Part shown: piece by piece, positions 1 through 64,000 of the stretch | Layout: each line of letters starts with the position of its first letter | How positions within the stretch are numbered: the first letter of the stretch is position 1 | Notes under the pieces: generated by a model | What the model saw: only the letters and a program-made list of their open reading frames with translations | Told to the model about the DNA's origin: nothing | Databases searched by the model: none | Program-made: the position numbers and the translations under genes | Origin: an uncultured Bacilli bacterium | GTDB taxonomy: Bacteria; Bacillota_I; Bacilli_A; RF39; UBA660 | DNA length: 64,000 nucleotides | Assembly: GCA_947598285.1 (NCBI GenBank) | Contig: CANQFE010000001.1 | Location: 13,705 to 77,704, forward strand | Direction: 5' to 3'

Positions 1-1356
1 GAAGTAATAGTACAGCAAATAGAGAAACAGAAACGAACAAATTTAAAAAATTTTGGAGTTGAATTTCCAGCACAATCAAAAAAAGTTTTAGAAACTCGTA
101 AAGAAAACATTATTAAAAAATATGGTTCGTATGAGCAATATTACAATGATATTTTTAATAAAGTAAAAGAAACGAATTTACAAAGATACGGTGTACAAAA
201 TGTAGCGACACTTAAAGAAACTATTCAAAAAGCTAAAAAGACTTCTTTAGAACGTTACGGAGAAGAGCACTACAGTAAAACAAAAGAGTACGCTGAACGA
301 GTAAAACGAATTAATTTAGAACGTTATGGTGTACCAGTTTATATGCAATCTGAGGAATGCAAAGAGAAAGTAAAAAAGCATTTTGAAGATACTTATGGAG
401 TCGATAATTATTCAAAGACCTCTGAATTTAAACAAAAATTTCAAGATACAAGTTTAAGAAAATATGGTGTTCCATATACTTGTATGTTATCAGAAGCAAG
501 AAACTTTTCTAATAATAGTAAGCCGAATAATCTCTTTGCAAAACGTCTTGATAATTTACATATTGAATATGAAAGAGAATTTAGTCTCGAAAGATATTCA
601 TATGATTTTAAAATAAATAACTATTTAGTTGAAATTAATCCATTTGCAACACATAATAGTACTTGGGGATTATTTAAAGAAGAAAATAAAAAAGATAAAG
701 AGTATCATCTACGTAAATCTCAAATTGCAAAGGAAAATGGATTTCAATGTATTCATATATGGGATTGGGATAATATAGATTTAGTGTTAGATATTATTTC
801 TAACAAAGAAAAAATATATGCACGTAAATGTATTATAAAAGAAATCAGTATTTTAGAAACAGATAAATTTCTTAATGCATATCATTTACAAGGAAGTTGC
901 AAAGATCAATCGATTAGATTAGGACTTTTTTATAATAATGAACTTATTCAAGTAATGACTTTTGGAGCACCAAGATATAATAAGAATTTTGATTTCGAAT
1001 TATTAAGACTTTGTACTAAATCTGGTTTTATGGTTGTTGGTGGAGCAAATAAGCTATTTGAATATTTTAAAAAAATTTATAGATTTACTTCAGTAATTAG
1101 TTATTGTGACAACTCGAAGTTTTCGGGATTAGTTTATATAAACATGGGATTTAGACTCAGACATGTTGGAAAGCCGTCCAAACATTGGTATAATGGTAAA
1201 CGACATATAACAAATAATCTTCTAAATCAAAGAGGTGCTGATCAGTTGTTAGGTACCAAGTATGGTAAAGGAACCTCTAATAGAGAGATTATGTTAGATC
1301 ACAAATTCGTTGAAATATATGATTGTGGTCAATCGGTATACGAATATATTAAATAA
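1..1356 (+). CDS. 5'-partial CDS; repeat-rich homing-endonuclease-like/DNA-binding protein (N-terminal tandem ~27-aa 'xRYGV/KYGV' repeats, C-terminal domain shared with 3054-3824 paralog)
   Basis: Frame 1 is open from nt 1 through the stop at 1354-1356. At least five tandem repeats of KxxxxxxLxRYGVxxxxQSxE. The C-terminal 200 aa is ~50% identical to the ORF ending at 3824. Sits in a structural module, as freestanding HEGs typically do. Confidence 0.45.
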   Translation, partial: EVIVQQIEKQKRTNLKNFGVEFPAQSKKVLETRKENIIKKYGSYEQYYNDIFNKVKETNLQRYGVQNVATLKETIQKAKKTSLERYGEEHYSKTKEYAERVKRINLERYGVPVYMQSEECKEKVKKHFEDTYGVDNYSKTSEFKQKFQDTSLRKYGVPYTCMLSEARNFSNNSKPNNLFAKRLDNLHIEYEREFSLERYSYDFKINNYLVEINPFATHNSTWGLFKEENKKDKEYHLRKSQIAKENGFQCIHIWDWDNIDLVLDIISNKEKIYARKCIIKEISILETDKFLNAYHLQGSCKDQSIRLGLFYNNELIQVMTFGAPRYNKNFDFELLRLCTKSGFMVVGGANKLFEYFKKIYRFTSVISYCDNSKFSGLVYINMGFRLRHVGKPSKHWYNGKRHITNNLLNQRGADQLLGTKYGKGTSNREIMLDHKFVEIYDCGQSVYEYIK

Positions 1357-1386
1357 CATATACAGATTAACAGGAGGTTAATATAG

Positions 1387-1980
1387 ATGGCTATTGAACA
1401 AATTGGTACTTATCATTTAGCAGATAGACCCGAATTGTATGAAGTTCAAAGAAATAATAACTACGAATTTATTGTTACAAATATTGATGATCTTATTCGT
1501 CCTGGCATGCTTGGTAATGAAACTAATGCAAAAATTAAGGACGCACAAAACATATTAAGAATATCCGTTACAAGTGCGTTTATTCCTCACTTCCAACAAA
1601 ATGTTGTAGAGATTCAACGTGGCAACAGTAAATTAAAGTATGCTGGAGTTCCTGAATTCTCTAATGGCGAACTTCAGTTTAACGATTATGTTGGTGCAGA
1701 TGTTAAAAGTATTCTTATGGCTTGGCAACATATGAGTTACGATGTTTATACAGAGAAAGTAGCAAGTTTACAGCGCACACAATATAAGAAAGATTGTTAT
1801 TTACTTGAGTATCCACCTGATTATTATGCTCCTCACCGCAAGTGGATTTTAAAAGGTTGTTGGATTTCAAATCTCCAGGAAAGTCCATATTCAGCTGCAG
1901 ATGGTGATAAGCACCAGATAAGTGCAACAATTGAATATGATTACGCAATGCTTGATACGTCAACATTATTTGAAGGATAA
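1387..1980 (+). CDS. hypothetical virion protein (size and position compatible with a tail tube protein)
   Basis: 197-aa ORF with a perfect AGGAGGT ribosome-binding site 7 nt upstream. Followed by a rho-independent terminator at 2018-2057. Lies upstream of the tape-measure cluster. Confidence 0.4.
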   Translation: MAIEQIGTYHLADRPELYEVQRNNNYEFIVTNIDDLIRPGMLGNETNAKIKDAQNILRISVTSAFIPHFQQNVVEIQRGNSKLKYAGVPEFSNGELQFNDYVGADVKSILMAWQHMSYDVYTEKVASLQRTQYKKDCYLLEYPPDYYAPHRKWILKGCWISNLQESPYSAADGDKHQISATIEYDYAMLDTSTLFEG

Positions 1981-2017
1981 CATATTTTAAGAGTTGAAAA
2001 AAGTTAACTAATAGTAT

Positions 2018-2057
2018 ATACTAGTGATTGGAAATATCTGATCACTAGTATTTTTAT
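2018..2057 (+). terminator. rho-independent terminator
   Basis: 11-bp stem ATACTAGTGAT / ATCACTAGTAT with a 12-nt loop, followed by TTTTTAT. Confidence 0.7.
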
Positions 2058-2969
2058 GTGGAGAATTTTGTGAAAAAGGGTAGAAAATATATTAATAAAG
2101 ATGGTGTTAATAAAGTCATAGATCCAGAAGAATTACCTTATTATTTAAACGATGGTTGGAGTTTAGGAAATACTAATGCAAGTCATAAGGGCATGACTGC
2201 ATGGAATAAAGGGTTAACGAAAGATACATCAACGTCCGTGGCTAAAATATCTTCTTCGAAAATTGGAGTTAAACGTGGAGAAGAATTTAGTAAACACATA
2301 TCCGATGTATTGACTGGACGAACTTTATCCGAAGAACATAAGAGAAAAATTTCACAATCACATGTTGGGAGATTAATATCTGAAGAATCGAAACAAAAGA
2401 TGTCTCAATCAAAAATGGGACATGAAGTTTCTAAAGAAACTAGACGAAAAATATCAAATTCGAAGATAGACCAACATCATTCGGAAGAAGCTAAAAAGAA
2501 AATTTCTTCTGCCATGAAAAGCAGAATAGTTCTACAAGAAACAAAAGATAGGTTGTCTGTAATACATAAAGATCCGAAATTTCAAGAGAAATTTAACGAA
2601 ACAAAAAGACAACATAATACCTTTAACACTTTATTACCAGAGGAACTATACTATAATTCATTAATTCAAATATATGGCGAAGATGATATTATTCGTCAAT
2701 ATAAAGATACTCGATATCCATTTAATTGTGATTTCTACATTAAATCATTAGATCAATTTATTGAGTTAAATTTACATTGGACACATTGTGGACATCCTTA
2801 CAATTCTGAAAGTGATGAAGACGCTAAATTACTTGAAGAATTAAAGATAAAAGCAGAAACATCAGATTTTTATAAGAAAGCTATTTATGTTTGGACAGAA
2901 CTAGACGTTAAAAAACAACAGATTGCCAAGGAAAATCATCTTAATTATGAAGTGATCTATGAATTGTAA
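2058..2969 (+). CDS. homing endonuclease-like protein with multiple NUMOD3 DNA-binding repeats
   Basis: Central region carries more than six tandem repeats of (S/T)xEx(K/R)xKISxSxxG(K/R), the NUMOD3 signature of phage/intron homing endonucleases. GTG start at 2058 or 2070. Confidence 0.6.
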   Translation: MENFVKKGRKYINKDGVNKVIDPEELPYYLNDGWSLGNTNASHKGMTAWNKGLTKDTSTSVAKISSSKIGVKRGEEFSKHISDVLTGRTLSEEHKRKISQSHVGRLISEESKQKMSQSKMGHEVSKETRRKISNSKIDQHHSEEAKKKISSAMKSRIVLQETKDRLSVIHKDPKFQEKFNETKRQHNTFNTLLPEELYYNSLIQIYGEDDIIRQYKDTRYPFNCDFYIKSLDQFIELNLHWTHCGHPYNSESDEDAKLLEELKIKAETSDFYKKAIYVWTELDVKKQQIAKENHLNYEVIYEL

Positions 2970-3053
2970 TAAAATTAGTTACGTTAAACAAAAACTTATA
3001 GCATTAGGTGAATCATTTTTTGAACATTATATTCTAGAGAATTATATTTATGA

Positions 3054-3824
3054 TTTTGTGTAAATGGAATTCTTATAGATGTAGCTATTACCGCATTATA
3101 TAATACATCATTTGTTCCACTAAGAACTCCTGTTAACAAGGATTATTTTTCAAAGAACCGTAATATTGCAATCATAAATAACTATAGATATATAGTTATT
3201 TATGATTGGGAAGATATAGATACAGTTTTTAATCTAATTGATAAAAATAAAAGTAAAATAAGAGCAAGTAAGTGTAAAATAGTTAGTATATCTTGTGCAG
3301 ACGCAAATTCATTTTTAAATAAGTATCATATTCAAAAAGCATGTCGAAATGCAACTTATAATCTAGCATTAAAGTATAATGGTGAGATTGTTCAAGTAAT
3401 GACATTTAGAAAGCCGAGATATAATAAAAATTTTGAATACGAATTGTTACGGCTATGTACAAAATCAGGTTCTATTGTATACGGTGGTGTAAGTAAATTA
3501 TTTAAGTATTTTTTACAAACAAGTGTTGCAACAAGTATAATTAGTTATTGTGACAACAGTAAATTCTCTGGTAAAATATATAAAGAATTAGGCTTTACGC
3601 TTGAAAGAATTAGTATTGCAAAACATTGGGTTAGGTTAAATCCATTTAAACATTTTACGGATAATCTCGTAAGGCAAAAAGGTGTAGATTCTTTACTTGG
3701 AACACATTTTGGTAAAGGAATGCTTAACGAAACTCTATTACTATCAATGGGGTTTTTACCTATATATGATGTTGGGCAAGCAGTATACGTTATAAATAAT
3801 TATCAAGAAAGAACGTTAATTTAA
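3054..3824 (+). pseudogene. 5'-truncated paralog (remnant) of the C-terminal domain of the 1-1356 protein; the longest ATG-initiated ORF is 3399-3824
   Basis: Reading frame is open from 3054 with no ATG until 3399. Conceptual translation from 3183 (…YIVIYDWEDIDTVFNLID…EIVQVMTFRKPRYNKNFEYELLRLCTKSG…) aligns collinearly with residues ~240-337 of the 1-1356 protein. The N-terminal repeat domain is missing. Confidence 0.5.
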
Positions 3825-3842
3825 CCTAACTGGAAAGAAGTT

Positions 3843-3872
3843 CCCACCGTTTATAAACGGTGGGGGGGGGGG
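3843..3872. repeat. 22-bp perfect palindrome (CCCACCGTTTATAAACGGTGGG) immediately followed by a G11 homopolymer
   Basis: Read directly from the sequence. Intergenic, between the HE remnant and the 3956 gene. Confidence 0.8.
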
Positions 3873-3955
3873 TATATTACTGGTAATTATAAGGTATCAA
3901 GAATGCAATAAATTGTATAAATATATATGTAAGTATACATAGGAGGATATAGATA

Positions 3956-4771
3956 ATGCATATATTAACTGAAGATAACCGTAATCAATTTATAGCTAAA
4001 TCTAAGTCCTCCACTAAAGGTAATGAACGATTTAAAAGAAGAACTAAGTCACAAATTCAAAATACTGTTCAAGCCATGAATGCTATTGATATGGATAAGT
4101 TATTTAAAAAAGATATCTTAACAATAGATATTCCTGTTCATGGTGAAACAGATAATTATAAAGTTAAAATATCATACGTAGGATTTTTAGATTTAGTTAA
4201 AAAGGAAGTGCAACGTTCTGGAATATGCACTTTAAGAGAAGTTTCTCGTGCAGCCATTAATGCATTCAATAGTAATGATATTTTTATAAATTGCAGTTGT
4301 CCCGATTATAGATATCGTTATAATTATTGGCGTAGTAAACAAGGACAAAATAGCGCAGAACCAGAAAATAGACCTTCTAATATTACAAATCCTCATGATA
4401 AATTAGGCAGTAGTTGTAAACATGTGTTATTAGTATTAAGTAATAATTCTTGGGTCTTAAGAGTTGCAAGAGTTATTTGGGCATATATCAATTATATGGA
4501 AAAGCATTATAAAAAATTATATGCCAATATTATTTATCCGGCTATATATGATAAAGAATATGAAGAGCCGTATCAATTGTCTTTTGATGACATGGAAGAC
4601 AACGATACACTTGATAGTGAAAAAGATATTATGGATAAAGCCGTTTCTTATAATCAACAAAGAACACGATTTCAAAAAGGAAATACTCAAGGTGTTAGAT
4701 TTGCATCAAGTAATAAATCAAATAATGACCAAATTTCAATACTTTCTGATATGCCTGATAATGAAAATTAA
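3956..4771 (+). CDS. hypothetical protein with SWIM-type zinc finger (CxCx(n)CxH)
   Basis: Motif …INCSCPDYRYRYNYW…SSCKHVLLV… matches the SWIM CxC…CxH pattern. Ribosome-binding site TAGGAGGA upstream. Confidence 0.45.
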   Translation: MHILTEDNRNQFIAKSKSSTKGNERFKRRTKSQIQNTVQAMNAIDMDKLFKKDILTIDIPVHGETDNYKVKISYVGFLDLVKKEVQRSGICTLREVSRAAINAFNSNDIFINCSCPDYRYRYNYWRSKQGQNSAEPENRPSNITNPHDKLGSSCKHVLLVLSNNSWVLRVARVIWAYINYMEKHYKKLYANIIYPAIYDKEYEEPYQLSFDDMEDNDTLDSEKDIMDKAVSYNQQRTRFQKGNTQGVRFASSNKSNNDQISILSDMPDNEN

Positions 4772-4823
4772 ATACTTAAAATTATGGTGTCTTGTATTAT
4801 ATTATATAATTATTATATAAGGA

Positions 4824-5588
4824 GTGAAACTTGTGGATAATTACACAATCGCTGAAGAATTTGAATTACCATCAAAAGGGAAAGTATATTCTCAAAAAGT
4901 AAATCCAATTGTTAAATTAAAATCAATGACTACAACGCAAGAGATGCGGCGACTTTCACCATCGGAAAGGCCTTATAAAGCAATGTGTGACATTATAGAC
5001 GAGTGTTTTGTTGAAAGTCCCGGCATTTCTTCATATGATATGTGTTTAGCTGATTATCAGTATTGTCTTATTAACTTAAGAATTGCTACATATGGAACCA
5101 GATACGATATTCAAACATCTTGTCCTTATTGTGGGAATACAGTTTATGAAAAAATTGATCTTGGAAATATGGATGTTAAATATTGTGACTTACAAGATTT
5201 AAATTCATTGTTTGAATTCGAGTTACCAAGAACAAAAAAGAAGATTAAAATAAATATTCAAACTCCAAGAATTATTGACGACGTAACAGTGCAAAATAAA
5301 GCCTTACAAAAAAAGTCAAAAGGTCAAGCAATTGATTCTTCGCTGCTTTTTAATATTGTTTCGTTAATTGAAACAATTGATGGACATGAATATGATCCAA
5401 TTCAAAAAGAGGACTTTGTAAGACAGTTACCAATGATGGACACTAACTACATCGTAAAAAAAGTTAATAAGTTAGTAGAAAGTTTTGGGGTAAATATGCA
5501 AATAGAGCATACCTGTCCTACTTGTGGGTTAGATTATAATAGCACCTTTCGCATCAACGGTGAATTTTTTGGACCCAACATTGACTGA
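4824..5588 (+). CDS. zinc-ribbon protein (CPYCGN…CPTCGL); candidate tail assembly chaperone, upstream partner of an overlapping ORF pair
   Basis: Two CxxC pairs. AAGGAG ribosome-binding site at 4818-4823, so the GTG at 4833 is the more likely start. Its 3' end overlaps the 5560-5796 ORF, which lies in the +1 frame, directly upstream of the tape-measure gene. Confidence 0.45.
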   Translation: MKLVDNYTIAEEFELPSKGKVYSQKVNPIVKLKSMTTTQEMRRLSPSERPYKAMCDIIDECFVESPGISSYDMCLADYQYCLINLRIATYGTRYDIQTSCPYCGNTVYEKIDLGNMDVKYCDLQDLNSLFEFELPRTKKKIKINIQTPRIIDDVTVQNKALQKKSKGQAIDSSLLFNIVSLIETIDGHEYDPIQKEDFVRQLPMMDTNYIVKKVNKLVESFGVNMQIEHTCPTCGLDYNSTFRINGEFFGPNID

Positions 5589-5796
5589 GGACGGTCGTCC
5601 GTATGGTCCGGTTAGATTAAAAGAAATAATTCGTGAGAGATATGAAATTTCAAAACGTATAAATACCTCTTATAATGATATTGGAGATATAACTCCAACC
5701 GAACGAGCATACTTATTAGAGTTTGCTTTAGATGATATCAAACAACAAAATAAAATAATTGAAGACGCAAATCGTAAAGTAAAATCTAAAAAGTAA
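5560..5796 (+). CDS. small ORF in +1 frame overlapping the 3' end of the 4824-5588 ORF; possible frameshift extension (chaperone gpG/gpGT-like arrangement)
   Basis: No ribosome-binding site of its own. Begins inside the T-rich stretch GAA TTT TTT GGA of the upstream ORF. Ends 14 nt before the tape-measure start. Confidence 0.35.
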   Translation: MNFLDPTLTEDGRPYGPVRLKEIIRERYEISKRINTSYNDIGDITPTERAYLLEFALDDIKQQNKIIEDANRKVKSKK

Positions 5797-5810
5797 AGGA
5801 GGGTGGTTAA

Positions 5811-8744
5811 ATGGCTAATGATTTTCAAAACCAAGTATCTTCACGCGGTTCATCTGGTGGTAACAATGTCAACGGTAGTGGCACAAGTGAAATTTCTGAT
5901 ATTTTAAAAGGTATTGGTTTTGATTTTAATACATATATAAAAGATCAACGTGACTCTTTAGCTAAGATGGCTGGAATGCAACAAAAGTTTTTAGAAGTTA
6001 TGTCAAAAAACGAAGAAATTGCAAATCTTAAAAATATTCAGAAAAAGTTAGAAGCTGAAAATTTATCAAATGAACAACGAATTGAATTAGAAACAAAGCG
6101 TCAACAGATTCTTGACCGTATGGTTATGGAGTCTTATAATACCGTTCATCAGTATCGAGAAAATCTAGATAATAGATATAATAAATCTCGTTCGATGAAG
6201 GAAAGAGCTACTTTAGCCAGACAATCCTCTATTGAATTAGAAGTTCATAAAGTTGCTATTCGTAAAAAATATAATGAAGAATTGAAAGCAGCTGCTGGTA
6301 ATAGTGTCAAACAAAAAGAGATTCTCGAAAAACAAGCAGACGAGCTTAGAACAATAAACGAAGAGCAAGCAATTGCAGATGACCAGTCGAAAAAATATAA
6401 TAGAATTAATAAAGCTCTAAAATTTACCGGAATGCAGTCTTCCGACGAACGGGAGCAGGAAAGAAAAGAACAGCAAGCTAGAAGATCTTCAAGATTAAAT
6501 GAGATTAATGAAGAGTTAGAAGAAATTGCACTATCTTATGATTCTTTAACTGATGAAGAAAAAAGAAATGCAGAGCAACGAGAATCACAACTTAAAGAAG
6601 AGCGAACACATTTAGAAGCGTTAAGTGAAAAAGAAACAGAACTAAGTAAAAAAAGAGAAGAAAATTTTGTAAAACTTGAAAATAGTGTAAACCAAGCATA
6701 TGAAAAGATGTTTACTTTACTAACAGAAAATGTTGGTAAAGTAAATGCTCGTTTACAAGGTTCTGGTCTTACATGGGAATCAACAACAGATCTTATTACA
6801 ACAAACCTTTCAATAAATCCATTTGTTAAAACAGAAAATGTAATAAATAAATTAGTTGAAGCTACCAATTTAGGTATTGCATATAACCTCGAGCAACGCG
6901 CATTTTTAGCTACAATTTCGGAAAAAATTGCTAGTACATTTAATGCCTTCGATTCAAATTTATTAAGATTAATAAAATTACAACAGGCAGATTCGACTGC
7001 TGCAAGATTAGGTATTGAATCTAGTTTAACTAAATTCTTAAATAGCATGTATGAAGATACAAGCTATCTATCAGATTTATCAAGCAGCGTTGCTGGTGCT
7101 ATTATTGATGCTAATGCACAGCTTGGACGTAATGCATCAGCAGAATTTGAATATACTGTTCAAAAATGGTTAGGTTCATTAAGCTCACTTGGAATGAGTA
7201 GTAATACCGTTACTAATATTGCACAAGGCTTAAACTACTTAGCAACAGGTGATGTTACTAGTTTAAGTAGTAACACGTCTTTACAAACATTATTTGCAAT
7301 GTCTGCAAATAGAGCTGGATTAAGTTATGCATCGTTGCTAACCAATGGATTAAATGCTTCTGATACAAATAAGTTGTTACAGAGCATGGTTGAGTATTTA
7401 AAAGAAATTGCAGAAAATGCTGATAACCAGGTCGTAAAAGGTGCTTACGGAAATATCCTCGGAATGTCTCTTTCAGATTTCCGTTCTATAACTAATTTAA
7501 CCTCCTCAGATATACAGACAATTGCAGGAAATCAACTAACTTACGAGAACTTAATTAACGAAGTTAATAATCAATTATCATTTTCAAATTTAATGAGCAG
7601 ATCTAATATTTCTGAAATGTTAAATACTGCTTATTCAAATGCACTGCTTGGTGTAGCAAGTGATTTTACAAGTAATCCAGCATTATATGCCATGCGACAA
7701 ACGTTAATGTTCTTAGCTGGTGAAGGAACTGACATTAATATTCCATTCGTTAATGCAGCTGGATTCGGTTTGGATTTAAATACAACAGTTGGGGACCTTG
7801 CAAGAATGGGCCTTGGAATTACGCAAGGATTAGGCTTAGTAGTTAATATATTACAAGGTTTAAGCGCTAGTGGTGGCCTTGACTTGGGTAGTTGGAATGC
7901 AAGAGAAACAACCCGTAGAGGGAATATTGGTAATCTATTATCAACTGTTATAGGTGGAACGTCAACAAGCACTTATGTTAGTAATACTAATCAAAGTGAT
8001 ATGACGAATCAAACTTTAAGTCGAGCGGTTGACGATTCAGAAGAAACCAAGAAAATTACAAATAAAAACACACAAGACGATGCAAAATCAGCAGAAAATG
8101 CGTATGAAGCATTAACGTCAGCATCTTCAAAACATGGTAATGGAAATGAATTCTTTTGGGTTAAAGACGCCTTACTTGCTGCGGTATATGATACTTCGAA
8201 TGGCGGTTCAATTAGAACGATTGATAGAAACTTATCAAATCTTTTTACAACAGTTTTTGGTAATCAGTCTGTTGTTGGTAAAGGATTTGTTAAGTCGTTA
8301 ATGTTTACTGACGGAACAATTCCAGTTGATGTTAGAAATAATTATATTAAAGTAGCAATTTCATCTGCAGATAGCGTTCCAATTTCAATAAAAGCAACGG
8401 ATGCACTTCCTGTTATTATTAGAAGTAGTGATACAACATTTAAAATTGCTGCTGAATCACTAAATTCATTAAAACAAAATTCAGCACCACAAACAGTAAC
8501 TATTGCGTCCACAAGTTCGGCAATTACGATTAATTCAAAGGACATAGAGAATGGCGTAAAAGCTGCTATTCTTGCACTTATTGGAAGCGAATCCGAAGAC
8601 GATAGATTATCTAGGTTCCTTGACAATGCGTCTGATGATACTAAAGGTATTCCAATAAAAGTTAGCTCTACACCAACGACAAATAACTTAAATGTAATTG
8701 TAAAAAATTCAGGTACAGAAAAGATTCCAATTACATCTAGATAA
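5811..8744 (+). CDS. tail tape measure protein
   Basis: 977 aa. N-terminal coiled-coil rich in E/K/R, then a long Ser/Thr/Gly/Ala-rich low-complexity middle and C-terminal region typical of tape measure proteins. Strong ribosome-binding site AAAGGAGG. Confidence 0.75.
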   Translation: MANDFQNQVSSRGSSGGNNVNGSGTSEISDILKGIGFDFNTYIKDQRDSLAKMAGMQQKFLEVMSKNEEIANLKNIQKKLEAENLSNEQRIELETKRQQILDRMVMESYNTVHQYRENLDNRYNKSRSMKERATLARQSSIELEVHKVAIRKKYNEELKAAAGNSVKQKEILEKQADELRTINEEQAIADDQSKKYNRINKALKFTGMQSSDEREQERKEQQARRSSRLNEINEELEEIALSYDSLTDEEKRNAEQRESQLKEERTHLEALSEKETELSKKREENFVKLENSVNQAYEKMFTLLTENVGKVNARLQGSGLTWESTTDLITTNLSINPFVKTENVINKLVEATNLGIAYNLEQRAFLATISEKIASTFNAFDSNLLRLIKLQQADSTAARLGIESSLTKFLNSMYEDTSYLSDLSSSVAGAIIDANAQLGRNASAEFEYTVQKWLGSLSSLGMSSNTVTNIAQGLNYLATGDVTSLSSNTSLQTLFAMSANRAGLSYASLLTNGLNASDTNKLLQSMVEYLKEIAENADNQVVKGAYGNILGMSLSDFRSITNLTSSDIQTIAGNQLTYENLINEVNNQLSFSNLMSRSNISEMLNTAYSNALLGVASDFTSNPALYAMRQTLMFLAGEGTDINIPFVNAAGFGLDLNTTVGDLARMGLGITQGLGLVVNILQGLSASGGLDLGSWNARETTRRGNIGNLLSTVIGGTSTSTYVSNTNQSDMTNQTLSRAVDDSEETKKITNKNTQDDAKSAENAYEALTSASSKHGNGNEFFWVKDALLAAVYDTSNGGSIRTIDRNLSNLFTTVFGNQSVVGKGFVKSLMFTDGTIPVDVRNNYIKVAISSADSVPISIKATDALPVIIRSSDTTFKIAAESLNSLKQNSAPQTVTIASTSSAITINSKDIENGVKAAILALIGSESEDDRLSRFLDNASDDTKGIPIKVSSTPTTNNLNVIVKNSGTEKIPITSR

Positions 8745-8756
8745 AGAGGTAATAAT

Positions 8757-10148
8757 ATGAAACAAAGATATTTTACAAATACGTTGATTTCAAAATATAT
8801 AAAATATTTATTATCTCAAACCCCATTACCAAATTATCCGGTCATCAATACGGATGATTTTATTCTTGAAGGTTGTTATTACATATATAAAAATATTATA
8901 TTTAAATGTACTAAGTCTGGTTATTTTCGTGGATTAAAACATAATCAAATGGTAGAAGACCACTTATATGTTAATGAATGGGTTCTAACAACAGATAACG
9001 ATTATGAGGCAAAACATTGGGTTCCTAGAGATATCAGTAATCCTGATTTTACAGGTGCATGGGAATATTTACCAGATGAAAAAGGCATTGGTGGATTAAC
9101 AGTAACTGATGACGTTATTCAATATTATAAAAAACCAGTTGCAGAAGCTCAGTTTATTAATTATTATAATTTTGGTGATGATACATTAAATATTACACAT
9201 AAATTTGTTTCAAATACAAGTTATTACGATCAACAGACACATAAATATTTAGGAGAATATTTACGTTGTTTAAGAGATATATATAACTTGGATTTAATGA
9301 GTCTATATAATTGTTTTAATTATAATTTTGCAGATAATGTAACATTATCACTGGATAAAAACAACCAAGTCTTACAACAAAAATCGGATAAGTTTAAAGT
9401 TATTTTAATCCCAATTAAATATAATAAGACATATACAATAGCACTTGATAGTTCATTCCCTATTTTATTAAAATCTATTTTATATGATAAAGTATTATTA
9501 AAAAATACGAGTGGTGATTTATTTACGGATTTACTACAAGAAGATGTACGACAAGTAGCATCTTGTAGTTTTCAAAATCCAATAACATACTCCATTAGTA
9601 ATATTATACCTGATATAAGTAAAGGCATTTCAGTTGAAAAATCAAAAGAGCTTCAAGATTTTGAAAGTAGATTATATCTAGCTATACAAGTTCCAAATTC
9701 ATTTAACTCAAAGCTTGTTGTATTAGAAGGAGATTTTTCAAACGCTGTAAATCATAAGACAATAAATGCAGAATATTTACAGAAATTATCAGAACCAAAT
9801 ATATCAAGAATATTTACTTCAAAACCAAGTTTATTAGAAACTACGGATCCGGAACAGTGTCCATTTTCGGATAAGTTAATTTCATATTTATTACGTTATA
9901 CGATTGACACACGAGAATATATAGATGATAACGTATCTCGTATAGAAGATGCAATACAATACAGTCCTAATCTTAAGCATTTTGTTAAAGGTGTTTGGGA
10001 TACGGATTTACGATATAATTTATATAAACTATATTTAAGAATAAAAGATAGACCATATTTAGATAATACAGATATTTTAGGATTCGTAGATAAAGATATT
10101 GAAGATGCTGCAATGAGGGGATGGATAAAATATGCAAGATTATCATGA
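8757..10148 (+). CDS. tail/baseplate structural protein (distal tail or hub associated)
   Basis: 463 aa, immediately after the tape measure and translationally coupled to it. Confidence 0.4.
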   Translation: MKQRYFTNTLISKYIKYLLSQTPLPNYPVINTDDFILEGCYYIYKNIIFKCTKSGYFRGLKHNQMVEDHLYVNEWVLTTDNDYEAKHWVPRDISNPDFTGAWEYLPDEKGIGGLTVTDDVIQYYKKPVAEAQFINYYNFGDDTLNITHKFVSNTSYYDQQTHKYLGEYLRCLRDIYNLDLMSLYNCFNYNFADNVTLSLDKNNQVLQQKSDKFKVILIPIKYNKTYTIALDSSFPILLKSILYDKVLLKNTSGDLFTDLLQEDVRQVASCSFQNPITYSISNIIPDISKGISVEKSKELQDFESRLYLAIQVPNSFNSKLVVLEGDFSNAVNHKTINAEYLQKLSEPNISRIFTSKPSLLETTDPEQCPFSDKLISYLLRYTIDTREYIDDNVSRIEDAIQYSPNLKHFVKGVWDTDLRYNLYKLYLRIKDRPYLDNTDILGFVDKDIEDAAMRGWIKYARLS

Positions 10149-10725
10149 ATTGCAGTTAATCGAAAACTACATTTACTTATATCATACACAGGAATTTTTG
10201 GTTCTTCCTGTATTTAATCAAACTATAAATGATACCACACAGGTAAAATTTGAATCTAGCACTCCTATGTCAAGGTCAGCACCAATCTATTCTTACAGTA
10301 GTTCCGGTCCAAGAAGTTTGCAAGTCGATTTAAAATTGCATCGAGACATGTTTATACAAATGAATCAGACTTTAAGTAATATCGTAACTACGGTAGAGGA
10401 TGATTATGTTGATATATTAATTAAAAGAATTCAAGCTGCCGCATTACCTGTATATAAATCTGCACAAAAATTAGTCGATCCACCATTAGTTGCTGTTCGG
10501 TTTGGTAATGATATATTTATTAAGGGAATAGTACAAGGTGGAGTATCGGTAACATATGAATTACCAATTATGGATGATAATAAGTATGCGAATGTTGGTA
10601 TAAGTTTTACCGTTGAAGAAGTGGATCCATATGATGCAATGCAAGTACGAGAAATTGGTAGTTTTCGTGGATTCGATAGTTCATTAGAACGAAATGTTTG
10701 GAATACAAAGAAGGTATATCGATGA
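10132..10725 (+). CDS. tail structural protein (gpU-like position)
   Basis: 197 aa. Overlaps its neighbours by a few codons; an operon of structural genes. Confidence 0.4.
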   Translation: MQDYHELQLIENYIYLYHTQEFLVLPVFNQTINDTTQVKFESSTPMSRSAPIYSYSSSGPRSLQVDLKLHRDMFIQMNQTLSNIVTTVEDDYVDILIKRIQAAALPVYKSAQKLVDPPLVAVRFGNDIFIKGIVQGGVSVTYELPIMDDNKYANVGISFTVEEVDPYDAMQVREIGSFRGFDSSLERNVWNTKKVYR

Positions 10726-11048
10726 TTACGCCGATTTTATCAAAGCAACAATATAAAGAATATGAAAGAGTATCACGTTACTCTTTATTTCCAATTTATT
10801 ATAATAGACTCGATGAAAAATATGTTTACGGACTTACAGCTCAATTAACAAAAGAAGGAACAAGTTATGTAACACATACTGTTATTAAAGGAGATACCTT
10901 AGATTCACTTTCTTTATATTATTTTAATTCACCTCTTTATTTTTGGATAATTGCAACATTTAATGATATACTTGATCCGTATGAAGATTTAAAGGAAGGG
11001 ACGATATTAAAAATTCCAACATTTAGTAGTATTAAATTTGATATTTAA
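10698..11048 (+). CDS. LysM-domain tail protein (P2 gpX-like)
   Basis: Motif …HTVIKGDTLDSLSLYY…GTILKIP matches the LysM fold consensus. Precedes a gpD-like gene, as in P2-type tails. Confidence 0.6.
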   Translation: MEYKEGISMITPILSKQQYKEYERVSRYSLFPIYYNRLDEKYVYGLTAQLTKEGTSYVTHTVIKGDTLDSLSLYYFNSPLYFWIIATFNDILDPYEDLKEGTILKIPTFSSIKFDI

Positions 11049-11059
11049 AGGATATTATT

Positions 11060-12268
11060 ATGAGTAAAGATTTACTTTCTATTGATACATTAGTTCAATC
11101 TCCATTTATTATTGCAACAATAGGTGGAGTTACTTTTGGTTCATATAGTGGAGACTATAAAACAAATGCGACATATCCAAATTTTATGAAATCAATTATG
11201 ATTAATAAAATTAATGGAACAGTAAATACTTATACCTTGAATTTTGAATATCAAGTTGCAACTGGACAAGATCCAAATTTATTAGATAAAATTTTTAGTA
11301 AAGCTGCAAATAATCGTGAAATAATTCTTAAATATGGTGACTGGAATGCACCAGATTATATTTATAAAGAAGAGAAATGTATTATTACTAATTTATCTTC
11401 TAATTTGGATATGAACTCTTCAAAAATTTCTTATACATTATCTTGCACCAGTGATGCCATAGGATTGAATGCTGTAACATATAATTTTGCAGCAAGAACT
11501 TCAAAAGGCAGCACTGTTTTACTTAATTTATTAAATAGCACAAATTATGGGCTAACACAAATTTTTACAGGAATGCGAAATTTAGCTGATAATATAAATA
11601 ATAATTTAATTGCATCCAACGATAAAGTTATTAATTTAGAAGCCAAACAAAATTACACTATTTTAGAATATATAAACTACGTAGTTAATTCAATGCAACC
11701 AGCAGATTCATCTTCTTCTAAATATTTTTTAACTGTTCATGATGATTATTCAAATAATTATAATGGAACATATTTTAAAGTAACACAAGTAGGAGCAAAT
11801 GCTGCTACATATAAAGCAACTGATACATATTCTATTGATATAAATTATCCAAATGACAATTTCGTTACACAATTTTCATTAAACAATGACCAATCATGGT
11901 CAATTTTATATGATTATGCTGGACAAATTAAGCAAGAAGAATATACATATACAATTAATAAAGATGGTATAATTGAAACTAATTCAGCTAATTCACTTGT
12001 TAGATCTACACATACAAATAAAGTAGATACAGAACTTGAAAATTGGTGGAAGGTAATGACAGAGTTTCCAATTGAAGCAACGCTAACTATAAAGGGATTA
12101 ACAAGACCATCAATTTTAATGTCTTATGTAAAATTAAATGTGTGGTTTGCGGGTGGCGTAAAACATATTGCAAGTGGAACGTATATAATTACAAAGCAGG
12201 TTGATTCAATTAGTCAGAGTGGTTATTCAACTACACTTACATTATTAAGAGTTAAAGGGGATGAATAA
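11060..12268 (+). CDS. tail protein D-like (P2 gpD / late control D family) baseplate hub protein
   Basis: 402 aa. Sits in the X–D–V synteny between the LysM protein and the gpV-like spike. Assignment is by position and size only. Confidence 0.45.
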   Translation: MSKDLLSIDTLVQSPFIIATIGGVTFGSYSGDYKTNATYPNFMKSIMINKINGTVNTYTLNFEYQVATGQDPNLLDKIFSKAANNREIILKYGDWNAPDYIYKEEKCIITNLSSNLDMNSSKISYTLSCTSDAIGLNAVTYNFAARTSKGSTVLLNLLNSTNYGLTQIFTGMRNLADNINNNLIASNDKVINLEAKQNYTILEYINYVVNSMQPADSSSSKYFLTVHDDYSNNYNGTYFKVTQVGANAATYKATDTYSIDINYPNDNFVTQFSLNNDQSWSILYDYAGQIKQEEYTYTINKDGIIETNSANSLVRSTHTNKVDTELENWWKVMTEFPIEATLTIKGLTRPSILMSYVKLNVWFAGGVKHIASGTYIITKQVDSISQSGYSTTLTLLRVKGDE

Positions 12269-12271
12269 CAA

Positions 12272-13162
12272 TTGTATAAAGGCATTGTTGTTTCTGCTCA
12301 ACAAAAATCGGTAACTGTACGTATTCCAGAGTTAAATAAAATAGATGGTGCAGTTGGTGCTACTCCGGTAAATGAATTAGTGGCAGCAATTGTTTGTACT
12401 CCTCCAGGATATATTCCGAATTTCAGAATAGGGGATATTGTTTTAGTTGATTTTGAAAATGATGACCTTGAAAGGCCTGTAGTTGTAGGAGCGTTATTTA
12501 CAGAAAAAATATCTTCAAATGCACCTGATATTTATGCAGGAAGTATTACAGTTGGTATTAATAGTATTTTACCAGAAGATACAACAATCGGTAAAGTAAC
12601 TTCTCAAAGTATTGCATATTTACAAGGGTTAGAAGAAAATATACAAATTACAATTAACGAACTTAAACGTCGTTTAAAAAGTAATGAAGAACTTGACATT
12701 GAACAACAACTTAGCGTTGATGAAATAAATTACGCTATCACACAATTGCAAACAACAATTAGTTCAATTAACGAATCTATTAATTATTTATCAAATCTGG
12801 TTAATAATCATGCTGAAATGATTTTAGCAAATCGTTCAGCAATTGTTCAAAATACTGAAAAAATAAATGAAAATCTTAAACAAATAAATGAACATACAAC
12901 ACAAATACGTGATAATACTGAAAAAATACAAGAGAATTCAACTGCAATAACAATGAATTCTACAAAAATATCTCAAAACTCCGATAATATTAAAGAACAT
13001 GCGGGGAAGATTAGCGAGTTAGATACTAATTTAAATACCATAACAGCACGAATTGGTAAGATAGAAGATAAAATTGATCCAATTATTTTAACGAGTAACA
13101 GTTATGGAGCTTCATTACCATCAAGTGCAAAAGAAGGACAGTTATTTTTTCAATTAAAATAA
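12272..13162 (+). CDS. baseplate central spike (gpV/gp5 N-terminal OB-fold) with C-terminal heptad coiled-coil repeats
   Basis: N-terminus …GIVVSAQQKSVTVRIPELNKIDGAV…PPGYIPNFRIGDIVLVDFENDDLERPVVVG resembles the Phage_base_V fold. The C-terminus carries reiterated NTEKI/QENS heptad repeats. TTG start. Confidence 0.6.
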   Translation: MYKGIVVSAQQKSVTVRIPELNKIDGAVGATPVNELVAAIVCTPPGYIPNFRIGDIVLVDFENDDLERPVVVGALFTEKISSNAPDIYAGSITVGINSILPEDTTIGKVTSQSIAYLQGLEENIQITINELKRRLKSNEELDIEQQLSVDEINYAITQLQTTISSINESINYLSNLVNNHAEMILANRSAIVQNTEKINENLKQINEHTTQIRDNTEKIQENSTAITMNSTKISQNSDNIKEHAGKISELDTNLNTITARIGKIEDKIDPIILTSNSYGASLPSSAKEGQLFFQLK

Positions 13163-13175
13163 AAAGGACAGTAAT

Positions 13176-14705
13176 ATGGCCTGGATAAGAAAAGAAAGAC
13201 CAGAATTTGGAAATGTTTTTTATAATACAGAAAATCATGGTGGCATATCTCAATGTATTCTGGGAAATCATTCTGATATATATTATACACATTGGGGGCT
13301 AGACGTACTTAGAAATTGTGTTGGTGCGGCTGCTGGTGCATTTAATGAAACATATTGTCATAATACATATGGTACAAATGATGACGGGTCCCCAAAAGAA
13401 AAACATTTTTATTTTGCATTAAATGCAAATGCTGATGAATTAATTAATCTTACAAAACGTGGCGTATATGATACTGATACAGTAAAATTAAGTGATTATG
13501 TATTACCAAAAACAGCAAGACCACCATTAGGTGGCCTTATTGTGTGGGCGGATACTCATGTCGCATATATATGTGGTGTTAGTGAAGATGGAAACACAAT
13601 AGTGCTACAAGAATCGGGATGGCATTCAAGTAATGATGTAGTACCATCTTTTGATTCAGATAATAACGAATTAAATTATCCAACAGATACAGGTTATGAA
13701 TCTCCTTGGGGATGGAGAAGTAATATCACACGAGAACGAGGAGATGATAATAATTTTGGATATGGTAAGAATGGTTGTCTTGGATTTATTGCAAATCCAG
13801 CTATTTCGAAACCATCTTTACCAGATGCAACCTGGCATACAAAGAAGTTTGGTGGATTTGGAAGCGTTGAAGACGGAACGTTTGATAATAGAGAAACTAG
13901 TGAAGGCTTCCAAAATGTTATTATGATTTATAAAATATTATCAAGTAAAGGATGGAGTCTCAAGTCAGTTTGTGCATTTTTAGGAAATATTGACATGGAA
14001 TCCGAATATAATCCTTGGCAATGGGAAAGTGTTTATAGTGCAGCTGCAGTTCCAACATATGATGAGGCATATGGTTGGTCGGAAGATGAACGAAATAGTA
14101 GACATGGATATGGACTTGTGCAATTTACCCCTTTTACTGATTATGTTGAAAATACGTATAAAGGTATTGTAGCTTCTAGTTATGAAGGATATGGACCAAA
14201 CTTTAAAAACGATGGTGAAAATTTAAATAGTATAAATGATGGTACCGCACAACTTTTATTTATGCATGACACTATAATTTTTGATGGTGTTGGTGGTCAA
14301 TGGTATAACATTCCATCATCTTGTATCGGAGAGGATGGAACTAATTACTGGTTACCTTATAAAGAATTTATTAATGGCGGAGAATATTCGGTAGGACATC
14401 TTACGTCGGTTTTTCTTAGATGTTATTTACGACCAAATCTTAAGTCTAGTAAAGAATTTGAGAGAAGACGACCGGCAGCAGAAACGTGGTATAGTATACT
14501 ACGAAAATATGATTTAACTCCAGGAACACCAATTCCACCAGAACCACAAACATCAGAACCATGTGCGTATATCCAGATAAATGGTGTAATGGTTAAAACT
14601 ATTCCACATATAATGACTTCTTCTGGTTGGAAAAAAGTAATTCCTACTATAAGAAATAATAATAGTTGGAAAGAAATTTATGATAATAAAACGGTTATAA
14701 CATAG
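13176..14705 (+). CDS. tail-associated peptidoglycan hydrolase: N-terminal CHAP/NlpC-P60-like peptidase plus C-terminal glucosaminidase/lysozyme-like domain
   Basis: Candidate catalytic residues are Cys (RNCVGAAAG) and His (THVAYICGV…QESGW). The C-terminal region carries GNIDMESEYNPWQ…GYGLVQFT. Lies in the baseplate cluster between the spike and gpW. Confidence 0.6.
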   Translation: MAWIRKERPEFGNVFYNTENHGGISQCILGNHSDIYYTHWGLDVLRNCVGAAAGAFNETYCHNTYGTNDDGSPKEKHFYFALNANADELINLTKRGVYDTDTVKLSDYVLPKTARPPLGGLIVWADTHVAYICGVSEDGNTIVLQESGWHSSNDVVPSFDSDNNELNYPTDTGYESPWGWRSNITRERGDDNNFGYGKNGCLGFIANPAISKPSLPDATWHTKKFGGFGSVEDGTFDNRETSEGFQNVIMIYKILSSKGWSLKSVCAFLGNIDMESEYNPWQWESVYSAAAVPTYDEAYGWSEDERNSRHGYGLVQFTPFTDYVENTYKGIVASSYEGYGPNFKNDGENLNSINDGTAQLLFMHDTIIFDGVGGQWYNIPSSCIGEDGTNYWLPYKEFINGGEYSVGHLTSVFLRCYLRPNLKSSKEFERRRPAAETWYSILRKYDLTPGTPIPPEPQTSEPCAYIQINGVMVKTIPHIMTSSGWKKVIPTIRNNNSWKEIYDNKTVIT

Positions 14706-14778
14706 TAATTTGAACTGCTTTATTTTATATATAATGTATATAATAAATGAAAACAATAATTAGGAGGTTAGATAATCT

Positions 14779-15144
14779 ATGAATTCGTTTGATTTTCCAA
14801 ATATGTTAAGCAGTGCAAAAGCTAACCTCATTCAAGATAAAGAAGCTACAATTTCTAATATGAGATTATTATTAGCTTCATGGAAAACATCTCTCTTTGG
14901 TGACCCGTATTTTGGAACAAATATAAAAAAATTCATATATGAGCAAAATAACATTATATTGCGAGATTTAATTATAGATGATATCTTATTAGCTATACAT
15001 GATTTCATGCCGCAAATATATGTTCAAAGAAGAGATATTAATATAACAATTAAAAAACAAGAAGTCTATGTTACAATAAACTGTATAAATAAACTAGATA
15101 ATACGCAATTAAGTTTTACTGTTAACTTGATGGAAGATAACTAA
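14779..15144 (+). CDS. baseplate wedge protein gpW/gp25 family
   Basis: 121 aa. N-terminus …FDFPNMLSS…GDPYFGTNI… matches the GPW_gp25 family. Ribosome-binding site TAGGAGGT. Confidence 0.65.
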   Translation: MNSFDFPNMLSSAKANLIQDKEATISNMRLLLASWKTSLFGDPYFGTNIKKFIYEQNNIILRDLIIDDILLAIHDFMPQIYVQRRDINITIKKQEVYVTINCINKLDNTQLSFTVNLMEDN

Positions 15145-15157
15145 TGGAGGATAGCAG

Positions 15158-18100
15158 ATGGCTAATTTTACAAATCCATTAACACCAATATCCTACACTA
15201 ATAAAGACTTTAGATCTATCATGGAAGAATTAATAGATCTAACGAAAAAATTAACCAATAAGTGGGATCCAAGTATTACGAATGAATCGGATCCAGCTAT
15301 GGTTCTTTTAAAGTTAGATGCTATTATTGGGGATAAAAATAACTACAATATTGATAAAAATATTTTGGAAGCATTTCCAGAAACATTAACACAAAATGTT
15401 TCTGCTAGATCTATGTATAAGCAGTTAGGATATCGTATGCCCTGGTATCGATCTGCAAAAACTAAGATAACTATTGGTTGGATTGGTGATGAATTGTCAT
15501 TAACTGATTTAATTACAATTCCAAAATATACAATGATTTGTAATGAAGATTCATCTATTGTGTACACTTTAATAGAGGATGTAAATTTAACAAAAGATGA
15601 TCCGGTAGCACAAGCTACAGTCATGCAAGGCTTTATTGAGGATTTAGTAGTTAATGGAAGCACCGATATTCAGTTAAATAATCTAGATAGTAACAATAGA
15701 ATTTATTTTGGAACTGACACCATCGCACAAAATGGGATTTTTGTTAGTAATGTAAATCAGGTAACTTATTGGGAAGAAAAAGATAATCTTCAAGTTGAAC
15801 ATGAAGGCAATACGTATTATGAATTTGGCGTTGATTTAAGAACTAATAATGTATATCTTGAATTTCCAGAAGATATAGAAACATTAATTAAAAATGGTTT
15901 AAATGTTAAATATCTTATTACAAGTGGTTCTAAAGGAAATCTTGCAGCAAATCAATTAACAAAATTTTATAATGATTTATCTGTTATAATTGGAGAAGAA
16001 TCTGTTACATTAAATGAAACTAACATCAAGATGTACAATCCAACTTCTACAACGGATGATTTAGAAACAGGAAGTCTTAGTGGTTCGGATCCACAAACAA
16101 TAAGAGACGCGTATAAGTCTTGGAAGAAAACCGTTGCAACATTTAATACGTTAGTAACAATTAGAGATTATATTAATGCAATTTATAATAGTGGATTAGT
16201 TTCAAATGATATCGTTTCAGATAGACTAACTGATCTACAAACTTCTTATAAAATTATAACGGATTATGCATCATTTTCAAGTAGTATTATTAAAATGGAA
16301 GATGATGAGAAAACCGGCGAACCGAAAATGGACCCTTATAAATTAAGACTTTATCTATTACATAATCCTGGTGAAATTTTAGATATTAATTCATACGAAT
16401 CATCTTTCGAACTAGAAAAACCAAGTTCTCTTACCGAAACTACTGTAAAAAATTATTTAGCTGAAACTAAGTGTATTTCACATGATTTTGAAGGTGTTAA
16501 ATCAGATATTCCAGCATTATTTAGAAATGTTTATTCATTAAATATTAAAATAGTTCCTCAATACTATCTTACTACTGCACAAATAGATGAAGTTAAACGA
16601 AACATAATTCAAGATTTGTGGAAATTATTAAATGCACACGAAGTTGAATTTGGTTCAGAGCCTGAATATTATTTAATTTATGATACAATTACAAATTCAG
16701 ATGAAAGAATAAAACTTGTTGTATTAGAGGATTTTACATATACTACTTACGCAACATATTTCGATTCTGACGCAAATGATGGTGATGGTGAATTTAAACA
16801 CATTCCAGTTAGCGAATTTAACGACCCATACATAATTGCTGATAATGGAAAGGATAAATTAGAAACTGTATTACAGACATTGGAGGAACCAACAAGATTT
16901 TTATTTATTGATACTTCTAATAATAATACCGTATACAAATATACAGGAACTAAAGAAGTTAATTATGGTAAACAATATTTAAAATTAGATAGTAATCCAT
17001 ACTCAACTAAGATACAAGAATTTAGAACTGAAATTCTTGCTAAAAATATGTTAGCAGGCGTAACTCCTTTATATAAGCAAAAAACTACTTTTCAATATAC
17101 AATTGACCAAGCAGAGCTACTAGAAGATAAAGATACAAGTCGTTTAACAACAGATTTAAACATTTCTCCTTTTGGATATTCTGATACAGTAACACCAAAA
17201 CCAACTGAATTTAATGCAGAAAATAATGTTGCGACATATACATTAAAAGAAAACGAAACGTTACAATTCTTAGGTCCATCTTTTATTACAGATGTAAATT
17301 ATTCAAGTTATGTAATGTTTGAATTTATTATGCAGCAAGGTTCTGGTTATTCAGAATACGTAGCAGCTAATTCAAACTATTATAATAGTGAAAGCACCGG
17401 TAAACATAAAGATAGGGAAGGCAACGTAATAGACGATAATGGTAGTTATGGATATTTAAATAGTTTGCCAGTAGCATTTAATGAAGATACCGCAAATAAA
17501 GATGGTTATATAACATTTTATTATTATGATCCGGGTAATAGTTATAAATTAACTACTGTTGATTTTAATATGAAAGATGTAGAAAAACATAGCGTTGTTA
17601 TTAAAGGTGTAACAAGATCAATCGCGGATGCTTTTAAAGATGGATATCTTTCATTGTATACAGAACAAAATGTTCGTAGAGTTAATGCAAATGAATCCTA
17701 TCAATTAAAAGAAGGAGATGCAATAGTCTTCTTTTATAAAGAGGATTCCGATAACGATAATGCTCCATATAAATATGTTGTATATAGAGGAACTAATAGT
17801 AATAATGCGTCTGACATGGTTATTATTAAACCAAACTTTACTTTAAATGCAACGTCAAAAGAAAATGCTAAAGTATTTAATTTACTTGATGTTGGATCTG
17901 GTAAAAAGTATGAAGGAACTCTTTACGCAGGCAATAGTTCAAATGGAGCTTATAACATTGTGCAAGGCTTTTATGGGGACAATGGATTATCGGGAACTAA
18001 ACAAATTGATGTACAGGTATTAAATGAAGTTATTTGCAATCCAGATACCAAAGGATATTATTTCATTACTAATACAATCAGCAGTGATAATAAATATTAT

Positions 18101-19774
18101 GAAATAACGCTTAAGAAACCAGAGCCTAAGGATAAAGCGACATGTCTCGAATATATTCTTGGTCCAGATGAATATTTTATTTATTGTGATTTAAAGGGTC
18201 AATCATATGAAATGCTTGGATATGGTAGTTTAATAAGATTTATAAATGAAGTTGGCACTAAATTACCAGATAGTCTTACTTTAAAAGTTGAAATGATTGA
18301 TTATAATGATTTAGCATTAAATGGTGTAAATGCATTTATTACACATATTTTAACTCCATCAATGACTACCGATTCCTCTGAACTTATTTATCCATCCGGT
18401 TATAAAATAATTCTTCGTGAACAAAAGATTTACAATTTTGCGAAAGACGATCAGGTAATGTTTACAATTACGGATTCTTATAATAACGTAACAGAACATA
18501 CGGATCATCCAGCATTTGAGCCTAATAAGTATTATAAATATGATGAAAATAGTAATAAGTATTTCTTATATACTGGAACATATAATGCAGAGACGAAGAC
18601 ATGGACTGCTCCTACGGATTGGAATAAAGTAACTAGATATTATACTAAAAATTATCCTATATTTAATTCAACCGAGTGGACATCCACCATTGGATTAGAT
18701 ATTAAATATAAAACAGCTGGAAGCAGTGCATTTGATGAATTGCCACGCGTTAATTTAAATTCAGATAATATTGAAGATAACTGGAGAGCAAAAGCTATTT
18801 TAAATTTAAATACTCAAAGTGATTCCGCACAAGTATTAGACAATAGTTTAAAACAAAACGCAGATGGTACTTATAATGAAGCATCAAGACAAGCAATACA
18901 AAGATTAACAGTTAATAATGTTTCGTTTCCAACAAAAAATAAAGAGTTAAACGAAAGTGTATTACAATATGTCTTAACCGATGTTATATTAAATAAAGTC
19001 GGTGGTAATAATGTCGATGTTACTTATTTAAATGCACTTGGTGAACGTAAAAATATTGATATTCTTGTATATGAATTATTACCAGAATTTCAAAAACCAC
19101 CATTTAGTAAATCAGGGTCGAATATTTTAATGGATGTTGTTGAAGGTACTTATACAATCAACAATATTGAATTAGAAGATAACTATAATTATATTTTAGG
19201 GGTTATTAATAATTCAGATTCTGCAACATTTAGTTTAACTGGTAATATAGGGGATATCGTAGTTGCTGAACCGCCTGGACATGAAGAATACAGGTTTGAA
19301 GAAATTGAATGTTTAACAGGTAATAAAGGAAACTATGGTAGAGGAACGTGGTATTTTATACTTCGTGGTCTTACTGATGAAGGATTACCTAAACGTTTAC
19401 CAACATCTCTTGAAATAAATGTTAGTGGAAATGATAGTGGTGCGTATATTGTTTTCGAAGAACTCGTAAAATGTTTACCAAATAACTTCGATAACGACAG
19501 TAAAAATAAGAAAGCATATGGTATTAAATTCCAAGATATAACTAAAAAACTTTCTGAACTTGATACTGAAATAGATACAGATGGATTTGAACTTCATTTG
19601 TTTAAATATAATCATAAAATTAATGAAGATATTCTCATAGAAGATCCACTATTAGCAAAATCATTTTTCAATGAAAATCATGCATTTAATCAGTATACAA
19701 TTTCAAAAGCACAAATGAGGATGTCCGGGTACAATGATAATGATTCCAATATTATAATATTAAACAATCGTTAA
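15158..19774 (+). CDS. giant baseplate J-like protein (gpJ/gp6 N-terminal domain) fused to a ~1200-aa C-terminal extension; probable baseplate/receptor-binding fiber protein
   Basis: 1538 aa. The N-terminal 250 aa (…PISYTNKDFRSIMEELIDLTKKLTNKWDPSITNESDPAMVLLKLDAIIGD…) matches the Baseplate_J family. The C-terminal part is beta-rich and N/T/S/Y-rich. Confidence 0.65.
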   Translation: MANFTNPLTPISYTNKDFRSIMEELIDLTKKLTNKWDPSITNESDPAMVLLKLDAIIGDKNNYNIDKNILEAFPETLTQNVSARSMYKQLGYRMPWYRSAKTKITIGWIGDELSLTDLITIPKYTMICNEDSSIVYTLIEDVNLTKDDPVAQATVMQGFIEDLVVNGSTDIQLNNLDSNNRIYFGTDTIAQNGIFVSNVNQVTYWEEKDNLQVEHEGNTYYEFGVDLRTNNVYLEFPEDIETLIKNGLNVKYLITSGSKGNLAANQLTKFYNDLSVIIGEESVTLNETNIKMYNPTSTTDDLETGSLSGSDPQTIRDAYKSWKKTVATFNTLVTIRDYINAIYNSGLVSNDIVSDRLTDLQTSYKIITDYASFSSSIIKMEDDEKTGEPKMDPYKLRLYLLHNPGEILDINSYESSFELEKPSSLTETTVKNYLAETKCISHDFEGVKSDIPALFRNVYSLNIKIVPQYYLTTAQIDEVKRNIIQDLWKLLNAHEVEFGSEPEYYLIYDTITNSDERIKLVVLEDFTYTTYATYFDSDANDGDGEFKHIPVSEFNDPYIIADNGKDKLETVLQTLEEPTRFLFIDTSNNNTVYKYTGTKEVNYGKQYLKLDSNPYSTKIQEFRTEILAKNMLAGVTPLYKQKTTFQYTIDQAELLEDKDTSRLTTDLNISPFGYSDTVTPKPTEFNAENNVATYTLKENETLQFLGPSFITDVNYSSYVMFEFIMQQGSGYSEYVAANSNYYNSESTGKHKDREGNVIDDNGSYGYLNSLPVAFNEDTANKDGYITFYYYDPGNSYKLTTVDFNMKDVEKHSVVIKGVTRSIADAFKDGYLSLYTEQNVRRVNANESYQLKEGDAIVFFYKEDSDNDNAPYKYVVYRGTNSNNASDMVIIKPNFTLNATSKENAKVFNLLDVGSGKKYEGTLYAGNSSNGAYNIVQGFYGDNGLSGTKQIDVQVLNEVICNPDTKGYYFITNTISSDNKYYEITLKKPEPKDKATCLEYILGPDEYFIYCDLKGQSYEMLGYGSLIRFINEVGTKLPDSLTLKVEMIDYNDLALNGVNAFITHILTPSMTTDSSELIYPSGYKIILREQKIYNFAKDDQVMFTITDSYNNVTEHTDHPAFEPNKYYKYDENSNKYFLYTGTYNAETKTWTAPTDWNKVTRYYTKNYPIFNSTEWTSTIGLDIKYKTAGSSAFDELPRVNLNSDNIEDNWRAKAILNLNTQSDSAQVLDNSLKQNADGTYNEASRQAIQRLTVNNVSFPTKNKELNESVLQYVLTDVILNKVGGNNVDVTYLNALGERKNIDILVYELLPEFQKPPFSKSGSNILMDVVEGTYTINNIELEDNYNYILGVINNSDSATFSLTGNIGDIVVAEPPGHEEYRFEEIECLTGNKGNYGRGTWYFILRGLTDEGLPKRLPTSLEINVSGNDSGAYIVFEELVKCLPNNFDNDSKNKKAYGIKFQDITKKLSELDTEIDTDGFELHLFKYNHKINEDILIEDPLLAKSFFNENHAFNQYTISKAQMRMSGYNDNDSNIIILNNR

Positions 19775-19854
19775 AGTTTATAAGGTGTTAACAACATGTT
19801 TCTAAGCATAATACTTTAGAAACGTGTTGTTAAATAAGAAAGGATAGCACTAAT

Positions 19855-20580
19855 ATGGCTATTTTTAGATTACAAGAGCATTCACCAGATGTATATCCAA
19901 GAAAATCACGAGATTATCAATTATTTTCAGTATTGTTTGATTGTTTAAATGGTGGAATTAAACACGATATAAATTCAATTAGAGACATACTAGATACAAA
20001 TCAAATAAATGAAAATTTAATACCGTATTTGCAAACAAAACTTGGATTTTTTACAAAAATTAAAATTCCAACGGATAAGTTAAGAATAATTTTAAAAGCT
20101 TTTCCAACTATTGTAAAAAATAAAGGGTCCAAAAAAGGAATAGAACAAGCAATTGAAGTATTTTTAAAAGTAGAAAAAATTTCTGCTAAGATGGGAGTTA
20201 CCATTATAAATAAAGCAGAAAATGCAAAAGATTCGTATACTATTCTAATTAGTACATCTAAAAAAATTGATAATTATGATATTCTTAAAGAAATTCTACG
20301 TTATGTTTTACCAGCTGGATATATTTTGAAATTTGTGTATGCTCCAGAAGCTGGAGCTATTAACGATAGAGTTGTATACATGGACGCAATTGAAATTGCA
20401 GCTGCGGATCCTTTCTTAAGTAGAGGTGTTAGAAATACGGATGAAAATACAAACATACCTAATCTATATAACACAGTTGGCTTAACAACAGTATCTTCAA
20501 ATGATCTAAAAAAGCATGAACCAAATAAATATAAGTTAGTTGACAAGAAGAGTTGGGAGAGGGAAGATTTATGGGATTAA
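19855..20580 (+). CDS. baseplate protein gpI-like (P2 tail protein I family)
   Basis: N-terminus …LQEHSPDVYPRKSRDYQLFSVLFD… resembles the tail protein I (DUF2313) signature. Follows gpJ, as in P2. Confidence 0.55.
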   Translation: MAIFRLQEHSPDVYPRKSRDYQLFSVLFDCLNGGIKHDINSIRDILDTNQINENLIPYLQTKLGFFTKIKIPTDKLRIILKAFPTIVKNKGSKKGIEQAIEVFLKVEKISAKMGVTIINKAENAKDSYTILISTSKKIDNYDILKEILRYVLPAGYILKFVYAPEAGAINDRVVYMDAIEIAAADPFLSRGVRNTDENTNIPNLYNTVGLTTVSSNDLKKHEPNKYKLVDKKSWEREDLWD

Positions 20581-21128
20581 ATATTAAAGGTCGTGGTACT
20601 AATTATATAGGATACCAAGGCTATGTTGTTATTTCAACCATTGATAAAAGTGGGCATAAAGTTAAACGATTTAATGCATATAATTCTGGAACTCCAAAAC
20701 TTGGTGAAATTATAAGTAGATCATTACTTCGTGGATCACAATATACGGTTCAAGATACAGAGAAACCATATTCGCTTGGTTTTCTAACTAAGGCGGAAAA
20801 AGGTGTTGGACAGCGTATTACTAATCAAACAGTACCATTCTCAGGTATTGTTTTTGGTGATGCAGTTGAATTGCCGCCTGAATTACAAGCAGATAGGGTA
20901 ATTGGTCAATTAAAGTTAACGGCAATCTTAACACGAAGTTCCGTTAATTTAGGACTAAGTACTAGTAATATGGAATTAACAATTAATGATGCACGTGGAA
21001 ACGTATTAGCCTATATTGATGATGTTGATATTTCTGAATTAGGCGAATCAATTTTAGCGAATGTGTATAGTGCATTAAAAGTTCAAGATGTTCTTATTGA
21101 ATGGTACATGCTTATTCTAAATAAATGA
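20571..21128 (+). CDS. tail fiber/baseplate-associated protein
   Basis: ATG at 20571 with ribosome-binding site GAGGGAAG. The ORF-track start at 20553 is a TTG in the same frame. Directly downstream of gpJ and gpI. Confidence 0.4.
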   Translation: MGLNIKGRGTNYIGYQGYVVISTIDKSGHKVKRFNAYNSGTPKLGEIISRSLLRGSQYTVQDTEKPYSLGFLTKAEKGVGQRITNQTVPFSGIVFGDAVELPPELQADRVIGQLKLTAILTRSSVNLGLSTSNMELTINDARGNVLAYIDDVDISELGESILANVYSALKVQDVLIEWYMLILNK

Positions 21129-21136
21129 GGTAATAT

Positions 21137-21712
21137 TTGATTATGAATACTAATTATTTACAATCAAGTGAAGTAAAGGCGTTTCCATTAGCAAAATCAC
21201 GAGCTGCAATAAGTCTTGATATTACAAGTAGAATTTTCTACGAACAAAATGTGAGTAATATTATAAGACAGCTAACTAGTAGGCCTGGATTTATAATTTC
21301 TGGAACTGTTGATGATCAAGGTAATGTAATAAATGGACCATTAAAAATTGACATACAAGGTTATTATTTTGAAATTTCGGAAAAAAGTAATTTAATTCCG
21401 GTAGCTGGAGAGGTAGATAAAAATTCAACTAAAATATTTGTTGGCATTAGGTTATCTAGTCCAGAATCTATAACAGATGATAGCGGAAGCACTATTATAA
21501 CGCCACAAGAAATTATTGGACAAGATTATCAGAATGAATATCAAGGTTTATATTTCTGTTATAATGCACTTCCAAGCGAGTTTATAGGATTCCAGTTACT
21601 ACAAGGTGCTGGTTCTGGTGATAATAAAACATGGTCGTTATTTGAAAAAAGTTTTACAAAATTTGATTATACTAATGATCTAAATATTACATTTATTGAC
21701 GGAAAGAATTAA
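21137..21712 (+). CDS. tail fiber-associated protein
   Basis: 191-aa ORF with a ribosome-binding site, in the fiber cluster. Confidence 0.4.
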   Translation: MIMNTNYLQSSEVKAFPLAKSRAAISLDITSRIFYEQNVSNIIRQLTSRPGFIISGTVDDQGNVINGPLKIDIQGYYFEISEKSNLIPVAGEVDKNSTKIFVGIRLSSPESITDDSGSTIITPQEIIGQDYQNEYQGLYFCYNALPSEFIGFQLLQGAGSGDNKTWSLFEKSFTKFDYTNDLNITFIDGKN

Positions 21713-21717
21713 TAGCT

Positions 21718-21999
21718 ATGAATTCTAATTTAATTATTACTTGTCCAAGATGTCATAGACAATATTATTTTCAGGAAATTTTTCATCCAAAAACTATCTT
21801 TAACCCTGTATATAATATTATTAGGGATGATAAAGGTCAAATAGATGAAATAATTGAAGACAAATCGGATTTAAGCGAATTATATTTTTGTGATACGTGT
21901 GAAGCACCAATATTTGTTAAAGCTGATATTTCGTTTGAAATTTCAATAGAAAATAAATTTGATTTTACGAAGGATACTGTAATCATTAAAAATGATTAA
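21718..21999 (+). CDS. small zinc-ribbon protein (CPRCHR…CDTCEAP)
   Basis: Two CxxC pairs in 93 aa. Confidence 0.4.
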   Translation: MNSNLIITCPRCHRQYYFQEIFHPKTIFNPVYNIIRDDKGQIDEIIEDKSDLSELYFCDTCEAPIFVKADISFEISIENKFDFTKDTVIIKND

Positions 22000-23689
22000 A
22001 ATTAAAGAGGATGTAACAACAAAGATTCCAGGATTAACATCTTTATATATTACATTAAATCCCGTAGACACGAATGTCTTAAACATATTACATCAATGTC
22101 CTCCATATAATTATAATAAAAATATAAAAAGCTGGGAAATTCCTGTTACCCGGCTTTCTAAATTTATAAATATGGCAACTAAATTTGATGATATTGAGTT
22201 AGATTTAATGAAAAATGTTCCAATAAAAAAATTGGATTATGAACCATCTAAATTTAGAACAAAACCATATCAACATCAAATTGAAGTAATTAAATATGGA
22301 CTTCAACACGATAATTTCTTATTACTCGATGCTCCTGGTTTAGGTAAGACAATCTCTTTAATTTACTTAGCACAGGAATTAAAGAAGAAAGAAAATATAG
22401 AACATTGTTTAATTATTTGTGGCATTAATTCATTAAAAGTTAACTGGGAAAAAGAAATTGAAAAACATTCTGATTTAAATTGTATAATTCCTGGTAAACG
22501 TATTACAAAAACCGGTAAAACTCTATATGGTTCAATTGATGATAGATTAAAGGCTTTAAGTCAGCCTATTAAAGAATTCTTTGTTATTTTAAATATAGAA
22601 TCTCTACGTGAAGATAAAATTTTAAAAATTCTTAAGAATGGTCCTAATAGATTTGATATGATTGCTATAGATGAATTACATGTAGCAAAATCAAGTCAGT
22701 CTTCTCAAGGGAAAAATTTGTTAAAATTAACGAACGCAAAACATAAAATAGGCATGACTGGTACATTATTATTAAATAATCCAGTTGATGTTTACGTTCC
22801 TTTAAAGTGGATTGGTGCTGAGCATTCTACATTAACTAATTTTAAATCTCAATATATTGAATATGGTGGTTTCTTTAATAATGAAGTTGTTGGGTATAAA
22901 AATATTGATTCATTAAAAGATCAAATAGCTTCAGTCTCATTACGAAGAACAAAAGATTTATTAGATTTACCAGAAAAAAATATTATTGATGAATATCTTG
23001 ATATGAATAATGATCAAGATAAGTTTTATCATGATATTGTAAATGGAGTATTGAATGAAGTTGATAAAGTAAATATAAATACTTCTATAGTATTATCTAT
23101 GGTAACACGATTGCGGCAAGCAACATCTTGTCCAAGTGTTTTAACAACATCTCCAATTTCATCTATAAAAGTTCAAAGATGTATAGATCATGTAACAGAA
23201 ATTGTAGCATCAGGAAATAAAGTTGTAATCTTTTCACAATTTAAGAAAACAATAGAAGATTTATTATCAGAACTTAAAGAATACAATCCATTAGTTTGTA
23301 CTGGAGATATACATGATAGTATTATATCAGAAAATGTCGATAAATTTCAAAATGATGATGAACATATGGTCATGATATGTACAGCACAGAAAATGGGCAC
23401 CGGATTTACATTAAATAGAGCAGCATATGCAATCTTCGTTGATACGTCTTTTGTACATGGTATTCAAGAACAAAACGAAGATCGTATACACAGAATTGGT
23501 AGTAAACAACCTGTATTTATTTACAGATTGTGGTGTAATAATACGTTCGATTTAAGGGTAAAACAGTTAATTGATAATAAAAGAGTGTTATCAGACTACA
23601 TAATTGACAACACAGCTGGTAGCGATGCTAAAGAAATTTTACGTTCGTTAATATTAAATGAAGGCATAGAAAACTCCATTCTAACATGA
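21992..23689 (+). CDS. SNF2/Rad54-family ATP-dependent helicase
   Basis: Motif I LLLDAPGLGKT, motif II DELH, motif III MTGTLLLNNP, and C-terminal motifs V/VI (GTGFTL; QNEDRIHRIGSKQ). Confidence 0.8.
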   Translation: MIKIKEDVTTKIPGLTSLYITLNPVDTNVLNILHQCPPYNYNKNIKSWEIPVTRLSKFINMATKFDDIELDLMKNVPIKKLDYEPSKFRTKPYQHQIEVIKYGLQHDNFLLLDAPGLGKTISLIYLAQELKKKENIEHCLIICGINSLKVNWEKEIEKHSDLNCIIPGKRITKTGKTLYGSIDDRLKALSQPIKEFFVILNIESLREDKILKILKNGPNRFDMIAIDELHVAKSSQSSQGKNLLKLTNAKHKIGMTGTLLLNNPVDVYVPLKWIGAEHSTLTNFKSQYIEYGGFFNNEVVGYKNIDSLKDQIASVSLRRTKDLLDLPEKNIIDEYLDMNNDQDKFYHDIVNGVLNEVDKVNINTSIVLSMVTRLRQATSCPSVLTTSPISSIKVQRCIDHVTEIVASGNKVVIFSQFKKTIEDLLSELKEYNPLVCTGDIHDSIISENVDKFQNDDEHMVMICTAQKMGTGFTLNRAAYAIFVDTSFVHGIQEQNEDRIHRIGSKQPVFIYRLWCNNTFDLRVKQLIDNKRVLSDYIIDNTAGSDAKEILRSLILNEGIENSILT

Positions 23690-23706
23690 ATGGAGTTTTA
23701 TTTTTA
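23670..23706. terminator. bidirectional intrinsic terminator between convergent SNF2 (+) and queE (-)
   Basis: 11-bp perfect stem AAAACTCCATT / AATGGAGTTTT with an 8-nt loop, flanked by A-runs upstream and T-runs downstream. Confidence 0.65.
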
Positions 23707-24429
23707 TACACCTTGTTTATTTCCCCACACTAAAGTATGAATTTGTGGAAGAATGTATACATATTTCATATCACTTTGCATTACTTTCTCAATAAGTGTT
23801 TTATAATTTCGAAGAATTCTTTCCGCAATATCTCCTTTCTCGTCTACATTATCATTTCCAACACTTAAATATAATTTAATGTTTAGATTTGATTGTGTTA
23901 AAAAATGATATGTACGTGCGAACTCGAAATCTTCATTATTAAACACAGGAATTTTAATAGCAATATTAGTTTTATTTTTTAATAATGTATTATAGTTCTT
24001 AGATAACCAATTACAAATGTTTTCGAAGACGTTTGGTTGATGACTGGAAGGCGCTTTAGGACTAATAACGATTGTATTACACATTAACAGCCAAGCAGGA
24101 AATTTGCTACCTTGTGTTTCAACATCGAATGAAATATCATCATCTTTTAATTTAGAAATAACATTACTAAAGTTATACAAACAAGGGTTACCACCAGTTA
24201 ATACTACATTACGAGTATTGGTATTGTTACATAGTGTTCGTAATTCGTCAATCAGTTCTTCATCAGAATATTTCCTTGAATTCTCACTTTCTGCCCATGC
24301 AAATTTACTATCACACCACGAACATTTAAAATCACATCCAACTACTCTTACAAAAATAGTTTTAATGCCTGCTTTTGGTCCCTCCCCTTGAATGGTGGGA
24401 CCAAAAATTTCGGTAACGTTGATGCTCAA
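23704..24429 (-). CDS. queE: 7-carboxy-7-deazaguanine synthase QueE (radical SAM)
   Basis: N-terminus EIFGPTIQGEGPKAGIKTIFVRVVGCDFKCSWCDSKF matches the QueE signature and the Cx3Cx2C cluster of the QueE radical-SAM variant. Confidence 0.8.
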   Translation of the reverse strand: MSINVTEIFGPTIQGEGPKAGIKTIFVRVVGCDFKCSWCDSKFAWAESENSRKYSDEELIDELRTLCNNTNTRNVVLTGGNPCLYNFSNVISKLKDDDISFDVETQGSKFPAWLLMCNTIVISPKAPSSHQPNVFENICNWLSKNYNTLLKNKTNIAIKIPVFNNEDFEFARTYHFLTQSNLNIKLYLSVGNDNVDEKGDIAERILRNYKTLIEKVMQSDMKYVYILPQIHTLVWGNKQGV

Positions 24430-24873
24430 TTAATCCACCTCACATTCTGCGAAACTATTTGTAGTTTCCCACAATTTAACTTTCTTAATCTGAACTCCTT
24501 TAGCTTTTAATTCACTGTCCTTGTTGATTTCATCTCTAATATGGGTAAGAAACCACTTTGACATATTTTCAGCAGAAGTGTCAAAAGGAAAACCTTGAAT
24601 TGCCTTAGAATGTTTTTGTAGAACTTCAACAAGTTCTTGTTCAACAACAGATGGATTAGCTTCGTTATATAGATATTTATGATCGGGAAGCACACGTTTA
24701 ATAATTTGATCAAGAACCTTGAAATCCAAAACCATTCCCCATTGAGTTCGCTCTCTACAGCCAACAGTTACTTCAATTTTATATGTATGACCGTGTAGAT
24801 TTGCACAAGCTCCAGGATATTCAGGCAAGAGATGTGCGGCTTCAAATTCCGCGTGCCGTGTTACAGTTACCAT
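24430..24873 (-). CDS. queD: 6-carboxy-5,6,7,8-tetrahydropterin synthase QueD
   Basis: 147 aa, …HAEFEAAHLLPEYPGACANLHGHTYKIEV…. Conserved Cys and His-x-His zinc/catalytic motifs of QueD/PTPS. Translationally coupled to queE. Confidence 0.8.
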   Translation of the reverse strand: MVTVTRHAEFEAAHLLPEYPGACANLHGHTYKIEVTVGCRERTQWGMVLDFKVLDQIIKRVLPDHKYLYNEANPSVVEQELVEVLQKHSKAIQGFPFDTSAENMSKWFLTHIRDEINKDSELKAKGVQIKKVKLWETTNSFAECEVD

Positions 24874-25197
24874 GTAAGTACTCCTTCATACTAATTTGAT
24901 GTGATAATTATAGTACATAATTTTCAATTTTTCAACTAATACGAATAAATAACTTATATAATATTATATTTTAATATAATTTAATTATTAGTTAATAAGT
25001 TATGTAATAATATTATTATATAAGATTATATAATATAATACAACTAAGTAATTTAGTTGTATACATTCTAGTTGTATTATCTTATTTAAGACTATATAAT
25101 ATATACGTGAAAATTTTTACGTTGTTCGACCAATTCACTTAATACAAGGTGTATACATAAAGAAGACTTGTTTTAGATATGAAGTAATGTTATTGAG
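24874..25197. promoter_or_regulatory. AT-rich divergent intergenic region (~85% A+T) with direct/inverted repeats; divergent promoters and candidate replication origin
   Basis: Lies between the minus-strand queDE operon and the plus-strand replisome operon. Contains the palindrome ACAACTAAGTAATTTAGTTGT, repeated TATATAATATA units and two TTGTAT-N17-TA(T)AAT promoter-like elements. Confidence 0.5.
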
Positions 25198-26004
25198 GTG
25201 ATTCACATTTTAACCGAACTTAAAAGAATATATAAAGAAAAATCTAGGCAAATAGACGGTATAAAACAGAAAGACCAGATAGCTCTTGCAAATTTATATC
25301 ATGATGATCCTAAAAATAAGGAAGTTTATTTATCCGAATTAGTTGTACGATATTGGAATATACCGTCAAAAGCAGTTTATCAAAATTTAAATATTTTTTC
25401 AGAAGAGGATGCATACGAATGGTATATTGAAGCAGTATTAGGGGTCTTGGAGGAACGACCTTGGACAAATACTTCTAGTAGTTTATATAAAGATCCGAAA
25501 GCATTTGAAAAAGCAATCAACGTTCGATTTTTCTGCATAAAAACAAATTGGTTTCAAGCATCTAATCGCCACAAAAGAAAATTATTACATGATAGTATTA
25601 GTCTTGATAAGTGTATAGAAGAATACGATGATTTTACTTTTCATAATAGTTTAGTTGATGATACGGATATTCTTACATCAGAAATACATAAAGATTTAAT
25701 TATACGTTTCTTTCAGGAAAAGAATTATCTTCTAACAATTATTATTGATTTAATTGCAAATCAAATAAATATTGATAAAGTTTCGGATATCGAGTCATTA
25801 AGTGTTATGGTCAGAAAGTATCTTAAGAAAGCGTTAAGTAGTTATGTAGCCACTTTTACAAAAGAATATGGACTTCCAAAAGATGAAGTTGTCGAAGCGT
25901 ATTATAAGATATATAATATTAGTGATAAGAGACTTAAGACATCTGTTAATTATTATATTTCTAAGTTAAAATTATTACTTCTACAAGAAGGACTAACATG
26001 TTAA
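25198..26004 (+). CDS. hypothetical protein, first gene of replication operon (possible initiator/regulator)
   Basis: 268 aa. GTG start. No recognisable catalytic motif. Confidence 0.4.
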   Translation: MIHILTELKRIYKEKSRQIDGIKQKDQIALANLYHDDPKNKEVYLSELVVRYWNIPSKAVYQNLNIFSEEDAYEWYIEAVLGVLEERPWTNTSSSLYKDPKAFEKAINVRFFCIKTNWFQASNRHKRKLLHDSISLDKCIEEYDDFTFHNSLVDDTDILTSEIHKDLIIRFFQEKNYLLTIIIDLIANQINIDKVSDIESLSVMVRKYLKKALSSYVATFTKEYGLPKDEVVEAYYKIYNISDKRLKTSVNYYISKLKLLLLQEGLTC

Positions 26005-26735
26005 TCGATCTTTTAGGCATGGATAATTATATTAGTTTTAATATTAAACTAGCTGAAATTCTTGGATTACATGCAGCTATTTACTTATCAGAGCTTATGA
26101 ATATAAATGAAAAAGCTGTTAGAAAATCAAAAGTTGACAACAATTTTTTTATTATAGATCGTTCATATATTACTAGAAGAACAACACTTGATAGAACAGA
26201 ACAATTAAAGATAGATAAAGAATTATGTGATCTTGGAATACTTAAGATTAACGAAGCAAATCATAATACAATTCAATTAAATTTATCTGTTCTCATTAGT
26301 CTTCTAAGTGGAGAAAACGAAGAAGTAATTAAAAATTTAAAAGAAACAGTTAAAAAAAGTAAGACAAGAAAGGAAGGAACGAAAGAACAACAAGCATGTG
26401 AATCAATGAAGGCTTTAATTGAAACTGATAATCCTGAACTATATGAAGCGTATTGTGACTGGATTGACTCTGTATATGCAAAATTGCACTGGATGTCTAA
26501 AAAAGCTGTGCTATTTGGACAGCAATTAGTCGATGAGACTTCTAACCGAGATTTAGATGTTGCACTAAAAATAATAGAATTAGCTACTGTCAACGGATAT
26601 AAAGACATGACATGGGCGGTAAAATTGTATAAAGACAACTACGAGCCATCATATCGAGTTGTGAACAACTCAAAAATCAGTTATACTATATCAGATAAAA
26701 CTACAAAGCCAGAGTTAAGTGACGAGGTGTTCTAA
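25998..26735 (+). CDS. DnaD/DnaB_2-domain replisome organizer (replication initiation and membrane attachment family)
   Basis: C-terminal region YEAYCDWIDSVYAKLHWMS…DVALKIIELATVNGYKDMTWAVKLY resembles the Firmicute DnaD-like (PF07261) domain. Precedes the helicase-loader/helicase pair. Confidence 0.55.
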   Translation: MLIDLLGMDNYISFNIKLAEILGLHAAIYLSELMNINEKAVRKSKVDNNFFIIDRSYITRRTTLDRTEQLKIDKELCDLGILKINEANHNTIQLNLSVLISLLSGENEEVIKNLKETVKKSKTRKEGTKEQQACESMKALIETDNPELYEAYCDWIDSVYAKLHWMSKKAVLFGQQLVDETSNRDLDVALKIIELATVNGYKDMTWAVKLYKDNYEPSYRVVNNSKISYTISDKTTKPELSDEVF

Positions 26736-27441
26736 AATTTTACTAAGTACGGATTGTTTTCTTAAAGATCAATGTGCCAAGTACAAAAGAAATAATTGTG
26801 TAGACAATTCTTTTTGTTTGAAACTATTTAAAATAGAGGCATTATTTTCGAATTCACTTCTTCCAAAACATAAGTGGAATCGATTTGCTCTTTATATTGA
26901 TAAAGATAATACTGATAAAAAAGAATTTAAAGAACTTAGGTATATAGAAAAAACTATTTCGGATTTTATTGAATCAGGTAAAAATCTATATCTCTGTTCT
27001 TCAACTTGTGGTAATGGTAAAACAAGTTGGGCAATTAGACTTATACAAAGTTATTTCAATAATATTTGGCCTTCCGTGGATGTTGATAAAGAGCCTTGTA
27101 AAGCTTTATTTATCAACTTGCCTAATTTTTTTATCCAATTAAAAAATAATATATCAAAACAAAATGATTATATTGATTTTATTAAACGATATGTCTTAGA
27201 ATGTGATCTTATTGTTTGGGATGATGTTGGAACTAAAGCTGGAACAGAGTTTGAAATGGAAAATTTCTTATCAATTTTAGATTATAGATTATGTTGCGGT
27301 AAGTCAAATATTTACACATCAAATATATTACCACAAAATTTAAGTCAGTATCTCGATGTAAGGTTATGTTCTAGAATATTAAATCAGAATTGTGACATTA
27401 TTTGTTTAAATGGGCAAGATAAAAGAGGTGTTCGAGCATGA
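26719..27441 (+). CDS. DnaC/DnaI-like helicase loader (IstB-type AAA+ ATPase)
   Basis: Walker A CGNGKTSWA and Walker B LIVWDDVG, about 240 aa, immediately upstream of dnaB. Confidence 0.65.
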   Translation: MTRCSKILLSTDCFLKDQCAKYKRNNCVDNSFCLKLFKIEALFSNSLLPKHKWNRFALYIDKDNTDKKEFKELRYIEKTISDFIESGKNLYLCSSTCGNGKTSWAIRLIQSYFNNIWPSVDVDKEPCKALFINLPNFFIQLKNNISKQNDYIDFIKRYVLECDLIVWDDVGTKAGTEFEMENFLSILDYRLCCGKSNIYTSNILPQNLSQYLDVRLCSRILNQNCDIICLNGQDKRGVRA

Positions 27442-28709
27442 TACAGTTACAAATGTTAAATCGTATTCTACAATCAGGAAACACCTCTTTATTAACGTTA
27501 CATAATTTCACTGAAGAGTATTTTAGTGATTATAAAAAAGAATATAACTGGATTTCTGAACATATTAAAAAATATGGTAATTGTCCGGATACAGTTTCTT
27601 TTTTAGATCAGTTTCCTTCTTTTGATATTATCGAAGTCAATGAAACAAATGATTATTTATTAACTTCTTTAATAGAAGATTTTAATAAGAGAAAATTAGC
27701 AAAAGTCTTTAATAAAGTAAGAGAGCTATTAAATAATAATAAAACACAAGAAGCACTTAATTATTATATTAATGCGGTAACTGACGTTACTTCTTCTACA
27801 GATATTCAATCAATTGATATTATACAAGACACCTCTCGTTATGATACATATATTGATAAGTGTAATGACTATAATAAATTTTACATCAAAACAGGTTTTG
27901 ATGAATTAGATACATTGATTGGTGGTTGGGATAAACAAGAAGAACTCGCAACACTTGTAGCACGTCCAGGCGTTGGTAAAAGTTTTTGTTTACAGAAAAT
28001 TGCCATTGCAGCAGCACAACAAGGTTTAACTGTTGGCATTTATTCTGGAGAAATGTCTGAAGCTAAAGTTGGTTATAGAATTGATACGTTAATTTCACAT
28101 ATTCCAAATTCTGGTATTATGCGTGGTGATCCAAATATTAAGACTGAATATAAGCGATATTTGGAAGGGTTAAAAGATACTATTAAAGGATCTATTAAAA
28201 TTCTTACTCCAAGTATGATTAATGGACCTGCAGGTGTAAATGCGCTACGTGCTTTTGTTGAAAAGGATCATTTGGACATGCTGTGTGTGGATCAACATTC
28301 CTTATTGGAAGATGATCGTAAAGCTAAAACTCCTTTTGAAAGAGCAGCTAATATATCAAGAGATTTAAAGAATTTGCAAGTATTAAAGAAGATTCCTATT
28401 ATTGCTATTTCACAACAAAATAGAACCGAAGCACAAGAACAAAATACTACTCAAGTTGCACAAAGTGATAGAATTTCACAAGATAGTACAATTCTATTAT
28501 TTTTACAACAAAAAGAAAATTTGCTTACTTTAAATTTAGTAAAATCAAGGGATTCAGTAACTGGAAAGAAATTAAATTATGCAATAGACCTTAATAGAGG
28601 TATTTTTAATTTCGTTCCAGATAGTACGAATACAGATAAAGAAGCGTTAAAAGGTCTTAAAGAAGAATACGATTCTGATATAACAACATGTGGGGAGGAT
28701 ATATATTAG
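27438..28709 (+). CDS. dnaB: replicative DNA helicase DnaB family
   Basis: Walker A ARPGVGKSF, RecA-like C-terminal domain, 423 aa. Confidence 0.8.
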   Translation: MIQLQMLNRILQSGNTSLLTLHNFTEEYFSDYKKEYNWISEHIKKYGNCPDTVSFLDQFPSFDIIEVNETNDYLLTSLIEDFNKRKLAKVFNKVRELLNNNKTQEALNYYINAVTDVTSSTDIQSIDIIQDTSRYDTYIDKCNDYNKFYIKTGFDELDTLIGGWDKQEELATLVARPGVGKSFCLQKIAIAAAQQGLTVGIYSGEMSEAKVGYRIDTLISHIPNSGIMRGDPNIKTEYKRYLEGLKDTIKGSIKILTPSMINGPAGVNALRAFVEKDHLDMLCVDQHSLLEDDRKAKTPFERAANISRDLKNLQVLKKIPIIAISQQNRTEAQEQNTTQVAQSDRISQDSTILLFLQQKENLLTLNLVKSRDSVTGKKLNYAIDLNRGIFNFVPDSTNTDKEALKGLKEEYDSDITTCGEDIY

Positions 28710-29666
28710 TTGCAATTAACTGTTGATAATAAAGTAATATTAACTCCATTACCAAAAATCTTAGAAACTCTTCAATCTCAATTATCTACTGGTAAGTTAA
28801 AAGATATTGATTCATCTAATTCTGAAAATATTAGAGTAACTTGTCCAAATAATGATCATAAAGGTGGACAAGAACGTCATCCAAGTTGTAATATTTTCAA
28901 TCTTGATAATAATGATAAAGTTACGAAAGGAACTGCACACTGTTTTGCTTGTGGGTATAAAGCAAATTTTGTTCAGTTTATTTGTGACTGTTTTAACAAC
29001 GATGATATTCAGTTTGCTAAAGACTGGTTACTTGAAAATTCAGACGTCGCATTTCAATCAGAGGTACAATATTTACCAGAAATAGAAATCGAAACTAAGA
29101 AACCAGAAAAAGAATATTTAGATGAATCTGTTTTAACTCAATATAAACATTATCATCCATATATGTGGAAAAGAAAATTATCAAAAGAGATTGTTGATTT
29201 ATTTGAAGTTGGATATGACGCTAATTCTAAATGTCTTACATTTCCAGTTAGGGATGAATATGGTAGACTTTTATTTATAACAAAACGTAGTGTAGAGAAT
29301 AAAAGTTTCTTTATTCCAAAATATGTTGAAAAACCGGTTTATTTATTATATTATGTCTTGCAACATAAATTAACTAGGGTTGTGGTATGTGAATCACAAA
29401 TTAACACGCTTTATTGTTGGACTCTTGGAATTCCAGCTATTGGCCTCTTTGGAACCGGAGATTCTTTTCAATATAATATTCTTAAAACATCCGGAATTCG
29501 TATTTTCGATTTAATGTTTGATGGAGATTCTGCTGGACGAAAAGGAGCATATAGGTTTGAACAATATATGAAAGATTATTGTTTTATAAACAAATGGATA
29601 CTACCAGAAGGCAAAGATGTAAACGACTTATCTTATGAGGAGTTAACTAAATTACCAGTTATTTAG
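28710..29666 (+). CDS. dnaG: DnaG-type DNA primase (zinc-binding + TOPRIM)
   Basis: CHC2-type zinc finger (CPNNDHKGG…HPSC…HCFACG) and TOPRIM acidic motifs (VCESQ; FDGDSAGR). TTG start. Confidence 0.7.
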   Translation: MQLTVDNKVILTPLPKILETLQSQLSTGKLKDIDSSNSENIRVTCPNNDHKGGQERHPSCNIFNLDNNDKVTKGTAHCFACGYKANFVQFICDCFNNDDIQFAKDWLLENSDVAFQSEVQYLPEIEIETKKPEKEYLDESVLTQYKHYHPYMWKRKLSKEIVDLFEVGYDANSKCLTFPVRDEYGRLLFITKRSVENKSFFIPKYVEKPVYLLYYVLQHKLTRVVVCESQINTLYCWTLGIPAIGLFGTGDSFQYNILKTSGIRIFDLMFDGDSAGRKGAYRFEQYMKDYCFINKWILPEGKDVNDLSYEELTKLPVI

Positions 29667-29725
29667 TTGTATTTTTTAAAATCTTATATTATACTATACT
29701 TACCAATTATGAAAGGAATTTAAAA

Positions 29726-30592
29726 ATGGCTCAAATTAGTTTTGATCAAATTGATGCATATGAACGTAATCGTGGGGGGTCTACTGGAAGAACATTTAGT
29801 TTCTTTGCTTTGAAGAATCATGGTGACAAAGCACTTGTAAGAATTCTGTATGATGATGTTTCTGAATTTATGTTCTACTCATATCACCAGGTAGATGCAC
29901 AGAATCGTACTTTTAGAATCAATTGTCTTCGTACAGATGCTGATAATATCAGCTCATGTCCACTTTGTGCGTCAGGAAGTAAAACAAAAACAAGTTTCTT
30001 TATTCCAATGGTTCAGTACTCTATGGAAAATGGAGAGCTACATCAGCAACTTGTTGTGTGGGAACGATCATCTCAATATCGTAATACTCTAGCATCATTT
30101 CTTAATGACTATGGCCCATTAAGTGATGTTCTTGTTACTATTACACGAAATGGTGTGGCAGGAAGTAAGGATACAAGATATAGCATTCTTCCAGCAAATC
30201 CGAAGATGTATGCAAATGACGCGTATCCAATTGATTCTACAATTCTTGAAAATCGTCGTAATTTAAATATTATTGGAACGTTGATAATGGATAAAACCGC
30301 GAATGATATTAATACATTTATGCAAACCGGTAATTTCACAATGTCTACGACACAGATGACAACACAGACTGATAATCAAACTCTTCCAACATTTAATGTA
30401 TCACAAGCTACAGTTATTCCTACGACTTCGATACCTATGGAACAGCCACCAGCTATTCCACCCGCACCATCTGAAGTTCATCAATATCAAACACCGAATA
30501 ACAACGGATTTACAACCGGAACTCCAGTGGTACCAACTTCAGTTACTACATCAAATGTATCAACGATTAATAGACCTCGTAGATATTATTAA
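29726..30592 (+). CDS. hypothetical protein, possible ssDNA-binding protein (CxxC-containing) with a Q/T/P-rich C-terminal tail
   Basis: Sits between primase and DNA polymerase. Contains SSCPLCASG. Assignment rests on position and low-complexity tail only. Confidence 0.3.
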   Translation: MAQISFDQIDAYERNRGGSTGRTFSFFALKNHGDKALVRILYDDVSEFMFYSYHQVDAQNRTFRINCLRTDADNISSCPLCASGSKTKTSFFIPMVQYSMENGELHQQLVVWERSSQYRNTLASFLNDYGPLSDVLVTITRNGVAGSKDTRYSILPANPKMYANDAYPIDSTILENRRNLNIIGTLIMDKTANDINTFMQTGNFTMSTTQMTTQTDNQTLPTFNVSQATVIPTTSIPMEQPPAIPPAPSEVHQYQTPNNNGFTTGTPVVPTSVTTSNVSTINRPRRYY

Positions 30593-30608
30593 GATTTAGG
30601 AGTTTTGT

Positions 30609-33092
30609 ATGCAAACTTCTTTATGGGGAGAAGAATTTGAAGTAAAAAAGCCTGAACCGAAGACGATTATACAAAAAATTAAAAATCCAAAAAATGTAAA
30701 AACGGTTACTAAAAAAACAAGTAGCCAATATAATGATATAAGTATTAATGAGCGTATTAAATCCATTAAAGAAAACGTAGAACAAATTTTGGGTCGATAC
30801 GCTCAAAATACTATTTGTATCAGAAATTATGAAGAATTTGTAGATTATATTAATACTGCAATTAGCGTAAATGAATTAGCAGTTGATACTGAAACGAATA
30901 ATAGTCTAGATCCAATTTCTTGTAAAATTATGGGATTATGTTTGTATAGTCCAAATCAAAAAAGTGCTTATATACCTGTAAACCACGTTAATAAAGATAC
31001 AAATATTTTATTAGATGGTCAAATTACCGAGGAGCAGATAAAAGAGCAATTACAAAAAGTTGTGGATAGTAAATGTAAAGTTATTATGCACAATGGTAAA
31101 TTTGACTATAGCGTAATTAAGCAAACTTGTGGTATTGAACTTCCTTGTTATTGGGATACTCAGATTGCAGCTCGTATCTTAAATGAGAATGAATTTAGTT
31201 CGGCATTAAAAGAGCAGTATCGTTTAAAAGTAGATTCAACAGCGGATAAGTATGATATTGAACATTTGTTTGAAGGATTGCCTTATGAAATTTTCGATCC
31301 AGAATTATTTGCATTATATGCTGCAACGGATTCATATAAAACATATTACTTGTATAAGTGGCAAGAAGAACAATTTAATCTTTCGGATAATAAGAGATTA
31401 AAAGATGTATTTTTAAATATTGAAATGCCAGTCGTACAGATTACAGCAGAAATGCAGTTAGCAGGTATTTGTATTGATAATGAATATGCGGAACGTTTAA
31501 GTAAAAAATATCATGCAAAATTGGAAGCTGCTGAAAAGGTTATTGATGATACGTTAAAAGAGTACGAAACTGCAATTATGGAATGGAGAAAAACTCCAGA
31601 AGCAAATTATAAACCAAAAAGTAAGAAACCAAATAAAAACGGTGAATACACATTACAAAAATCGAAGAGCGAACAGTTAGCGAATCCACCACAAGTGAGT
31701 AGTCCACAACAACTAGCAATATTGCTTTATGATGTATTAAAAATTCCTGTTGTTGACCAGAATGCACCAAGAGGAACTGGAGAAGATATACTAAAGCAAA
31801 TTAAAAATCCTTTGTGTTCTGCAATTTTAACAAAACGTGGTCTGGATAAGTTAATTGGTACATATATTGATAAGATACCAAAATGTGTTCATGAGAAAGA
31901 TCATCGTCTACATGCAAGTTTTAATCAATTAGGAACGGACACCGGACGCTTTAGTAGTAATGAGCCCAATCTTCAAAATATACCAAGTCATGATAGATCG
32001 ATTCGATTAATGTTTATTCCAGCGGAAGGAAATGCGTTAGTTGGTTCTGATTTTAGTCAACAAGAACCGCGAACACTCGCTAAATTTAGTAACTGTTATG
32101 AAATGTTAGATGCATATAAAGCTGGTAAAGACTTATATGCAGTTCTTGCAAGCGGTATTTATAAAAATAAGTATGAAGATAATTTGGAACATTATCCAGA
32201 TGGATCGTTAAATGTAGAAGGGGATAAAAGACGAAGTAACACAAAGAGAGTTCTTTTAGGATTGCTTTATGGCAGAGGAACAGGCTCTATTGCAGAACAA
32301 TTAGGTCTAGAATATAATGAGACTCAAAAAATAATTGATGATTTCTTCGCATCATTTCCAAAAATTAAACAATGGACAACTGAGTCAGAAGATAATGCAA
32401 TGAAGACAGGTTACGTTGAAGATTACTTTGGAAGAAGACGTAGATTACCGGATATTATGCTTCCAGAATATACGTTACAAGAAATGGATAATAAAGTTTC
32501 AACCAGCATTAATCCATTATTAAGATGTAAAGGATTATATAGTCAAAATGATAACCCGAAATTAAAGTTTTATTCAAATGAACTGAAAGCTGTACGAAAT
32601 AAAAAGGACTTTGATGAGATTAAACAACGTGCTTTAAAAGATGGAATTACAATTAGAAATAATAAATCTTTTATTGCAAAAGCTAAGAGACAATGTGTTA
32701 ATGCAAGAATTCAAGGAAGTGCCGCTTCACTTACAAAATTAGCAATGATTGACGTGTTTAATAATCAACGTCTAAAAGAATTAGGTTTTAGAATGTTATT
32801 ACAAGTACATGATGAATTGATTGGTGAATGCCCAATTGAGAATGCGGAAGAGGTGGGCGAACTTCTTGCGAATACAATGAAAGTAAGTGCTGAAAAAGCA
32901 TTACATATGCCATTTAAGTGTGATGCGGTTATTACAAGTTGTTGGTATGAAGATAAATATTGTAAAGAAGTTTTAAAATTTTACCAGAAGAAACTCAAAG
33001 ACACAAATTCTGAAGAGGAAGCAATGAAATTAACATCCCAAGAATTTGTTGAATTAACAGAAGAACAAATAAATCGTTTTCTACAAATGTAA
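30609..33092 (+). CDS. polA: DNA polymerase I (family A) with 3'-5' exonuclease domain
   Basis: Exo I AVDTETN; motif A LVGSDFSQQEPR; motif B RRSNTKRVLLGLLYGRG; motif C LQVHDELIGE. No intron or intein interruption evident. Confidence 0.85.
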   Translation: MQTSLWGEEFEVKKPEPKTIIQKIKNPKNVKTVTKKTSSQYNDISINERIKSIKENVEQILGRYAQNTICIRNYEEFVDYINTAISVNELAVDTETNNSLDPISCKIMGLCLYSPNQKSAYIPVNHVNKDTNILLDGQITEEQIKEQLQKVVDSKCKVIMHNGKFDYSVIKQTCGIELPCYWDTQIAARILNENEFSSALKEQYRLKVDSTADKYDIEHLFEGLPYEIFDPELFALYAATDSYKTYYLYKWQEEQFNLSDNKRLKDVFLNIEMPVVQITAEMQLAGICIDNEYAERLSKKYHAKLEAAEKVIDDTLKEYETAIMEWRKTPEANYKPKSKKPNKNGEYTLQKSKSEQLANPPQVSSPQQLAILLYDVLKIPVVDQNAPRGTGEDILKQIKNPLCSAILTKRGLDKLIGTYIDKIPKCVHEKDHRLHASFNQLGTDTGRFSSNEPNLQNIPSHDRSIRLMFIPAEGNALVGSDFSQQEPRTLAKFSNCYEMLDAYKAGKDLYAVLASGIYKNKYEDNLEHYPDGSLNVEGDKRRSNTKRVLLGLLYGRGTGSIAEQLGLEYNETQKIIDDFFASFPKIKQWTTESEDNAMKTGYVEDYFGRRRRLPDIMLPEYTLQEMDNKVSTSINPLLRCKGLYSQNDNPKLKFYSNELKAVRNKKDFDEIKQRALKDGITIRNNKSFIAKAKRQCVNARIQGSAASLTKLAMIDVFNNQRLKELGFRMLLQVHDELIGECPIENAEEVGELLANTMKVSAEKALHMPFKCDAVITSCWYEDKYCKEVLKFYQKKLKDTNSEEEAMKLTSQEFVELTEEQINRFLQM

Positions 33093-33108
33093 ATAGGAGA
33101 ATGTAATA

Positions 33109-33837
33109 ATGAAGAAAATCTTGTTATATAGTGGCGGAATGGATAGTTGGCTAATTGATAAGATATGGAAACCAGATGAAAAAGTCTATGTTAATATGCA
33201 CACTCGTTATTCTGAACAAGAAATGAAGAAATTAAAATTGCGTAATGAGAATATTACAATTCTTGATTTCCCTCTTGGGCAATTTGAAAGAGAGGATAAA
33301 ATTATTCCATTAAGAAATCTATATCTAACAATGCTTATTTGTAATTATACCGGCAATGAAGATGTAGATATTTGTCTTGGAGCAACTGCAGGAGATAGAG
33401 TTTTAGATAAATCATTTAATTTTGTAGAAAAGGTAAATGATCTACTAAATTACTTATATAGCCCACAGTGGTGGATTCCTGCTGGAAAGAAAATTAGAGT
33501 AAATATTGATTTTAAAGATAAAACAAAATCAGACCTTCTTGACATGTACTTAAAGGCTGGTGGAACATTAGAAGAAGCATTTAATAAATCATTTAGTTGC
33601 TATGAACCAGATGAAGAAGGACATGAATGTTGGTCATGCAAACCTTGTTTTAGAAAGTTTGTAACATTTGCTGATAAGGGATTTACGTTTTCAGAGGATG
33701 TTCTTAAGAAAGTAATTCCATATATTTCAAAAGAAATTATTCCTCAGATTAAGAGTGGAACATATGGACGTGGAATATCGGAAGAATCACTTATTTTATC
33801 TGTCTATGAGAAATATAAAGATTTTGACACTGTGTAA
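33109..33837 (+). CDS. queC: 7-cyano-7-deazaguanine (preQ0) synthase QueC
   Basis: PP-loop LLYSGGMDS and C-terminal zinc motif CYEPDEEGHECWSCKPC. 242 aa, with no fused glutaminase domain. Confidence 0.8.
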   Translation: MKKILLYSGGMDSWLIDKIWKPDEKVYVNMHTRYSEQEMKKLKLRNENITILDFPLGQFEREDKIIPLRNLYLTMLICNYTGNEDVDICLGATAGDRVLDKSFNFVEKVNDLLNYLYSPQWWIPAGKKIRVNIDFKDKTKSDLLDMYLKAGGTLEEAFNKSFSCYEPDEEGHECWSCKPCFRKFVTFADKGFTFSEDVLKKVIPYISKEIIPQIKSGTYGRGISEESLILSVYEKYKDFDTV

Positions 33838-33925
33838 TTAGTTGTATTTTATAGAAAAATATATTATAATATATATAGACAGGAAAACGTTATGGTTAAT
33901 TTATGAAAATGTATATGGTTAGTAT

Positions 33926-34861
33926 ATGAAATTTAATTTTTATTTTACTGGTGTAGATACCAAATCTGAAATGTTCAGATACTTAGTCGAAAATTATGGA
34001 TATTTACTGTATTCGCAATTAAATGATCGACGAAATATTATGAACACAATTGAGTACATGAAAGAGCATCCAGATAATAGAATTAAACTTTTTATTGACT
34101 CTGGTGCTTATAGTGCATGGTCTTTAGGTAAGAAGATTGATGTAGAAGAATACATTAATTTCTTAAATAAATATTCAGAATATTTTGAAATGTTTGCGTG
34201 TGTAGATAAACTACCAGGTACTCCTAAAACTGTTTCTAAACTAAGTCATGAAGAAGTAGAAGAATCGGCAAAATTGTCGTGGGAAAATTATCTGTATATG
34301 CGTTCTAAAGTAAAGGAACCCGATAAACTTCTATATACATTTCATTCAAACGAGTCTTTTGATCATCTTATTACCGCTCTACAATATGAAGATGAGCATG
34401 GAAAATTAAAAAGAATGGCAACTGGTGGTACAGCAAGTATTGAAAGATCTGATCGTAAGAATTTCTTTGATAAAGTATATAAGACTTTGAAAGAAGTTCC
34501 AAATGAAATTAAAGATATACACGCTTTTGGAGTTTCAGACTTTAAGTTAATGGAAAATTATACTGCTACCTCATCTGATTCTACTACATGGGTTCGTAGT
34601 GCTTCTTTTGGTCAGATTATGATTAACAATAAAGTTTATACGGTTTCCGATAGAAAAGAAGATGTCGGAGAAAATGAAGATCAAAAAAGTCTTTCTCATT
34701 ATGAAGCTTTAAAAACAGCGGTTGAAAAAAGAGGATTTACAGTTCAAGAATTAAAAGAAGATGTAAATAAACGTAAGCTTTTTAATATTATAGATACAAT
34801 TCAGACAGTGAAATCTTTACAATATAAACCGCAAAAAACAACAAAAGTGGATTTATTTTAA
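33926..34861 (+). CDS. dpdA: DpdA, tRNA-guanine transglycosylase-like DNA transglycosylase (inserts 7-deazaguanine base into DNA)
   Basis: TGT-family catalytic Asp motif KLFIDSGAYSAW and a second acidic motif HAFGVSDF. ~310 aa, as for phage DpdA. Flanked by queC and folE. Confidence 0.7.
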   Translation: MKFNFYFTGVDTKSEMFRYLVENYGYLLYSQLNDRRNIMNTIEYMKEHPDNRIKLFIDSGAYSAWSLGKKIDVEEYINFLNKYSEYFEMFACVDKLPGTPKTVSKLSHEEVEESAKLSWENYLYMRSKVKEPDKLLYTFHSNESFDHLITALQYEDEHGKLKRMATGGTASIERSDRKNFFDKVYKTLKEVPNEIKDIHAFGVSDFKLMENYTATSSDSTTWVRSASFGQIMINNKVYTVSDRKEDVGENEDQKSLSHYEALKTAVEKRGFTVQELKEDVNKRKLFNIIDTIQTVKSLQYKPQKTTKVDLF

Positions 34862-34879
34862 TATTAAGGATAATCAGAT

Positions 34880-35686
34880 ATGATGGTTGATTTTGTAAAA
34901 ACACAATATTTTGCTAAGTTTAAAGATCATACTCCGGAGCAGTTTGAAGTTGATTTTAACGCTTACTTAAATATTCCTCATTTCAAGGCAAACGAAAATA
35001 TTCATGAAGTATTATCGGCTAATGATAAAGAAGAAAAATATTGTCGTAGAGACATTGAAAACGAATTTATCGACGAAGATAATAATATTAAACCGGAAGT
35101 TCATTGGATTATGCGAAGTGCAACACAATATTATCTTATGAAAGCATTTAATGCAATGAAGATTGATTTAACTGATCCGAATGTAGATATTAATGCTCTA
35201 GGTAAAGGAACCCCTGGAAGAATTGCAAAAATGTGGTGTGGTAACGATCCAGATGATACAACGGAATTGGGCTCTGGAAGATGGAATAAAGAACCTGTTC
35301 TTTCTATTTTTCCAAATGATGGACAGCAAGGTATTATTTGTAAAGAAGTAGATCTAATATCCTGTTGTAGTCATCATTTTCTTCCTTTTAGTACTTTGGA
35401 TAGAGGTAGAGCAATTATTGCATATAAACCTGGAACGCATTTAATTGGGATTAGTAAATTACAACGTTTTGTTAATTGGGCTGCCAAGAGGTTTTGGTTA
35501 CAAGAAGATTTAACAAATTATCTTGGTAAGACTATTAAGAGAATTTCAGGTACAGAAGATGTCTTTATTAAAATCGAAAACGCAGTTCATGGATGTGAAC
35601 ATTATAGAGGTGCTAATTCAAAAGATGGTTCTTTAACCACAGAATATAGAAGTGGCATATTTAATGATAGTAATGTAACGTTCTAA
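34880..35686 (+). CDS. folE: GTP cyclohydrolase I (FolE) with N-terminal extension
   Basis: Collinear with FolE: RIAKMW (cf. RVAKMY); CCSHHFLPF (cf. CEHHFV); IAYKPGTHLIGISKLQRFVNWAAKR (cf. VAYIP…VIGLSKINRIV); AVHGCEHYRG (cf. AVHYCVKARG). Confidence 0.75.
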   Translation: MMVDFVKTQYFAKFKDHTPEQFEVDFNAYLNIPHFKANENIHEVLSANDKEEKYCRRDIENEFIDEDNNIKPEVHWIMRSATQYYLMKAFNAMKIDLTDPNVDINALGKGTPGRIAKMWCGNDPDDTTELGSGRWNKEPVLSIFPNDGQQGIICKEVDLISCCSHHFLPFSTLDRGRAIIAYKPGTHLIGISKLQRFVNWAAKRFWLQEDLTNYLGKTIKRISGTEDVFIKIENAVHGCEHYRGANSKDGSLTTEYRSGIFNDSNVTF

Positions 35687-35701
35687 AAAGGAGATTAGTT
35701 A

Positions 35702-36823
35702 ATGATTCTACGAACAGATATTTTACAGAAATCGTGTGAAAAGATTCTTGCAGCAGTAGATTCTAATGTTCTTAATACAATTACAGAAACATTGGAAATT
35801 AAAATCAAAGATGGAATTTTTTCAATGGCAATTACCAACAGAGAATATTACGTAAATATTAAGTTTAATGCTAATACTAACGAAGAGCTTCATGCAACGG
35901 TAGATGCAATTCTGTTCCTCAAACTTATTGGTAAAGTAACGTCGGAAACAATTGAACTTACAAGTAATAATAATAATCTTCTTGTTAAGTGTAATGGTAA
36001 TTATAAACTTCCACTTATTTACGAAGACGAAAAACTTCTTGAAATTCCGACAATTGAAATGGATACAGTACAAGAAGAATTTTCTATCAGTGGAGAAATT
36101 TTAAATTCTATCATTGATTTTAACAGTAAAGAACTTAGTAAAGGGGCAATTACAAGACCTGTACAACGTTTGTATTATGTTGATGGTAATGGTTGTATTA
36201 CGTTTACCAGTGGTGCATGTATTAATAAGTTTAACGTTAATATGAATTCTAAGTTGCTAATGAATGATAAACTTATTAAGTTGTTTAGATTATTCAAGAA
36301 GGACAATGTTATTCAGGTAAAAGTAGGACACAAACAGCTTGGAGAAGATATGACTTCAACAGTTATTGATATGACTGCAGACGATATTCAAATTTCAGCA
36401 ATTCTTGCAAGTGATGAAAAACTGTTTCAAGGGTATCCCGTTACAGCAATTCGAGGAAGAGTAAATGATGAATATCCATATTCAATTTCAGTAAATAAAA
36501 TATTAACTATTCAAGCAATTGATCGGTTAATGCTATTTACTAACACAAGCACTACGTTGGATGAATATCTAATAAAATTAACGTTTAATAACAATGCATT
36601 GATTATTAGTGATTACAAGGGTAATAATGTTGAGCAAGTTACATATGCAAATGAAAGCAACATTACCGATAGTTATGAAGCATTTATTGATAGTAGGGAC
36701 TTTTCAAAAACATTACAGAGTTGTAGTAATCAGATTGTAAAGATTCATTTTGGAAATGATAAAGCATTTTTGATTAACGAAGGTAATATAAGTTGGGTTA
36801 TTCCTCAGTGTTATGAATCTTAA
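35702..36823 (+). CDS. sliding clamp (DNA polymerase III beta-like)
   Basis: 373 aa, the same size as DnaN. Three-domain repetitive beta-rich organisation. Located with polA and the clamp-loader genes. Confidence 0.5.
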   Translation: MILRTDILQKSCEKILAAVDSNVLNTITETLEIKIKDGIFSMAITNREYYVNIKFNANTNEELHATVDAILFLKLIGKVTSETIELTSNNNNLLVKCNGNYKLPLIYEDEKLLEIPTIEMDTVQEEFSISGEILNSIIDFNSKELSKGAITRPVQRLYYVDGNGCITFTSGACINKFNVNMNSKLLMNDKLIKLFRLFKKDNVIQVKVGHKQLGEDMTSTVIDMTADDIQISAILASDEKLFQGYPVTAIRGRVNDEYPYSISVNKILTIQAIDRLMLFTNTSTTLDEYLIKLTFNNNALIISDYKGNNVEQVTYANESNITDSYEAFIDSRDFSKTLQSCSNQIVKIHFGNDKAFLINEGNISWVIPQCYES

Positions 36824-36850
36824 CTAGTATAACTTAAAGAGGTTAATAAG

Positions 36851-37321
36851 TTGCTGAATAGAGGTAAAGAGTTCGAACAAAAGGTTAAACAGGACTTTTT
36901 AAAAATACCTGGTTCACACTTAGAAAGATTATATGATTCTATGGGTGGATATAAATCAATAAAAACACGTTCAGATTTTATTGGTTATATCTACCCTAAT
37001 CAATATTTTCTAGAAGTTAAGAGTGTGCATGGTAATACATTTCCTTTTACAAATTTAAAACAATATAATGGGTTATTGGAAGTATCTGGAATTCATGGAA
37101 TACGATCAGGAGTTATTATTTGGTTTGTTGACCATCAAATAGTTTGTTATGTTCCTGTTAGAACAATTAAACAAATGAAGCAAGAAGGTTTAAAATCAGT
37201 GAATGTAAAATACATAAAAGAAGGCAGCGCTTATAGAATAATTAATATTCCATCAAAAGCAAGAAAAATATTTCTAGACAGTAATTATTCTATTTTAACA
37301 ACATTGGCTGATGGAGAATAG
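36851..37321 (+). CDS. recU: RecU-like Holliday junction resolvase (PD-(D/E)xK)
   Basis: …DFIGYIYPNQYFLEVKSVHGNTFPFTNLKQYN… aligns with the B. subtilis RecU catalytic core (…[26 protein letters not shown]…). Confidence 0.6.
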   Translation: MLNRGKEFEQKVKQDFLKIPGSHLERLYDSMGGYKSIKTRSDFIGYIYPNQYFLEVKSVHGNTFPFTNLKQYNGLLEVSGIHGIRSGVIIWFVDHQIVCYVPVRTIKQMKQEGLKSVNVKYIKEGSAYRIINIPSKARKIFLDSNYSILTTLADGE

Positions 37322-37787
37322 ATCAATGAAATGTAGAATAGTTGATTTAAGTAAATTTGGTACATTAACTTTAGGAACATCCGTTGAAAATACTACAATT
37401 AGCGATATTATAAATAATAATGAATATGAATTGCTTACAGTAATTATTTCGATTCAACAATTAGAGACATTTTTATTACTTCTTGTTGAATCGTCATATG
37501 ATACATATAAGATTTGTCCGTGGATTAAATCGGAATTAAGTAGCTCAGGAATTTATTATAGTAGTCAAAAAGTAAAAAGTGATTGTAGCGTAGTTATTTA
37601 TCTACAACGTAACGGAAATACATATCCAAAGGGTATTATAAATAATTTTTATATTGAAAGTAGTACAAATAAACCATATTGGTTAGTGGATCTTATAAAA
37701 AATTTACGTTCTAATGAAATAGAAGTTGCGATACATCCGAAGATAGCACAAATAAATAATAATGTAGAAAGGATTAGCCTATTTTGA
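37311..37787 (+). CDS. hypothetical protein
   Basis: 158-aa ORF, translationally coupled. Confidence 0.4.
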   Translation: MENRSMKCRIVDLSKFGTLTLGTSVENTTISDIINNNEYELLTVIISIQQLETFLLLLVESSYDTYKICPWIKSELSSSGIYYSSQKVKSDCSVVIYLQRNGNTYPKGIINNFYIESSTNKPYWLVDLIKNLRSNEIEVAIHPKIAQINNNVERISLF

Positions 37788-38335
37788 CCGAAGTTATTAA
37801 AGATATCGATAGAACTTTAAAATTAGTTGACGATACAACTCTTGTATATGAAGATATTACTAATAAGATTGTAGAAGCATATATAGGAGATCTTGATGAA
37901 CTGATAAAAGATTTTAATGAAGATGCAGTTGAAAAGGACGCAGATGATAGAACTCTTGAGAAATATCTCTTTGAATTAGGAAGTAAATTATACTTCCTTT
38001 CTGCTAAATTGGAACAAATAGGAATTAAAGATGATATTTCCAAGATGATTTATAAAGAAGAATATAATTTGCAATATCTTGCAAATAGAGAAAAAGATAG
38101 CGACAAAAAGAATAAACTAACAGTTGCGGAATTAACTGCTATTGCTGAAAGTTTAAGTAAAGAAAAACAAGTTGTCAATAGTCTTTATTCTCGTATCTAT
38201 TCGCAAATTAAGATGAGAATGTCGGCTGGATATGATTTAGTTAGTTCCATTCGCAAGATTATTACAAAAAGAATGCAGGATCAGAGTCTTAGTTTTACAA
38301 TGTCATCTGATCCAAAAACTTATGAAATAACCTGA
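37784..38335 (+). CDS. hypothetical acidic coiled-coil protein
   Basis: 183 aa. TTG start. Confidence 0.4.
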   Translation: MTEVIKDIDRTLKLVDDTTLVYEDITNKIVEAYIGDLDELIKDFNEDAVEKDADDRTLEKYLFELGSKLYFLSAKLEQIGIKDDISKMIYKEEYNLQYLANREKDSDKKNKLTVAELTAIAESLSKEKQVVNSLYSRIYSQIKMRMSAGYDLVSSIRKIITKRMQDQSLSFTMSSDPKTYEIT

Positions 38336-38351
38336 TAATAGGAGAATGTAA

Positions 38352-39536
38352 ATGTCAAAAGAGGTAGGCACAGTTTCCGATATTCTAAAAAATATCAAAA
38401 AGAAGTACGGAGATAAAGTAGCAGAAATTGGTGTCGAAGATATTCGTGTAGACGGAATTCTTTCCTTAGGTAGCCCATCTTTAGATACTTGTTTATATGG
38501 TGGAATTCCAGAAGGTAGAATTTGTGAATTTACAGGTGCGGAAGGTTCAGGCAAAACTACTAACGCATTTTTAGCAGCAGCATCATATCAACGTAAAGAG
38601 TTAGAACGTAATCCAGATAATCCTCGTTATATTGTTTATATTGATCAAGAATGCACTGCGGATCCAGTGTGGGCTGAAAAAATGGGATATGACATGAGTG
38701 AGGATGCAACAGTTAAAACCATTCTTATTCGACCAGAAGGACAGTCTGCGGAAGAAGTGTTTGATATGGCACTTGATTTGTTAAAGACTGGGGATGTAGG
38801 CTTAATTATTATTGATAGTCTTGCAACACTTGTTCCACAACAAATCGTTGATGAGTCTATGGAAAAATATCAAATGGGTGGAATTGCAAAGTCTTTAACA
38901 AGATTTGCTAACACGGCTGTTGGACTACTTAGAAAATATAAAGCAACACTTATTGGTATTAATCAAGTTCGTGATAATATGACTGGATATGGAGATGCTC
39001 TTTTAACACCAGGTGGACGAGCTTGGAAACACCAGTGTTCAATGCGTCTTATGTTTAAACGTGGTACGTTTTTTGATGAAGATGGTAATGATTTAACCAA
39101 ATCAGCACAATCTCCAGCTGGACATATTATTGAAATGTATGTGCTAAAGACTAAGACCTGTAAATGGGACCGTAAGTTAGGAATGGCTCATTTAAATTAC
39201 ACGAAAGGTATTGACATTCTTCAAGATACAATTGATATGGCGGTTTACTTTGGAATGATTGATAATTCCACGCAAGGAACATTTAAGATACTTGATATTG
39301 ACACAGGAGAAGTGGCATTAGATTCTGAAGGTAACGAAATTAAAATTAGAGGTAAGAAAAATCTTAAACCATATTTTGAAGAACATAAAGAACAGTGGAA
39401 AAAAATGTATGACAAGGTGTATGATAAACTAAGCCAAAAAGAAGATTCAAACATTATTGCATTCGAAGAAATGTTAAATATTGATATAAATGAAAAACTT
39501 GGATTATCTGCGAATGCAAATCTAGAAGAAATCTAA
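38352..39536 (+). CDS. recA: RecA/UvsX-family recombinase
   Basis: Walker A FTGAEGSGKTT and RecA core motifs. 394 aa. Confidence 0.75.
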   Translation: MSKEVGTVSDILKNIKKKYGDKVAEIGVEDIRVDGILSLGSPSLDTCLYGGIPEGRICEFTGAEGSGKTTNAFLAAASYQRKELERNPDNPRYIVYIDQECTADPVWAEKMGYDMSEDATVKTILIRPEGQSAEEVFDMALDLLKTGDVGLIIIDSLATLVPQQIVDESMEKYQMGGIAKSLTRFANTAVGLLRKYKATLIGINQVRDNMTGYGDALLTPGGRAWKHQCSMRLMFKRGTFFDEDGNDLTKSAQSPAGHIIEMYVLKTKTCKWDRKLGMAHLNYTKGIDILQDTIDMAVYFGMIDNSTQGTFKILDIDTGEVALDSEGNEIKIRGKKNLKPYFEEHKEQWKKMYDKVYDKLSQKEDSNIIAFEEMLNIDINEKLGLSANANLEEI

Positions 39537-39537
39537 T

Positions 39538-40329
39538 ATGCTGGATGTTGATTCTCTTTTAATATGGCAAAAGTTTCGTTATCATTTCGAGGAAAGTACT
39601 CATACATATTATTACAATAATAAGAAAGTAAAATATTCAGTTACTCAGTTCATTAAACGCTTTTACGAGCCTTTTGATTCAGAGAAAATAAGTAAGAAAT
39701 ATGCAGAAAAACATAATTTATCACAAGAAACAGTGTTGGCGAACTGGAAAAGAATGGGAGACGTATCAGCAGTTTCTGGAACTATTATACATAGTTACAT
39801 TGAAAATATTATGCGTGGTAAATTTTTTGAACATGATTATCGTAAAGCAGAAGAATTAAATATTTTAGATGAAGTAAAAGAAAGAGTTGAAATTCTTATA
39901 CCAAAAGCTAAAGCATTTTATGATGATACACAGGATAAATTGTTTCCAATTCAATTAGAATACACGGTTGGAATAAAAGATTTTATTGCAGGTAACATAG
40001 ATATGTTATGTTGGAATGCTTATGCTAAAGAGTTTCAAATATGGGATTATAAGAATACAAAGAAGGTTGAACAAAACAACTGGTATAATCATAAGATGTT
40101 AAAATCTTTTAATTATTTATCAGACTGTAATTATAATCACTATTGTGTACAGTTAAATACATATAAAGCTATAATTAAACGAGAACTTGGAATTGATATT
40201 GGTGGATGCTATTTAGTACATTTTGATTATACAAAATTGGATAATAGTTTTGAAATTTATCCATGTGTCGATTTACAGCAAGAATGTAATGTGGAACTAG
40301 ATAAACTTATAAATAGTGTTATATTATAA
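39538..40329 (+). CDS. PD-(D/E)xK family nuclease (RecB/Cas4-like exonuclease fold)
   Basis: …FIAGNIDMLCWN…EFQIWDYKN… gives a D…(D/E)xK arrangement. C-terminal Cys-rich segment. Confidence 0.5.
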   Translation: MLDVDSLLIWQKFRYHFEESTHTYYYNNKKVKYSVTQFIKRFYEPFDSEKISKKYAEKHNLSQETVLANWKRMGDVSAVSGTIIHSYIENIMRGKFFEHDYRKAEELNILDEVKERVEILIPKAKAFYDDTQDKLFPIQLEYTVGIKDFIAGNIDMLCWNAYAKEFQIWDYKNTKKVEQNNWYNHKMLKSFNYLSDCNYNHYCVQLNTYKAIIKRELGIDIGGCYLVHFDYTKLDNSFEIYPCVDLQQECNVELDKLINSVIL

Positions 40330-40354
40330 TAATTAGATCGTAAAGAGGAAGATT

Positions 40355-40983
40355 ATGATACCTTTTCCAAATAAAAAGTACAATATCATTTATGCAGTCC
40401 ACCGTGGTCATATAATGATATAGGATGTAAGGGTTCTGCAACTGAACATTATCCAACAATGACCATTGAGGAACTAAAGCAGCTTCCTATTAATTCTGTA
40501 AATGGAGAAGGTGGTATTGCTGCGGACGATTGTGTTCTTTTTATGTGGGCTACATATCCAAATATACAAGAGGCACTTGATTTAATTAAAGCTTGGGGGT
40601 TTACATATAAAAGTGTTGCTTTTCAATGGATAAAAGAAAATAAAAATGGAAATGGATATTTTCTTGGATTGGGACATTGGACACGTGCAAATTCAGAACC
40701 GTGTTTAATTGCAGTTAAAGGGAAACCACAACGGATAAATGCAGGGATTCGTCAACTCGTATTTTCACCAATTAGAAAACATAGTGAAAAACCAGATGAA
40801 GTTCGGAACAGAATTGTTGAGCTTATGGGTGATTTACCACGGATTGAATTATTCGCACGTTCTGGTGCGATTGGATGGGATTGCTGGGGAAATGAAGCCC
40901 CTGAAAATAATATAGATTTTGAGAATTTAAAAGAAGAATTAAAGATTACTAAAAAGCATATGAGCAAGGCTTCACTGTTCTAA
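40355..40983 (+). pseudogene. MT-A70-family N6-adenine DNA methyltransferase, disrupted by a 1-nt frameshift in the (D/S)PPW motif region
   Basis: Frame A (40355-40423) encodes MIPFPNKKYNIIYAVHRGHIMI*. The frame ending at 40983 encodes …SPPWSYNDIGCKGSATEHYPTMTIEEL…LFMWATYP…GHWTRANSEPCLIAVKG…HSEKP…. Inserting one base after 40396 (GCAG^TCC) restores IIYADPPWSY. The longest ATG-initiated ORF is 40459-40983. Confidence 0.6.
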
Positions 40984-41014
40984 TAATACCTATAAGTTAA
41001 GGAGAGAAATTGAA

Positions 41015-41326
41015 ATGAATCCTAGTCCTTTAATAAATCTTGCTTTTAATATGAATAAATTACTGGGTTCAACAATTTACTATATTAAAGGTAGAGAATG
41101 TTTTACACCAGAATACTGGAAAATAATTCCAATTAAAGTAACTGAAATTAGTAGAAAATTAGATAGAAATGGGAAAGATCTTGGATGGGCTTTTATTGCT
41201 AACGGAACACGTTATAAACTTAGCTCGTTAGATAAAAAATGGTTCTTCACAAAAGATGATGCTGAAGAATTTGTTGAAAATGCAAAACAAATTATTAGAG
41301 ATGGAGTGCAGGATGAGCGTAAATAA
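41015..41326 (+). CDS. hypothetical protein
   Basis: 103 aa. Ribosome-binding site AAGGAGAG. Confidence 0.45.
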   Translation: MNPSPLINLAFNMNKLLGSTIYYIKGRECFTPEYWKIIPIKVTEISRKLDRNGKDLGWAFIANGTRYKLSSLDKKWFFTKDDAEEFVENAKQIIRDGVQDERK

Positions 41327-41669
41327 GTCGAGTACAAGATATGTTTCAAGTATTCAAGAAAAAAGAATTGCTAAGAAATTAGGTGGTTATGTTAACGCAA
41401 ATTCCGGAGCTGGAAAGTTTAATAAAGCTGACGTTGTAGTTCCATCTGCCTCAATGAGTATTGAATGTAAAACATGTTTGACGGAAAAGAATTCTTTTTC
41501 AATTAAAAAAGAATGGTTTGAGAAACACGAAAAGGAAGCATTTCAAAATAGGCTTTCTAACCATTGTATTGCTTTTAATTTCTGTTTTGACGATAATATC
41601 GATTACTATGTAATCAATGATCGTCTTATGAAATATCTTATTGAAAAACTTTCCGAAGAAAACCTGTAA
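41313..41669 (+). CDS. Hjc-like Holliday junction resolvase (archaeal-type PD-(D/E)xK)
   Basis: …IAKKLGGYVNANSGAGKFNKADVVVPSASMSIECKT… aligns with the Hjc core (…VRSAGSKKVDLVA…CIEVK…). ATG at 41313 preceded by ribosome-binding site GGAGTG. The ORF-track start at 41256 overlaps the previous gene. Confidence 0.5.
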   Translation: MSVNKSSTRYVSSIQEKRIAKKLGGYVNANSGAGKFNKADVVVPSASMSIECKTCLTEKNSFSIKKEWFEKHEKEAFQNRLSNHCIAFNFCFDDNIDYYVINDRLMKYLIEKLSEENL

Positions 41670-41841
41670 AATTAGTTGTGTTTTTGTGCTTTAGTCATTA
41701 TAATATAGATGGTCGTTAACCAATGGGCTAACGTTAAAATAGATTCGCAGGTCCCACCATTTTCCCCTAGTTTCCTGGTATTTGTACCAGTTTACATATA
41801 AGAAATGAACTAGTATTTATTAAAAGAAAGGTAACTAACAG

Positions 41842-42183
41842 ATGAAAAATGCAAATAAGATTATTGAAACGTTGAAGATGAACGATTCCGAGCTTGATAA
41901 GATGGTACATATTCAGGGAACCAAATACGATAGAAAAGTAAAATTTACAGAGGATGATTTTAAGAAAGCTCGTAAAATGCTTAAGGCTGGTAGGTCTTGG
42001 GCTGAAATTTCAAAAGAGTGTCGTATTAAGGTAAGAGATCTTCGGTATCATTTGGATCCTGTGTTTAAGAAAGAATATCTTACATCACTTAGTGGTAAGC
42101 ATACCGGTAAGGATCATATTTCAAAACAGAATCGAGTTTCCTATAAGAGACACCTCGTTGCCGCTGGGCTCTTGGTCGTATAA
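41842..42183 (+). CDS. hypothetical basic protein (possible DNA-binding)
   Basis: 113 aa, K/R-rich. Preceded by a promoter motif and a 170-nt structured leader. Followed by a terminator. Confidence 0.45.
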   Translation: MKNANKIIETLKMNDSELDKMVHIQGTKYDRKVKFTEDDFKKARKMLKAGRSWAEISKECRIKVRDLRYHLDPVFKKEYLTSLSGKHTGKDHISKQNRVSYKRHLVAAGLLVV

Positions 42184-42198
42184 AATACATATCAATAG

Positions 42199-42235
42199 AG
42201 GGACGAGGAAAAATAACCTCGTCCCTTATTTTTTA
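42199..42235 (+). terminator. rho-independent terminator
   Basis: 10-bp stem AGGGACGAGG / CCTCGTCCCT with loop AAAAATAA, followed by TATTTTTT. Confidence 0.75.
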
Positions 42236-42248
42236 AGGAGATTATACA

Positions 42249-42896
42249 ATGTTAACTACTGAGCAGATAAAAAAGAACAAAGAAGAATTTATTAACTTAC
42301 TTAGAAGCATTAAAAGAGAAGGAGCGAATATTGATGGATTAATTGAACATCTTGAAAAATCTGATTTCTTTTATGCTCCTGCTTCATCCAAATATCATGG
42401 TGCATTTGAAGGTGGACTTTGTCAACATTGTTTAAATGTTTATCGTAATCTATTAAAGATTTCTAAATCTGATTCCTGGACTAATATGGATCCAGAATGT
42501 TATGATGATGCATCGTTAGTTATTGTTGCACTCCTACATGATATTAGTAAGATGAATTTTTATGAGCCTTATATACAAAATAAAAAGGTGTATGCTGAAG
42601 CTGGTTCGAAACAAGATGAATTTGGTAGATTCGATTGGGTAGCGGTAAAATTATTTAAAGTAAGAGATCAAAAATTTGTACTTAGTTCACATGAGGCTAA
42701 CGCAGAATATATTGCAAGACAATATATTCCATTAAAAATAGAAGAAAGTGCAGCTATTCTAAATCATATGGGAAGATTAGCAAATGATAGTGCACAAGTT
42801 AATATTTCAGAAATTTATGAAAATTATCATCTTGCTTTAATTCTTCACATTGCCGATCTTATGGCTACGTTTATTGATGAGAGAGCTTTTAATTAG
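42249..42896 (+). CDS. HD-domain phosphohydrolase
   Basis: H…HD motif (…LLHDISK…) and a downstream D (…HIADLM…). 215 aa, as in YfbR-like 5'-nucleotidases. Confidence 0.55.
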   Translation: MLTTEQIKKNKEEFINLLRSIKREGANIDGLIEHLEKSDFFYAPASSKYHGAFEGGLCQHCLNVYRNLLKISKSDSWTNMDPECYDDASLVIVALLHDISKMNFYEPYIQNKKVYAEAGSKQDEFGRFDWVAVKLFKVRDQKFVLSSHEANAEYIARQYIPLKIEESAAILNHMGRLANDSAQVNISEIYENYHLALILHIADLMATFIDERAFN

Positions 42897-42952
42897 TTGT
42901 ACTTTTTGACTAAAACTACTATAATATAAATATGAATTAGAGAGGCATTTTT

Positions 42953-43648
42953 ATGAAAATAACTGTGATGGACGAAAATTCTAATAATTACAGACGTGTA
43001 AATAAAGTATTGTTTGGAGATAAAACTGGTAACATTAAAACATTTTGTGTACTATCAGTAGAAAATCCTCTTGGATGGAAAGCTTCAACCGAAGAAGAAT
43101 TCAAGAAGAAATTTGTTCAATGGTTCAATGACAAGAAACTGTACAATGAACAGTCTATTCAAAGTATTAAATCTTCAGTATTATTGCATATTATAGAACA
43201 AAATGGTGAAACTGCACTAAGGTATTCCGGAGCAAATTATGTGCCCTTAAAAGGAAAGTATAACGGTGCATCCGAAAAGTCGTTTATGATTTTTAATATT
43301 ACTCTTGATGATTCTAAACAAATTGCACAAGATTATGGACAGGAAAGTTTCTTTTTTGGAAAAGTAAATTCTAATGAAAATGCAGTTATAGGATATTATG
43401 TTACGCATAATGCGTGTAAAACATATAATCTAATAGAAGTAAACAATAAAATTGAAAACATGAAAAATGCAATAGATATGTTTAGTAAATATGGATTTAA
43501 GTTTAAATTTTCGTTTAAGGCTTTAGGTGATGCCGTTGAACCTATCATGAATAATGATGAATTTGAAGCATCTTTAAATGAGGATAGCACGTTTATGAGT
43601 AGAGCTATGCATAGAAGATATTCGAGACATAAACGTGAGGGGGAATAA
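42953..43648 (+). CDS. hypothetical protein
   Basis: 231-aa ORF. Promoter motif at 42893-42925. Confidence 0.45.
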   Translation: MKITVMDENSNNYRRVNKVLFGDKTGNIKTFCVLSVENPLGWKASTEEEFKKKFVQWFNDKKLYNEQSIQSIKSSVLLHIIEQNGETALRYSGANYVPLKGKYNGASEKSFMIFNITLDDSKQIAQDYGQESFFFGKVNSNENAVIGYYVTHNACKTYNLIEVNNKIENMKNAIDMFSKYGFKFKFSFKALGDAVEPIMNNDEFEASLNEDSTFMSRAMHRRYSRHKREGE

Positions 43649-44036
43649 ATTCGATTATAAAGATTATGTTATGAATAAAACAATTAAAAAAGAATTAGAA
43701 AAAGTACGTATAAAATTACCCGAATATGATGATACCACTACTAAATTATTTATTCCAAAAAGTGGTATTATATTTAGATTTGGTGGTTCATATCTAATCA
43801 GAGTACCAAATTATATTTTAAATGAACCAGATGGATTTACACTATCTGCAAATTGGAATCAAGGTCGTAAACCGAAAACAAATCTTTTATACGCACAATA
43901 TATTAAGAAATTAGGCAAAATGATTCAATTTAATATTCATGGTTGGAATGAACAAACGCAATCGATTATTGAAACTGATTATTATAAAGATTTTTGGTTA
44001 CCAGAAGAATCTATTACAATTATACGTGAATTATAA
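43635..44036 (+). CDS. hypothetical protein
   Basis: 133-aa ORF. Confidence 0.4.
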   Translation: MRGNKFDYKDYVMNKTIKKELEKVRIKLPEYDDTTTKLFIPKSGIIFRFGGSYLIRVPNYILNEPDGFTLSANWNQGRKPKTNLLYAQYIKKLGKMIQFNIHGWNEQTQSIIETDYYKDFWLPEESITIIREL

Positions 44037-44048
44037 GAAAGTGATATC

Positions 44049-45068
44049 ATGAGAAGTAATCTTGCAAATAAATATAGGCCACAAGAATTTTCAGAGGTGG
44101 TTGGACAAAGTTCTATTGTAAAAATTCTTGAGCAACAAGTAGAACAACAAGCTTATAAACATGCTTATCTTTTCTGTGGTCCTACGGGCTGTGGGAAGAC
44201 AACGTTAGCACGTATATTAGCTTCTAAAATAAATAATGGATTAAATGGTCTTGAGGAATTAGATGCTGCTTCTAATAATGGAGTTGATAATGTTCGCAAT
44301 ATCGTGAAATCAGCTAAAGAACGTTCTGTGGATAGTACTTATAAGATCTTTCTTATAGACGAATGTCATGCAATTAGTAGTGCAGGATGGAATGCGTTTT
44401 TAAAATGTATTGAAGAACCTCCTACATATACAATTTTTATTTTTTGCACGACCGAAGTAAATAAAGTTCCAGCAACTATTATTAATAGATGTCAACGCTA
44501 TAATTTAAGTAAGATTAGTACGAGTGCAATCGTTGATAGACTGAAATATATTTGTAATCAAGAGCAATTTACATATACGGATGAAGCAATTAATTATATC
44601 AGTAAAGTAAGTGATGGTGGAATGCGGGATGCAATTTCGCGTCTTGAAAAGGTAGTTTCTTTATCTACAAATGTTAATATTGATAATACATTAGCTGCTC
44701 TTGGTTCTTATTCATATGATATATTTTTTGATTTAGTGAATGCTATTATTGACGGTAACGAACAAGAAATTATTGAAATTATTGGAACAATGTATTACTA
44801 TGGTTCTGATCTTCAATTGTTTATCAATGAATTGTTTAAATTTTGTTTAGATATTACAAAATATACAATTTTTCAGAATATGGAATTGTTGGAAATTCCA
44901 ATTACGTATGAGGATAACATTAAGAATAGTATTAATTTCGATGATGCATCAAAATATTATATGATTATTACAAATAAGTTACTAGAGTTAAAAAATACAT
45001 TGAAGACTGAGACGAATCTAAGAGCAAGTATTGAAATTGCACTACTGAATATTTCCAGGTGGGAATAA
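44049..45068 (+). CDS. clamp loader ATPase (DNA polymerase III gamma/tau-like, AAA+)
   Basis: Walker A FCGPTGCGKTT, Walker B IFLIDECH, sensor motif TIINRCQRY (SRC-like). Confidence 0.7.
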   Translation: MRSNLANKYRPQEFSEVVGQSSIVKILEQQVEQQAYKHAYLFCGPTGCGKTTLARILASKINNGLNGLEELDAASNNGVDNVRNIVKSAKERSVDSTYKIFLIDECHAISSAGWNAFLKCIEEPPTYTIFIFCTTEVNKVPATIINRCQRYNLSKISTSAIVDRLKYICNQEQFTYTDEAINYISKVSDGGMRDAISRLEKVVSLSTNVNIDNTLAALGSYSYDIFFDLVNAIIDGNEQEIIEIIGTMYYYGSDLQLFINELFKFCLDITKYTIFQNMELLEIPITYEDNIKNSINFDDASKYYMIITNKLLELKNTLKTETNLRASIEIALLNISRWE

Positions 45069-45069
45069 G

Positions 45070-45861
45070 ATGATTGGACAAGAATCTATTATAAGTAAAT
45101 TCGAATTACAAATTTTGGATAAAACATTTCCAAGAACAATACTTCTTTTAGGGGAATATGGATCTGGTAAACATATGTTAGTGGACAATCTTTCTAATAA
45201 ATTATTACATATTCCAGTGGAAGATATTACTAATAAATTATCTAATGAAAAATTAGATGAAATTCAATTGTGTCCACTTCAAAAATTATATCTTATTGAT
45301 GGAAATTATATTGATTTTAAAAAACAAAATATTTTATTAAAGTTTTTTGAGGAACCATTAACAAATTCTTTTATAGTATTACTTGCAGAATCAACGTTAA
45401 CACTACTTCCAACTATTTTAAATAGATGTCAAGTATATCAAATGAATTCGTATAGTAATTCACAGTTAGAAGAAATTACAGGGGTTAACGATGCTGTAAT
45501 TTTACAATATTGCAGAACACCGGGTAAAGTGTTAAAGTTTATGCAGGTAGATATTAATACATATTTGATTTATATAGATCGTATGTTAACTTTATTATCA
45601 AGAGCTAGTTGGGCAAATATTTTAAAGTTATCTGAGAATATGTATTTTAACGATAAAGAGAAAAAAGATAATAAATTTTCCGCAGAACTAATATTTAGCC
45701 TACTAAAAGATCGAGCTGCAGATTTGTATAAAAATAAAAGTATTTCATTTTTAGTATGTCAAAAGGTATGTGAATTTACTAATAATTTAAGAATTCCAAA
45801 TATTAATAAAAAACAATTATTTGAGAATTTTATCTTTTCATTAAAAGGGGTATTAGTATGA
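45070..45861 (+). CDS. clamp loader subunit (delta'-like, degenerate ATPase)
   Basis: Degenerate P-loop LLLGEYGSGKHM and ILNRCQVYQ motif. Adjacent to the tau-like gene. Confidence 0.55.
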   Translation: MIGQESIISKFELQILDKTFPRTILLLGEYGSGKHMLVDNLSNKLLHIPVEDITNKLSNEKLDEIQLCPLQKLYLIDGNYIDFKKQNILLKFFEEPLTNSFIVLLAESTLTLLPTILNRCQVYQMNSYSNSQLEEITGVNDAVILQYCRTPGKVLKFMQVDINTYLIYIDRMLTLLSRASWANILKLSENMYFNDKEKKDNKFSAELIFSLLKDRAADLYKNKSISFLVCQKVCEFTNNLRIPNINKKQLFENFIFSLKGVLV

Positions 45862-46769
45862 CGTTCGAGGATGTTAAGAAAGCGATTGAATCAAATAATA
45901 TACCCGACACTCCAATTTTATTTAAATTTATAGATACTCCATTCATTCCATTTCAATACGTTCAAGCAATTGGAAAGACGTTAAATAAGGAAATTATGTA
46001 CTGCGACAACCTTGAGCTTCTTAAGTCAAATTCTATTGATATTTTCGATAGAAATTTAGATAATAATATAATTAGATGTACATATATGGATGAAGTAGTT
46101 AAGATTCCAAATTCTATTAAAAGTATAAAATTTTTTTATCTTATAGCAAGAGAATATTCGAAAGACATCGAAGAACAATACAAATCGTTAATTGTAGAAA
46201 TTCCAAAATTAGAATTATGGCATATTAAAGATTACGCATACTCTATTGCAGAAGGGGTAGATACAAAAGAGTTAGATTGGTTAATTGATATTTGTCATGG
46301 TGATATTTATCGATTAACTAACGAGTTAGATAAATTAAGTTTATTTGATAAATCACAAAGACCATATATCTTTAACGATATGAAGATGCAAGGAGCATTT
46401 AACGATTTATCGAATAAAACCGTATTTGATTTAACAAATGCAATTGTTAAAAAAGATTTAGTGCAGATAAGTAATTGTCTACAACAAATAAAAAGTTTTG
46501 ATGCAGAACCTTTGGGGGTTGTAACAATTCTATATATTCAATTTAAAAAACTTATTCAAGTATGGTTACATCCAAATCCAACGGAAGCATCAACTGGACT
46601 TAAATCAAATGTGATTTATGCAATAAGAAAAAGTCCTCGAGTATATTCTCAAGAACAGTTACTTAACGCATTTATATTTATTTCAGGAATTGATAAAATG
46701 CTTAAAACAGGTATGATAGAAATTCCATGGTTAATTGATTATGTTATTTGTAATTGTTTAGCAAGCTAA
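45858..46769 (+). CDS. clamp loader subunit (delta-like) or accessory replication protein
   Basis: 303 aa, translationally coupled to the delta'-like gene. Confidence 0.4.
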   Translation: MTFEDVKKAIESNNIPDTPILFKFIDTPFIPFQYVQAIGKTLNKEIMYCDNLELLKSNSIDIFDRNLDNNIIRCTYMDEVVKIPNSIKSIKFFYLIAREYSKDIEEQYKSLIVEIPKLELWHIKDYAYSIAEGVDTKELDWLIDICHGDIYRLTNELDKLSLFDKSQRPYIFNDMKMQGAFNDLSNKTVFDLTNAIVKKDLVQISNCLQQIKSFDAEPLGVVTILYIQFKKLIQVWLHPNPTEASTGLKSNVIYAIRKSPRVYSQEQLLNAFIFISGIDKMLKTGMIEIPWLIDYVICNCLAS

Positions 46770-46779
46770 AGAGGAATTT

Positions 46780-47835
46780 ATGAAATTATTATTATTTGCA
46801 GATCCACATTGGTGCACATATTCGTCAATTGTAAGAAGTCGAGGTATTAAATTTTCTACAAGATTAGAGAATTTAATTAATTCTGTAAACTGGGTTGAAG
46901 AAATTGCAAAAAATATTCAAGTAGATAAAGTAATTTCTCTTGGAGACTTCTTTGATTCTAATGAATTGGATTCCGAATCTATTACAGCACTAGACCAAAT
47001 TAAATGGGCTAATATTCCACATATGTTTATTGTAGGTAATCACGAAATTGGAAGGGGTAATGCGGAATTCAGTTCGTCTCATTTATTTACTCTTAATGAT
47101 TCGTTCCAAGTAATTGATCAACCAACATGTTTTGATTGTGGTGATGGAACTGAATTATTTTTTCTACCTTATATTTTGGAAACAAATCGAAAACCGATAC
47201 TAGAATATTTTAATTTTAAAGATTTAAAACAAAATCAAAATATCTTATTTATGCATAACGATATAAAAGGTATTCAGATGGGTAAATTTATTTCTAAAGA
47301 TGGTTTTGAAATAAATGAAATTGAAACTCATTTTAATCTCTGTGTAAATGGGCACATTCATAATTTCAGTCAAGTTAGTGATAAAATTATTAACTTAGGA
47401 AATTTAACAGGACAGAATTTTAGTGAAGATGCATGGAAATACAATCATTTTGCAATGTGCATTGATACTTCGAATCATTCGATCAATTATTATCAAAATC
47501 CTTTTGCATTTAATTTCTATAAATTCGATTTAACAAATTATTCAGAGAAAAAAATAACTAATGTATTAACACAATTATCGAATGCAGTTATTACGGTTAA
47601 ATGTAATATTGATAATGTTTTATATATTAAAAATCTATTGGAAAATTCCCAGAATGTTATAGAATATAGAGTCATTATTGAGTTAAGTGATGATAGTACT
47701 TATGATTCTGTAATTTCTCAAACAAATTTTTCAATTGATCATCTAGTAAAATTTCGGGAATATGTTAAAGAAAATCTTGGAACATCGGATGAATTGATAG
47801 ATGAACTGAAAAAAATAACTGGAGCAATTTCATGA
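46780..47835 (+). CDS. sbcD: SbcD/Mre11-family nuclease
   Basis: Metallophosphoesterase motifs LLLFADPHW, GDFFD, GNHE. Confidence 0.75.
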   Translation: MKLLLFADPHWCTYSSIVRSRGIKFSTRLENLINSVNWVEEIAKNIQVDKVISLGDFFDSNELDSESITALDQIKWANIPHMFIVGNHEIGRGNAEFSSSHLFTLNDSFQVIDQPTCFDCGDGTELFFLPYILETNRKPILEYFNFKDLKQNQNILFMHNDIKGIQMGKFISKDGFEINEIETHFNLCVNGHIHNFSQVSDKIINLGNLTGQNFSEDAWKYNHFAMCIDTSNHSINYYQNPFAFNFYKFDLTNYSEKKITNVLTQLSNAVITVKCNIDNVLYIKNLLENSQNVIEYRVIIELSDDSTYDSVISQTNFSIDHLVKFREYVKENLGTSDELIDELKKITGAIS

Positions 47836-49703
47836 AAATTGAATTTAATTCTCTACGTATTTCAAATTTTATGTCCCTTGGTGAAGCCACTATTGAACTT
47901 AATGATCAAGGCTACGTAACTATTGCTGGATACAATGAAAATCCTACGGATAATGCAAAAAGTAATGGTGCTGGTAAAAGTTCTATTTTTGAGGCAATCG
48001 TCTGGTGCTTAACCGGAAATACTATTCGTGGTAATAAAAATGTTACTAATATTTATGGCAATGATGGTGCGTTAGTTACGCTTGATTTCACATGTGATGG
48101 ACATAAATACGTTGTAATAAGAAGTAAAGATAATTCCAAATATAAAACAAATTTATTTATTTATGTAGATGGTGAAAACAAATCTGGTAAAGGAATCCGA
48201 GATTCGGAAGCTATTCTTAAAGAATATTTACCTGATTTAACACCATCTCTTATTGGTTCCGTTATTATTTTAGGACAAGGTCTTCCTCAAAAGTTTACGA
48301 GTAATACCCCATCTGGACGAAAAGATGTTCTTGAAAAATTAAGTAAATCTGATTTTATGATTGAGGATTTAAAAATTCGTATTACTAACCGTAAGTTGGA
48401 ACTTTCAACGGAGTTACGAAAAATTGAAGATAACATTCTTAAATTTCGAACTCAAATTGATATAGAAAATACTTCCATTAATAATAATCAACAAGAGCTT
48501 ATAACACTACAACGAGATAGTAACTACGATGCTATCATTTTAGAACAAACAAAATTTATTGACGCCGAAGATAAATGTATTCAGGAATTAACAACACAAT
48601 ATGATGAATTAAATCAGCAATACGAAGAGATACAGAAGAACTTAAGAACACTTGATGATAAGGAACATGATGAACGTTATTGCGTAGATACATCTTACAA
48701 AGACCTCTTCACAGAGATTAGGGATAGATTTAATAATATATGTATTGAAGAAGAATCGGTAAAAAAAGAGCTTAAAAGAATTTTATCTATCACAGATGTT
48801 TGCCCAACTTGTGGACAAAAACTTATTGGTGTAAAAAAACCAGATTCAACTATATTACAAGAGCAACTAAAACAAATAGAAGATACGAAAGCTAAATGCT
48901 CAAAAGAGTTTGATGATTTAAAGGCTACATATAATCAAGATATTAAAAATGTAGAATTAAAATATTATGATAAAAAATCAGAGTTGCTTATAAAAATAGA
49001 TCAAACACAACAAAATCTTAGAAGAATAAAGTTTACATGTGATTCACATGTAAATAGTAAGACGGAAGCATTAAGCATGCTTACCAAATACCAAACAATA
49101 AAAGAAACTTATGAACAAAATATTTTAAAATTAGATGAAGCTATTAAAGAATCAATGCAAAAGATTGACTCATTAAATAAAGATATCACAAAATACTCGG
49201 AACAGAAAGAGTCTGTTGAAATAAGACAAGGTATTATTAATAAATTTAACACAATTATTACAAGAGATTTTAGAGGATATTTACTTACCAATGTTCTTGA
49301 GTTTATAAATAAAACTGCTAAAGAATATACAAAGTGTGTATTTGGCACTGAACTTATCGAAGTTGTATTAGATGGAAATAATATTTCTATTACTTACGAT
49401 GGAAAAGAATACGAGGCTTTATCTGGTGGGGAAAAGCAAAAGATAGATTTAATTATTCAATTTTCTATTAGAGATATGTTATGTAAAACATTAGGCTTTT
49501 TTACAAATATACTTGTTCTCGATGAAATTTTTGATAATTTAGACTCTGTTGGTTGTTCAAAAGTTATTGATCTCATTTCACAAAAATTGAATGATATTAA
49601 TAGTATATTTATTATTACACATCATGGATCTGATTTAAGTATTCCGTCCGATAAGGTTATTCAAGTAGTAAAAGATATTAATAAGATTTCAATGGTAAAA
49701 TAA
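47832..49703 (+). CDS. sbcC: SbcC/Rad50-family ATPase
   Basis: Walker A NGAGKSSIFEAI, long central coiled-coil, signature LSGGEKQK, Walker B LVLDEIFDNLD. Confidence 0.75.
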   Translation: MKIEFNSLRISNFMSLGEATIELNDQGYVTIAGYNENPTDNAKSNGAGKSSIFEAIVWCLTGNTIRGNKNVTNIYGNDGALVTLDFTCDGHKYVVIRSKDNSKYKTNLFIYVDGENKSGKGIRDSEAILKEYLPDLTPSLIGSVIILGQGLPQKFTSNTPSGRKDVLEKLSKSDFMIEDLKIRITNRKLELSTELRKIEDNILKFRTQIDIENTSINNNQQELITLQRDSNYDAIILEQTKFIDAEDKCIQELTTQYDELNQQYEEIQKNLRTLDDKEHDERYCVDTSYKDLFTEIRDRFNNICIEEESVKKELKRILSITDVCPTCGQKLIGVKKPDSTILQEQLKQIEDTKAKCSKEFDDLKATYNQDIKNVELKYYDKKSELLIKIDQTQQNLRRIKFTCDSHVNSKTEALSMLTKYQTIKETYEQNILKLDEAIKESMQKIDSLNKDITKYSEQKESVEIRQGIINKFNTIITRDFRGYLLTNVLEFINKTAKEYTKCVFGTELIEVVLDGNNISITYDGKEYEALSGGEKQKIDLIIQFSIRDMLCKTLGFFTNILVLDEIFDNLDSVGCSKVIDLISQKLNDINSIFIITHHGSDLSIPSDKVIQVVKDINKISMVK

Positions 49704-50449
49704 TGTTATATTATAAACCAAAAAATTTAACATATAGTCAGTTATGTATCTGGATAGATAATAATGCATATAAAGAAGATTGTGATGAATATACTTTATT
49801 TCAGTACTTATATTTAATTATAGACCTCTTAAGTAAGAAAAATAAATATTTTCGAAATTATAGAGATTATGAACAATTTAGTATTTTTGCAGCGACAAGA
49901 ATTTTTTTCCGTATAAGAAGGCCAAAAAGAAAAAATTCTCAGAAAATAAATTATATTTTATCGTATCTTCAAAAATCTTTAAATTTCATTAAAATTGATT
50001 ATCAGAATAAAGAATTTGGAGAAAAGACCCTACCAGTTGAATCTTATGAACAACTAATTTCATTTAACGACTTATTTAATTCACTATCAGATGAATTATA
50101 TTTAGTTGACTTTCGATGTTGTCTTCATGATTTAACAAATACCATATGTGCATTCTTTAATCAATTACCAAGACAAAAATACAATAGCGAATGGTATAAT
50201 ATTAAGTTAAGTGTATTATTATCTTTTTTATATGAATTAAAATATAGTATAAGAAAAGAAATTATAATAAATCTGGAAGATACCTACAAACCATTAATTG
50301 CAGTTTTATTACGGGAACTTAAGTTAACAATTTCGAATGATTTAAAAGATATTCTATCTAATGTGACAACAAGGAAATCGTCAGACTTACTAGAAGTTGT
50401 ATATAGCGTACAAGGGGAAGATAATGAACGAAATAAAAGAACTACGTAA
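49703..50449 (+). CDS. hypothetical protein
   Basis: 248-aa ORF. Confidence 0.4.
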   Translation: MLYYKPKNLTYSQLCIWIDNNAYKEDCDEYTLFQYLYLIIDLLSKKNKYFRNYRDYEQFSIFAATRIFFRIRRPKRKNSQKINYILSYLQKSLNFIKIDYQNKEFGEKTLPVESYEQLISFNDLFNSLSDELYLVDFRCCLHDLTNTICAFFNQLPRQKYNSEWYNIKLSVLLSFLYELKYSIRKEIIINLEDTYKPLIAVLLRELKLTISNDLKDILSNVTTRKSSDLLEVVYSVQGEDNERNKRTT

Positions 50450-50783
50450 TAATGATTTTTATAGTATTTTACTATTTATTTTATTTAAATTAAATAGTAA
50501 TAAAGAATACTCTTCATTGTCTAGACTTGCGTACATTTTAAATGTAGACAACTTATTGAAGTTGTGTAAATTCTTCGGAGGTACTATAATAGAGATACCA
50601 ACATTGAATCAACTGGAAGATCTATGTAATGGATTATTGTTGTATCAAAAGGTGGAAATTGAAAAACAAGATTTTGATACTGTTGTAAAATCGTTTAATG
50701 TCGACGCTAAGAGTCGACATCGGTTGATTTCCATGTATAAAGTAATAAAGGAAACAATAAAAGATTATGACTTTAATGTTTAA
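50424..50783 (+). CDS. hypothetical protein
   Basis: ATG at 50424 with ribosome-binding site AAGGGGAAG. The ORF-track start at 50397 lies in the same frame. Confidence 0.4.
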   Translation: MNEIKELRNNDFYSILLFILFKLNSNKEYSSLSRLAYILNVDNLLKLCKFFGGTIIEIPTLNQLEDLCNGLLLYQKVEIEKQDFDTVVKSFNVDAKSRHRLISMYKVIKETIKDYDFNV

Positions 50784-50961
50784 TTCGCAACAAATACAAA
50801 ACGAACTTACAAGAATACAACAAGTAAAAGAATTAACATGGGAAGATATAATCAAAGATAGATTAAATGATAATTTAACTCAATATATTAGAGATATAAA
50901 CGAATTGGTGCAAACGTTGTATAATAAAGGGCTAATTAGTGTGCTAAGGAAATTTATGTAA
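50767..50961 (+). CDS. hypothetical small protein
   Basis: 64 aa. Confidence 0.35.
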   Translation: MTLMFNSQQIQNELTRIQQVKELTWEDIIKDRLNDNLTQYIRDINELVQTLYNKGLISVLRKFM

Positions 50962-50962
50962 T

Positions 50963-51286
50963 ATGAATTTATTAAAAGACTTAGCCAATATAACAGATAT
51001 TAAAGAATATAATTTACAAAGGCTAACAGATATAATATCTAAATTAATTTCACATTACACTTTTTGTGCAAGACAGGAAGGACTAAATTGTATAGATATA
51101 GATTTAGGTAAAGCTAATCTTATTATTAGATTCGAGGATGATGGAATTTCTTATAAGTTTGTTCCAGGAAAAGACTTAAATGAAGCTATAAAAAGAGCAT
51201 ATAATAATAAAGATACAGAACTAATAGATGGTACTATAAAATTAATTGGGCAACGAATAAATAAAACATACAAGGAATTACTATAA
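50963..51286 (+). CDS. hypothetical protein
   Basis: 107 aa. Confidence 0.4.
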   Translation: MNLLKDLANITDIKEYNLQRLTDIISKLISHYTFCARQEGLNCIDIDLGKANLIIRFEDDGISYKFVPGKDLNEAIKRAYNNKDTELIDGTIKLIGQRINKTYKELL

Positions 51287-51810
51287 TGGTCGAAAAAGAA
51301 AATCAAGATAACATTGAACAAAAGAAAGATGAAGAAATACAAACTGTGGATTCATCTCTTCCAGAGGTTATAAATAAATCTCAGGCCATTGCAGACGAAT
51401 TAATGGAAACAGAAGATCCTCAAAAAATGAAGGATCTCATTAATTTATTTAATATACAGGCAAAAAAGAAAAACATTCATCGAGCTGTTAAAGTAAATGA
51501 TATGCTTGATATTATTGTAAACACGTTATATTCAAGAATTTCTAGTAATCCGACCCAATTCCAAAATTTCGAACTCGTAAGTTATTTAGAAAAATTGGAT
51601 GCATATTTTGAAAAAGTAACAGCAAAAGATGCAAATCCAAATGACAATTCACTTATTAACTTAACTCAAAACAATCAAATAAATATAATAAATGATACTG
51701 GACTTGATATTCAAGCAAGAAAGAATGTAACAGAAACAGTAAGAAAAATACTGGAAAATTTACAGAAAGAAACGCCAAATATAATTGAGGAAGATGAAGT
51801 AAATGAATAA
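51286..51810 (+). CDS. hypothetical acidic protein
   Basis: 174 aa, D/E-rich. Confidence 0.4.
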   Translation: MVEKENQDNIEQKKDEEIQTVDSSLPEVINKSQAIADELMETEDPQKMKDLINLFNIQAKKKNIHRAVKVNDMLDIIVNTLYSRISSNPTQFQNFELVSYLEKLDAYFEKVTAKDANPNDNSLINLTQNNQINIINDTGLDIQARKNVTETVRKILENLQKETPNIIEEDEVNE

Positions 51811-52996
51811 TATATATTCAGATTATAAAAGAATAGATGGAGAAACAGACCAACAATTCGAAATCCGTTGTTATAAACAGAAGTTAATGTATAACGACAT
51901 TACTTGGGTTCAATTAGCACGGATATTAAATGAAGAACTTGGGTTAAATCATACGGAATCAAGATATAGAAAAAAGTGTTATTCAATAACACTTACAGAT
52001 ACAGAAGAACACGATGAAATAACAATTGCAGAAAATCAACTAAAAAATTTGCTAATGGAAATAAAAAAAGAAAAAATAAAGTTAGCAGATGAAAGAACAC
52101 AAAACAATGCACTTATTCGTAGAATGGCAAGAGAGGATACAATACGAGAAATTGCCAGAGAATATGCACAAGTAATGTGTGATAAAAAAATCTTAAACCA
52201 CACACCAATTACGATAAATAAAGATTCTTCAAAAATTGGAATTTTAATGTTATCAGATTGGCATTATGGACTACAAATAGAAAATGTATTTAATACATAT
52301 AACGAGAACGTATTTATAAGTCGAATTAATCGACTAAAAGATGAAGTAACGAGAATTATAAAAGAAAATAAACTTGAATATCTACACGTTGTAAATCTTT
52401 CAGATTTAATTGCAGGAAGAATTCACTTATCAATTAGACTGCAAAGTAGATGTGACGTAATTTCACAAACAATGATGGTAAGTGAAACGTTAGCAGAATT
52501 ATTAAATTACTTTTCATGTTTATGTACAGTATATTATCACGACGTATTGGATAATCATTCAAGATTAGAACCACGTAAAGAGGATTCATTAGATTTAGAG
52601 TCTCTAGTAAGAATCATCCCGTGGTATTTAAAAGAAAGACTAAAAGACAATCAAGATATAATTTTTGATAAAGAATGTTTAAGTACAGACATTGCAACAT
52701 TTAAAGTATTTAATTTTAATGTTGCAGCATTACATGGACATAAAGATAAACCAAGTAAAGTTGTTGATAATGTAACAAATATGTTAGGTAGTAAACATGA
52801 TTTAATACTTACAGCACATAGACACCACTTTGCAGCAGAAGAAGAGCACAATTGCATAAGAGTATCAAATGGTTGTTTACTTGGTGTTGATGATTATGCG
52901 GAGAATTTAAGGCTATTAAGTAAGCCTTCACAAACATTTATTATTTCAACACCGGACAGCGTATGTAAAGAGATTCATAGAATCGATTTAATGTAA
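51803..52996 (+). CDS. calcineurin-like metallophosphoesterase with N-terminal ~150-aa extension
   Basis: Motifs SDWHYG (DxH), SDLIAG (GD-like), DNHS (GNH-like), LHGHKD (GH), TAHRHHF (GHxH). Confidence 0.55.
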   Translation: MNNIYSDYKRIDGETDQQFEIRCYKQKLMYNDITWVQLARILNEELGLNHTESRYRKKCYSITLTDTEEHDEITIAENQLKNLLMEIKKEKIKLADERTQNNALIRRMAREDTIREIAREYAQVMCDKKILNHTPITINKDSSKIGILMLSDWHYGLQIENVFNTYNENVFISRINRLKDEVTRIIKENKLEYLHVVNLSDLIAGRIHLSIRLQSRCDVISQTMMVSETLAELLNYFSCLCTVYYHDVLDNHSRLEPRKEDSLDLESLVRIIPWYLKERLKDNQDIIFDKECLSTDIATFKVFNFNVAALHGHKDKPSKVVDNVTNMLGSKHDLILTAHRHHFAAEEEHNCIRVSNGCLLGVDDYAENLRLLSKPSQTFIISTPDSVCKEIHRIDLM

Positions 52997-53094
52997 GAAC
53001 TAAGCTATGCTTTATATATATACAAATCTATAAGTCATATCAGGGTAAGTCCTTCAAAAAGGTAAGTCCCTAGTAAGTAAGGAGATTATTGAGA

Positions 53095-53526
53095 ATGAAA
53101 TTTTATAGTGACAAAACAAAAAAACTTTATGAAACAGAGGACGAATTAAAAGCTGCAGAAGCTGAGCTACAAGAGCTAACAGATAGCCGAGAATTAACGA
53201 AAAAACAGTTAGCAAAAAAAGTAGAAGCAGCTCGAGACAGAGAAAAGCTAGCAGAAGAGGCTTATTCAAAAACAGAAAAACAAGTAGAAGAGCTTATTGA
53301 AAACACAAAGAAACAAATAGATGAATTATATGATAAGCCGACAAAAGAACTTCGTGAAGCACAGGAAGAAAAATTAAAAGCAATTCGTGAATTTAATGAA
53401 AAATTCGGTGCATATACAGTATCTTATTCTGCTGAAGAAATTGATAAAGAGTTTAATCGTTTATTAAAGAGTATAACAAATTGGGATATATTTAAACATA
53501 ATTTGTTTAGACCCTGGATTTTCTAA
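53095..53526 (+). CDS. hypothetical charged coiled-coil protein
   Basis: Ribosome-binding site AAGGAG at 53079-53084 and ATG at 53095. Followed by a strong terminator. Confidence 0.45.
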   Translation: MKFYSDKTKKLYETEDELKAAEAELQELTDSRELTKKQLAKKVEAARDREKLAEEAYSKTEKQVEELIENTKKQIDELYDKPTKELREAQEEKLKAIREFNEKFGAYTVSYSAEEIDKEFNRLLKSITNWDIFKHNLFRPWIF

Positions 53527-53587
53527 TTAGTTTCAAGCATAGCTTAGTTTTTAACATATACATTGAGTATGTAACTGATTGTTAATA

Positions 53588-53630
53588 AAGATGTCTGTTA
53601 ACTTAAATCGGTTAACAGACATCTTTTTAT
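53588..53630 (+). terminator. rho-independent terminator
   Basis: 15-bp perfect stem AAGATGTCTGTTAAC / GTTAACAGACATCTT with loop TTAAATCG, followed by TTTTT. Confidence 0.8.
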
Positions 53631-53644
53631 AGGGGTGTGTAAAA

Positions 53645-53974
53645 GTGGCAAAAAAACATTTTGATGAATATTATAATTCCATATATAAACAACTTATAAG
53701 ACTTCAAGATTCATTGGATGGTATGTCGGAAGATGTTTCTAAAAAACTTATTGAACCAGAACGATTAGAACAACTAAAGAAAACAATTCAGCCAATTAAA
53801 TCAAGCTATGATATGTTGACATACGTAAAATATTTACTTGATATGCCAAATCGTTCTTCTAAGACTAAAAAATATAAAAATCAGCAGACGAAAGTTTTAA
53901 AACAAACTGAGCAATATACTGCGGAGAATATTCAAAAACAAAATCAACAAACAATAAAGAAAATTACGTTATAG
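53645..53974 (+). CDS. hypothetical protein
   Basis: 109 aa. GTG start. Confidence 0.4.
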   Translation: MAKKHFDEYYNSIYKQLIRLQDSLDGMSEDVSKKLIEPERLEQLKKTIQPIKSSYDMLTYVKYLLDMPNRSSKTKKYKNQQTKVLKQTEQYTAENIQKQNQQTIKKITL

Positions 53975-53985
53975 AGAGAAATAAA

Positions 53986-54255
53986 ATGAGAAACTTTCTA
54001 AACCATCTTGGTATTTACAATGATGGAACACAGTTAAATGGTAAATATGTTATAAACTTTAATAATATAGATGAATTTAATAAAGTTTTTAAAAAACTAG
54101 ATAAATCAAACGAAATTGAAGAATCAGAAGAATCTTCAATTCTAAATTCTTCAGTGTCAACTATTGTATATAATAATGATGATTATTTAATTATACTAAG
54201 TGCTAATTTTGATACTGACGAATATACATTAACGATTCAAGATATTGGTAGGTAA
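53986..54255 (+). CDS. hypothetical protein
   Basis: 89 aa. Confidence 0.4.
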   Translation: MRNFLNHLGIYNDGTQLNGKYVINFNNIDEFNKVFKKLDKSNEIEESEESSILNSSVSTIVYNNDDYLIILSANFDTDEYTLTIQDIGR

Positions 54256-54262
54256 CTAAAAG

Positions 54263-55009
54263 ATGAAATGTAAAGTTATTAAATTTAATCCTAATGAAAT
54301 TAACCATAAATATATATGTGAGATTGAAACAGATTATGATAAATTATCAGAAATTTCACAAGAAGTTAATTTAAAAAAGGATGGAGAAGAAACGCGGTCC
54401 ATTATTTTAAAATTAAAAAACACTATTCGTGCTAATGAAAATATGGTCGGATTATCAGCTCCTCAAATTGGATTTAATAAACGAATCATTTGTATTAACT
54501 TTAATGGAGATATTCGCACACTAATTAATCCACTAATTACATCTCGTGAAGGATGGACACTACATAGAGAAAGTTGTCATTCTATTCCAAATAAAGAATT
54601 CCTTATTCATAGGCACACAAACATTTCAGTAACTTATACAACCCCTCTTGGACGTATAGAAATAGTCTCACTAATAGGACTCGCTGCATTTATTGCACAA
54701 CACCAAATTGAACACTTAGATGGAATTCTTCTAAGTGATAATGGACTAGAAGTTGACGAGATGTTTAATAATGCTTCAGAAGAAGAACAAGATGAAGTTA
54801 TAAAGATGTATTTAGAATCTTTGGATCTTCGTGCAAAAGAATACAATCTTGCAATCGAAGAAGATGAAGATGCAAAGAAGTTACGAGATGAAGCTAAATT
54901 CATTAACGCAATTGAGAATGGTGACGTTAAGATTGAATATGTTCCATGGACTCAAGAAGAAATTGATAAATACGAAAGTAGTCAGGAAAAAGAAGACTTA
55001 GACAAATAA
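54263..55009 (+). CDS. def: peptide deformylase-like metalloprotein with acidic C-terminal extension
   Basis: Motif 1 GLSAPQIG (GxGxAAxQ), motif 2 RESCHS (EGCLS-like, metal Cys), motif 3 QHQIEHLDG (HExxH). Confidence 0.6.
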   Translation: MKCKVIKFNPNEINHKYICEIETDYDKLSEISQEVNLKKDGEETRSIILKLKNTIRANENMVGLSAPQIGFNKRIICINFNGDIRTLINPLITSREGWTLHRESCHSIPNKEFLIHRHTNISVTYTTPLGRIEIVSLIGLAAFIAQHQIEHLDGILLSDNGLEVDEMFNNASEEEQDEVIKMYLESLDLRAKEYNLAIEEDEDAKKLRDEAKFINAIENGDVKIEYVPWTQEEIDKYESSQEKEDLDK

Positions 55010-55024
55010 ACGAGGTACTACACA

Positions 55025-55576
55025 ATGTCTACACTAAATATTCCAATACAGTTAAATGCTGGACAATCTGCTCCAACGACACTGTATCCAAGAGAATTAT
55101 TTGTACAATATAATAGTAATAATATCCCCGTTAACTTATGGATAGGTCCAAATGCTACTAAAAATACAAACGCCGATCAGAAAAAAGGAACCCCACAAAA
55201 AATAGTGGTATCAAGTTCTAATTCTGCTAATTCATTTAAAAATGGAGATACTTTCTTATCAAATAATTCGTATTCATCAGATTCATCTGGAGGTGCTTCT
55301 GGGAACATAACAAGGCTTGGTAACTTCAATGTTGTCAATCAAGGAACTTCAACTAATCGTAAATATAAGTGGACTACAATTGTTTCAGGGTCGGTAGATT
55401 CTACTAGTATTCAGGAAGCAACAACAAGTACAAATATAGATAATTATAATACCTTTCAATATATCAACATAAATCAATTAGGCCGTTTAGTTGCAAAACG
55501 TAATGGTGCGGTTTTTGGTAGTGCCTTTCCAAGTAATCCAAGCGATGGACAAGTTTTCTTTAAAATTGTTACATAA
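55025..55576 (+). CDS. virion/fiber-associated protein
   Basis: 183 aa, S/N/T-rich. Confidence 0.4.
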   Translation: MSTLNIPIQLNAGQSAPTTLYPRELFVQYNSNNIPVNLWIGPNATKNTNADQKKGTPQKIVVSSSNSANSFKNGDTFLSNNSYSSDSSGGASGNITRLGNFNVVNQGTSTNRKYKWTTIVSGSVDSTSIQEATTSTNIDNYNTFQYININQLGRLVAKRNGAVFGSAFPSNPSDGQVFFKIVT

Positions 55577-55592
55577 GTAAGGGTGTAGACAT

Positions 55593-57362
55593 ATGGGACT
55601 AACTACGCAAGCATACCACTGGATTGATGGAAATGATAATAATTTTTTAAGCAGTAAATATCCAATTCGATGGATAAATAATACTGGAAGTACACGTAAA
55701 ATTATTAGTATTTCTGCAAAAATGGCTTCAGTTGATACTCGTAGTTCAACGGTAACAAAAAACAACGTAGGCGTATGTATTGAAAATGCAACCGGGGCGT
55801 ATGCCTATGGAACTGGTAATCCATATAAGGTACAGTTAGGAGCTAGAATATTTTTAGGGGATGTGTTTACCGGAACTGAATACATGTCAGAAAATGAACC
55901 AGAAATAAGCGAACGTGTTGGGGTACACCCTTGGTCGCAGGATGGAAAATCTGGTGTTACTGCTAATTATACGAATATCTCTTCTATAACAACCTGGACA
56001 TTTAAGACATTTGAAGTACGAAGTGGTTATACAGTTAAATTTTATTTTAAAGTTACTAAAAAGTCTGATAGTCTTGTTATAACTCTTGATTTTACTAACA
56101 TTGATGATGCGGCTATTATGCCACCGGTGTGTACATTAACTTATGATGCTACTGGTGGAACTGGTGCACCAGTAGATCAATCTGCAGCAAAAGGTTCATT
56201 CGTTACTATATCATCACAAATTCCAAGTAAAACTAACTATAATTTTAAAAATTGGAGTTTAAATTCCACCGGAACATCATCGTCATATACTCCAGGTCAA
56301 TCTATACAATTAGACGATAATAAAACGTTATATGCTATTTGGGAAGATGCAAAATTAGATTTAACACTTGAACAATATAGAGTTGAAAAAACTACTCGTA
56401 CAACGGATCCATGGGATCTTTGTGCAATTATAAAAGCATCAAGTACCGCAACTGACTGGTCTTATAGATACAATGATGAAACTAACTATCGACTATATTC
56501 ATCAGCGAATACGTCGTCTATAACATATCGAATTCCACAAACTGCTGGTAAGATATATCGAATTTATTTTAGAGCAAGACGTGTAAATTCAACCGTTACT
56601 GGTGAAACTAGTGATTATGCTGAATATGACTTAGTATTACCAAAAATTAACCGCGCATCGGTTAATGTAACAGGTGCAAAGCAAGGCGATTTAACATTTA
56701 TAGCAGATAAGAAGGTTCAATGGGAATTTACAGGAACACTTAATGGTGCTACGATTCGAACTGTAAATGCTATAGATGCAGACGTTCCTGCAAACACGGA
56801 AGTTACGAGATCTGTTAATTTATGGTCAAATTCAAGTCTTGATTATACATTAAGAGTTAAACGATCCGATAATATATTTCTTACGGATTCTAAACAAATT
56901 CCAGTTAGTACTGTACCACTGGAATTAAATTTAAGTATAGACTCAGGTTATCCATTAGCAACTGTAGTTAAGTTAACATGTAAAGCCCCATCTAATGTAC
57001 AAGCGGATACTTGGAATTACGATTTGTGGAAAATCACTAAAGAAAATAATATTACTACTACAGTTCGTTTGGAGACAAATACGGCTATATCTGGTGGAAC
57101 AAATGCAGAGGTAAAATTAACACGTTCTAGCTTAATTCCTGGTATTTTATATAAAGCTAAATTTTATGCTACGGACAATCGTAATATTATAGCATCGTCA
57201 AACGAAGTTACATTTATTCCTACAGGTGGAATATATGTATATGACGAAACAACACAAAAAAATGTTTTATGTGGTGTATATATCTATAATAGTACAAAAG
57301 GTAAATGGGAAATTTACAATCCATATGTATATAATAACAATGAATGGAAAATATCAAATTAG
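55593..57362 (+). CDS. tail fiber / receptor-binding-like beta-rich protein
   Basis: 589 aa, T/S/N/Y-rich with predicted beta-strand repeats. Lies in a cluster with the poly-G fiber genes. Confidence 0.45.
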   Translation: MGLTTQAYHWIDGNDNNFLSSKYPIRWINNTGSTRKIISISAKMASVDTRSSTVTKNNVGVCIENATGAYAYGTGNPYKVQLGARIFLGDVFTGTEYMSENEPEISERVGVHPWSQDGKSGVTANYTNISSITTWTFKTFEVRSGYTVKFYFKVTKKSDSLVITLDFTNIDDAAIMPPVCTLTYDATGGTGAPVDQSAAKGSFVTISSQIPSKTNYNFKNWSLNSTGTSSSYTPGQSIQLDDNKTLYAIWEDAKLDLTLEQYRVEKTTRTTDPWDLCAIIKASSTATDWSYRYNDETNYRLYSSANTSSITYRIPQTAGKIYRIYFRARRVNSTVTGETSDYAEYDLVLPKINRASVNVTGAKQGDLTFIADKKVQWEFTGTLNGATIRTVNAIDADVPANTEVTRSVNLWSNSSLDYTLRVKRSDNIFLTDSKQIPVSTVPLELNLSIDSGYPLATVVKLTCKAPSNVQADTWNYDLWKITKENNITTTVRLETNTAISGGTNAEVKLTRSSLIPGILYKAKFYATDNRNIIASSNEVTFIPTGGIYVYDETTQKNVLCGVYIYNSTKGKWEIYNPYVYNNNEWKISN

Positions 57363-57374
57363 GAGTTGTGTAAT

Positions 57375-57917
57375 ATGAATAATGTGTATTTATCAGGGAT
57401 AATTAAAAATATAGAACCATCTCATTGTATTAATGGGATTCAATATAACAAAGCAAATATAATTATTCCAAGAGCAAAAGGAAAAGAAGATATAATTGTA
57501 TTAAAGTATAAAGAATTTACAAATAAGAATAATTATAAAGACGGAGATACAATATGTCTACTTGGAAATGTTCGTACGTATTCCATTCATCAACCAGACG
57601 GAACAGATAAAATATCAGTTTACGTATTTACTTATTTTGATAAACCAGAAGAAACGTTAGAAGATAATACTAATAAGTGCGAAATATCAGGACGAATATG
57701 TAAAATTAGTAATATAAGATATACAAAAGATAATAATCGAAATATTCATTTTATACTCGCAAATAATATAGAAAACGGAAATGGAAGACGATATTCAAGT
57801 TATATTCCTTGTATTGCATGGGGTAAGATAGCAGATTCATTATCTAAATTTTCAGTTAATACGCAACTTGAATTATTTGGAGAATTACACTCAAATAACT
57901 GTAAAAAAAAAATCTAA
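57375..57917 (+). CDS. tandem OB-fold (SSB-like) protein
   Basis: Two halves each resemble the bacterial SSB OB-fold: NNVYLSGIIKNIEP…LLGNVRTY and IHFILANN…IPCIAWGKIADSL…LELFGEL. ATG at 57375 after AGGAG. Confidence 0.4.
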   Translation: MNNVYLSGIIKNIEPSHCINGIQYNKANIIIPRAKGKEDIIVLKYKEFTNKNNYKDGDTICLLGNVRTYSIHQPDGTDKISVYVFTYFDKPEETLEDNTNKCEISGRICKISNIRYTKDNNRNIHFILANNIENGNGRRYSSYIPCIAWGKIADSLSKFSVNTQLELFGELHSNNCKKKI

Positions 57918-57975
57918 CAACAGATTTGGTACATGAATTATTAATAAAAGATTTTAAAGTATAACGAATAATATT

Positions 57976-58790
57976 ATGGCAAATTATATTTCACAAATTA
58001 AACTACCGAATGGTACAACGTATAATGTTCAAGATACTGAGAAGTTACCCCTAGGGGGGGGACAATAACTGGTTCGTTAACCATAAATGATGCAGTAATA
58101 GCAAACAACATTTATGGTAGTTTAAACAAAATTAATCTTACAGCAGATACTTATGATCAAAATACTTGGTATCCAGTGGTTGGAAATAAACTTGCGTACT
58201 CTAGATTTGGGTATACACATCTTTGTGTTGTACACGAATTAGATAACGATGTGCTGCCTTCATGGAGTACTCATGAACAAGGCTATTATTGCTTAACAGA
58301 AGTCTTAACTCAAGCGTCAGGTTGGGGAATGTCTTCAGGAACAACTATAATTCTTATAAACGATTGTTGTTGGATAAAAGATAATCTTAATCCTGTAGCA
58401 TATCGTCAAATGATGCATAGTTCATATCCCGTTTTTTATCTTAGAGGCGGTGGAATATACAATATTTATTCTAACGAGAATACAACTTGGACAGTTCATA
58501 CTTCGTTGTATGAACATTCACAAGATACAGTGCAGCCCGAAACTTCTTGTCCGTCAAATGTTAATCCTCCAGGAACAATTAAAACAAATATTAATGGAAT
58601 TGCTACTAAAGTTAGTTCAGCGTTAACTGTTGGTGGTAAAACTTATGATGGTTCTAAAGCAGTTACATTAACAGCAGCAGATTTAGGCGCATTAACAACA
58701 TCAACTGCAAGTACAACATACGCTACTAAAACAGAGATGAATGCCAAAAATGATAAAGCAAAAGTTGAAGGAGATATTCTAATATTATAA
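57976..58790 (+). CDS. receptor-binding/fiber-like gene interrupted by a G8 homopolymer tract (58054-58061); out of frame as sequenced, in frame with G9
   Basis: Upstream frame gives MANYISQIKLPNGTTYNVQDTEKLPLGGGQ*. The downstream frame is open from 58041 to 58790 (ORF-track ORF 58176-58790). Adding one G fuses the two frames. Confidence 0.55.
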
Positions 58791-58815
58791 TAATTTTAAT
58801 TGGAGGAAATTAGTA

Positions 58816-59404
58816 ATGGCTGAATTTATTAATCAAATTAAACTTCCCAATAATATTACATATGACATACAAGATCGTAATGCTCTTCCTCTATCTTCCG
58901 TAGTTCAAATTATGGGGGGGGGGGCAAACGACCCTCATGTCCCAAAAAGCAATTACGGATGAATTGAATAAAGTAGATACACAAGGAATAAATTTAGTCT
59001 GTAATAGTTTAGGAACACATGTAGCTAATACAGGCGTTTCAAGCGTTTTATTTCAATATACTTTACTCGAAGAAATTGAATTGAATGTTGACTATACGTT
59101 TACTTTATATGGAACCGGTGCTTTTAGAATTCATATAGGATTACCTAATGATCGAGGGTGGAATGATCCATACAGTGGAAGATTTGTAATCCCAGAAAGT
59201 AAAATTTTCAGTTTTACTGGTAGATTAACGTCATGGAATATGGGAGATGAACAAACCAAAAAAGACAATCTTGCACTATATTCTCAAAGCATTAATGCTA
59301 CGATTAATAAAATAAAAGTAGAAAGAGGTAACGTAATACATCCTATATGGAGTCCTTCTCCATTAGATATTAGAGTGTCAGACGATATATTAATTTTATT
59401 ATGA
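58816..59404 (+). CDS. paralogous receptor-binding/fiber-like gene interrupted by a G11 homopolymer tract (58914-58924); in frame with G10
   Basis: Upstream frame gives MAEFINQIKLPNNITYDIQDRNALPLSSVVQIMGGGANDPHVPKSNYG*. The downstream frame is open from 58904 to 59404. The N-terminus is paralogous to the 57976 gene. Confidence 0.55.
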
Positions 59405-59619
59405 TTGTATATTAAAATTAATATACAACAACAAAAATCATTTAGAGAGAATTATGTTAAATATTTGGAAAATTAATATTAAAGGAACAGAATGTGAAAT
59501 TTTAACCTCACATAAAAGACGTTCTCAACCACTAAGCAAAGCATAGGTGGTTGTGATATGTCATTTATACTGCACCCCCTTAATTTATAAAAAAAATTAT
59601 TTAAAGGAGTCTATATATT

Positions 59620-59949
59620 ATGGCAAGAAAAAGTACAAACACAATAACTTCAACAACTACATTAGAATCAACAATTATTCAAAATCCTGAAGCAGATCTT
59701 GGAAAAGAAATTTCTGAAACTGTAACAACTACAGAAAAACTCGTTGAGACTATTGTAACGCCAGAAGAGAAAGTGAATACAATTGTTGAAAAGAACTTAG
59801 ATAAAACACTAAAACAGGAACCAGCTGCTGAAGTTCAAGTAACAAAATCTACAGTAAATAAAGGTTCTAATATAAGTTCTAGTCATATACTTGTCCCATC
59901 GGACGAAATTCTTAAGACACCAAAAATTAGTCAAACATGGATTGGTTAA
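59620..59949 (+). CDS. hypothetical T/E-rich protein
   Basis: 109 aa. Ribosome-binding site AAAGGAG. Confidence 0.4.
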   Translation: MARKSTNTITSTTTLESTIIQNPEADLGKEISETVTTTEKLVETIVTPEEKVNTIVEKNLDKTLKQEPAAEVQVTKSTVNKGSNISSSHILVPSDEILKTPKISQTWIG

Positions 59950-59969
59950 AATAACAAAGGATAACTACA

Positions 59970-60179
59970 ATGATTGTAAATTCTGAAAGAATACTCGATT
60001 GGCGTGGAAAAGTTATTGGTCGTATAGAAACAGACCACGAAGGAAATAAATTCGTAAAAGATTTTTACGGAAGGGTAAAAGGTAAATATAATAAGAAAGC
60101 AAATATTACAACAGATTTTTATGGACGGAAAATTGCCAAGGGTGATCAATGTGGTCTTCTTTTAAACATGAATACGTAA
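59970..60179 (+). CDS. hypothetical small protein with internal duplicated DFYGR(V/K)K motif
   Basis: 69 aa. Ribosome-binding site AAAGGA. Confidence 0.35.
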   Translation: MIVNSERILDWRGKVIGRIETDHEGNKFVKDFYGRVKGKYNKKANITTDFYGRKIAKGDQCGLLLNMNT

Positions 60180-60191
60180 TAAAGGAATTAT

Positions 60192-60518
60192 ATGAAAGCT
60201 AAATTTGAAGACGACTTTGAATATGTTACTCGTAAGCCAAAAAAGAAATTTATAAGAAAGTATCAAGAAGAATTAGATACTCAGAAAGTTGAGGAACTTG
60301 CAAAAAAGTTAATACAACAATCTGTTGATTATAAAAATATATTTGGATATGAGCTTGAAAAGAACAATATTAGATGTATTTCTAAATGGAATAAACAATC
60401 AGAAGTATTTGTGTGTTATAAAAAACAAGATAATACGATTATAGAAACTAGACAAAAAACCTATCGTGAGTTCAATTGTGATAAGGCCGTTGAATACATA
60501 GATGAAATTACAAAATAA
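60192..60518 (+). CDS. hypothetical protein
   Basis: 108 aa. Followed by a T11 tract. Confidence 0.4.
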   Translation: MKAKFEDDFEYVTRKPKKKFIRKYQEELDTQKVEELAKKLIQQSVDYKNIFGYELEKNNIRCISKWNKQSEVFVCYKKQDNTIIETRQKTYREFNCDKAVEYIDEITK

Positions 60519-60629
60519 TCAACTTTAATTTGTTGATTATTTTTTTTTTTACTTTTGTGCTGAATTTAGTTGAATTTCTTCTAATTTGATATTATAATAT
60601 AATCATAAAAAGGAAAGGAAGAAATACAA

Positions 60630-61154
60630 ATGAAGAACGAAAAATTGTTAACTCTTCTCGCAGAAATTAAAAATGGAGTATATTTCAGGATTTCTTATAA
60701 GTCCGAAGTTCCACTTAGCAAGAAGAAACTCAAGGAAGCCAACTATGAAGAAGGGTCTTTCAAGATTATAAAGATCACTGAAGCAACCGTTCGCACTGGG
60801 ATACGCTACAGTAAGCTTCATAGAGTTATTGAAACTCTTAAAGATAGAGAAGAAAGTAAGACTCGTACAAACAACTACGAATGGGTTATTAAGAATAGGA
60901 TTAAACATAACATTGTAACAGGTAAAGATTATCTCACACTTGCAACATCCGTTCGTGGTGGACATGTTAGAACCATTTATGAAGTAACATGTAAAGACAA
61001 CCGCGTGTATTACTTTAGTAAAGACGAGTTATTACAGACTGATGTGAGTATGTTTATTCAAGACAGTTATTTTAATAGGTCAGAACACATTCCTTATTAC
61101 TGCGTGGATACTGATAACATTCTTACAATAAATCATGTGCCTGTAAAATTTTGA
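60630..61154 (+). CDS. hypothetical protein
   Basis: 174 aa. Ribosome-binding site AAAGGAAAGGAAG. Preceded by the GATATTATAATATAA promoter-like motif. Confidence 0.45.
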   Translation: MKNEKLLTLLAEIKNGVYFRISYKSEVPLSKKKLKEANYEEGSFKIIKITEATVRTGIRYSKLHRVIETLKDREESKTRTNNYEWVIKNRIKHNIVTGKDYLTLATSVRGGHVRTIYEVTCKDNRVYYFSKDELLQTDVSMFIQDSYFNRSEHIPYYCVDTDNILTINHVPVKF

Positions 61155-61231
61155 GTATCATTTAAGTTGTCTTTTTACGAAAATGATATTATAATATAAA
61201 CATAAGAAATAGAAGAAAGAGGTACAAGGAC

Positions 61232-61540
61232 GTGTTGCGGAAGGACGCTAAAGCAATTGCTAACAGATCGAATGAAATTAGAAAACTTCCAACTAAAGAA
61301 GATAAGATAGTGGAACTTACTAAATTGGTTGAGCAGTTCCACACAGAAAAATCCCGCTGGAGTGTGTCTGCAATTGTTGATGTAATAATCGAGTATTGGT
61401 CAGCAGAGAATTACTATGATTATGTGTGGCAGACATATCCAGATGATAACGAAAGTTTAATGTTTGCTGGTGGTCAGAAATCTGCTCTTCAAGAACTTTT
61501 AATGGGTAATGGATGGAGTGCAGCAGCAGGTATTCTCTAG
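61232..61540 (+). CDS. hypothetical protein
   Basis: 102 aa. GTG start. Preceded by the same promoter-like motif. Confidence 0.4.
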   Translation: MLRKDAKAIANRSNEIRKLPTKEDKIVELTKLVEQFHTEKSRWSVSAIVDVIIEYWSAENYYDYVWQTYPDDNESLMFAGGQKSALQELLMGNGWSAAAGIL

Positions 61541-61640
61541 GTTTAGTGTTAATCAGTATGGAGGACGTTTGATATAACACTTGAAATGAAACACAAGATA
61601 AAACGTGTAACTGAAAAATAAAGAAAGGAAGACTTTTAAA

Positions 61641-62621
61641 ATGGCACACGAACTCGAAAATATGTTTTATGTTTCGAATGAACAGAATGGAAGATTTAAG
61701 CCTTGGCACGGCCTTGGAACTTCTGTTGAAGAAGCTCTAAATTCAAAAGAAGCACTTCGTCTTTCAGGACTAGATTGGAAAGTAGACTCAAAACCTCTTT
61801 TTGTAGATGGGATAGAAGTTCCTGGATACAAAGCAAATGTTCGTATTACAGATGGAGCAATCCTCGATGTTGTAAGCGACAGATATAAGATTGTACAGAA
61901 TGAAGAAGCGTTTGACTTTACCGATGGTCTTATTGGTGGAGATGTTCGTTACGAAACCGCGGGCTCATTGTTTGGTGGGAAAAGAACATTTATCCTCGCA
62001 AGACTTCCAAAAGTTCAGATTCTTGGAGATGACGTGTGTCCTTATATTTGCTTTACAAATGGTTTTAATAAAGCATATTCAATTAAGGCTGTTTGTACAC
62101 CCGTTCGCGTTGTTTGTAATAATACATTAAGTTTTGCTCTTAATAACGCACAACGTAGTTGGTCTACAAAGCATGTTGGGGACATGACAAGCAAGTTAGA
62201 ACAGGCTCGTGAATCTCTTGGTCTTGCACAAAAGTATATGAAAGAACTTGAGGTAACTGCGGAAAAGCTCGCAGAAACGAAAGTAAGTGATGATGAAGTA
62301 CGTTCCGTAATTAATAATATTTTTGTTTCGAATGAAAAGGATTCTGAACGTAAACTTAAGAATATTGAAGATCAGAAAGATAACTTCATGATTTGCATGT
62401 TAGCTCCTGATATTGCTAAGTTCAGAGGCACTGCTTGGGGAACTGTTCAAGCTGCGTCGGATTATTTCACACACAAGGCTCCAAAGCGGGCAACAGAGAG
62501 TTATAGAGAAAGAAATTTTGCTAATATTCTTGATGGCAATATTTACTTTGATAGAATCTTCTTGGAAATGATGAATAAAATCGCGGAAAAGAAACAGTTC
62601 AGCGTGAGGGCTTCTGTATGA
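61641..62621 (+). CDS. DUF932-like phage/plasmid protein
   Basis: 326 aa, …FKPWHGLGTSVEEALNSKEALRLSGLDWKV… resembles the phage/plasmid-like protein family TIGR03299/DUF932. This is a recollection, not a search result. Confidence 0.35.
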   Translation: MAHELENMFYVSNEQNGRFKPWHGLGTSVEEALNSKEALRLSGLDWKVDSKPLFVDGIEVPGYKANVRITDGAILDVVSDRYKIVQNEEAFDFTDGLIGGDVRYETAGSLFGGKRTFILARLPKVQILGDDVCPYICFTNGFNKAYSIKAVCTPVRVVCNNTLSFALNNAQRSWSTKHVGDMTSKLEQARESLGLAQKYMKELEVTAEKLAETKVSDDEVRSVINNIFVSNEKDSERKLKNIEDQKDNFMICMLAPDIAKFRGTAWGTVQAASDYFTHKAPKRATESYRERNFANILDGNIYFDRIFLEMMNKIAEKKQFSVRASV

Positions 62622-62857
62622 GTCCCCTTCAAGCTATTAAAGCTAAGTGCCTCGATTGTTGTTGTGATAGTCGACCTGAAGTGCAATTATGTCCATGTAC
62701 AGATTGTCCTTTACATATATTTAGGTTTGGAAGGTTGCCTAAAGAACATAATAAAAATCGTACAAAACGAGTTCTTACAGAAGAACAACGGGCTGCTGCG
62801 ATTGAAAGATTAGCAAAAGCACGAGAAGCAAGGAAAGCTCAACAAAAGAATAATTAG
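62618..62857 (+). CDS. small Cys-rich zinc-ribbon protein
   Basis: CLDCCCDSRPEVQLCPCTDCPLH. Translationally coupled to the previous gene. Confidence 0.4.
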   Translation: MSPLQAIKAKCLDCCCDSRPEVQLCPCTDCPLHIFRFGRLPKEHNKNRTKRVLTEEQRAAAIERLAKAREARKAQQKNN

Positions 62858-63075
62858 GACTATATTGTATATAATAATATAAGTTCCCAGTAAGCGTCTT
62901 CAAAGATCTGCTGGGATCTTATATTTTATAGAAGCCTTAAAGGCTATAGATAAACTGCTGAATAACAAATAACTTGATAAAACGAGATCTAAAGAATCTA
63001 TTCAGGATATAACTAGCGATGACAGATTTACTCTTATTAGGTTAAGAATAAATCTTATATTCGAAAGGAGTACAA

Positions 63076-63924
63076 ATGAATATTTCGAAGATGTCCCAAC
63101 ACTACAAGGCAAAATCTAAGCAAATAGTGCAGATAAGTCTTGTAATAGTAATATTATTTATTATTTTTCTAGCGGTAGAGATTTATAATAGTAATAAACA
63201 CGAACAACAAATAAAGGAACTAAATTCGTCTATTGACGAAGAAGTTCAGAAAGTAGAAAACTTAAATGAAGAAATAGAAAAATATAAAGAAGCCATAATA
63301 ACTCTGCAAAGAGAACGGAATGCACTTATAGCAGAACATAAAGAAGAAGTTAATAATTACGATTTTGAGCTAGAAGAATTTCAAGATAAACTTAACGAAG
63401 CAAACCAACTATGTAAAGAATATGAAGAGAAGTTAAATGAGAGTATAAATAAGTTTAATGAGTTAAGTGAAAAACTTGAAAAATATAATTTACTAATAGA
63501 AAAAGCAGATGCGGATGGATATAGTGAATCCTTAAAAGTGTGGCTACAGCTTAAAAGTATGGGGCTAAATGACTATGTAGCGAGCGGCATTATGGGAAAT
63601 ATAATGGCCGAAGTTGGTGGACACACACTTGATTTATCTGAATGGAGAAATTGTTCTACTGGAGTTTATTATGGTATTTTCCAAATGGCTGGATCTAGAA
63701 AAACAAGATTATTAAATGACTTTGGAACTACTATTGATGATCAATTACGTTTCTTCTCTGTAGAATTATATGAATTAATTCCAGAAGGAAGTTCTTTCTA
63801 TTCCTTAACAGACGAAAAAGAAGCTGCTTTATATTTTGCAAAAAAGTATGAAAGATGTGCAAGCTATACATATGAGGTAAGACAAAGAAATGCAACAAAA
63901 GCATTACAATATTTTACTACATAA
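63076..63924 (+). CDS. membrane-anchored coiled-coil protein with C-terminal lysozyme-like/tail-lysozyme domain
   Basis: N-terminal hydrophobic helix (IVQISLVIVILFIIFLAV), central heptad coiled-coil, C-terminal …GIMGNIMAEVGGHT…GIFQMAG… resembling the lysozyme-like domain signature. Confidence 0.5.
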   Translation: MNISKMSQHYKAKSKQIVQISLVIVILFIIFLAVEIYNSNKHEQQIKELNSSIDEEVQKVENLNEEIEKYKEAIITLQRERNALIAEHKEEVNNYDFELEEFQDKLNEANQLCKEYEEKLNESINKFNELSEKLEKYNLLIEKADADGYSESLKVWLQLKSMGLNDYVASGIMGNIMAEVGGHTLDLSEWRNCSTGVYYGIFQMAGSRKTRLLNDFGTTIDDQLRFFSVELYELIPEGSSFYSLTDEKEAALYFAKKYERCASYTYEVRQRNATKALQYFTT

Positions 63925-64000
63925 AATTTAAAGTATAACGAAATGATTTTATCAAATTAAATCAGCAGATAAAGGTAAAAGCTAGTTATAAAAGAGGTAA

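Follow-up and report, generated by a model that had tools for sequence, protein, structure and literature searches.

The 64 kb window analysed here belongs to the genome of a tailed phage, uncultivated and low in GC (30%). The contig is 136.8 kb long, of which the window makes up about 47%. Baseplate and tail genes occur in the window together with a complete replisome on one strand, and the replication module is distantly related to those of Streptococcus phage Dp-1, Bacillus phage Flasso and Clostridium phage phiCTP1. A first-pass annotation had proposed a full five-gene set for 7-deazaguanine DNA modification, and the ORFs queE, queD, queC-like, dpdA and folE are all present with exactly the coordinates and strands it gave (Table 1). 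The phage encodes a self-sufficient system, in which the pathway from GTP to a 7-deazaguanine base is complete and is accompanied by a DpdA-type transglycosylase. Replacement of guanine by a 7-deazaguanine base in phage DNA is a known anti-restriction device.

Table 1. Genes and sequence features of the modification locus, in window positions
Feature	Position	Strand	Basis
Terminator hairpin, 12-bp stem, between convergent SNF2 helicase gene and queE	23670..23699		A-run and T-run flanks
queE, 7-carboxy-7-deazaguanine (CDG) synthase, radical SAM	23704..24429	-	TIGR03365, phrog_2076, CxxxCxxC
queD, 6-carboxytetrahydropterin (CPH4) synthase	24430..24873	-	PF01242, TIGR03367, motif
AT-rich, repeat-rich spacer between divergent queD and first replication-module gene	24874..25197		
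Best sigma-70-like promoter match of the region (putative)	24907..24935	-	TTGAAA-17-TATAAT, 11/12
polA, family A DNA polymerase with 3'-5' exonuclease; upstream neighbour	30609..33092	+	PF00476, PF01612
Compact non-canonical QueC-like PP-loop ATPase	33109..33837	+	PF06508, TIGR00364, profile, fold, motifs, context
dpdA, DpdA1-type 7-deazaguanine DNA transglycosylase	33926..34861	+	phrog_887, DpdA similarity, TGT fold
folE, GTP cyclohydrolase I	34880..35686	+	PF01227, phrog_2197, CSHH and C239
dnaN-like sliding clamp; downstream neighbour	35702..36823	+	PF00712, Dp-1 DnaN homology

Biosynthetic enzymes and the DpdA-type transglycosylase

QueE, QueD and FolE are solid members of their families with intact catalytic motifs. 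QueE scores 235.3 bits against TIGR03365 (cutoff 206.1), matches phrog_2076 with E 1.3e-41, carries the radical-SAM motif C32xxxC36xxC39 and is 37-39% identical to the QueE of Dp-1 and Flasso. QueD matches the Pfam model with E 4.6e-30 and has the QueD-type motif C23xxxH27-G-H29, and its TIGR03367 score of 81.7 bits is slightly below the cutoff of 89.25. In FolE, PF01227 (E 5.6e-29) covers residues 109-264, phrog_2197 is matched with E 2e-33, and the CSHH motif at 162-166 and C239 are present. The N-terminal extension of about 105 aa is without assignment; the FolE of Dp-1 is also N-terminally extended, and its alignment starts only at its residue 113.

Pfam and NCBIfam searches returned no match for the TGT-like protein, and its annotation as DpdA found its profile support in phrog_887 (E 9e-36). 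Over the full length it is 31-32% identical to the DpdA of Dp-1 and Flasso, and it matches the validated DpdA of Escherichia phage CAjan with E 2e-19. The nearest relatives, with 40-44% identity, are found in two metagenomic sequences, L094 and L095. The AF2 model (pLDDT 91.7) has the TGT fold (Foldseek probability 1.0, TM 0.63). D58, S59, D94, H140, H199 and D218 are invariant, the catalytic Asp pair and the HAFG-motif His among the invariant positions, and D58 and D218 align with D89 and D264 of E. coli TGT. There is no zinc site, because the protein has a single Cys, and the CxCxxC...H Zn-binding subdomain of tRNA-TGT is absent. We assign the protein as a DpdA1-type DNA transglycosylase.

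A compact QueC-like protein

The QueC-like protein scores 51 bits against PF06508 (gathering score 22) and only 27.7 bits against the NCBIfam equivalog TIGR00364 (cutoff 150.3). It is a member of the QueC superfamily and not a canonical QueC. The protein was not detected by tblastn with the QueC of Dp-1 or Flasso; its family, compact and from metagenomic phages, comprises 916 clusters at 50% identity. Compared with the PDB, the family profile matches QueC best (2pg3/3bl5, E 1e-10), followed by Cap9 and QatC, and hhalign against CAjan QueC gave 97.4%. The AF2 model (pLDDT 92.7) has 2pg3 as best and Cap9 as second Foldseek match.

The QueC motifs were mapped in E. coli numbering and counted over 50 family members, with the criteria for the canonical signature taken from PMC13329287. 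The PP-loop, PxRN, R99, D133, K165, Y189 and the four zinc cysteines are retained. The YxQxHxxE motif of the window protein is cut down to its Tyr; in the family, Q37 is variable and 49/50 members have Glu at the position of H39. Y131 of the YPDC motif, which is essential for preQ0 formation by E. coli QueC (PMC13329287), is deleted in 48/50 members, and C134 is changed to Lys in 43/50. A mini-profile of the canonical form gives 15 bits for the QueC-like protein versus 118 bits for QueC* of Campylobacter phage CP220.

Cap9 and QatC, from the type IV CBASS and Qat defence systems, are protein deazaguanylases of the QueC family (PMC13329287). They share the PP-loop/Zn-ribbon scaffold, and Cap9 is similarly "minimal". 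However, Cap9 keeps the YxQ...E and YxDC motifs lost in the family described here, both proteins have a defensive context (CD-NTase, QatABD) instead of a biosynthetic one, and the PADLOC and NCBIfam scores of the window protein are far below threshold.

The hallmark of a bona fide QueC is linkage to queD and queE (PMC13329287). In 84 loci of the QueC-like family from 24 lineages (at least 80% identity), searched over 10 kb on either side, QueD is found beside the gene in 69, QueE in 68 and FolE in 67, and a canonical QueC in none. QueF was not found near the family in any of the 24 lineages, as would also be expected if the product were not preQ0. L094 and L095 have the same synteny with a canonical QueC in the slot of the QueC-like gene, and no QueF was found there either. 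Phages with orthologous DpdA carry either QueC type in one slot, and therefore both types are interchangeable partners. We infer that the QueC-like protein consumes CDG and supplies the base for DpdA, which is most likely preQ0 and possibly ADG.

Gene order and comparison with known systems

The gaps between polA, queC-like, dpdA, folE and dnaN are 16, 88, 18 and 15 nt, and no terminator-like site was found within this run, which suggests that the three modification genes are probably co-transcribed with both neighbours. PolA matches PF00476 with E 2.3e-89, as well as PF01612, and is 36-41% identical to the polymerases of phiCTP1, Dp-1 and Flasso. The clamp is homologous to Dp-1 DnaN, with a PF00712 score of 23.5 bits, slightly below the gathering score of 24.4. 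The layout had been described as unusual and as a sign that modification is coupled to replication. The order of polA, que genes, dpdA and clamp gene is, however, conserved in Dp-1, Flasso and the metagenomic relatives L094/L095 and L006-L028, and the que genes of CAjan and CP220 also adjoin clamp and polymerase genes. Of the proposed coupling, probable co-transcription is what is left. DpdA insertion is treated as post-replicative in the literature (PMC10516641).

What is peculiar to this genome in its layout is the queD-queE cassette, which is inverted, self-contained and derived. The TTG start of queE, with a GAGGTGG RBS, abuts the queD stop codon, and the two genes may be translationally coupled. 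Between 21.5 and 37 kb only two terminator-like sites were found, one of them the hairpin downstream of queE. This hairpin is probably bidirectional, because an A-run and a T-run flank its stem, and it would set queD-queE apart as a transcription unit of its own. By its position and score, the best promoter match is a putative driver of the cassette, in a background of 104 promoter-like sites versus 95 +/- 11 in shuffles, which is no enrichment. The AT-rich, origin-like region noted earlier is real in composition, with 18.8% GC versus 30% for the window and an excess of inverted-repeat (60 versus 25.9 +/- 9.4 in shuffles) and direct-repeat 8-mers (39 versus 18.3 +/- 7.0). No DnaA box was found in the spacer, and there is no GC-skew switch at it and no inversion beyond that from the reversed genes. 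The spacer appears to be a divergent regulatory region; an origin function is possible and compatible with these data.

In phage Dp-1, as in MS1, the cluster is QueF-QueC-QueD-QueE-FolE-QueT-DpdA, and dPreQ1 makes up about 1.7% of G (PMC6884629). Identity to Dp-1 is 31% for DpdA over the full length, 39% for QueE, 36% for QueD and 30% for FolE. The replication modules are syntenic (PolA, DnaN, RecU, gp13, RecA, DnaX, delta', HolA, HD), and both clusters lie between polA and dnaN if the Dp-1 genome ends are joined. Dp-1 has QueF, a canonical QueC, the QueT transporter and co-directional genes throughout, whereas the window has neither QueF nor QueT; its QueC-like protein is compact and non-canonical, and queD-queE lies inverted 8.2 kb upstream of the queC-like gene. 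Flasso provides the best annotated DpdA match (32%, E 2e-43) and shares the PolA, que genes, DpdA, DnaN order and the synteny of primase, helicase, RecA and clamp loader, but has a canonical QueC and QueF. We know of no experimental analysis of its DNA.

Escherichia phage CAjan (Seuratvirus) has FolE/QueD/QueE/QueC and DpdA, and its DNA was shown experimentally to contain dPreQ0 (PMC6884629). It shares with the window the minimal gene content, without QueF or amidotransferase, the DpdA motifs FxDSGA, FHxGE, HAFG and SxDSxxW, and a que cluster that abuts clamp and DNA polymerase genes. It differs by a canonical QueC with YGQRH and YPDC intact, a family B polymerase, a preQ0 transporter, and in being a 60 kb proteobacterial siphovirus. 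CP220 combines QueC*, a proposed ADG synthase, with DpdA3 and has 100% dADG (PMC10516641). Q37 and Y131 are positions at which its QueC homolog, too, is non-canonical; the gene immediately precedes that of the DNA polymerase, and FolE lies next to the clamp. Yet QueC* is near-canonical and shares no more than superfamily membership with the compact family, and DpdA3 differs from the DpdA1 type of the window; the window DpdA profile had no match in one 50 kb CP220 segment, and tblastn with this DpdA found no Campylobacter phage.

The inserted base

In the proposed mechanism, FolE would convert GTP to H2NTP, from which QueD would make CPH4 and QueE then CDG. QueD and QueE would be expressed from the separate inverted cassette, under a promoter of its own and ending at its own terminator. 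The QueC-like ATPase would use ATP to activate the CDG carboxylate and form preQ0, most likely via ADG. The DpdA1-type enzyme would then swap guanine in duplex phage DNA for this base after replication. The first-pass argument, an unfused QueC and hence preQ0, presumes a canonical QueC, and this part failed; its conclusion stands as the likeliest one. We put the probability of dPreQ0 at about 0.55, not a safe call because the QueC-like protein fails the canonical signature and the equivalog cutoff.

A smaller but real chance remains that the enzyme stops after the first ATP-dependent half-reaction, forming the amide ADG or ligating a different amine, and that ADG or an amide derivative is inserted, giving dADG-type DNA as in CP220. 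The substrate-facing YxQxHxxE and YPDC motifs are remodelled, including the loss of Y131, which E. coli needs for preQ0, and Cap9 and QatC end at an amide-forming ligation (PMC13329287), Cap9 ranking second in the fold comparison as well as in the profile search. Moreover, QueC* of CP220 likewise has Ser in place of Q37 and, with Phe for Y131, no hydroxyl at that position, and QueF, which requires preQ0, was not found near the family in 24 lineages. Against this, the pairwise E-value with the near-canonical QueC* (118 bits) is 0.018, a kinship at superfamily level only, and Cap9 retains the motifs lost here, so their loss is no mark of amide-only chemistry (PMC13329287). The QueC-like gene also sits in the canonical QueC slot of phages with orthologous DpdA, and all DpdA1 enzymes tested to date insert preQ0 or preQ1 (PMC10516641). 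It is rather improbable that preQ0 is made and then tailored by an enzyme encoded beyond the window (QueF, ArcS, a Gat-type amidotransferase, DpdM or DpdN) to dPreQ1, dG+ or a methyl/formyl derivative. Some weight goes to it because the window spans under half of the ~137 kb contig; in addition, both nearest annotated relatives, Dp-1 and Flasso, carry QueF within the cluster, and Dp-1 DNA contains dPreQ1 (PMC6884629). The earlier statement that no tailoring enzyme is visible holds for 64 kb of the ~137 kb genome: QueF, Gat, ArcS, DpdL/M/N-like and other tailoring domains were not found among the window ORFs scanned, every replication-module ORF included, nor was a tailoring gene found in the 84 related loci (+/-10 kb). 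A search for a preQ1 riboswitch found none. To our knowledge, the tailoring gene lies within or beside the que cluster in all known cases, including Dp-1 and Flasso.

Two further readings concern what the pair of proteins is for. Phage que genes have long been annotated as auxiliary metabolic genes which boost host queuosine or preQ0 for tRNA, and PHROG and GenBank label the TGT-like protein "queuine tRNA-ribosyltransferase". An action on tRNA instead of DNA is nevertheless very doubtful: with no Pfam TGT match and without the Zn-binding subdomain, the protein groups with the DpdA of phages whose DNA is experimentally modified (PMC6884629), its gene lies in the segment from polA to the clamp gene, and QueA, QueG and QueH were not found. 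Anti-phage defence on a bacterial or prophage contig (Qat, type IV CBASS Cap9/Cap10 or a bacterial Dpd island) could be read from a weak PADLOC "QueC" match (26.5 bits), the adjoining SNF2 helicase, whose core resembles those of DpdE/ZorD, and the Cap9 and QatC matches in structure and profile. This reading is effectively refuted by the gene context, a phage genome with baseplate/tail genes and a replisome on one strand, in which no CD-NTase, QatA/B/D or DpdB-K partners were found; the TGT-like protein has no PADLOC match, the QatC score is 18.5 bits with a cutoff of 280, and the SNF2 resemblance is confined to the generic helicase core.

The 7-deazaguanine system as such is already known, and its sole unusual part is the pared-down, non-canonical QueC. 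As the queC-like, dpdA and folE genes are probably part of the polA-dnaN transcript, the modification machinery would appear together with the replisome. For the phage, the outcome would be DNA in which dPreQ0 takes the place of dG at some positions, with a level and sequence specificity that we infer; the modified base may serve as an anti-restriction mark.

Gene set and the DNA transglycosylase

The first-pass annotation had called all five genes of the 7-deazaguanine pathway, and each open reading frame (ORF) is present at exactly the coordinates it gave. They are the only pathway candidates among the 73 non-overlapping window ORFs of at least 60 amino acids, of which 71 lie on the forward strand and only queE and queD on the reverse strand. 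Family profiles, a check which that annotation had recommended, confirmed the family and catalytic motif of QueE, QueD and FolE. QueE scores 235.3 bits on the NCBIfam equivalog TIGR03365 (cutoff 206.1) and has the radical-SAM cysteine triad C32xxxC36xxC39. QueD matches its Pfam family (Pfam: PF01242) with 104.5 bits (E = 4.6e-30), carries the QueD-type motif C23-ANL-H27-G-H29 (CxxxHGH) and scores 81.7 bits on TIGR03367, slightly below the cutoff of 89.25. FolE matches PF01227 over residues 109-264 with 101.3 bits against 27 (E = 5.6e-29), with the zinc ligands C162/C163-S-H165-H166 (CSHH) and C239. It reaches 93 against the NCBIfam equivalog cutoff of 162, and is therefore regarded as a divergent phage-type FolE. 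No family match was found for its N-terminal extension of about 105 amino acids (residues 1-108), to which the N-terminal extension of the Dp-1 FolE is comparable. The 7 kb region had no megablast match in the INPHARED phages.

Coordinates of the features in the window and in related loci
Feature	Sequence	Coordinates	Strand	Details
DUF7487 and NUMOD3 (homing-endonuclease-like) ORFs	window	343-1356, 2058-2969, 3399-3824	+	at window start
SNF2-family helicase	window	21992-23689	+	convergent with queE
Terminator	window	23670-23699		12-bp stem, apparently bidirectional
queE	window	23704-24429	-	
queD	window	24430-24873	-	
Promoter-like site	window	24935 to 24907	-	11/12, best of region
polA	window	30609-33092	+	
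QueC-like gene	window	33109-33837	+	
dpdA	window	33926-34861	+	
folE	window	34880-35686	+	N-terminal extension at 34880-35200
dnaN-like clamp	window	35702-36823	+	
MT-A70 family / type II orphan N6-adenine DNA methyltransferase	window	40459-40983	+	PF05063, E = 3.3e-23; PADLOC MTase_II, 186 bits
Peptide deformylase	window	54263-55009	+	PF01327, E = 7e-27
Protein with Listeria-Bacteroides repeat domains	window	55593-57362	+	
DUF932 protein	window	61641-62621	+	E = 1.2e-50
Family 8 glycosyltransferase	L006	7430-8326		between QueC-like and QueD
Family 8 glycosyltransferase	L007	2769-3668		between QueC-like and QueD
QueC* (CPT_0114)	L093 (phage CP220)	966-1625		CP220 100,966-101,625
Canonical QueC	L094	7982-8683		between PolA and DpdA
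dCMP-deaminase-like ORF	L094	8689-9126		between queC and dpdA
Canonical QueC	L095	6164-6934		between PolA and DpdA
Phosphoribosyltransferase-like ORF	L095	7472-7855		127 aa, faint Pfam match; between queD and queE

The TGT-like protein encoded by dpdA has no match in Pfam or NCBIfam and is recognised by the PHROG family phrog_887 (E = 9e-36). Using tblastn in 50,697 phage records, it matched 161 records, none of them from a Campylobacter phage. Among the best matches are Flasso (32% identity, full length), Dp-1 (31% over 100% of the query), MS1 (30-31%, full length) and the Seuratvirus/9g-like coliphages, with CAjan/Seurat at 24.5% (E = 2e-12). BLASTP against the CAjan DpdA gave an E-value of 2e-19, and the motifs FxDSGA, FHxGE, HAFG and SxDSxxW are found in both proteins. 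DpdA1 is defined here by direct similarity to DpdA of the 9g/CAjan/Dp-1 type, a criterion by which DpdA2, DpdA3 and DpdA4 are out of reach. The DNA of Dp-1 contains dPreQ1 and that of CAjan dPreQ0 (PMC6884629).

Residues D58, S59, D94, H140, H199 and D218 are invariant in 37 DpdA homologs. H199 aligns with the histidine of 'LHAFG' in CAjan, from which we infer that it is the conserved histidine lacking in DpdA2, 'His196' of PMC6884629. Single-sequence phmmer searches of the PDB returned nothing meaningful for DpdA or the QueC-like protein, and a 30-sequence DpdA profile missed TGT in the PDB, so that a fold comparison was needed for DpdA. The AF2 model (pLDDT 91.7, pTM 0.88) matched bacterial, archaeal and human TGT in the PDB using Foldseek (probability 1.00, E ~1e-9, TM 0.6-0.66), at an identity of 13-15%. 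A weak hhalign alignment to E. coli TGT (E = 0.059), used for register only, puts the catalytic Asp pair of the TGT superfamily, D89 and the nucleophile D264, opposite D58 and D218; the fold match supports this register.

The hhalign alignment stops ahead of the TGT zinc motif; the Zn-binding CxCxxC...H subdomain is absent from the window protein, which has one cysteine (C92) in 311 amino acids. The first-pass annotation had named an intact tRNA-TGT zinc site, together with grouping among the tRNA-modifying enzymes, as what would speak against its DpdA call. What we found is a single cysteine and similarity to DpdA, and we reject an identity as tRNA-TGT (Pfam: PF01702), for which there was also no Pfam or NCBIfam match. 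Judged by sequence and structure model, the protein is a DpdA1-type DNA transglycosylase, predicted to exchange guanine in DNA for a 7-deazaguanine base. As far as sequence can tell, the window encodes a genuine and complete phage system of the DpdA1 type for 7-deazaguanine modification of DNA.

A compact QueC-like protein in the QueC slot

The gene annotated as queC belongs to the QueC superfamily, and this part of the annotation holds; the protein is not a canonical QueC. It scores 51 bits on the Pfam family (Pfam: PF06508; gathering score 22) and 27.7 bits on the NCBIfam equivalog TIGR00364, for which the cutoff is 150.3. On a four-sequence canonical QueC profile it reaches 15 bits, compared with 189 and 142 bits for the QueC proteins of two related metagenomic loci (L094 and L095) and 118 bits for that of Campylobacter phage CP220. 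As queries, Dp-1 QueC and Flasso QueC did not detect it at E <= 1. Relatives were found in four of the 50,697 phage records, and none of these is a characterised 7-deazaguanine phage. By exhaustive search, the protein belongs to a separate family, which we call compact QueC-like; it comprises 916 clusters at 50% identity, with lengths almost always of 220-260 amino acids. A profile of 50 diverse members found the QueC structures 2pg3 and 3bl5 first in the PDB (E ~1e-10), followed by Cap9 and QatC; hhalign of the family with CAjan QueC gave 97.4%, and the AF2 model of the window protein (pLDDT 92.7) matches 2pg3 and Cap9.

Canonical QueC is the preQ0 synthase, which converts CDG, two ATP and NH3 to preQ0, and its signature is defined by mutagenesis (PMC13329287). 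In E. coli QueC, R99 and Y189 are essential, Y131A is inactive and Y131F retains partial activity (PMC13329287). We mapped the 50 members on the E. coli protein. The SGGxDS PP-loop (S8-G-G-M-D12-S13), I-P67-L-R69-N70 (VPxRN, R99) and K140 (K165) are 98-100% conserved, and 48 members have Tyr or Phe at position 189. The zinc motif C164-Y165-(x8)-C174-xx-C177-xx-C180 keeps all four cysteines, with a spacing of x9 instead of x8 that is variable within the family. Two motifs are not retained. Within YxQxHxxE only Y35 is kept (Y34; 42/50), Q37 is variable, H39 is replaced by Glu (49/50) and E42 by Arg or Lys (30/50). Within YPDC, Y131 aligns to a gap in 48 of the 50 members, D133 is kept in all and C134 is Lys in 43; no aromatic residue is present in G95-K101 of the window protein in any register.

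The QueC* of CP220 (CPT_0114), a proposed ADG synthase, is by comparison near-canonical, with 118 bits on the canonical and 49 bits on the compact-family profile. Its only departures from the canonical signature are Ser at Q37 and Phe at Y131, positions which may be relevant to the amide or nitrile outcome. QueC* and the window protein have in common only that Q37 and the hydroxyl of Y131 are lost. Orthology of the two proteins was not found: the window protein matched no Campylobacter phage at E <= 0.01, with a pairwise E-value of 0.018. The CP220 comparison covered 1-50 kb, in which no QueC homolog was detected, and 100-150 kb, which contains QueC*.

The genomic context was sampled at 84 loci with the compact family (24 lineages at >=80% identity, +/-10 kb). 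QueD is adjacent in 69, QueE in 68 and FolE in 67 of them, and 38 have a detectable DpdA homolog. Canonical QueC was found in none of the 84, and neither was QueF, searched by tblastn and by the ESKSxKLY motif, which recovered both positive controls. L094 and L095, on contigs of 105-150 kb, have the closest DpdA relatives (40-44% identical) and the same replication-module synteny, and QueF was not found in either. Their canonical QueC occupies the slot which in the window is held by the compact protein; with slot and synteny the same, the compact form is thus a non-orthologous replacement of QueC in an otherwise orthologous cassette. The QueC-like protein has relatives of 91% identity elsewhere, whereas the nearest relative of the window DpdA is only 46% identical, indicating a module mosaic.

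Gene order, transcription and neighbouring genes

The embedding of the genes among replisome genes had been considered unusual, and this is not the case. Flasso has the order PolA - QueC-QueD-QueE-FolE-QueF - DpdA - DnaN, Dp-1 the same one after joining its genome ends, and L095 has PolA - QueC-QueD-x-QueE-FolE-Vut1-DpdA - clamp, which is similar in the other related loci (L006-L028). The CAjan cluster adjoins the clamp and family B polymerase genes, and in CP220 QueC* is found just upstream of the polymerase and FolE beside the clamp. Replisome linkage is the rule in these systems. From polA to dnaN, the gaps in the window are 16, 88, 18 and 15 nt and no terminator-like sites were found, which makes co-transcription with the replisome genes plausible. 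To this extent the suggested coupling to replication can stand; a mechanistic coupling is not implied, and DpdA insertion is regarded as post-replicative (PMC10516641).

What is peculiar to the window is the queD-queE pair. It is inverted: among the 69 loci that have QueD, not one has it on the strand opposite the QueC-like gene. The usual linkage is loosened here, with 8.2 kb separating the pair from the QueC-like gene downstream of it. Bounded by the promoter-like site and the terminator, the pair resembles a self-contained cassette that has been relocated. No other large intergenic region of the window is as AT-rich as the 324-bp spacer beside it (18.8% GC), in which inverted repeats are about 3.6 SD and direct repeats about 3 SD in excess over shuffles. 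Neither DnaA boxes nor a skew switch were found there. It is possibly an origin, and a divergent regulatory region is an equally good explanation.

The SNF2-family gene next to queE has PADLOC matches to ZorD (147 bits) and DpdE (107 bits), which cover the generic SNF2 core only. It probably encodes a replication or recombination helicase, and its DpdE resemblance beside que genes is a coincidence that deserves attention. Given the N6-adenine methyltransferase encoded further downstream, m6A is probably a second modification of the phage DNA, independent of the first. The peptide deformylase is an auxiliary gene unrelated to the que system, and a DUF932 protein was also detected. The host is probably a gut member of the Firmicutes; the protein with Listeria-Bacteroides repeats may be related to host interaction, consistent with a gut environment of Firmicutes or Bacteroidota.

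Two loci with compact QueC-like relatives contain inserted ORFs that the DUF7487 proteins at the window start match: in L006 the insertion separates PolA from DpdA, in L007 QueE from FolE. PolA is split in L008 (GIY-YIG), L094 and L095. It seems that mobile endonuclease-like genes move about in these clusters. L006 and L007 also have two small paralogous ORFs (110-131 aa) beside the glycosyltransferase, and a Vut_1 (YhhQ-like precursor transporter) gene after FolE, which together may point to additional tailoring or salvage in the phages concerned. A dCMP-deaminase-like ORF lies within the L094 cluster. The phosphoribosyltransferase-like ORF within the que cluster of L095 could hint at a nucleotide-level route.

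The predicted base and what it would mean

We predict dPreQ0 as the product of the window system, with a probability of roughly 55%. A preQ0 product of the QueC-like protein is favoured mainly by the non-orthologous replacement of QueC in an orthologous cassette. Products of the dADG type, or another amide derivative, are a less probable but real alternative, in view of the remodelled substrate pocket, the existence of amide-only enzymes in the QueC family (Cap9 and QatC; PMC13329287) and the negative QueF search near compact-family members. We give a similarly low probability to the compact family being a distinct enzyme class, in which a pocket with Y-x3-E for YxQxHxxE and xDK for YPDC would yield ADG or a CDG-amine ligate and not preQ0. 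If it were, amide-type 7-deazaguanine would occur in the DNA of many gut and environmental phages through a pathway that does not depend on the QueC* of Campylobacter phages. A role in defence, as for Cap9 and QatC, is excluded by scores and context: the protein has 18.5 bits on the QatC model NF041925 (cutoff 280) and only 26.5 bits on the PADLOC 'QueC' model, and the partner genes CD-NTase/Cap10, QatA, QatB and QatD were not found in the window.

Tailoring of dPreQ0 by other enzymes had been discounted in the first-pass annotation, and within the ORFs scanned we agree: QueF, glutamine amidotransferase, ArcS and formyl- or methyltransferase-like domains were not detected among the scanned replication-module, tail-module and distal ORFs of the window, a family scan covering all but about a dozen ORFs, mostly short or of the tail module. 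Counterparts of the glycosyltransferase, the small paralogous ORFs and Vut_1/QueT of the relatives are likewise missing from the window, where Rfam and tRNA scans found no preQ1 riboswitch and no tRNA. The absence applies to only about 47% of the genome, the contig with the exact DpdA and QueC-like proteins being 136,760 bp long, and further tailoring by genes beyond the window is the other main alternative, at a lower probability.

Phages are well known to counter restriction by 7-deazaguanine in their DNA, and the window adds one more uncultivated phage to those with such a system. Worth keeping is that a widespread compact QueC-like protein takes the place of canonical QueC in many metagenomic phage clusters, yet has lost residues that were recently shown to be essential in the E. 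coli enzyme. If this protein still makes preQ0, the minimal catalytic signature of QueC would be redefined. If it makes no preQ0, 'dPreQ0' predictions from gene content would be wrong for many phage genomes, including the one described here.

Follow-up and report, generated by a model that had tools for sequence, protein, structure and literature searches.

The Stx-phage methyltransferase M.EcoPA8orf6770P, which is related to M.EcoGV, together with its partner PNB-2 prefers 16S rRNA in 30S subunits over DNA (PMC10810198). A DPPW-to-APPA mutant of this Stx-phage homologue is inactive, and in phage phiPA2 the gene is naturally knocked out by an IS629 insertion (PMC10810198). In amino-methyltransferases, motif IV has the form (D/N/S)-P-P-(Y/F/W), its first residue acting on the target amino group and its aromatic residue stacking on the base, and in class beta enzymes it is placed N-terminally (PMC7544214). 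M.EcoGII and other class beta enzymes are prophage-borne, have motif IV before motif I and are often silent or conditional, and some of them act on both DNA and RNA (PMC7544214).

The gene analysed here is carried by an uncultured AT-rich phage (30% GC) in a window of 64,000 nucleotides, by which is meant the whole stretch of DNA that was analysed. Like the Stx-phage enzyme, it encodes a small single-domain phage MT-A70 protein with an N-terminal DPPW motif (PHROG 359 on the window side), and both have been found naturally knocked out. The Stx-phage copies are ~43% identical to the window protein over 88% of the length. The two differ in host and phage type (30% GC and contigs of up to ~137 kb here), the knock-out is a 1-nt deletion and not an IS insertion, and no PNB-2-like partner was identified in the window. 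By analogy with the 16S rRNA preference of the Stx-phage relative (PMC10810198), the substrate of the window enzyme may not have been DNA.

The METTL3 catalytic domain and ciliate MTA1/AMT1 (PDB 5il1, 5k7w, 7yi8 and 8xyl) share with the window protein the fold, the motif order and the N-terminal position of motif IV, but are only ~28% identical to it; they are large proteins with additional domains and depend on a degenerate partner (METTL14 or MTA9), whereas the phage protein consists of the domain alone, ~209 aa in length, and is broken here. The closest annotated phage homologue, the 'MunI-like protein' of Phage nd4 (OR777945.1; 74.7% amino acid identity), is likewise deposited as two separate ORFs. 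Its break, unlike the present one, comes after an undamaged IIYADPPWSY, at codons ~49-52, where there is a G7 tract, and near-identical alleles in gut Clostridia prophages (97-99.7% identical) have G7, G8, G9 or G10, so that the break looks reversible. The window lesion lies outside a repeat and is not readily reversible. The likeness to M.EcoGII is one of functional analogy only.

Reading frames and the missing base

Two overlapping frames were found at the site. Frame A runs from ATG 40355 to TAG 40421-40423 and encodes 22 aa (MIPFPNKKYNIIYAVHRGHIMI*), of which M1-A14 read MIPFPNKKYNIIYA and the last eight (VHRGHIMI) are junk residues before the stop. Frame B, the -1 frame, is open over 40375-40983, with TAA at 40372-40374 just upstream; its translation begins KVQYHLCSPPWSYNDIG, reads SPPWSYNDIG... 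from 40396, and continues through LFMWATYP (40537-40560), HSEKP (40780-40794) and ELFAR (40846-40860). Its earliest ATG, at 40459, starts the 174-aa ORF (P0001) that is the gene callers' version. Motif IV, DPPW, is therefore not contained in one frame, the preceding strand YNIIYA being read in frame A and PPW in frame B.

Addition of one A between G 40397 and T 40398 gave GCA-GAT-CCA-CCG-TGG, with IIYADPPWSY restored in a single ORF of 209 aa. The unrepaired site reads GCAGTCC and the intact allele at 40394-40400 would read GCAGATCC; the repair, GCAG-A-TCC, generates a GATC site. What is missing is the A of the codon GAT for the catalytic Asp of motif IV (DPPW): the first residue of this motif acts on the amino group (PMC7544214), and the missing base therefore falls in the codon of the catalytic residue. 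That the lesion is a 1-nt deletion in this codon follows from the homologues, since the nearest of them (71-77% identity) all start MIPFPNKKYNIIYADPPWSYND and Asp occupies the first position of the motif in 127 of 128 homologous proteins and at 168 of 169 loci. The nearest intact homologues begin with the same 14 residues as the segment M1-A14, and Y9 and Y13 were invariant (128/128). In a DNA alignment with seven homologues exactly one base was missing, within GCx-GA(T/C)-CCx, with no other indel in 132 columns.

The earlier note on this DNA had proposed an MT-A70 gene split by a single-base frameshift inside the motif, and the frames, the Pfam match described below and the DNA alignment bear this out. 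It had placed the repairing nucleotide after GCAG at ~40396, which agrees within one base with the place found here, after 40397. The break had also been said to lie outside a homopolymer, and no run of more than 2 bases occurs at 40385-40410 (ATCATTTATGCAGTCCACCGTGG). Its wording '(D/S)PPW' holds for the Asp and not for the Ser, which was never seen at the first position of the motif across the family. The features of the locus are collected in table 1.

Table 1. Features of the broken methyltransferase gene, in window coordinates.
Feature	Position	Strand	Basis
Shine-Dalgarno core GAGGA for the original ATG 40355	40345..40349	+	anti-SD duplex -6.3 kcal/mol
Ancestral N-terminal coding segment M1-A14 (MIPFPNKKYNIIYA), original frame	40355..40396	+	identical to nearest intact homologues, e.g. 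P0002, P0003
Lesion, missing A of GAT	40397..40398	+	repair restores IIYADPPWSY; single 1-nt gap against 7 homologues
Out-of-frame tail VHRGHIMI and TAG; with 40355-40396, the 22-aa ORF	40397..40423	+	translation
Rest of the ancestral gene, -1 frame, from PPW (40399-40407)	40399..40983	+	frame open throughout
174-aa ORF P0001, whose start is a Met inside the ancestral protein, without motif IV	40459..40983	+	gene callers; no SD upstream
AAAAAG, encoding K7-K8, sole slippage-prone sequence near the frame overlap, judged incidental	40373..40378	+	same Lys-Lys codons in the unbroken ORFs of homologues

Translation signals differed sharply between the two starts. The anti-SD duplex at ATG 40355 was typical of the phage, the mean over genes of the window being -6.2 kcal/mol (n=34), and a 22-aa peptide is therefore expected from initiation there. 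At ATG 40459 the value was +0.4 kcal/mol, with no Shine-Dalgarno sequence; only 3% of gene starts are as weak as this, and an equal or better score is reached by 84% of all ATGs in the window. The Met at 40459 corresponds to internal M36, which is more than 90% conserved in full-length homologues, and a product started from it would be without strand 9-14 and the whole DPPW catalytic loop. Promoter and terminator scans around the gene, with fewer promoter-like matches than in shuffled sequences and no terminator, were uninformative.

Family, fold and age of the break

The repaired 209-aa protein matched the Pfam family MT-A70 (PF05063) with 99.3 bits against a cut-off of 23.9 bits (E 3.1e-28; profile 1-172 of 172), and the 174-aa fragment alone gave 82.9 bits (profile 26-172). 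The protein of the gene also matched PHROG 359, 'DNA methyltransferase' (1.6e-86), and the phage homologues are annotated as DNA adenine methyltransferases; no NCBIfam model matched the methyltransferase protein. When sequence was compared with solved structures, the top matches were the METTL3 catalytic domain and the ciliate MTA1/AMT1 DNA methyltransferase, the ADPPW of the phage protein being aligned with that of METTL3 (residues 8-181, E 6e-17). An AlphaFold model was made of P0002, the closest intact homologue (77% identical); it is of moderate quality (pLDDT 66, pTM 0.70) with a well-defined N-terminus. In this model a beta-strand of residues 9-14 (YNIIYA) leads straight to the DPPW loop, and the fold is similar to those of METTL3 and MTA1 (TM ~0.65, E ~1e-13). 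The alignment and the model thus display the class beta order, with motif IV N-terminal and the SAM-binding region C-terminal, on a METTL3-like alpha/beta fold. By its sequence, the gene can be regarded as a member of the MT-A70 family by descent and no longer as an intact one; it is a new inactivated member of an already known family.

The remainder of the gene was compared with 128 homologues for signs of decay. At 72 of the 74 columns that are at least 95% conserved, the repaired protein keeps the consensus residue, and the two deviating columns are conservative Val/Ile swaps that are present in other homologues too. Deviation at two or more such columns was seen in 19% of intact homologues, which places the repaired protein within the intact range. 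GC3 of the gene was 0.214, compared with 0.182 +/- 0.035 for phage genes, and its overall GC was 0.366 compared with 0.304 +/- 0.025. The lack of decay and a GC3 near the phage value argue that the synonymous sites had adapted under purifying selection and that the lesion is probably very recent in evolutionary terms. Relaxed constraint is not yet detectable in the gene, as fits a very recent event; undecayed downstream codons (195) would also be expected of a region that was still expressed and under selection. In a search of 5.8 billion proteins the match next to the fragment itself (100%) was at 77% identity, and no intact sister allele has therefore been sampled.

Genomic context

The gene sits in a replication and recombination module, between exonuclease and resolvase genes; the module holds DnaB, primase, PolA, clamp, clamp-loader, UvsX/RecA, exonuclease, two resolvases and SbcCD-like proteins. 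Genes for QueC-like and DpdA/TGT-like proteins and for GTP cyclohydrolase I (FolE) lie at 33109-35686, so that genes of a 7-deazaguanine pathway are present, in support of what the earlier note said of 7-deazaguanine modification. The best match of RecA/UvsX was ~36% identical and came from Clostridium, Streptococcus and Bacillus phages. Neither 40000-41300 nor 5001-29000 gave a megablast match among 50,697 phage records, and there is therefore no cultured relative for a comparison of orthologues.

Phage-level relatives were instead reached through the lineage-specific exonuclease, a search with which gave six (60-66% identical); those of their contigs that allow a judgement measure 118-156 kb. 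In none of the six was an MT-A70 homologue found within 4 kb of the exonuclease. Four of them keep recA/exonuclease with resolvase, p113 and HD protein downstream of the exonuclease, and three have a resolvase upstream of it; in the two that were inspected (L192 and L167), an unrelated gene of 175-179 aa follows the exonuclease. As the slot is without MT-A70 in these relatives, the methyltransferase is taken to be an accessory gene in a variable slot. Phages of this type manage without a methyltransferase at that position, though they could carry one beyond 4 kb. The earlier note had recommended a comparison with orthologues in related phages; megablast gave no close phage record and the phage-level relatives have no MT-A70 gene in the slot, but homologues were available and are intact at the site.

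Among window ORFs of at least 60 aa, no second methyltransferase was found, whether by another (D/N/S)PP(Y/F/W/H) motif or by a C5-type motif. The downstream 103-aa ORF had no family match, and no homologue of it was found near other MT-A70 genes in 220 loci; a partner subunit may not have been required.

Origin of the break and rival explanations

For the reality of the break, an exact look-up of the two flanking proteins led to three per-run contigs (ERR10663698, ERR10663701 and ERR10663699). Two of these span the site, L161 (ERR10663698; window 39241-40853) and L162 (ERR10663701; window 39038-40404), with 0 mismatches over 1.3-1.6 kb and GCAGTCC in both. The three Logan runs, which were compared as assemblies, have consecutive accessions and possibly derive from one study or site, and they count as separate read sets, not as separate populations; in the population an intact allele may persist as a minority. 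The exact 174-aa product P0001 is recorded for four larger contigs of up to 136,760 bp (NCBI, ENA); an intact gene would be called at ~209 aa, and from the 174-aa gene call we infer that all four carry the lesion. The 64-kb window is otherwise densely packed with intact ORFs. GATC occurs in it in 136 copies, 0.78 of expectation. An exact DNA pattern across the site, with 0 or 1 extra base, had no match in JGI metagenome contigs, and a scan of a genome collection for the site returned distant homologues only.

These data very probably reflect a real and very recent one-base deletion, the gene being an ordinary young pseudogene of an accessory MT-A70 gene. One base would have been deleted from GAT, the codon of the motif IV catalytic Asp in the gene of a small single-domain MT-A70-type N6-adenine methyltransferase. 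Translation would still begin at the well-placed ATG 40355, run out of frame after Ala14 and end after 22 residues, the 195 remaining codons staying intact while presumably no longer being usefully translated; the internal ATG 40459, if used, would yield a product that has neither the initial strand of the core sheet nor any of the catalytic loop. With a stop after 22 residues and a fragment that has no catalytic loop, the gene is accordingly read as a non-functional pseudogene. Loss of activity is to be expected from what is known of motif IV and from the inactive DPPW-to-APPA mutant of the 43%-identical phage enzyme. The locus has the marks of a recent unitary pseudogene: a lesion that is disabling by comparison with intact homologues, reproducibility across data sets and no signals of alternative expression. 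Genuine recent pseudogenisation was among the possibilities raised in the earlier note, and it is this one that gains support, from the same lesion in other read sets, from the lack of an intact sister allele in 5.8 billion proteins and from the lack of further decay.

One rival is that the gene is intact and one base was lost in base-calling or in the consensus, for instance by systematic miscalling of a modified GATC, as a site of this kind arises on repair; the phage also encodes DNA-modification genes (QueC-like, DpdA/TGT-like and FolE), and the lesion is known from assembled sequence. An artefact is nevertheless very improbable, because the site is outside any homopolymer, two further run-level assemblies are identical to the window over 1.3-1.6 kb, the 174-aa product was called on four larger contigs and no other obvious broken gene is present in the 64-kb window. 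The retention of 136 GATC copies means that there was no systematic loss at this motif, and together with the recurrence of the lesion in other read sets it led us to reject a systematic base-calling error at modified GATC; on the same grounds the sequencing indel envisaged in the earlier note is disfavoured. Highly improbable, too, is a functional 174-aa C-terminal fragment translated from ATG 40459, acting for example, like METTL14, as a catalytically inactive subunit or as a regulator. Its ORF is intact, keeps the residues conserved in the family and is reported by gene callers, and class beta methyltransferases function as dimers, in some cases with one partner inactive (PMC7544214); but its start is an internal Met of full-length homologues with an initiation signal as weak as that of only 3% of gene starts, strand 9-14 and the DPPW loop are missing, no motif of an active partner methyltransferase occurs anywhere in the window and, among the top 120 homologues, none but P0001 is N-terminally truncated here. 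The earlier note had allowed for expression of this fragment and had remarked that it would be without the catalytic motif; the remark is correct, the DPPW loop being upstream of the start, and a useful product is disfavoured by the poor start and the missing parts.

A regulated rescue of the reading frame was also weighed, in which a -1 slip at AAA-AAG (40373-40378) or at the lesion would give a full-length SPPW enzyme at a low, regulated level. The AAA-AAG Lys-Lys pair is a known slippage-prone sequence. The first open codon of frame B, at 40375, coincides with the A-site codon of this pair, and the wider amino-methyltransferase superfamily allows Ser at position 1 of motif IV (PMC7544214). 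The junction itself, TAT-GCA-G|TC, contains no slippery heptamer X-XXY-YYZ, and AAAAAG lies 20 nt upstream of it and encodes a conserved KK in intact homologues likewise. A slip at AAAAAG would give KK-VQYHLC-SPPW, with loss of Y9 and Y13 (128/128) and of D15 (127/128), and in frame A the ancestral YNIIYA is preserved without a change, a state not to be expected if frame B were read. RNA structure downstream (40379-40470) was not above that of shuffled sequences (-15.5 kcal/mol, where shuffles averaged -16.3; z = +0.29), Rfam had no match at the site at E <= 1, and none of ~160 homologous loci is split at the position of the lesion, the seven aligned homologues being continuous here. Recoding of this kind is extremely improbable. 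Programmed frameshifting was rejected as a candidate for want of structure and of an Rfam match and because slip products break invariant residues.

A real inactivating lesion might instead have been fixed through selection against an enzyme that had turned harmful, and not through drift; it may have exposed the phage to methyl-adenine-dependent restriction in a new host, been toxic, or become redundant beside 7-deazaguanine modification. The family has been found switched off repeatedly and in different ways: relatives carry out-of-frame poly-G tracts, the Stx phage phiPA2 has an IS629 insertion in the gene (PMC10810198), some Stx2a records match residues 106-189 only, and the window has its point deletion. 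Here the lesion strikes the very codon of the catalytic residue, no allele other than the broken one has been sampled, and the phage encodes a 7-deazaguanine pathway. A selected knock-out is still judged unlikely. With one lesion in one lineage, selection and drift cannot be told apart, and since the gene would be inactivated by a deletion at any point in its first 190 codons, the position of this one in the motif is not significant in itself. The suggestion that 7-deazaguanine made DNA methylation dispensable is possible and presumes DNA as the substrate. Taken jointly with a selected knock-out here, a wider pattern, in which small phage MT-A70 enzymes are conditionally harmful and are repeatedly switched off, is offered tentatively and is rather doubtful. 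If it were true, the switch-off would be reversible in the gut Clostridia prophages, where poly-G brings it about, and irreversible where it is due to IS629 (Stx phages) or to the point deletion of the window, and the loss here could be tied to 7-deazaguanine DNA modification or to methyl-adenine-dependent restriction by the host.

On the preferred reading, that of a young pseudogene, the 174-aa 'MT-A70 methyltransferase' should be labelled in annotation as a pseudogene or frameshifted gene, and adenine methylation by the phage should not be assumed. The locus provides a naturally occurring null allele of a family for which both the substrate, DNA or 16S rRNA, and the role in phages are debated, and the native and repaired alleles form a ready isogenic pair for probing the function of the enzyme. 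Together with the poly-G variants of relatives, it suggests that these enzymes are often dispensable or costly.

Poly-G tracts were observed in a sub-clade of the homologues. Phase-variable poly-G methyltransferases are known in Campylobacter, Neisseria and Moraxella, and a literature search found no description of poly-G phase variation in MT-A70 genes of gut Clostridia prophages. The window gene is without a poly-G tract (AATGGAGAAGGTGGTATT) and does not have a phase-variable repeat of this kind. Twelve of ~160 homologous loci were split, 11 of them at one position, codons ~49-52 (...GGGIAADD...), where the sub-clade has the poly-G. Tracts of G9 or G12 gave an intact ORF (15 loci) and those of G8 or G10 a broken one (7 loci), with G7 tracts mixed (4 split, 3 intact). 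Such length variation looks like the signature of a hypermutable ON/OFF tract, with sequencing error in poly-G as a possible contribution. The tract persists in alleles that are only 70-84% identical, and between flanks that are 97-99.7% identical it is nevertheless G7 (Phage nd4), G8, G9 or G10.

Conservation of the methyltransferase and a poly-G tract in its homologues

The MT-A70 methyltransferase of the window was used as the query. The window gene (40355-40983), from a phage of 30% GC, and the copy in the GC-rich Phage nd4 (L001 3001-3553) were strongly diverged in DNA composition and encoded proteins of approximately 75% identity. Such protein conservation despite heavy compositional divergence of the DNA indicates that this small gene is under strong purifying selection and has spread widely by horizontal transfer.

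In one sub-clade of homologues, found mostly in prophages of gut Clostridia, Oscillospiraceae or Christensenellaceae, a poly-G tract lay at codons ~49-52. The reading frame was intact with G9 and G12 tracts (15 loci) and frameshifted with G8 and G10 tracts (7 loci), and both states were present among G7 copies. Tract length (G7, G8, G9 or G10) was the sole difference among alleles 97-99.7% identical, and the tract was still present in alleles 70-84% identical. The tract is a candidate phase-variable ON/OFF switch, with the caveat that poly-G runs may carry sequencing errors.

Features located in the window and on homologous loci.
Feature	Sequence	Positions	Remark
QueC-like gene	window	33109-33837	
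DpdA/queuine tRNA-ribosyltransferase-like gene	window	33926-34861	
GTP cyclohydrolase I gene	window	34880-35686	
Holliday-junction-resolvase-like gene 1	window	36851-37321	
Holliday-junction-resolvase-like gene 2	window	41256-41669	
589-aa protein, Listeria-Bacteroides repeat domain (PF09479)	window	55593-57362	
Poly-G tract	L001	3146-3152	Phage nd4, OR777945.1
Poly-G tract	L011, L030, L031, L091, L097, L100, L109, L156, L158		near site matching query residues 51-53
Tandem MT-A70 paralogues	L053	5452-6585	
Tandem MT-A70 paralogues	L060	2343-3953	
Tandem MT-A70 paralogues	L072	3383-4314	

Disrupted and tandem copies

In the Stx2a-converting phages LC616037.1, LC616076.1 and LC616050.1, only methyltransferase residues 106-189 were matched. 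These partial matches are consistent with the disrupted copies reported from phiPA2, in which the methyltransferase is interrupted by an IS629 insertion (PMC10810198).

On some viral contigs two or three diverged MT-A70 paralogues, 33-56% identical to the query, were adjacent in tandem, an arrangement reminiscent of eukaryotic MT-A70 enzymes, in which an active and an inactive subunit form a heterodimer. Separately, the second copy of MT-A70 on L088, from a Christensenellaceae MAG, was split (about 5269-5299) at a G11 tract lying deeper in the gene than codons ~49-52.

Gene neighbourhood in the window

The junction 3' of the exonuclease is a variable slot. In the window (40330-41255) it held the broken MT-A70 gene and an orphan 103-aa ORF (41015-41326), versus an unrelated gene of 175-179 aa with a His-rich HHQHxNPHHWQHW motif in two related phages (L192 4791-5330, L167 4794-5321). 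The two resolvase-like genes of the window, at most 5 kb apart, belong to different families (PHROG 843 and PHROG 2002). With its longest start, the second overlapped the 103-aa ORF by ~70 nt; the gene call on L163, a contig recovered from per-run assemblies, used a later start, giving 118 aa.

The 7-deazaguanine pathway cluster (33109-35686), located within the replication module, suggests that the phage modifies guanine in its own DNA. The PF09479 protein is possibly a surface protein or one that binds the host, and it could be a clue to a Gram-positive or gut host.

Follow-up and report, generated by a model that had tools for sequence, protein, structure and literature searches.

Poly-G tracts as candidate slipped-strand switches in two adjacent fiber-type genes of an uncultured gut phage

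In the stretch of DNA analyzed here (64,000 nt in length, hereafter the window), a short open reading frame that opens the region 57976-58790 runs into a run of eight G residues, and a second, much longer frame carries on from the other side of this run. The question raised by this locus is whether the two frames belong to a single gene and, if so, whether changes in tract length switch that gene ON (one continuous frame) and OFF (split frames), as proposed in a preliminary description of the sequence, or whether the frameshift is bypassed during expression, marks a recently inactivated gene, or reflects an error in the consensus.

Frames and homopolymers of the two genes

Gene A starts, on the forward strand, with an N-terminal module of 26 codons (MANYISQIKLPNGTTYNVQDTEKLPL, 57976..58053) followed by the G8 homopolymer, its putative switch (58054..58061). 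The tract provides codons 27-29 (GGG GGG GGA), after which CAA and TAA (stop at 58066-58068) end the frame two codons on, exactly as previously described. As assembled, gene A is OFF, and its OFF-state product is a 30-aa ORF (57976..58068, forward strand) that reads MANYISQIKLPNGTTYNVQDTEKLPLGGGQ up to the TAA stop codon. The shifted frame (58062..58790, forward strand), for which the preliminary description gave 243 codons, is open over 242 codons plus the stop and comprises a TITGSLTIN linker, a beta-rich fiber domain and a C-terminal ...GDILIL. When gene A was rebuilt in silico with every tract length between G4 and G11, a continuous protein resulted only at G9 (271 aa) or G6 (270 aa), in line with the ~271 aa anticipated for these two lengths, and truncated products of 29-38 aa at all the others. 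Once repaired (G9), the junction reads LPLGGGTITGSL and matches ALPLTGGTIIGAL in the homologs P0015 and P0025; the longer repaired stretch …LPLGGGTITGSLTIN… has as its counterpart …ALPLTGGTIIGALNF… in these two homologs, located directly before the same central domain (see below). Together with the preceding bases, the G8 tract forms a palindrome (CCCCTAGGGG), and the sequence upstream of the ATG at 57976 holds no obvious Shine-Dalgarno sequence.

The neighboring paralog, gene B (58816-59404, forward strand), starts with MAEFINQIKLPNNITYDIQDRNALPL, shares 61.5% identity with gene A across 26 residues, and ends in a similar way (…DDILILL vs. …GDILIL in gene A). Its N-terminal part (MAEFINQIKLPNNITYDIQDRNALPLSSVVQIM, 58816..58913), with a strong GGAGG ribosome-binding site upstream, runs into a G11 homopolymer, the gene B switch (58914..58924), beyond which a downstream frame of 159 codons plus the stop (58925..59404) encodes an orphan domain. 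In the in silico series, gene B is ON at G7, G10 and G13 (194, 195 and 196 aa, respectively) and otherwise gives products of 47-50 aa. It is OFF as assembled, and both genes are one slippage step away from ON, with gene A needing the gain, and gene B the loss, of one G. The predicted ON-state junction peptides are …LPLGGGTITGSLTINDAVIANNIYGSLNK for gene A and …IMGGG(G)QTTLMSQK for gene B. Within the 64 kb, the N-terminal module is found in these two genes only, and both of them have been mis-annotated as fragments (ORF calls of 204 aa for gene A and 155 aa for gene B). Neither the tract of gene B nor a third, intergenic tract at 3862 had been picked up in the preliminary description.

Homopolymers of this kind are not expected by chance at 30% GC, and this earlier assertion is upheld by the composition of the window (30.0% GC), from which ~0.04 G runs of at least eight would be expected vs. 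three found, all on the coding strand and two of them sharing the same architectural position in the adjacent paralogs A and B. Altogether, there are four G runs of at least six (G11 at 3862, G6 at 29774, G8 at 58054 and G11 at 58914), and no C runs of at least six occur in the entire 64-kb window. GGG is the rarest glycine codon of the window (58/721, 8%), Gly-Gly-Gly is absent from its 39 other long ORFs (15,144 codons), and the second such tripeptide of gene A (LRGGGIY) is spelled GGC GGT GGA. The rarity of the codon, along with this alternative spelling, indicates that the homopolymer is not a by-product of glycine coding. The probability of the downstream frame being open by chance was estimated at ~2e-10 for gene A (242 codons, at a stop probability of 0.088 per codon) and ~4e-7 for gene B (159 codons). 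The third long tract (G11, 3862..3872, forward strand), which serves below as an internal control, is located 84 nt upstream of the gene at 3956-4771 and directly 3' of a hairpin with a 7-bp stem (CCCACCG-TTTATAAA-CGGTGGG). A role of poly-G as a mimic of the Shine-Dalgarno sequence, serving an internal start codon, was also considered; it is implausible in gene A, with the first in-frame start 115 nt downstream, and weakly possible in gene B, with 12 nt from the tract to an ATG at 58937.

Fiber homology, intact relatives and genomic context

The downstream frame of gene A returned 597 HMMER hits, nearly all within long fiber-like proteins, and its central domain (residues ~50-220 of the repaired protein) is 34-37% identical to the gp16 tail fiber of a Ruminococcus gnavus phage and to a gut phage contig (H1, H2). 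The AF2 model of gene A has block-mean pLDDT values of 76-97 for residues 50-190, and its top Foldseek matches are tail and tail-fiber proteins (E 1e-16 to 1e-10). The central domain keeps all invariant residues of its family (PSWSTH, RGGG-Y), and in prophages it belongs to the last tail gene ahead of the lysis genes. For gene B, no homolog except its own fragment was found among 5.8 billion clusters, Pfam and PHROG gave no match, the 155-aa fragment is not on record by sequence or id look-up, and the single-sequence AF2 model (pLDDT 33) is unusable. The match of the domain and predicted fold of gene A to phage tail-fiber proteins suggests that gene A is of the fiber type, as would be its paralog gene B, and by homology the products may participate in receptor binding by the virion.

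The N-terminal module, with the consensus MA.(I/Y)(S/K/N)QIKLP.(N/G).TY(D/N)(I/V).D at residues 1-20, heads variable C-terminal domains and also opens intact fiber-type genes elsewhere (L022, L101, L102, L103 and P0018). It is combined with the central domain of gene A in P0018 (225 aa) and in the 789-aa fiber of L022, the latter containing an in-frame G9. Module-headed genes are placed after baseplate-like genes, three in tandem in L101, two in tandem in L103 and a single one in L102; those of L101, L102, L103 and P0018 have an uninterrupted reading frame and no homopolymer, and two of the L101 genes have a C-terminal motif similar to that of genes A and B. Matches of the N-terminal DNA pattern in L100 and L104 (two of five) were dismissed as chance matches. 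Since intact, continuous relatives carry the same module, the two frames of gene A, and likewise those of gene B, each make up a single gene. The view that the frames flanking the G8 make up one fiber-type gene is thereby supported, and the comparison with related phages suggested in the preliminary description has indeed produced intact homologs with the same N-terminus (P0018 and the L022 fiber). Judging from the sequences of these relatives, the tract in genes A and B is a derived insertion at the module-domain junction, and the module itself would represent the virion-docking part.

Both genes belong to an uncultured gut phage with a genome of ~137 kb and T4-like baseplate genes, which probably infects a bacterium of the Clostridia; the window together with L014 and L008 covers ~74 kb of this genome. 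The main tail/baseplate module at 1-21.7 kb (T4-like baseplate and gp13 families) is followed by replication genes (helicase, DnaB, family A polymerase, clamp, SbcC), and past these, genes A and B are located in a small island in the order peptide deformylase, 183-aa unknown protein, 589-aa Flg_new-repeat protein, SSB-like gene, A and B. The fiber/receptor-binding cluster invoked in the preliminary description is thus real on the local scale (the two paralogs and possibly two upstream genes), whereas the main tail module is ~36 kb away. The nearest relatives of the DNA polymerase are human-gut phage fragments (55%) and Clostridium phages (41%). No nucleotide match to positions 55000-60000 of the window was found among deposited phages, single-query searches of IMG/VR with gene A, its 589-aa neighbor and its SSB-like neighbor returned no relatives, and IMG/VR relatives were recovered only by an alignment-based query of the gene A domain. 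A promoter/terminator scan gave fewer promoter-like sites than in shuffled sequences, and no Rfam match was found near any of the tracts.

Tract lengths across assemblies and competing explanations

The window was compared with ENA assemblies ERZ27249462 (L001) and ERZ27249252 (L105) and with the Logan assemblies of ERR10663698-701, with the exact 204-aa downstream fragment of gene A (P0001) being found on six contigs. Over the region containing both genes (52816-64000), the assemblies are identical to the window, with 0 mismatches besides the tract of gene B, and therefore represent one strain; elsewhere, there are two substitutions only, in the ERZ27249252 contig covering positions 1-5803 of the window. 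The tract of gene B is G11 in the window (OFF), G12 in ERZ27249462 (OFF) and G13 in ERZ27249252 (ON). The G12 is the only difference between L001 and the window over 4,754 nt, the G13 is the only difference between L105 and the window over 11,187 nt, and an exact look-up of the predicted ON sequence established that ERZ27249252 encodes the intact 196-aa protein of gene B (P0179). The tract of gene A, at the consensus level and in this one strain, is G8 in five of five assemblies (window, L001, L002, L003 and L105), and its ON protein (271 or 270 aa) has no record among ~15 billion proteins. The idea of a phase-variable switch, put forward for gene A, thus finds its support in the adjacent paralog, which varies in length and includes an ON allele, whereas the G8 originally flagged is constant.

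One possibility to consider is that the true tract lengths are in frame, and that both the frameshifts and the differences in length arose through errors in sequencing or assembly. Illumina sequencing is prone to errors in long G runs, and at a SPAdes coverage of ~4.4-4.8x few reads underlie the consensus length of such a run, so that any single tract-length call could be in error. Three assemblies also have a contig break at the tract of gene B, and one has such a break at the intergenic G11; as evidence of length heterogeneity, these counts (3/3 vs. 1/4) are suggestive but too small. Nevertheless, the intergenic G11 is unchanged in all five covering assemblies, including ERZ27249252 where gene B has G13, and the A10 and T11 runs are constant as well. 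Three lengths at the tract of gene B vs. none other at a control of the same length, partly in the same samples, argue for real variation. The G8 of gene A is reproduced identically in five assemblies and is internal, with coherent coding sequence on both sides, and hence is not the read-end poly-G artifact of Illumina sequencing that the preliminary description had considered as an alternative. Overall, miscalled homopolymers appear to be a highly improbable explanation. Another alternative is recoding, in which the DNA would stay at G8 in gene A and G11 in gene B, with a fixed fraction of full-length product generated via RNA-polymerase slippage or ribosomal frameshifting. Polymerase slippage at A/T homopolymers is an established rescue of frameshifted genes, and gene A contains an in-register heptamer of the X XXY YYZ type (G GGG GGA at 58056-58062), at which slippage by -1 would yield the LPLGGGTITGSL product otherwise obtained with G9; the constancy of its G8 in all five assemblies is also what one would expect of a programmed site. 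However, G runs support transcriptional slippage poorly in comparison with A/T runs, and all-G heptamers are not known to act as efficient slippery sites (Y = G is not canonical). The hairpin of gene A lies further from the tract than the usual 5-9 nt, starting at nucleotide 19 beyond it (18-nt gap), and is not significant (z = -1.74, with 10/200 shuffles folding equally well); the region downstream of the gene B tract has z = +0.81. No Rfam family matches, and the module relatives L101, L102, L103 and P0018 are devoid of such a site.

What further reduces the appeal of recoding is that restoring the frame takes a net +1 nt (a -1 frameshift) in gene A and a net -1 nt (a +1 frameshift) in gene B, so that no single directional recoding mechanism would serve both, and that gene B changes its length in the DNA itself, reaching an in-frame allele. 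We consider recoding unlikely, and we attach a similarly low likelihood to the notion that gene A, and perhaps gene B, was recently inactivated when a G run already present there gained or lost 1 nt, without any adaptive switching. Such pseudogenization would agree with both genes being OFF in the window, with gene A being OFF in every assembly and having no ON record, and with the location of both genes outside the main tail module; the invariance of the G8, the OFF state of both genes and their remote location also count against slipped-strand switching, as do the low coverage behind assemblies of a single strain, the orphan status and unusable structure model of gene B, and the lack of an obvious Shine-Dalgarno sequence in gene A. 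At the same time, recent inactivation is at odds with the fully open downstream frames (242 and 159 codons, with the above chance probabilities), with the retention of all invariant family residues in the central domain of gene A, with the presence of tracts at the same position, in the rarest glycine codon, of two adjacent paralogs and, most directly for gene B, with the intact allele carried by a different assembly of this strain.

Proposed switching mechanism, its parallels and significance

The explanation that we favor, at an estimated probability of roughly 0.6, is that slipped-strand mispairing at the G runs toggles genes A and B ON and OFF independently, with alternative alleles observed for gene B and switching presumed for gene A. 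Genes A and B would be paralogous accessory genes of the tail-fiber type, combining a common 26-residue module with different distal domains. During replication, the G run directly after the module would gain or lose one G; one length in three would join the frames to give a full fiber, and the other two would leave a stub of 30-50 aa, with each gene flipping heritably, reversibly and independently of the other. Owing to this independence, a lysate could contain up to four fiber genotypes, a mix that may serve as a bet-hedge on host surface variation. Switching of gene A, provided that it takes place, would be expected to proceed at a lower rate than that of gene B, since the G8 is shorter. 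The common N-terminal module points to a single attachment site for both products, and a change of state in either gene would presumably change host range. More tentatively, and with considerable reservation, genes A and B may constitute a two-bit switch, in which alternative distal domains, each gated by its G run, compete for one docking site, and homopolymer-gated fiber-module genes might be a widespread means of tropism diversification in phages and prophages of gut Firmicutes.

A comparable design is observed in an unrelated family of gut prophages. Among 80 fiber loci obtained from IMG/VR via alignment of the gene A domain, 36 contain G or C runs of at least eight at two conserved positions upstream of the fiber domain, and these runs vary in length (the loci of the family being L012, L013 and L025-L096). 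At one position, a poly-C run (C7 to C14) is located ~24-51 codons into a gene of ~186 aa (MALGNMNIGVDSEF…TPPPTDSDEVV…). Among alleles whose flanks are nearly identical, the frame is continuous at C8 and C11 (ON) and split at C7, C9, C10 and C12 (OFF); the downstream frame of OFF alleles is open over ~150-160 codons in most, but not all, cases, and in one C10 allele an additional insertion 11 nt further downstream restores the frame. C11 vs. C10 is the sole difference between L012 and L013 in 11,018 nt, and three of the six locus pairs with no more than 5 mismatches in 2,400 nt of flank differ in tract length. At the other position, a poly-G run (G8 to G12) is found nine codons into a Gp10_C baseplate-type gene (MAIGDLNIA-Gn-(L/V)EAYPIGSIY). 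As in genes A and B, a short common N-terminal module (MALG.MN.. or MAIGDLNIA) is followed by a G/C run and a domain of ~150-160 aa, ON and OFF lengths coexist among near-identical genomes, and the tract-bearing genes adjoin a fiber that carries the central domain of gene A. Unlike the phage with genes A and B, these prophages are temperate, have 45% GC, carry one of the tracts as poly-C on the coding strand, and have in-frame TAG codons in the tract-bearing genes. The proteins encoded by these genes show no homology to A or B, and the design is therefore convergent. In the literature searched, no description was found of the tracts of this family, or of tracts of this kind in fiber genes of gut Firmicute phages.

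The closest precedent is provided by Fletchervirus phages of Campylobacter, in which hypermutable G7-G11 tracts are located in receptor-binding protein genes (Sorensen et al., 2021, Cell Rep 35:109214). As far as later summaries of that work describe it, the likeness extends to an AT-rich genome, frame switching by length changes, several tract-bearing genes per genome, and a proposed role in the phenotypic diversity of the phage population; the intragenic G8 of gene A and G11 of gene B also fall within the reported range of 7-11. The differences are in the phage lineage, in the likely host (a Gram-positive gut anaerobe, not Campylobacter) and, again by comparison with those summaries, in the position of the A and B tracts directly after the common N-terminal module of two paralogs. 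A 2025 review referred to phase-variable receptor-binding proteins of phages as "an exceptional case", known only from Campylobacter phages. Genes A and B also resemble the contingency loci of bacteria (Campylobacter, Neisseria, Haemophilus) in slipped-strand mispairing at a coding G/C homopolymer with reversible ON/OFF states, in the non-random occurrence of tracts, and in the targeting of surface-interaction genes; they differ in being carried by a virus, replicated by a phage family A polymerase, and selected on virions rather than on cells.

Contingency loci have also been described for T2 and T4 (Gomez, Barrick and Waters, bioRxiv 10.1101/2025.10.21.683753), where they are mostly A runs of 6-9 (e.g., in agt and rIIA) that counter host defenses. 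The common principle is that of phage homopolymers mutating reversibly and at high frequency as a bet-hedge; what sets genes A and B apart is the presence of long G runs in fiber-type genes of a 30% GC genome. The same study reported an under-representation of homopolymers in coliphage tail fibers (0.77x) and drew attention to polyG tracts, as yet unstudied, in BPP-1 and in one PB1-like baseplate gene. Diversity-generating retroelements (Mtd of Bordetella phage BPP-1) and invertible tail-fiber segments (Gin of phage Mu) likewise supply alternative receptor-binding proteins within a population, but they do so by reverse transcription or site-specific recombination, whereas genes A and B involve a change in tract length alone.

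Overall, the pair of genes A and B most likely represents polyG contingency loci in fiber-type genes of a new phage lineage and, probably, of a new host phylum. In practical terms, tract-bearing fiber genes break metagenome assemblies, and host-range prediction or a therapeutic phage stock based on a single consensus would miss alternative fiber states. If the proposed interpretation is true, this independent case, taken with the large gut prophage family of like design, would make mutational ON/OFF switching of fibers a general hedge of phages against variable host surfaces.

Gene B and its G11 tract

Adjoining gene A, the tail-fibre-type gene split by a G8 tract, lies its paralogue gene B (58816-59404). 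The two share their N-terminal module, and gene B is itself split by a G11 tract at 58914-58924. Among assemblies identical apart from the tract, alleles of G11, G12 and G13 are found, and with G13 gene B encodes an intact protein of 196 aa (P0179).

Other homopolymer runs and potential hairpins

A third long G run in the window, G11 at 3862-3872, is intergenic, 84 nt upstream of the gene at 3956-4771, and has the same length in 5/5 assemblies; it might set the spacing of a promoter or serve some structural purpose. Nor did any length change across assemblies affect the sole A10 of the window (57903-57912) or T11 (60540-60550), the latter being intergenic, ahead of the gene at 60630. The A10 falls within the last codons of an SSB-like gene (…NNCKKKI*), the product of which would be 6 or 16 residues longer if the run became A9 or A11.

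The start of gene A's G tract contributes to a perfect 10-bp palindrome, CCCCTAGGGG, at 58050-58059. A C-rich complementary arm likewise precedes the intergenic G11, where the hairpin CCCACCG-TTTATAAA-CGGTGGG lies immediately ahead of the run. A putative hairpin including the first Gs might influence slippage.

Module-bearing relatives and other genes of the window

A viral contig of 160 kb (35% GC; L022) carries a 789-aa fibre (4251-6617), the N-terminus of which corresponds to the window's N-terminal motif (MATIRQIKVKDITYDIS) and the C-terminal end of which corresponds to the central domain of gene A; an in-frame G9 at 4641-4649 codes for AGGGN at about residue 131. Tandem arrays directly following baseplate-like genes are seen in two other relatives, with three genes at L101 1951-5256 (reverse-complement orientation) and two at L103 4876-6423, all starting with the MA(D/E)I(S/K)QI(K/Q/T)(L/F)P… module. 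The C-terminal end …DG..(L/M)I(L/F)… of genes A and B recurs in the L101 array gene at 2772-3299, as well as in the baseplate-like gene just upstream of that array.

In the window itself, tail genes are interspersed with homing-endonuclease-like insertions (343-3824), namely a 337-aa gene (343-1356), a gene with NUMOD3 repeats (2058-2969) and a 141-aa gene (3399-3824). The last of these is paralogous, in truncated form, to the C-terminal half of the 337-aa gene. Just upstream of the fibre-type island, the phage encodes a peptide deformylase (54263-55009; PHROG 2890, E 3e-25; Pfam Pep_deformylase), which is extended at its C-terminus by a long acidic stretch.

Variable tracts and in-frame TAG codons in a gut prophage family

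In a gut prophage family of 45% GC, a small gene beside the tail fibre contains a poly-C tract ranging from C7 to C14 (L012 5461-5471; L013 5462-5471; ~3380-3680 in 32 further loci among L025-L096), with C8 and C11 leaving the gene intact (ON) and other lengths splitting it (OFF). Tract length is the sole difference between near-identical genomes of this family, and no description of the poly-C tract was found in the literature searched. A second tract, poly-G (G8 to G12; ~2460-2700 in L025-L096, e.g., L046 2619-2628), follows the first nine codons of a baseplate-type gene of the Gp10_C kind (MAIGDLNIA-Gn-(L/V)EAYPIGSIY), in-frame and out-of-frame lengths both being present.

Several in-frame TAG codons, mostly at Trp positions of homologues, occur in fibre and baseplate genes of the same family (L012 6001-7830; L046 2300-3000), where the true terminator is TAA. 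Amber codons may be recoded in the late genes of this family; alternatively, the genes concerned may be pseudogenes.

Follow-up and report, generated by a model that had tools for sequence, protein, structure and literature searches.

In Campylobacter phages, hypermutable polyG tracts lead to phase-variable expression of receptor-binding proteins (Sorensen et al. 2021, Cell Rep 35:109214, in the account that PMC10579305 gives of it; also cited in PMC10877375, PMC8696038 and PMC12823448). Contingency loci have likewise been described in T-even and other phages, in which short homopolymers within open reading frames undergo reversible frameshifts by polymerase slippage, generating heterogeneity and bet-hedging (Gomez, Barrick & Waters, bioRxiv 10.1101/2025.10.21.683753). 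Most of the repeats described there are 6-9 nt long, and in 41 BASEL coliphages the tail fibre (infection) genes contain them at about 0.77x of expectation (bioRxiv 10.1101/2025.10.21.683753). Here we analyze two adjacent genes, A and B, of an uncultured phage of 137 kb and 30% GC, which we read, with somewhat better than even confidence, as modular tail-appendage (adhesin) genes equipped with a G-run contingency locus. Compared with loci of the T-even type, the runs found here comprise 8-13 G, depart extremely from base composition and are located specifically in appendage genes, a placement that stands out because such repeats are under-represented in the tail fibre genes of the BASEL phages. 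All coordinates are positions in the window, by which we mean the whole 64,000-nt stretch of contig CANQFE010000001.1 (GCA_947598285.1, forward strand) that was analyzed; the features of the locus are collected in Table 1.

Table 1. Coordinates of the gene A and gene B features within the window
Feature	Position	Strand	Description
Gene A 5' ORF as sequenced	57976..58068	+	ATG 57976; 30 aa + stop; shared N-terminal motif MANYISQIKLPNGTTYNVQDTEKLPL, then GGG
Tract A, G8	58054..58061	+	in gene A
Gene A downstream frame	58062..58790	+	241-242 codons + stop; repaired gene A ends at 58790
Shine-Dalgarno GGAGG	58802..58806	+	9 nt upstream of the gene B start codon
Gene B 5' ORF as sequenced	58816..58962	+	ATG 58816; 48 aa; TGA at 58960-58962
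Tract B, G11 in the window	58914..58924	+	read as GGG GGG GGG plus 12 codons before TGA
Gene B downstream open frame	58904..59404	+	166 codons + stop

The window has a G+C content of 30.0%, with nearly all ORFs on the + strand. DNA searches of the INPHARED phages returned no match, whether the locus was queried in distant mode or 24 kb of the window in near mode; no DNA or structural-protein relationship to known phages was detectable, and the structural proteins of the phage have few PHROG matches. Exact look-ups of P0001, the 48-aa OFF product and the first window gene retrieved no record. The genome encodes its own replication set, comprising a family A polymerase, a DnaB-like helicase, a primase, a clamp and a clamp loader, together with UvsX-like and SbcCD-like proteins, and it carries guanine-modification genes (QueC, DpdA-like and GTP cyclohydrolase I). 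The nearest matches of the polymerase were a human faecal phage fragment (55%), Clostridium phages (41%) and Streptococcus Dp-1 (38%). This affinity to the polymerases of Clostridium and Streptococcus phages makes a Firmicute, probably one of the gut, the likely host and speaks against Campylobacter.

A myovirus-like baseplate module occupies approximately 4.8-21.7 kb of the window and includes a T4_baseplate-domain protein, a tape-measure-like protein, a lysin, a 1,538-aa protein and short downstream ORFs, as well as a weak Phage_base_V match. Genes A and B are located outside this module and are surrounded by genes of replication and nucleotide metabolism (SSB, deformylase, DUF932). Nearby are genes for a peptide deformylase, an SSB-like protein and a DUF932 protein, along with a 183-aa ORF and a 589-aa protein with Listeria-Bacteroides repeats; the location may represent an accessory adhesin cluster. 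Scanning 54-60.3 kb for regulatory signals detected 31 promoter-like sites, fewer than the mean of 38 in shuffled sequence, and a single terminator-like site against a mean of 2.2, which is uninformative.

As sequenced, both genes are OFF, in agreement with an earlier note on this DNA: G8 in gene A and G11 in gene B each place the downstream frame out of register with the 5' ORF. Gene A has no recognisable Shine-Dalgarno sequence upstream. Its predicted product is full-length with G9 (271 aa) or G6 (270 aa) and shrinks to 30 aa with G8 and 37 aa with G7. The frame downstream of tract A, which would be open by chance with P ~2e-10, includes TITGSL, a conserved DQNTWYPVVG..PSWSTH..LRGGG domain and a fibre-like C-terminal segment that ends in DILIL. 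In gene B, the shared N-terminal motif MAEFINQIKLPNNITYDIQDRNALPL is followed by the linker SSVVQIM and GGG; the reading up to G11 is MAEFINQIKLPNNITYDIQDRNALPLSSVVQIM. The earlier note had described an 11-G interruption with a stop after the tract, and had proposed that G10, G13 or G7 would fuse the 5' ORF to the 166-codon frame. Both points proved correct, the fusions measuring 195, 196 and 194 aa, respectively, against truncated products of 48 aa with G11 and 50 aa with G12. The downstream frame of gene B (open by chance with P ~2e-7) is predicted to form a helix and then a beta-sandwich domain of CBM-like type; it bears the motifs IKVERGNVIHPIWSPSPLD and ends in DILILL. An internal ATG at 58937 has no canonical Shine-Dalgarno sequence except the G run 12 nt upstream; initiation there could give a predicted anchor-less product of 155 aa in the OFF alleles.

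The two coding tracts are not chance events. The window contains four G runs of at least 6 nt in all (G6, G8, G11 and G11) and no C run of at least 6 nt, and a further 16 kb flanking the window is free of G/C runs of this size. From composition, 0.04-0.06 G runs of at least 8 nt are expected per window, and 2-4e-4 of at least 11 nt, of which two are observed. GGG makes up 8.4% of glycine codons, and among the Gly-Gly pairs in other genes 1 of 45 is encoded GGGGGG. Both genes contain, inside a coding sequence, an uninterrupted G run of at least about 8 nt that exceeds compositional expectation (G11 in gene B, G8 in gene A), and in both a tract change of +/-1-2 nt toggles between full-length and truncated product. 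As a separate observation, rare C runs adjoin all three G tracts (3/3, P ~3e-4).

An exact-sequence index located the same phage in the assemblies ENA ERZ27249252 and ERZ27249462 and Logan ERR10663698-701, which seemingly derive from one small set of related samples. Assembly k-mer coverage, taken from contig names, is about 4.5x, and long G runs are error-prone. Aligned to the window, the loci show 0 mismatches and 1 gap over 15,187 nt, the gap falling at tract B, and the shorter loci are fully identical. Tract B is G11 in the window, G13 in ERZ27249252 (contig L001) and G12 in ERZ27249462 (L002), the last count being less reliable since the contig ends 4 nt past the tract. The G13 form is the in-frame ON form and was called as a 196-aa protein (P0002). 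Only two contigs, the window and L001, cross the tract fully, and their lengths differ; in three samples (ERZ27249462, ERR10663701 and ERR10663699) contigs end or start within it. At the level of assemblies, the length of tract B thus appears to differ among genomes that are otherwise identical, the kind of heterogeneity whose absence the earlier note had named as refuting its reading.

These lengths could also be a technical artefact, namely an Illumina library or assembly error that produces both the counts of 11, 12 and 13 and the contig breaks around one fixed true length, possibly in frame. Such an error would be in keeping with the low coverage and with a G12 count sitting at a contig end. 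Contigs break at ordinary sequence too, for instance near window positions 5803-5809, and contig L008 begins exactly at an intergenic G11. That same intergenic tract (3862-3872), however, is of equal length, comes from the same samples and assemblers, and is G11 in 4/4 contigs that cross it. T11 at 60540 (4/4), A10 at 57903 (5/5), A8 at 59589 (6/6) and the G8 of tract A are invariant as well, which brings the constant homopolymers to five, whereas tract B is the sole difference across the 15,187 nt and the two contigs that cross it fully disagree. The stability of an intergenic G11 of equal length means that a long run need not show visible variation, and because the controls from the same assemblies are constant, the apparent polymorphism, including the ON allele, is specific to tract B. 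A generic tendency to homopolymer error accounts poorly for this pattern, and even a single true length would leave a coding run of G11-13 in a 30%-GC genome, beyond chance. We therefore regard the artefact as improbable and DNA-level phase variation of gene B as quite likely.

The proposal that each gene is gated by a hypermutable tract found support in gene B, where lengths of 11, 12 and 13 include an in-frame G13, but found no counterpart in tract A, which is G8 and out of frame in 5/5 assemblies. For gene A, with the same design, a shorter tract and an OFF state in all five, DNA-level phase variation is a serious yet tentative possibility. Tract A could be a fixed OFF allele, a loss, a slow switch or a site read by -1 frameshifting. 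This last option leads to an alternative in which out-of-frame alleles, mainly those of gene A, are rescued by programmed ribosomal frameshifting or RNA-polymerase slippage, so that expression is constitutive or leaky. The constancy of G8 in 5/5 assemblies beside a downstream frame of 242 codons that is intact and conserved fits this idea, as does the sequence G_GGG_GGA, which conforms to an X_XXY_YYZ heptamer and after a -1 shift gives the ON frame, LPLGGG-TITGSL. An AU-rich 10-bp hairpin lies 3' of the tract, but the fold is not significant (MFE -12.1 kcal/mol, z -1.66, 13/200 shuffles equal), the main hairpin stands about 18 nt past the heptamer compared with the usual spacing of 5-9 nt, and no significant stimulatory RNA fold was found after either tract. 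Moreover, the homologues P0035, L071, L072 and L073 are single ORFs with no slippery run, and the two-frame layout is not conserved among them. In gene B, G11 would need +1 or -2 and G12 would need -1, hence no one rule suits all alleles, and an in-frame DNA allele exists. Weighing these points, we hold recoding to be unlikely, and proceed with a switch at the DNA level.

The view that the two N-termini are paralogous was upheld, with the kinship limited to a short N-terminal module. Within the first 26 residues, 16 are identical between A and B (61.5%; tblastn E 4.5e-06 within the window), and beyond this shared part the proteins are unrelated. The motif is MANYISQIKLPNGTTYNVQD in gene A and MAEFINQIKLPNNITYDIQD in gene B, and the N-terminus of gene A is almost the same as that of P0035, a fibre-like protein of 346 aa. 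A profile search with the N-terminus returned 44 proteins that start with MADIS[KQ]IKLPNGTTY[ND]IKD or near variants, all of 29-79 aa, a range to be read with the caveat that the candidate step was seemingly biased to query-sized proteins and missed P0035; 24 of the 44 sequences were read. The consensus of these appendage-protein N-termini, which are widespread in the structural modules of other phages, is M-A-[DN]-[IL]-S-[KQ]-I-K-L-P-N-G-T-T-Y-[ND]-I-K-D, which is MADISKIKLPNGTTYNIKD-like. The sole PDB match of the profile, polyubiquitin, was rejected as spurious, arising from summed weak repeats.

Pattern searches located IKLPNGTTY[ND]IKD at 4 loci in IMG/VR and nowhere in the GTDB genomes, which therefore offer no prophage lead to the host. 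The degenerate form QIKLPN..TY..QD had zero matches in IMG/VR and the JGI metagenomes, and a synteny search on the DUF932 neighbour yielded 52 loci with motif genes in none. Larger motif-bearing proteins span 116-983 aa, including those of the IMG/VR loci L072 and L073 (116 and 983 aa). At the locus L071, two motif genes of 281 and 429 aa stand in tandem with unrelated C-termini, directly 3' of phi29-like upper and lower collar genes. Elsewhere a 75-aa motif protein lies within a fibre module (L015), and the gene following P0035 starts with a looser form of the motif (L010). The motif is found at the extreme N-terminus, with variable distal parts. These arrangements support a constant N-terminal module that carries exchangeable distal parts, often in tandem arrays, and that would serve as a virion-docking element.

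Among the long members, the residues after the motif read [AL]-[LMQ]-[PQ]-[LV]-[TS]-G-G-x-x-T-G, and the G runs of A and B encode exactly this conserved Gly-Gly junction, in gene B after a 7-residue insertion. The relatives checked encode the junction as GGT GGC, GGC GGG or GGT GGG, and their loci contain no G/C run of at least 7 nt. Because these relatives encode the junction without a G run, the homopolymers are a derived feature of this phage. The runs would then have arisen twice, or been copied, at the same structural position and against codon bias.

Beyond the junction, the C-terminal domains differ, and homologues together with the gene B fold relate both of them to tail and receptor-binding proteins, as the earlier note had anticipated. 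The repaired gene A has 32 homologues, with E down to 8e-37. Its core domain, DQNTWYPVVG...PSWSTH...LRGGG, occurs in fibre-type proteins (ALPLTGGTI motifs, tail-fibre PHROG N-termini), and gene A retains every invariant residue of it. The protein matches phrog_10903 at 3.7e-12 and, weakly and in its C-terminal part, the tail fibre family phrog_6722 at 7.8e-4. One homologue, P0005, has tail-fibre PHROG N-termini and, in a precomputed table, Pfam PF18454, which we take to be the Mtd N-terminal domain. Searches for gene A found no homologue in IMG/VR and nothing in PDB by sequence or profile.

The repaired gene B matched no family in Pfam or PHROGs, and a word-indexed protein search recovered the self-match alone. 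An exhaustive phmmer search revealed 49 relatives that share a domain of about residues 40-190 (...IKLExGxVxxPxWTPAPED), at times repeated. This domain is found inside long tail proteins with Prophage_tail, BppU_N, collagen or gp58 domains and tail PHROGs, and its family-invariant residues are retained in the downstream frame of gene B. PDB sequence and profile searches gave a best E>0.4, that is, no sequence match to solved structures. Structure prediction of the C-terminal domains, which the earlier note had proposed, was carried out for gene B: the model, of moderate confidence (mean pLDDT 63.5), is a CBM/BppA-like jelly roll with matches to tail and receptor-binding proteins, a predicted beta-sandwich of the CBM/RBP type. 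A single-sequence AlphaFold model was discarded (pLDDT 34). The distal domain of gene B may bind glycans. Both downstream frames are thus, on the strength of their homologues in fibre and tail proteins, apparently related to structural proteins of the host-recognition type, and the other refuting case of the earlier note, a lack of any such relationship, does not apply.

Conservation of this kind also bears on whether A and B are merely decaying pseudogenes, accessory fibre genes inactivated by accidental frameshifts in their G runs. In the window neither gene is in frame, gene A is out of frame in every assembly and has no recognisable Shine-Dalgarno sequence, and both lie outside the main baseplate module. 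But the downstream frames are fully open, at the low chance probabilities given above, all family-invariant residues are retained, and the lesions are confined exactly to the G runs. Gene B also has an intact in-frame allele in circulation, and two independent runs at the same junction of two paralogues would be unexpected under neutral decay. We consider decay very improbable.

We favour, then, a contingency locus built into a modular protein plan, in which a short N-terminal docking motif and a Gly-Gly(-Gly) junction would precede a distal domain proper to each gene, a conserved fibre-tip-type domain in gene A and a carbohydrate-binding-module-like jelly roll in gene B. With the junction glycines recoded as an unbroken G run, the junction itself would become the contingency locus, and slipped-strand mispairing at replication would add or remove G residues. 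Since the run falls at codons 27-36, out-of-frame alleles would yield an anchor-only peptide of 30-50 aa; one third of tract lengths would give the full-length adhesin and the other two the anchor peptide. For gene B, such switching seems to occur in nature, with G11 and G12 as the OFF alleles and G13 as the ON allele of otherwise identical genomes. The likely outcome would be phage subpopulations that have the gene B adhesin and others that lack it, which would hedge bets on the surface glycans of the host. Here we infer that slippage causes the length changes, that the N-terminus attaches to the virion, that glycans are bound and that host range is affected; the receptor binding and the combinatorial change of host range by A and B put forward in the earlier note have the same standing.

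The OFF products may themselves have a role. As their 30-50 aa fall within or near the 29-79 aa of natural stand-alone motif proteins, anchor-only peptides might cap the shared docking site, so that the two tracts would form a three-state switch setting which appendage, or none, is displayed. We offer this as a speculative extension with a rather small probability. In the same vein, slippage or attenuation at these tracts might be modulated by the adjacent C runs and by the genes for 7-deazaguanine modification. If it held, poly-G contingency switching of adhesins would have had an independent origin in phages of Gram-positive gut bacteria, and might more generally be an overlooked source of broken or frameshifted fibre genes in metagenomic phage genomes.

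If the switch itself is real, poly-G phase-variable adhesins are not limited to Campylobacter phages but are also found in an unrelated, uncultured lineage of gut phages with Firmicutes as probable hosts, which would suggest that viral contingency loci have evolved convergently. Virome analyses should then not automatically treat fibre genes that are split or frameshifted, or contigs that break at G runs, as errors to be corrected or discarded, and host-range prediction should count such genes as conditionally expressed. Placing a G-run gate between a constant N-terminal anchor and a distal domain that can be exchanged is a simple natural design that could be reused in phage engineering. Features of local interest are the tandem paralogues with a shared anchor motif, the tracts that recode the Gly-Gly junction, and the natural ON and OFF alleles present in public assemblies.

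Several known systems share parts of this design. Variable distal fibre domains on a constant anchor are produced by the invertible G/C segments of Mu and P1 and by the diversity-generating retroelement (DGR) of Bordetella phage BPP-1 (Mtd). The likeness is one of kind: here the proposed change is a frameshift between ON and OFF, not domain exchange or mutagenesis, and neither an invertase nor inverted repeats nor a reverse transcriptase turned up near the locus. Gene B can be compared with the accessory carbohydrate-binding baseplate proteins of Gram-positive phages, a class that includes Tuc2009 BppA, the phi812 baseplate CBM protein and Bacillus phage RBPs, yet unlike BppA-type proteins it is small and stand-alone (195 aa), has another N-terminal motif and has no sequence match to a solved structure. 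In bacteria, the C. jejuni capsule transferase genes cj1421, cj1422 and cj1426 resemble the locus in having a 5'-proximal tract, a short peptide as the OFF product and a three-state length cycle. They differ in that the locus described here is viral, is replicated by the family A polymerase, clamp and helicase set of the phage, and encodes a putative virion adhesin, not a surface-modifying enzyme.

The closest likeness, a precedent that the earlier note does not mention, is to the Campylobacter jejuni phages (Fletchervirus). Like them, the phage studied here combines a long G homopolymer, here in a putative host-recognition gene, with a genome of about 30% GC in the 135-kb class; length changes lead to full-length versus truncated product, and the tracts disturb genome assembly. 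It carries guanine-modification genes, and DNA modification in Campylobacter phages is noted in PMC8696038. What sets it apart is the tandem arrangement of paralogues with one N-terminal motif, each tract recoding the Gly-Gly junction directly after that motif, in a phage whose DNA and structural proteins show no detectable relationship to known phages. Our verdict is that gene B quite likely carries a real switch of the contingency-locus type, and that gene A may carry one. The locus is best filed with the known phage poly-G contingency loci that gate host-recognition proteins, as a representative from a lineage unrelated to the Campylobacter phages.

For the two paralogous, probable tail-appendage (adhesin) genes, A and B, we compared the termini with proteins recovered by homology searches and catalogued the surrounding features. 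The N-terminal motif MADIS[KQ]IKLPNGTTY[ND]IKD opens the members of a large protein family, all very small at 29-79 aa (P0084-P0126), many of which end in ...LPIYDGTV or ...NGDGVSY, and it also begins long fibre-like proteins encoded on other phage contigs. At one such locus (L071), where phi29-like collar genes are present, we found a tandem gene pair in which both N-termini carry the motif and the C-termini differ. The family had no match in Pfam or PHROG and appears to be undescribed.

Despite their unrelated distal domains, genes A and B also have their extreme C-termini in common, ...GDILIL* (58773-58787) in gene A and ...DDILILL* (59384-59401) in gene B, a resemblance in sequence that may mark a common C-terminal strand or assembly signal. 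P0055, a gene B homologue, ends in ...DNHILVIGTNN.

Within the baseplate module, gene 19855-20580 has no family match and is read as baseplate gpI-like by its position only. The ORF directly after it (20553-21128) includes GSQYTVQDTEKPYSLG, which is similar to GTTYNVQDTEKLPLGG of gene A at a non-significant E of 1.1 and might represent either a relic or, at the canonical fibre position, a motif related to docking. Outside this module, the region upstream of the SSB-like gene contains a 183-aa ORF, whose end ...PSDGQVFFKIVT resembles ...AKEGQLFFQLK at the end of the spike-like protein 12272-13162, and a 589-aa protein matching the Listeria-Bacteroides repeat (Flg_new, 2.5e-11). Together with genes A and B, these two may form an accessory adhesin cluster apart from the baseplate module.

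Features of the window and of related loci
Feature	Position	Remark
Homing and HNH endonuclease-like genes	343-1356, 2058-2969	phrog_3339 and phrog_559
Hairpin and third long tract, G11	3843-3872	intergenic; perfect stem CCCACCG-tttataa-CGGTGGG
C runs near G tracts	3843, 58048, 58932	one per long G tract
QueC-like gene	33109-33837	7-deazaguanine-type DNA modification set
DpdA/queuine tRNA-ribosyltransferase-like gene	33926-34861	same set
GTP cyclohydrolase I gene	34880-35686	same set
183-aa ORF and 589-aa protein	55025-57362	upstream of SSB-like gene
A10 run	57903-57912	3' end of SSB-like gene 57366-57917
T11 run	60540-60550	after hairpin AATCAAC..GTTGATT, itself 3' of ORF 60192-60518
Motif-bearing locus L015	8001-8228	other phage contig
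Motif-bearing locus L071	4696-6880	other phage contig

All three long G tracts have a rare CCC or CCCC within 25 nt that is able to pair with the tract. With only 90 CCC in the 64 kb, the chance of such a neighbour at a random site is ~0.066, and that of three in three ~3e-4. Such neighbours might lend stability to slipped or hairpin intermediates, or their placement may simply be a codon coincidence. The intergenic G11 directly continues the 3' arm of its perfect hairpin, ORF 3956-4771 begins ~84 nt downstream, and the element could be a promoter or attenuator. Each of the four contigs spanning this tract has it as G11, and a further Logan contig begins there. Likewise, the A10 and T11 runs keep the same length in every assembly covering them; the latter, with its preceding hairpin, looks like a terminator.

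Relative to locus L005, we detected one possible SNP, near window 5757 and close to a contig end. The corresponding endonuclease-like gene of L005 has a faint NUMOD3 match on record.

Finally, a gene set of 7-deazaguanine-type DNA modification spans 33109-35686, and the phage probably modifies the guanines in its own DNA. Guanine modification and polyG tracts likewise occur together in Campylobacter phages.
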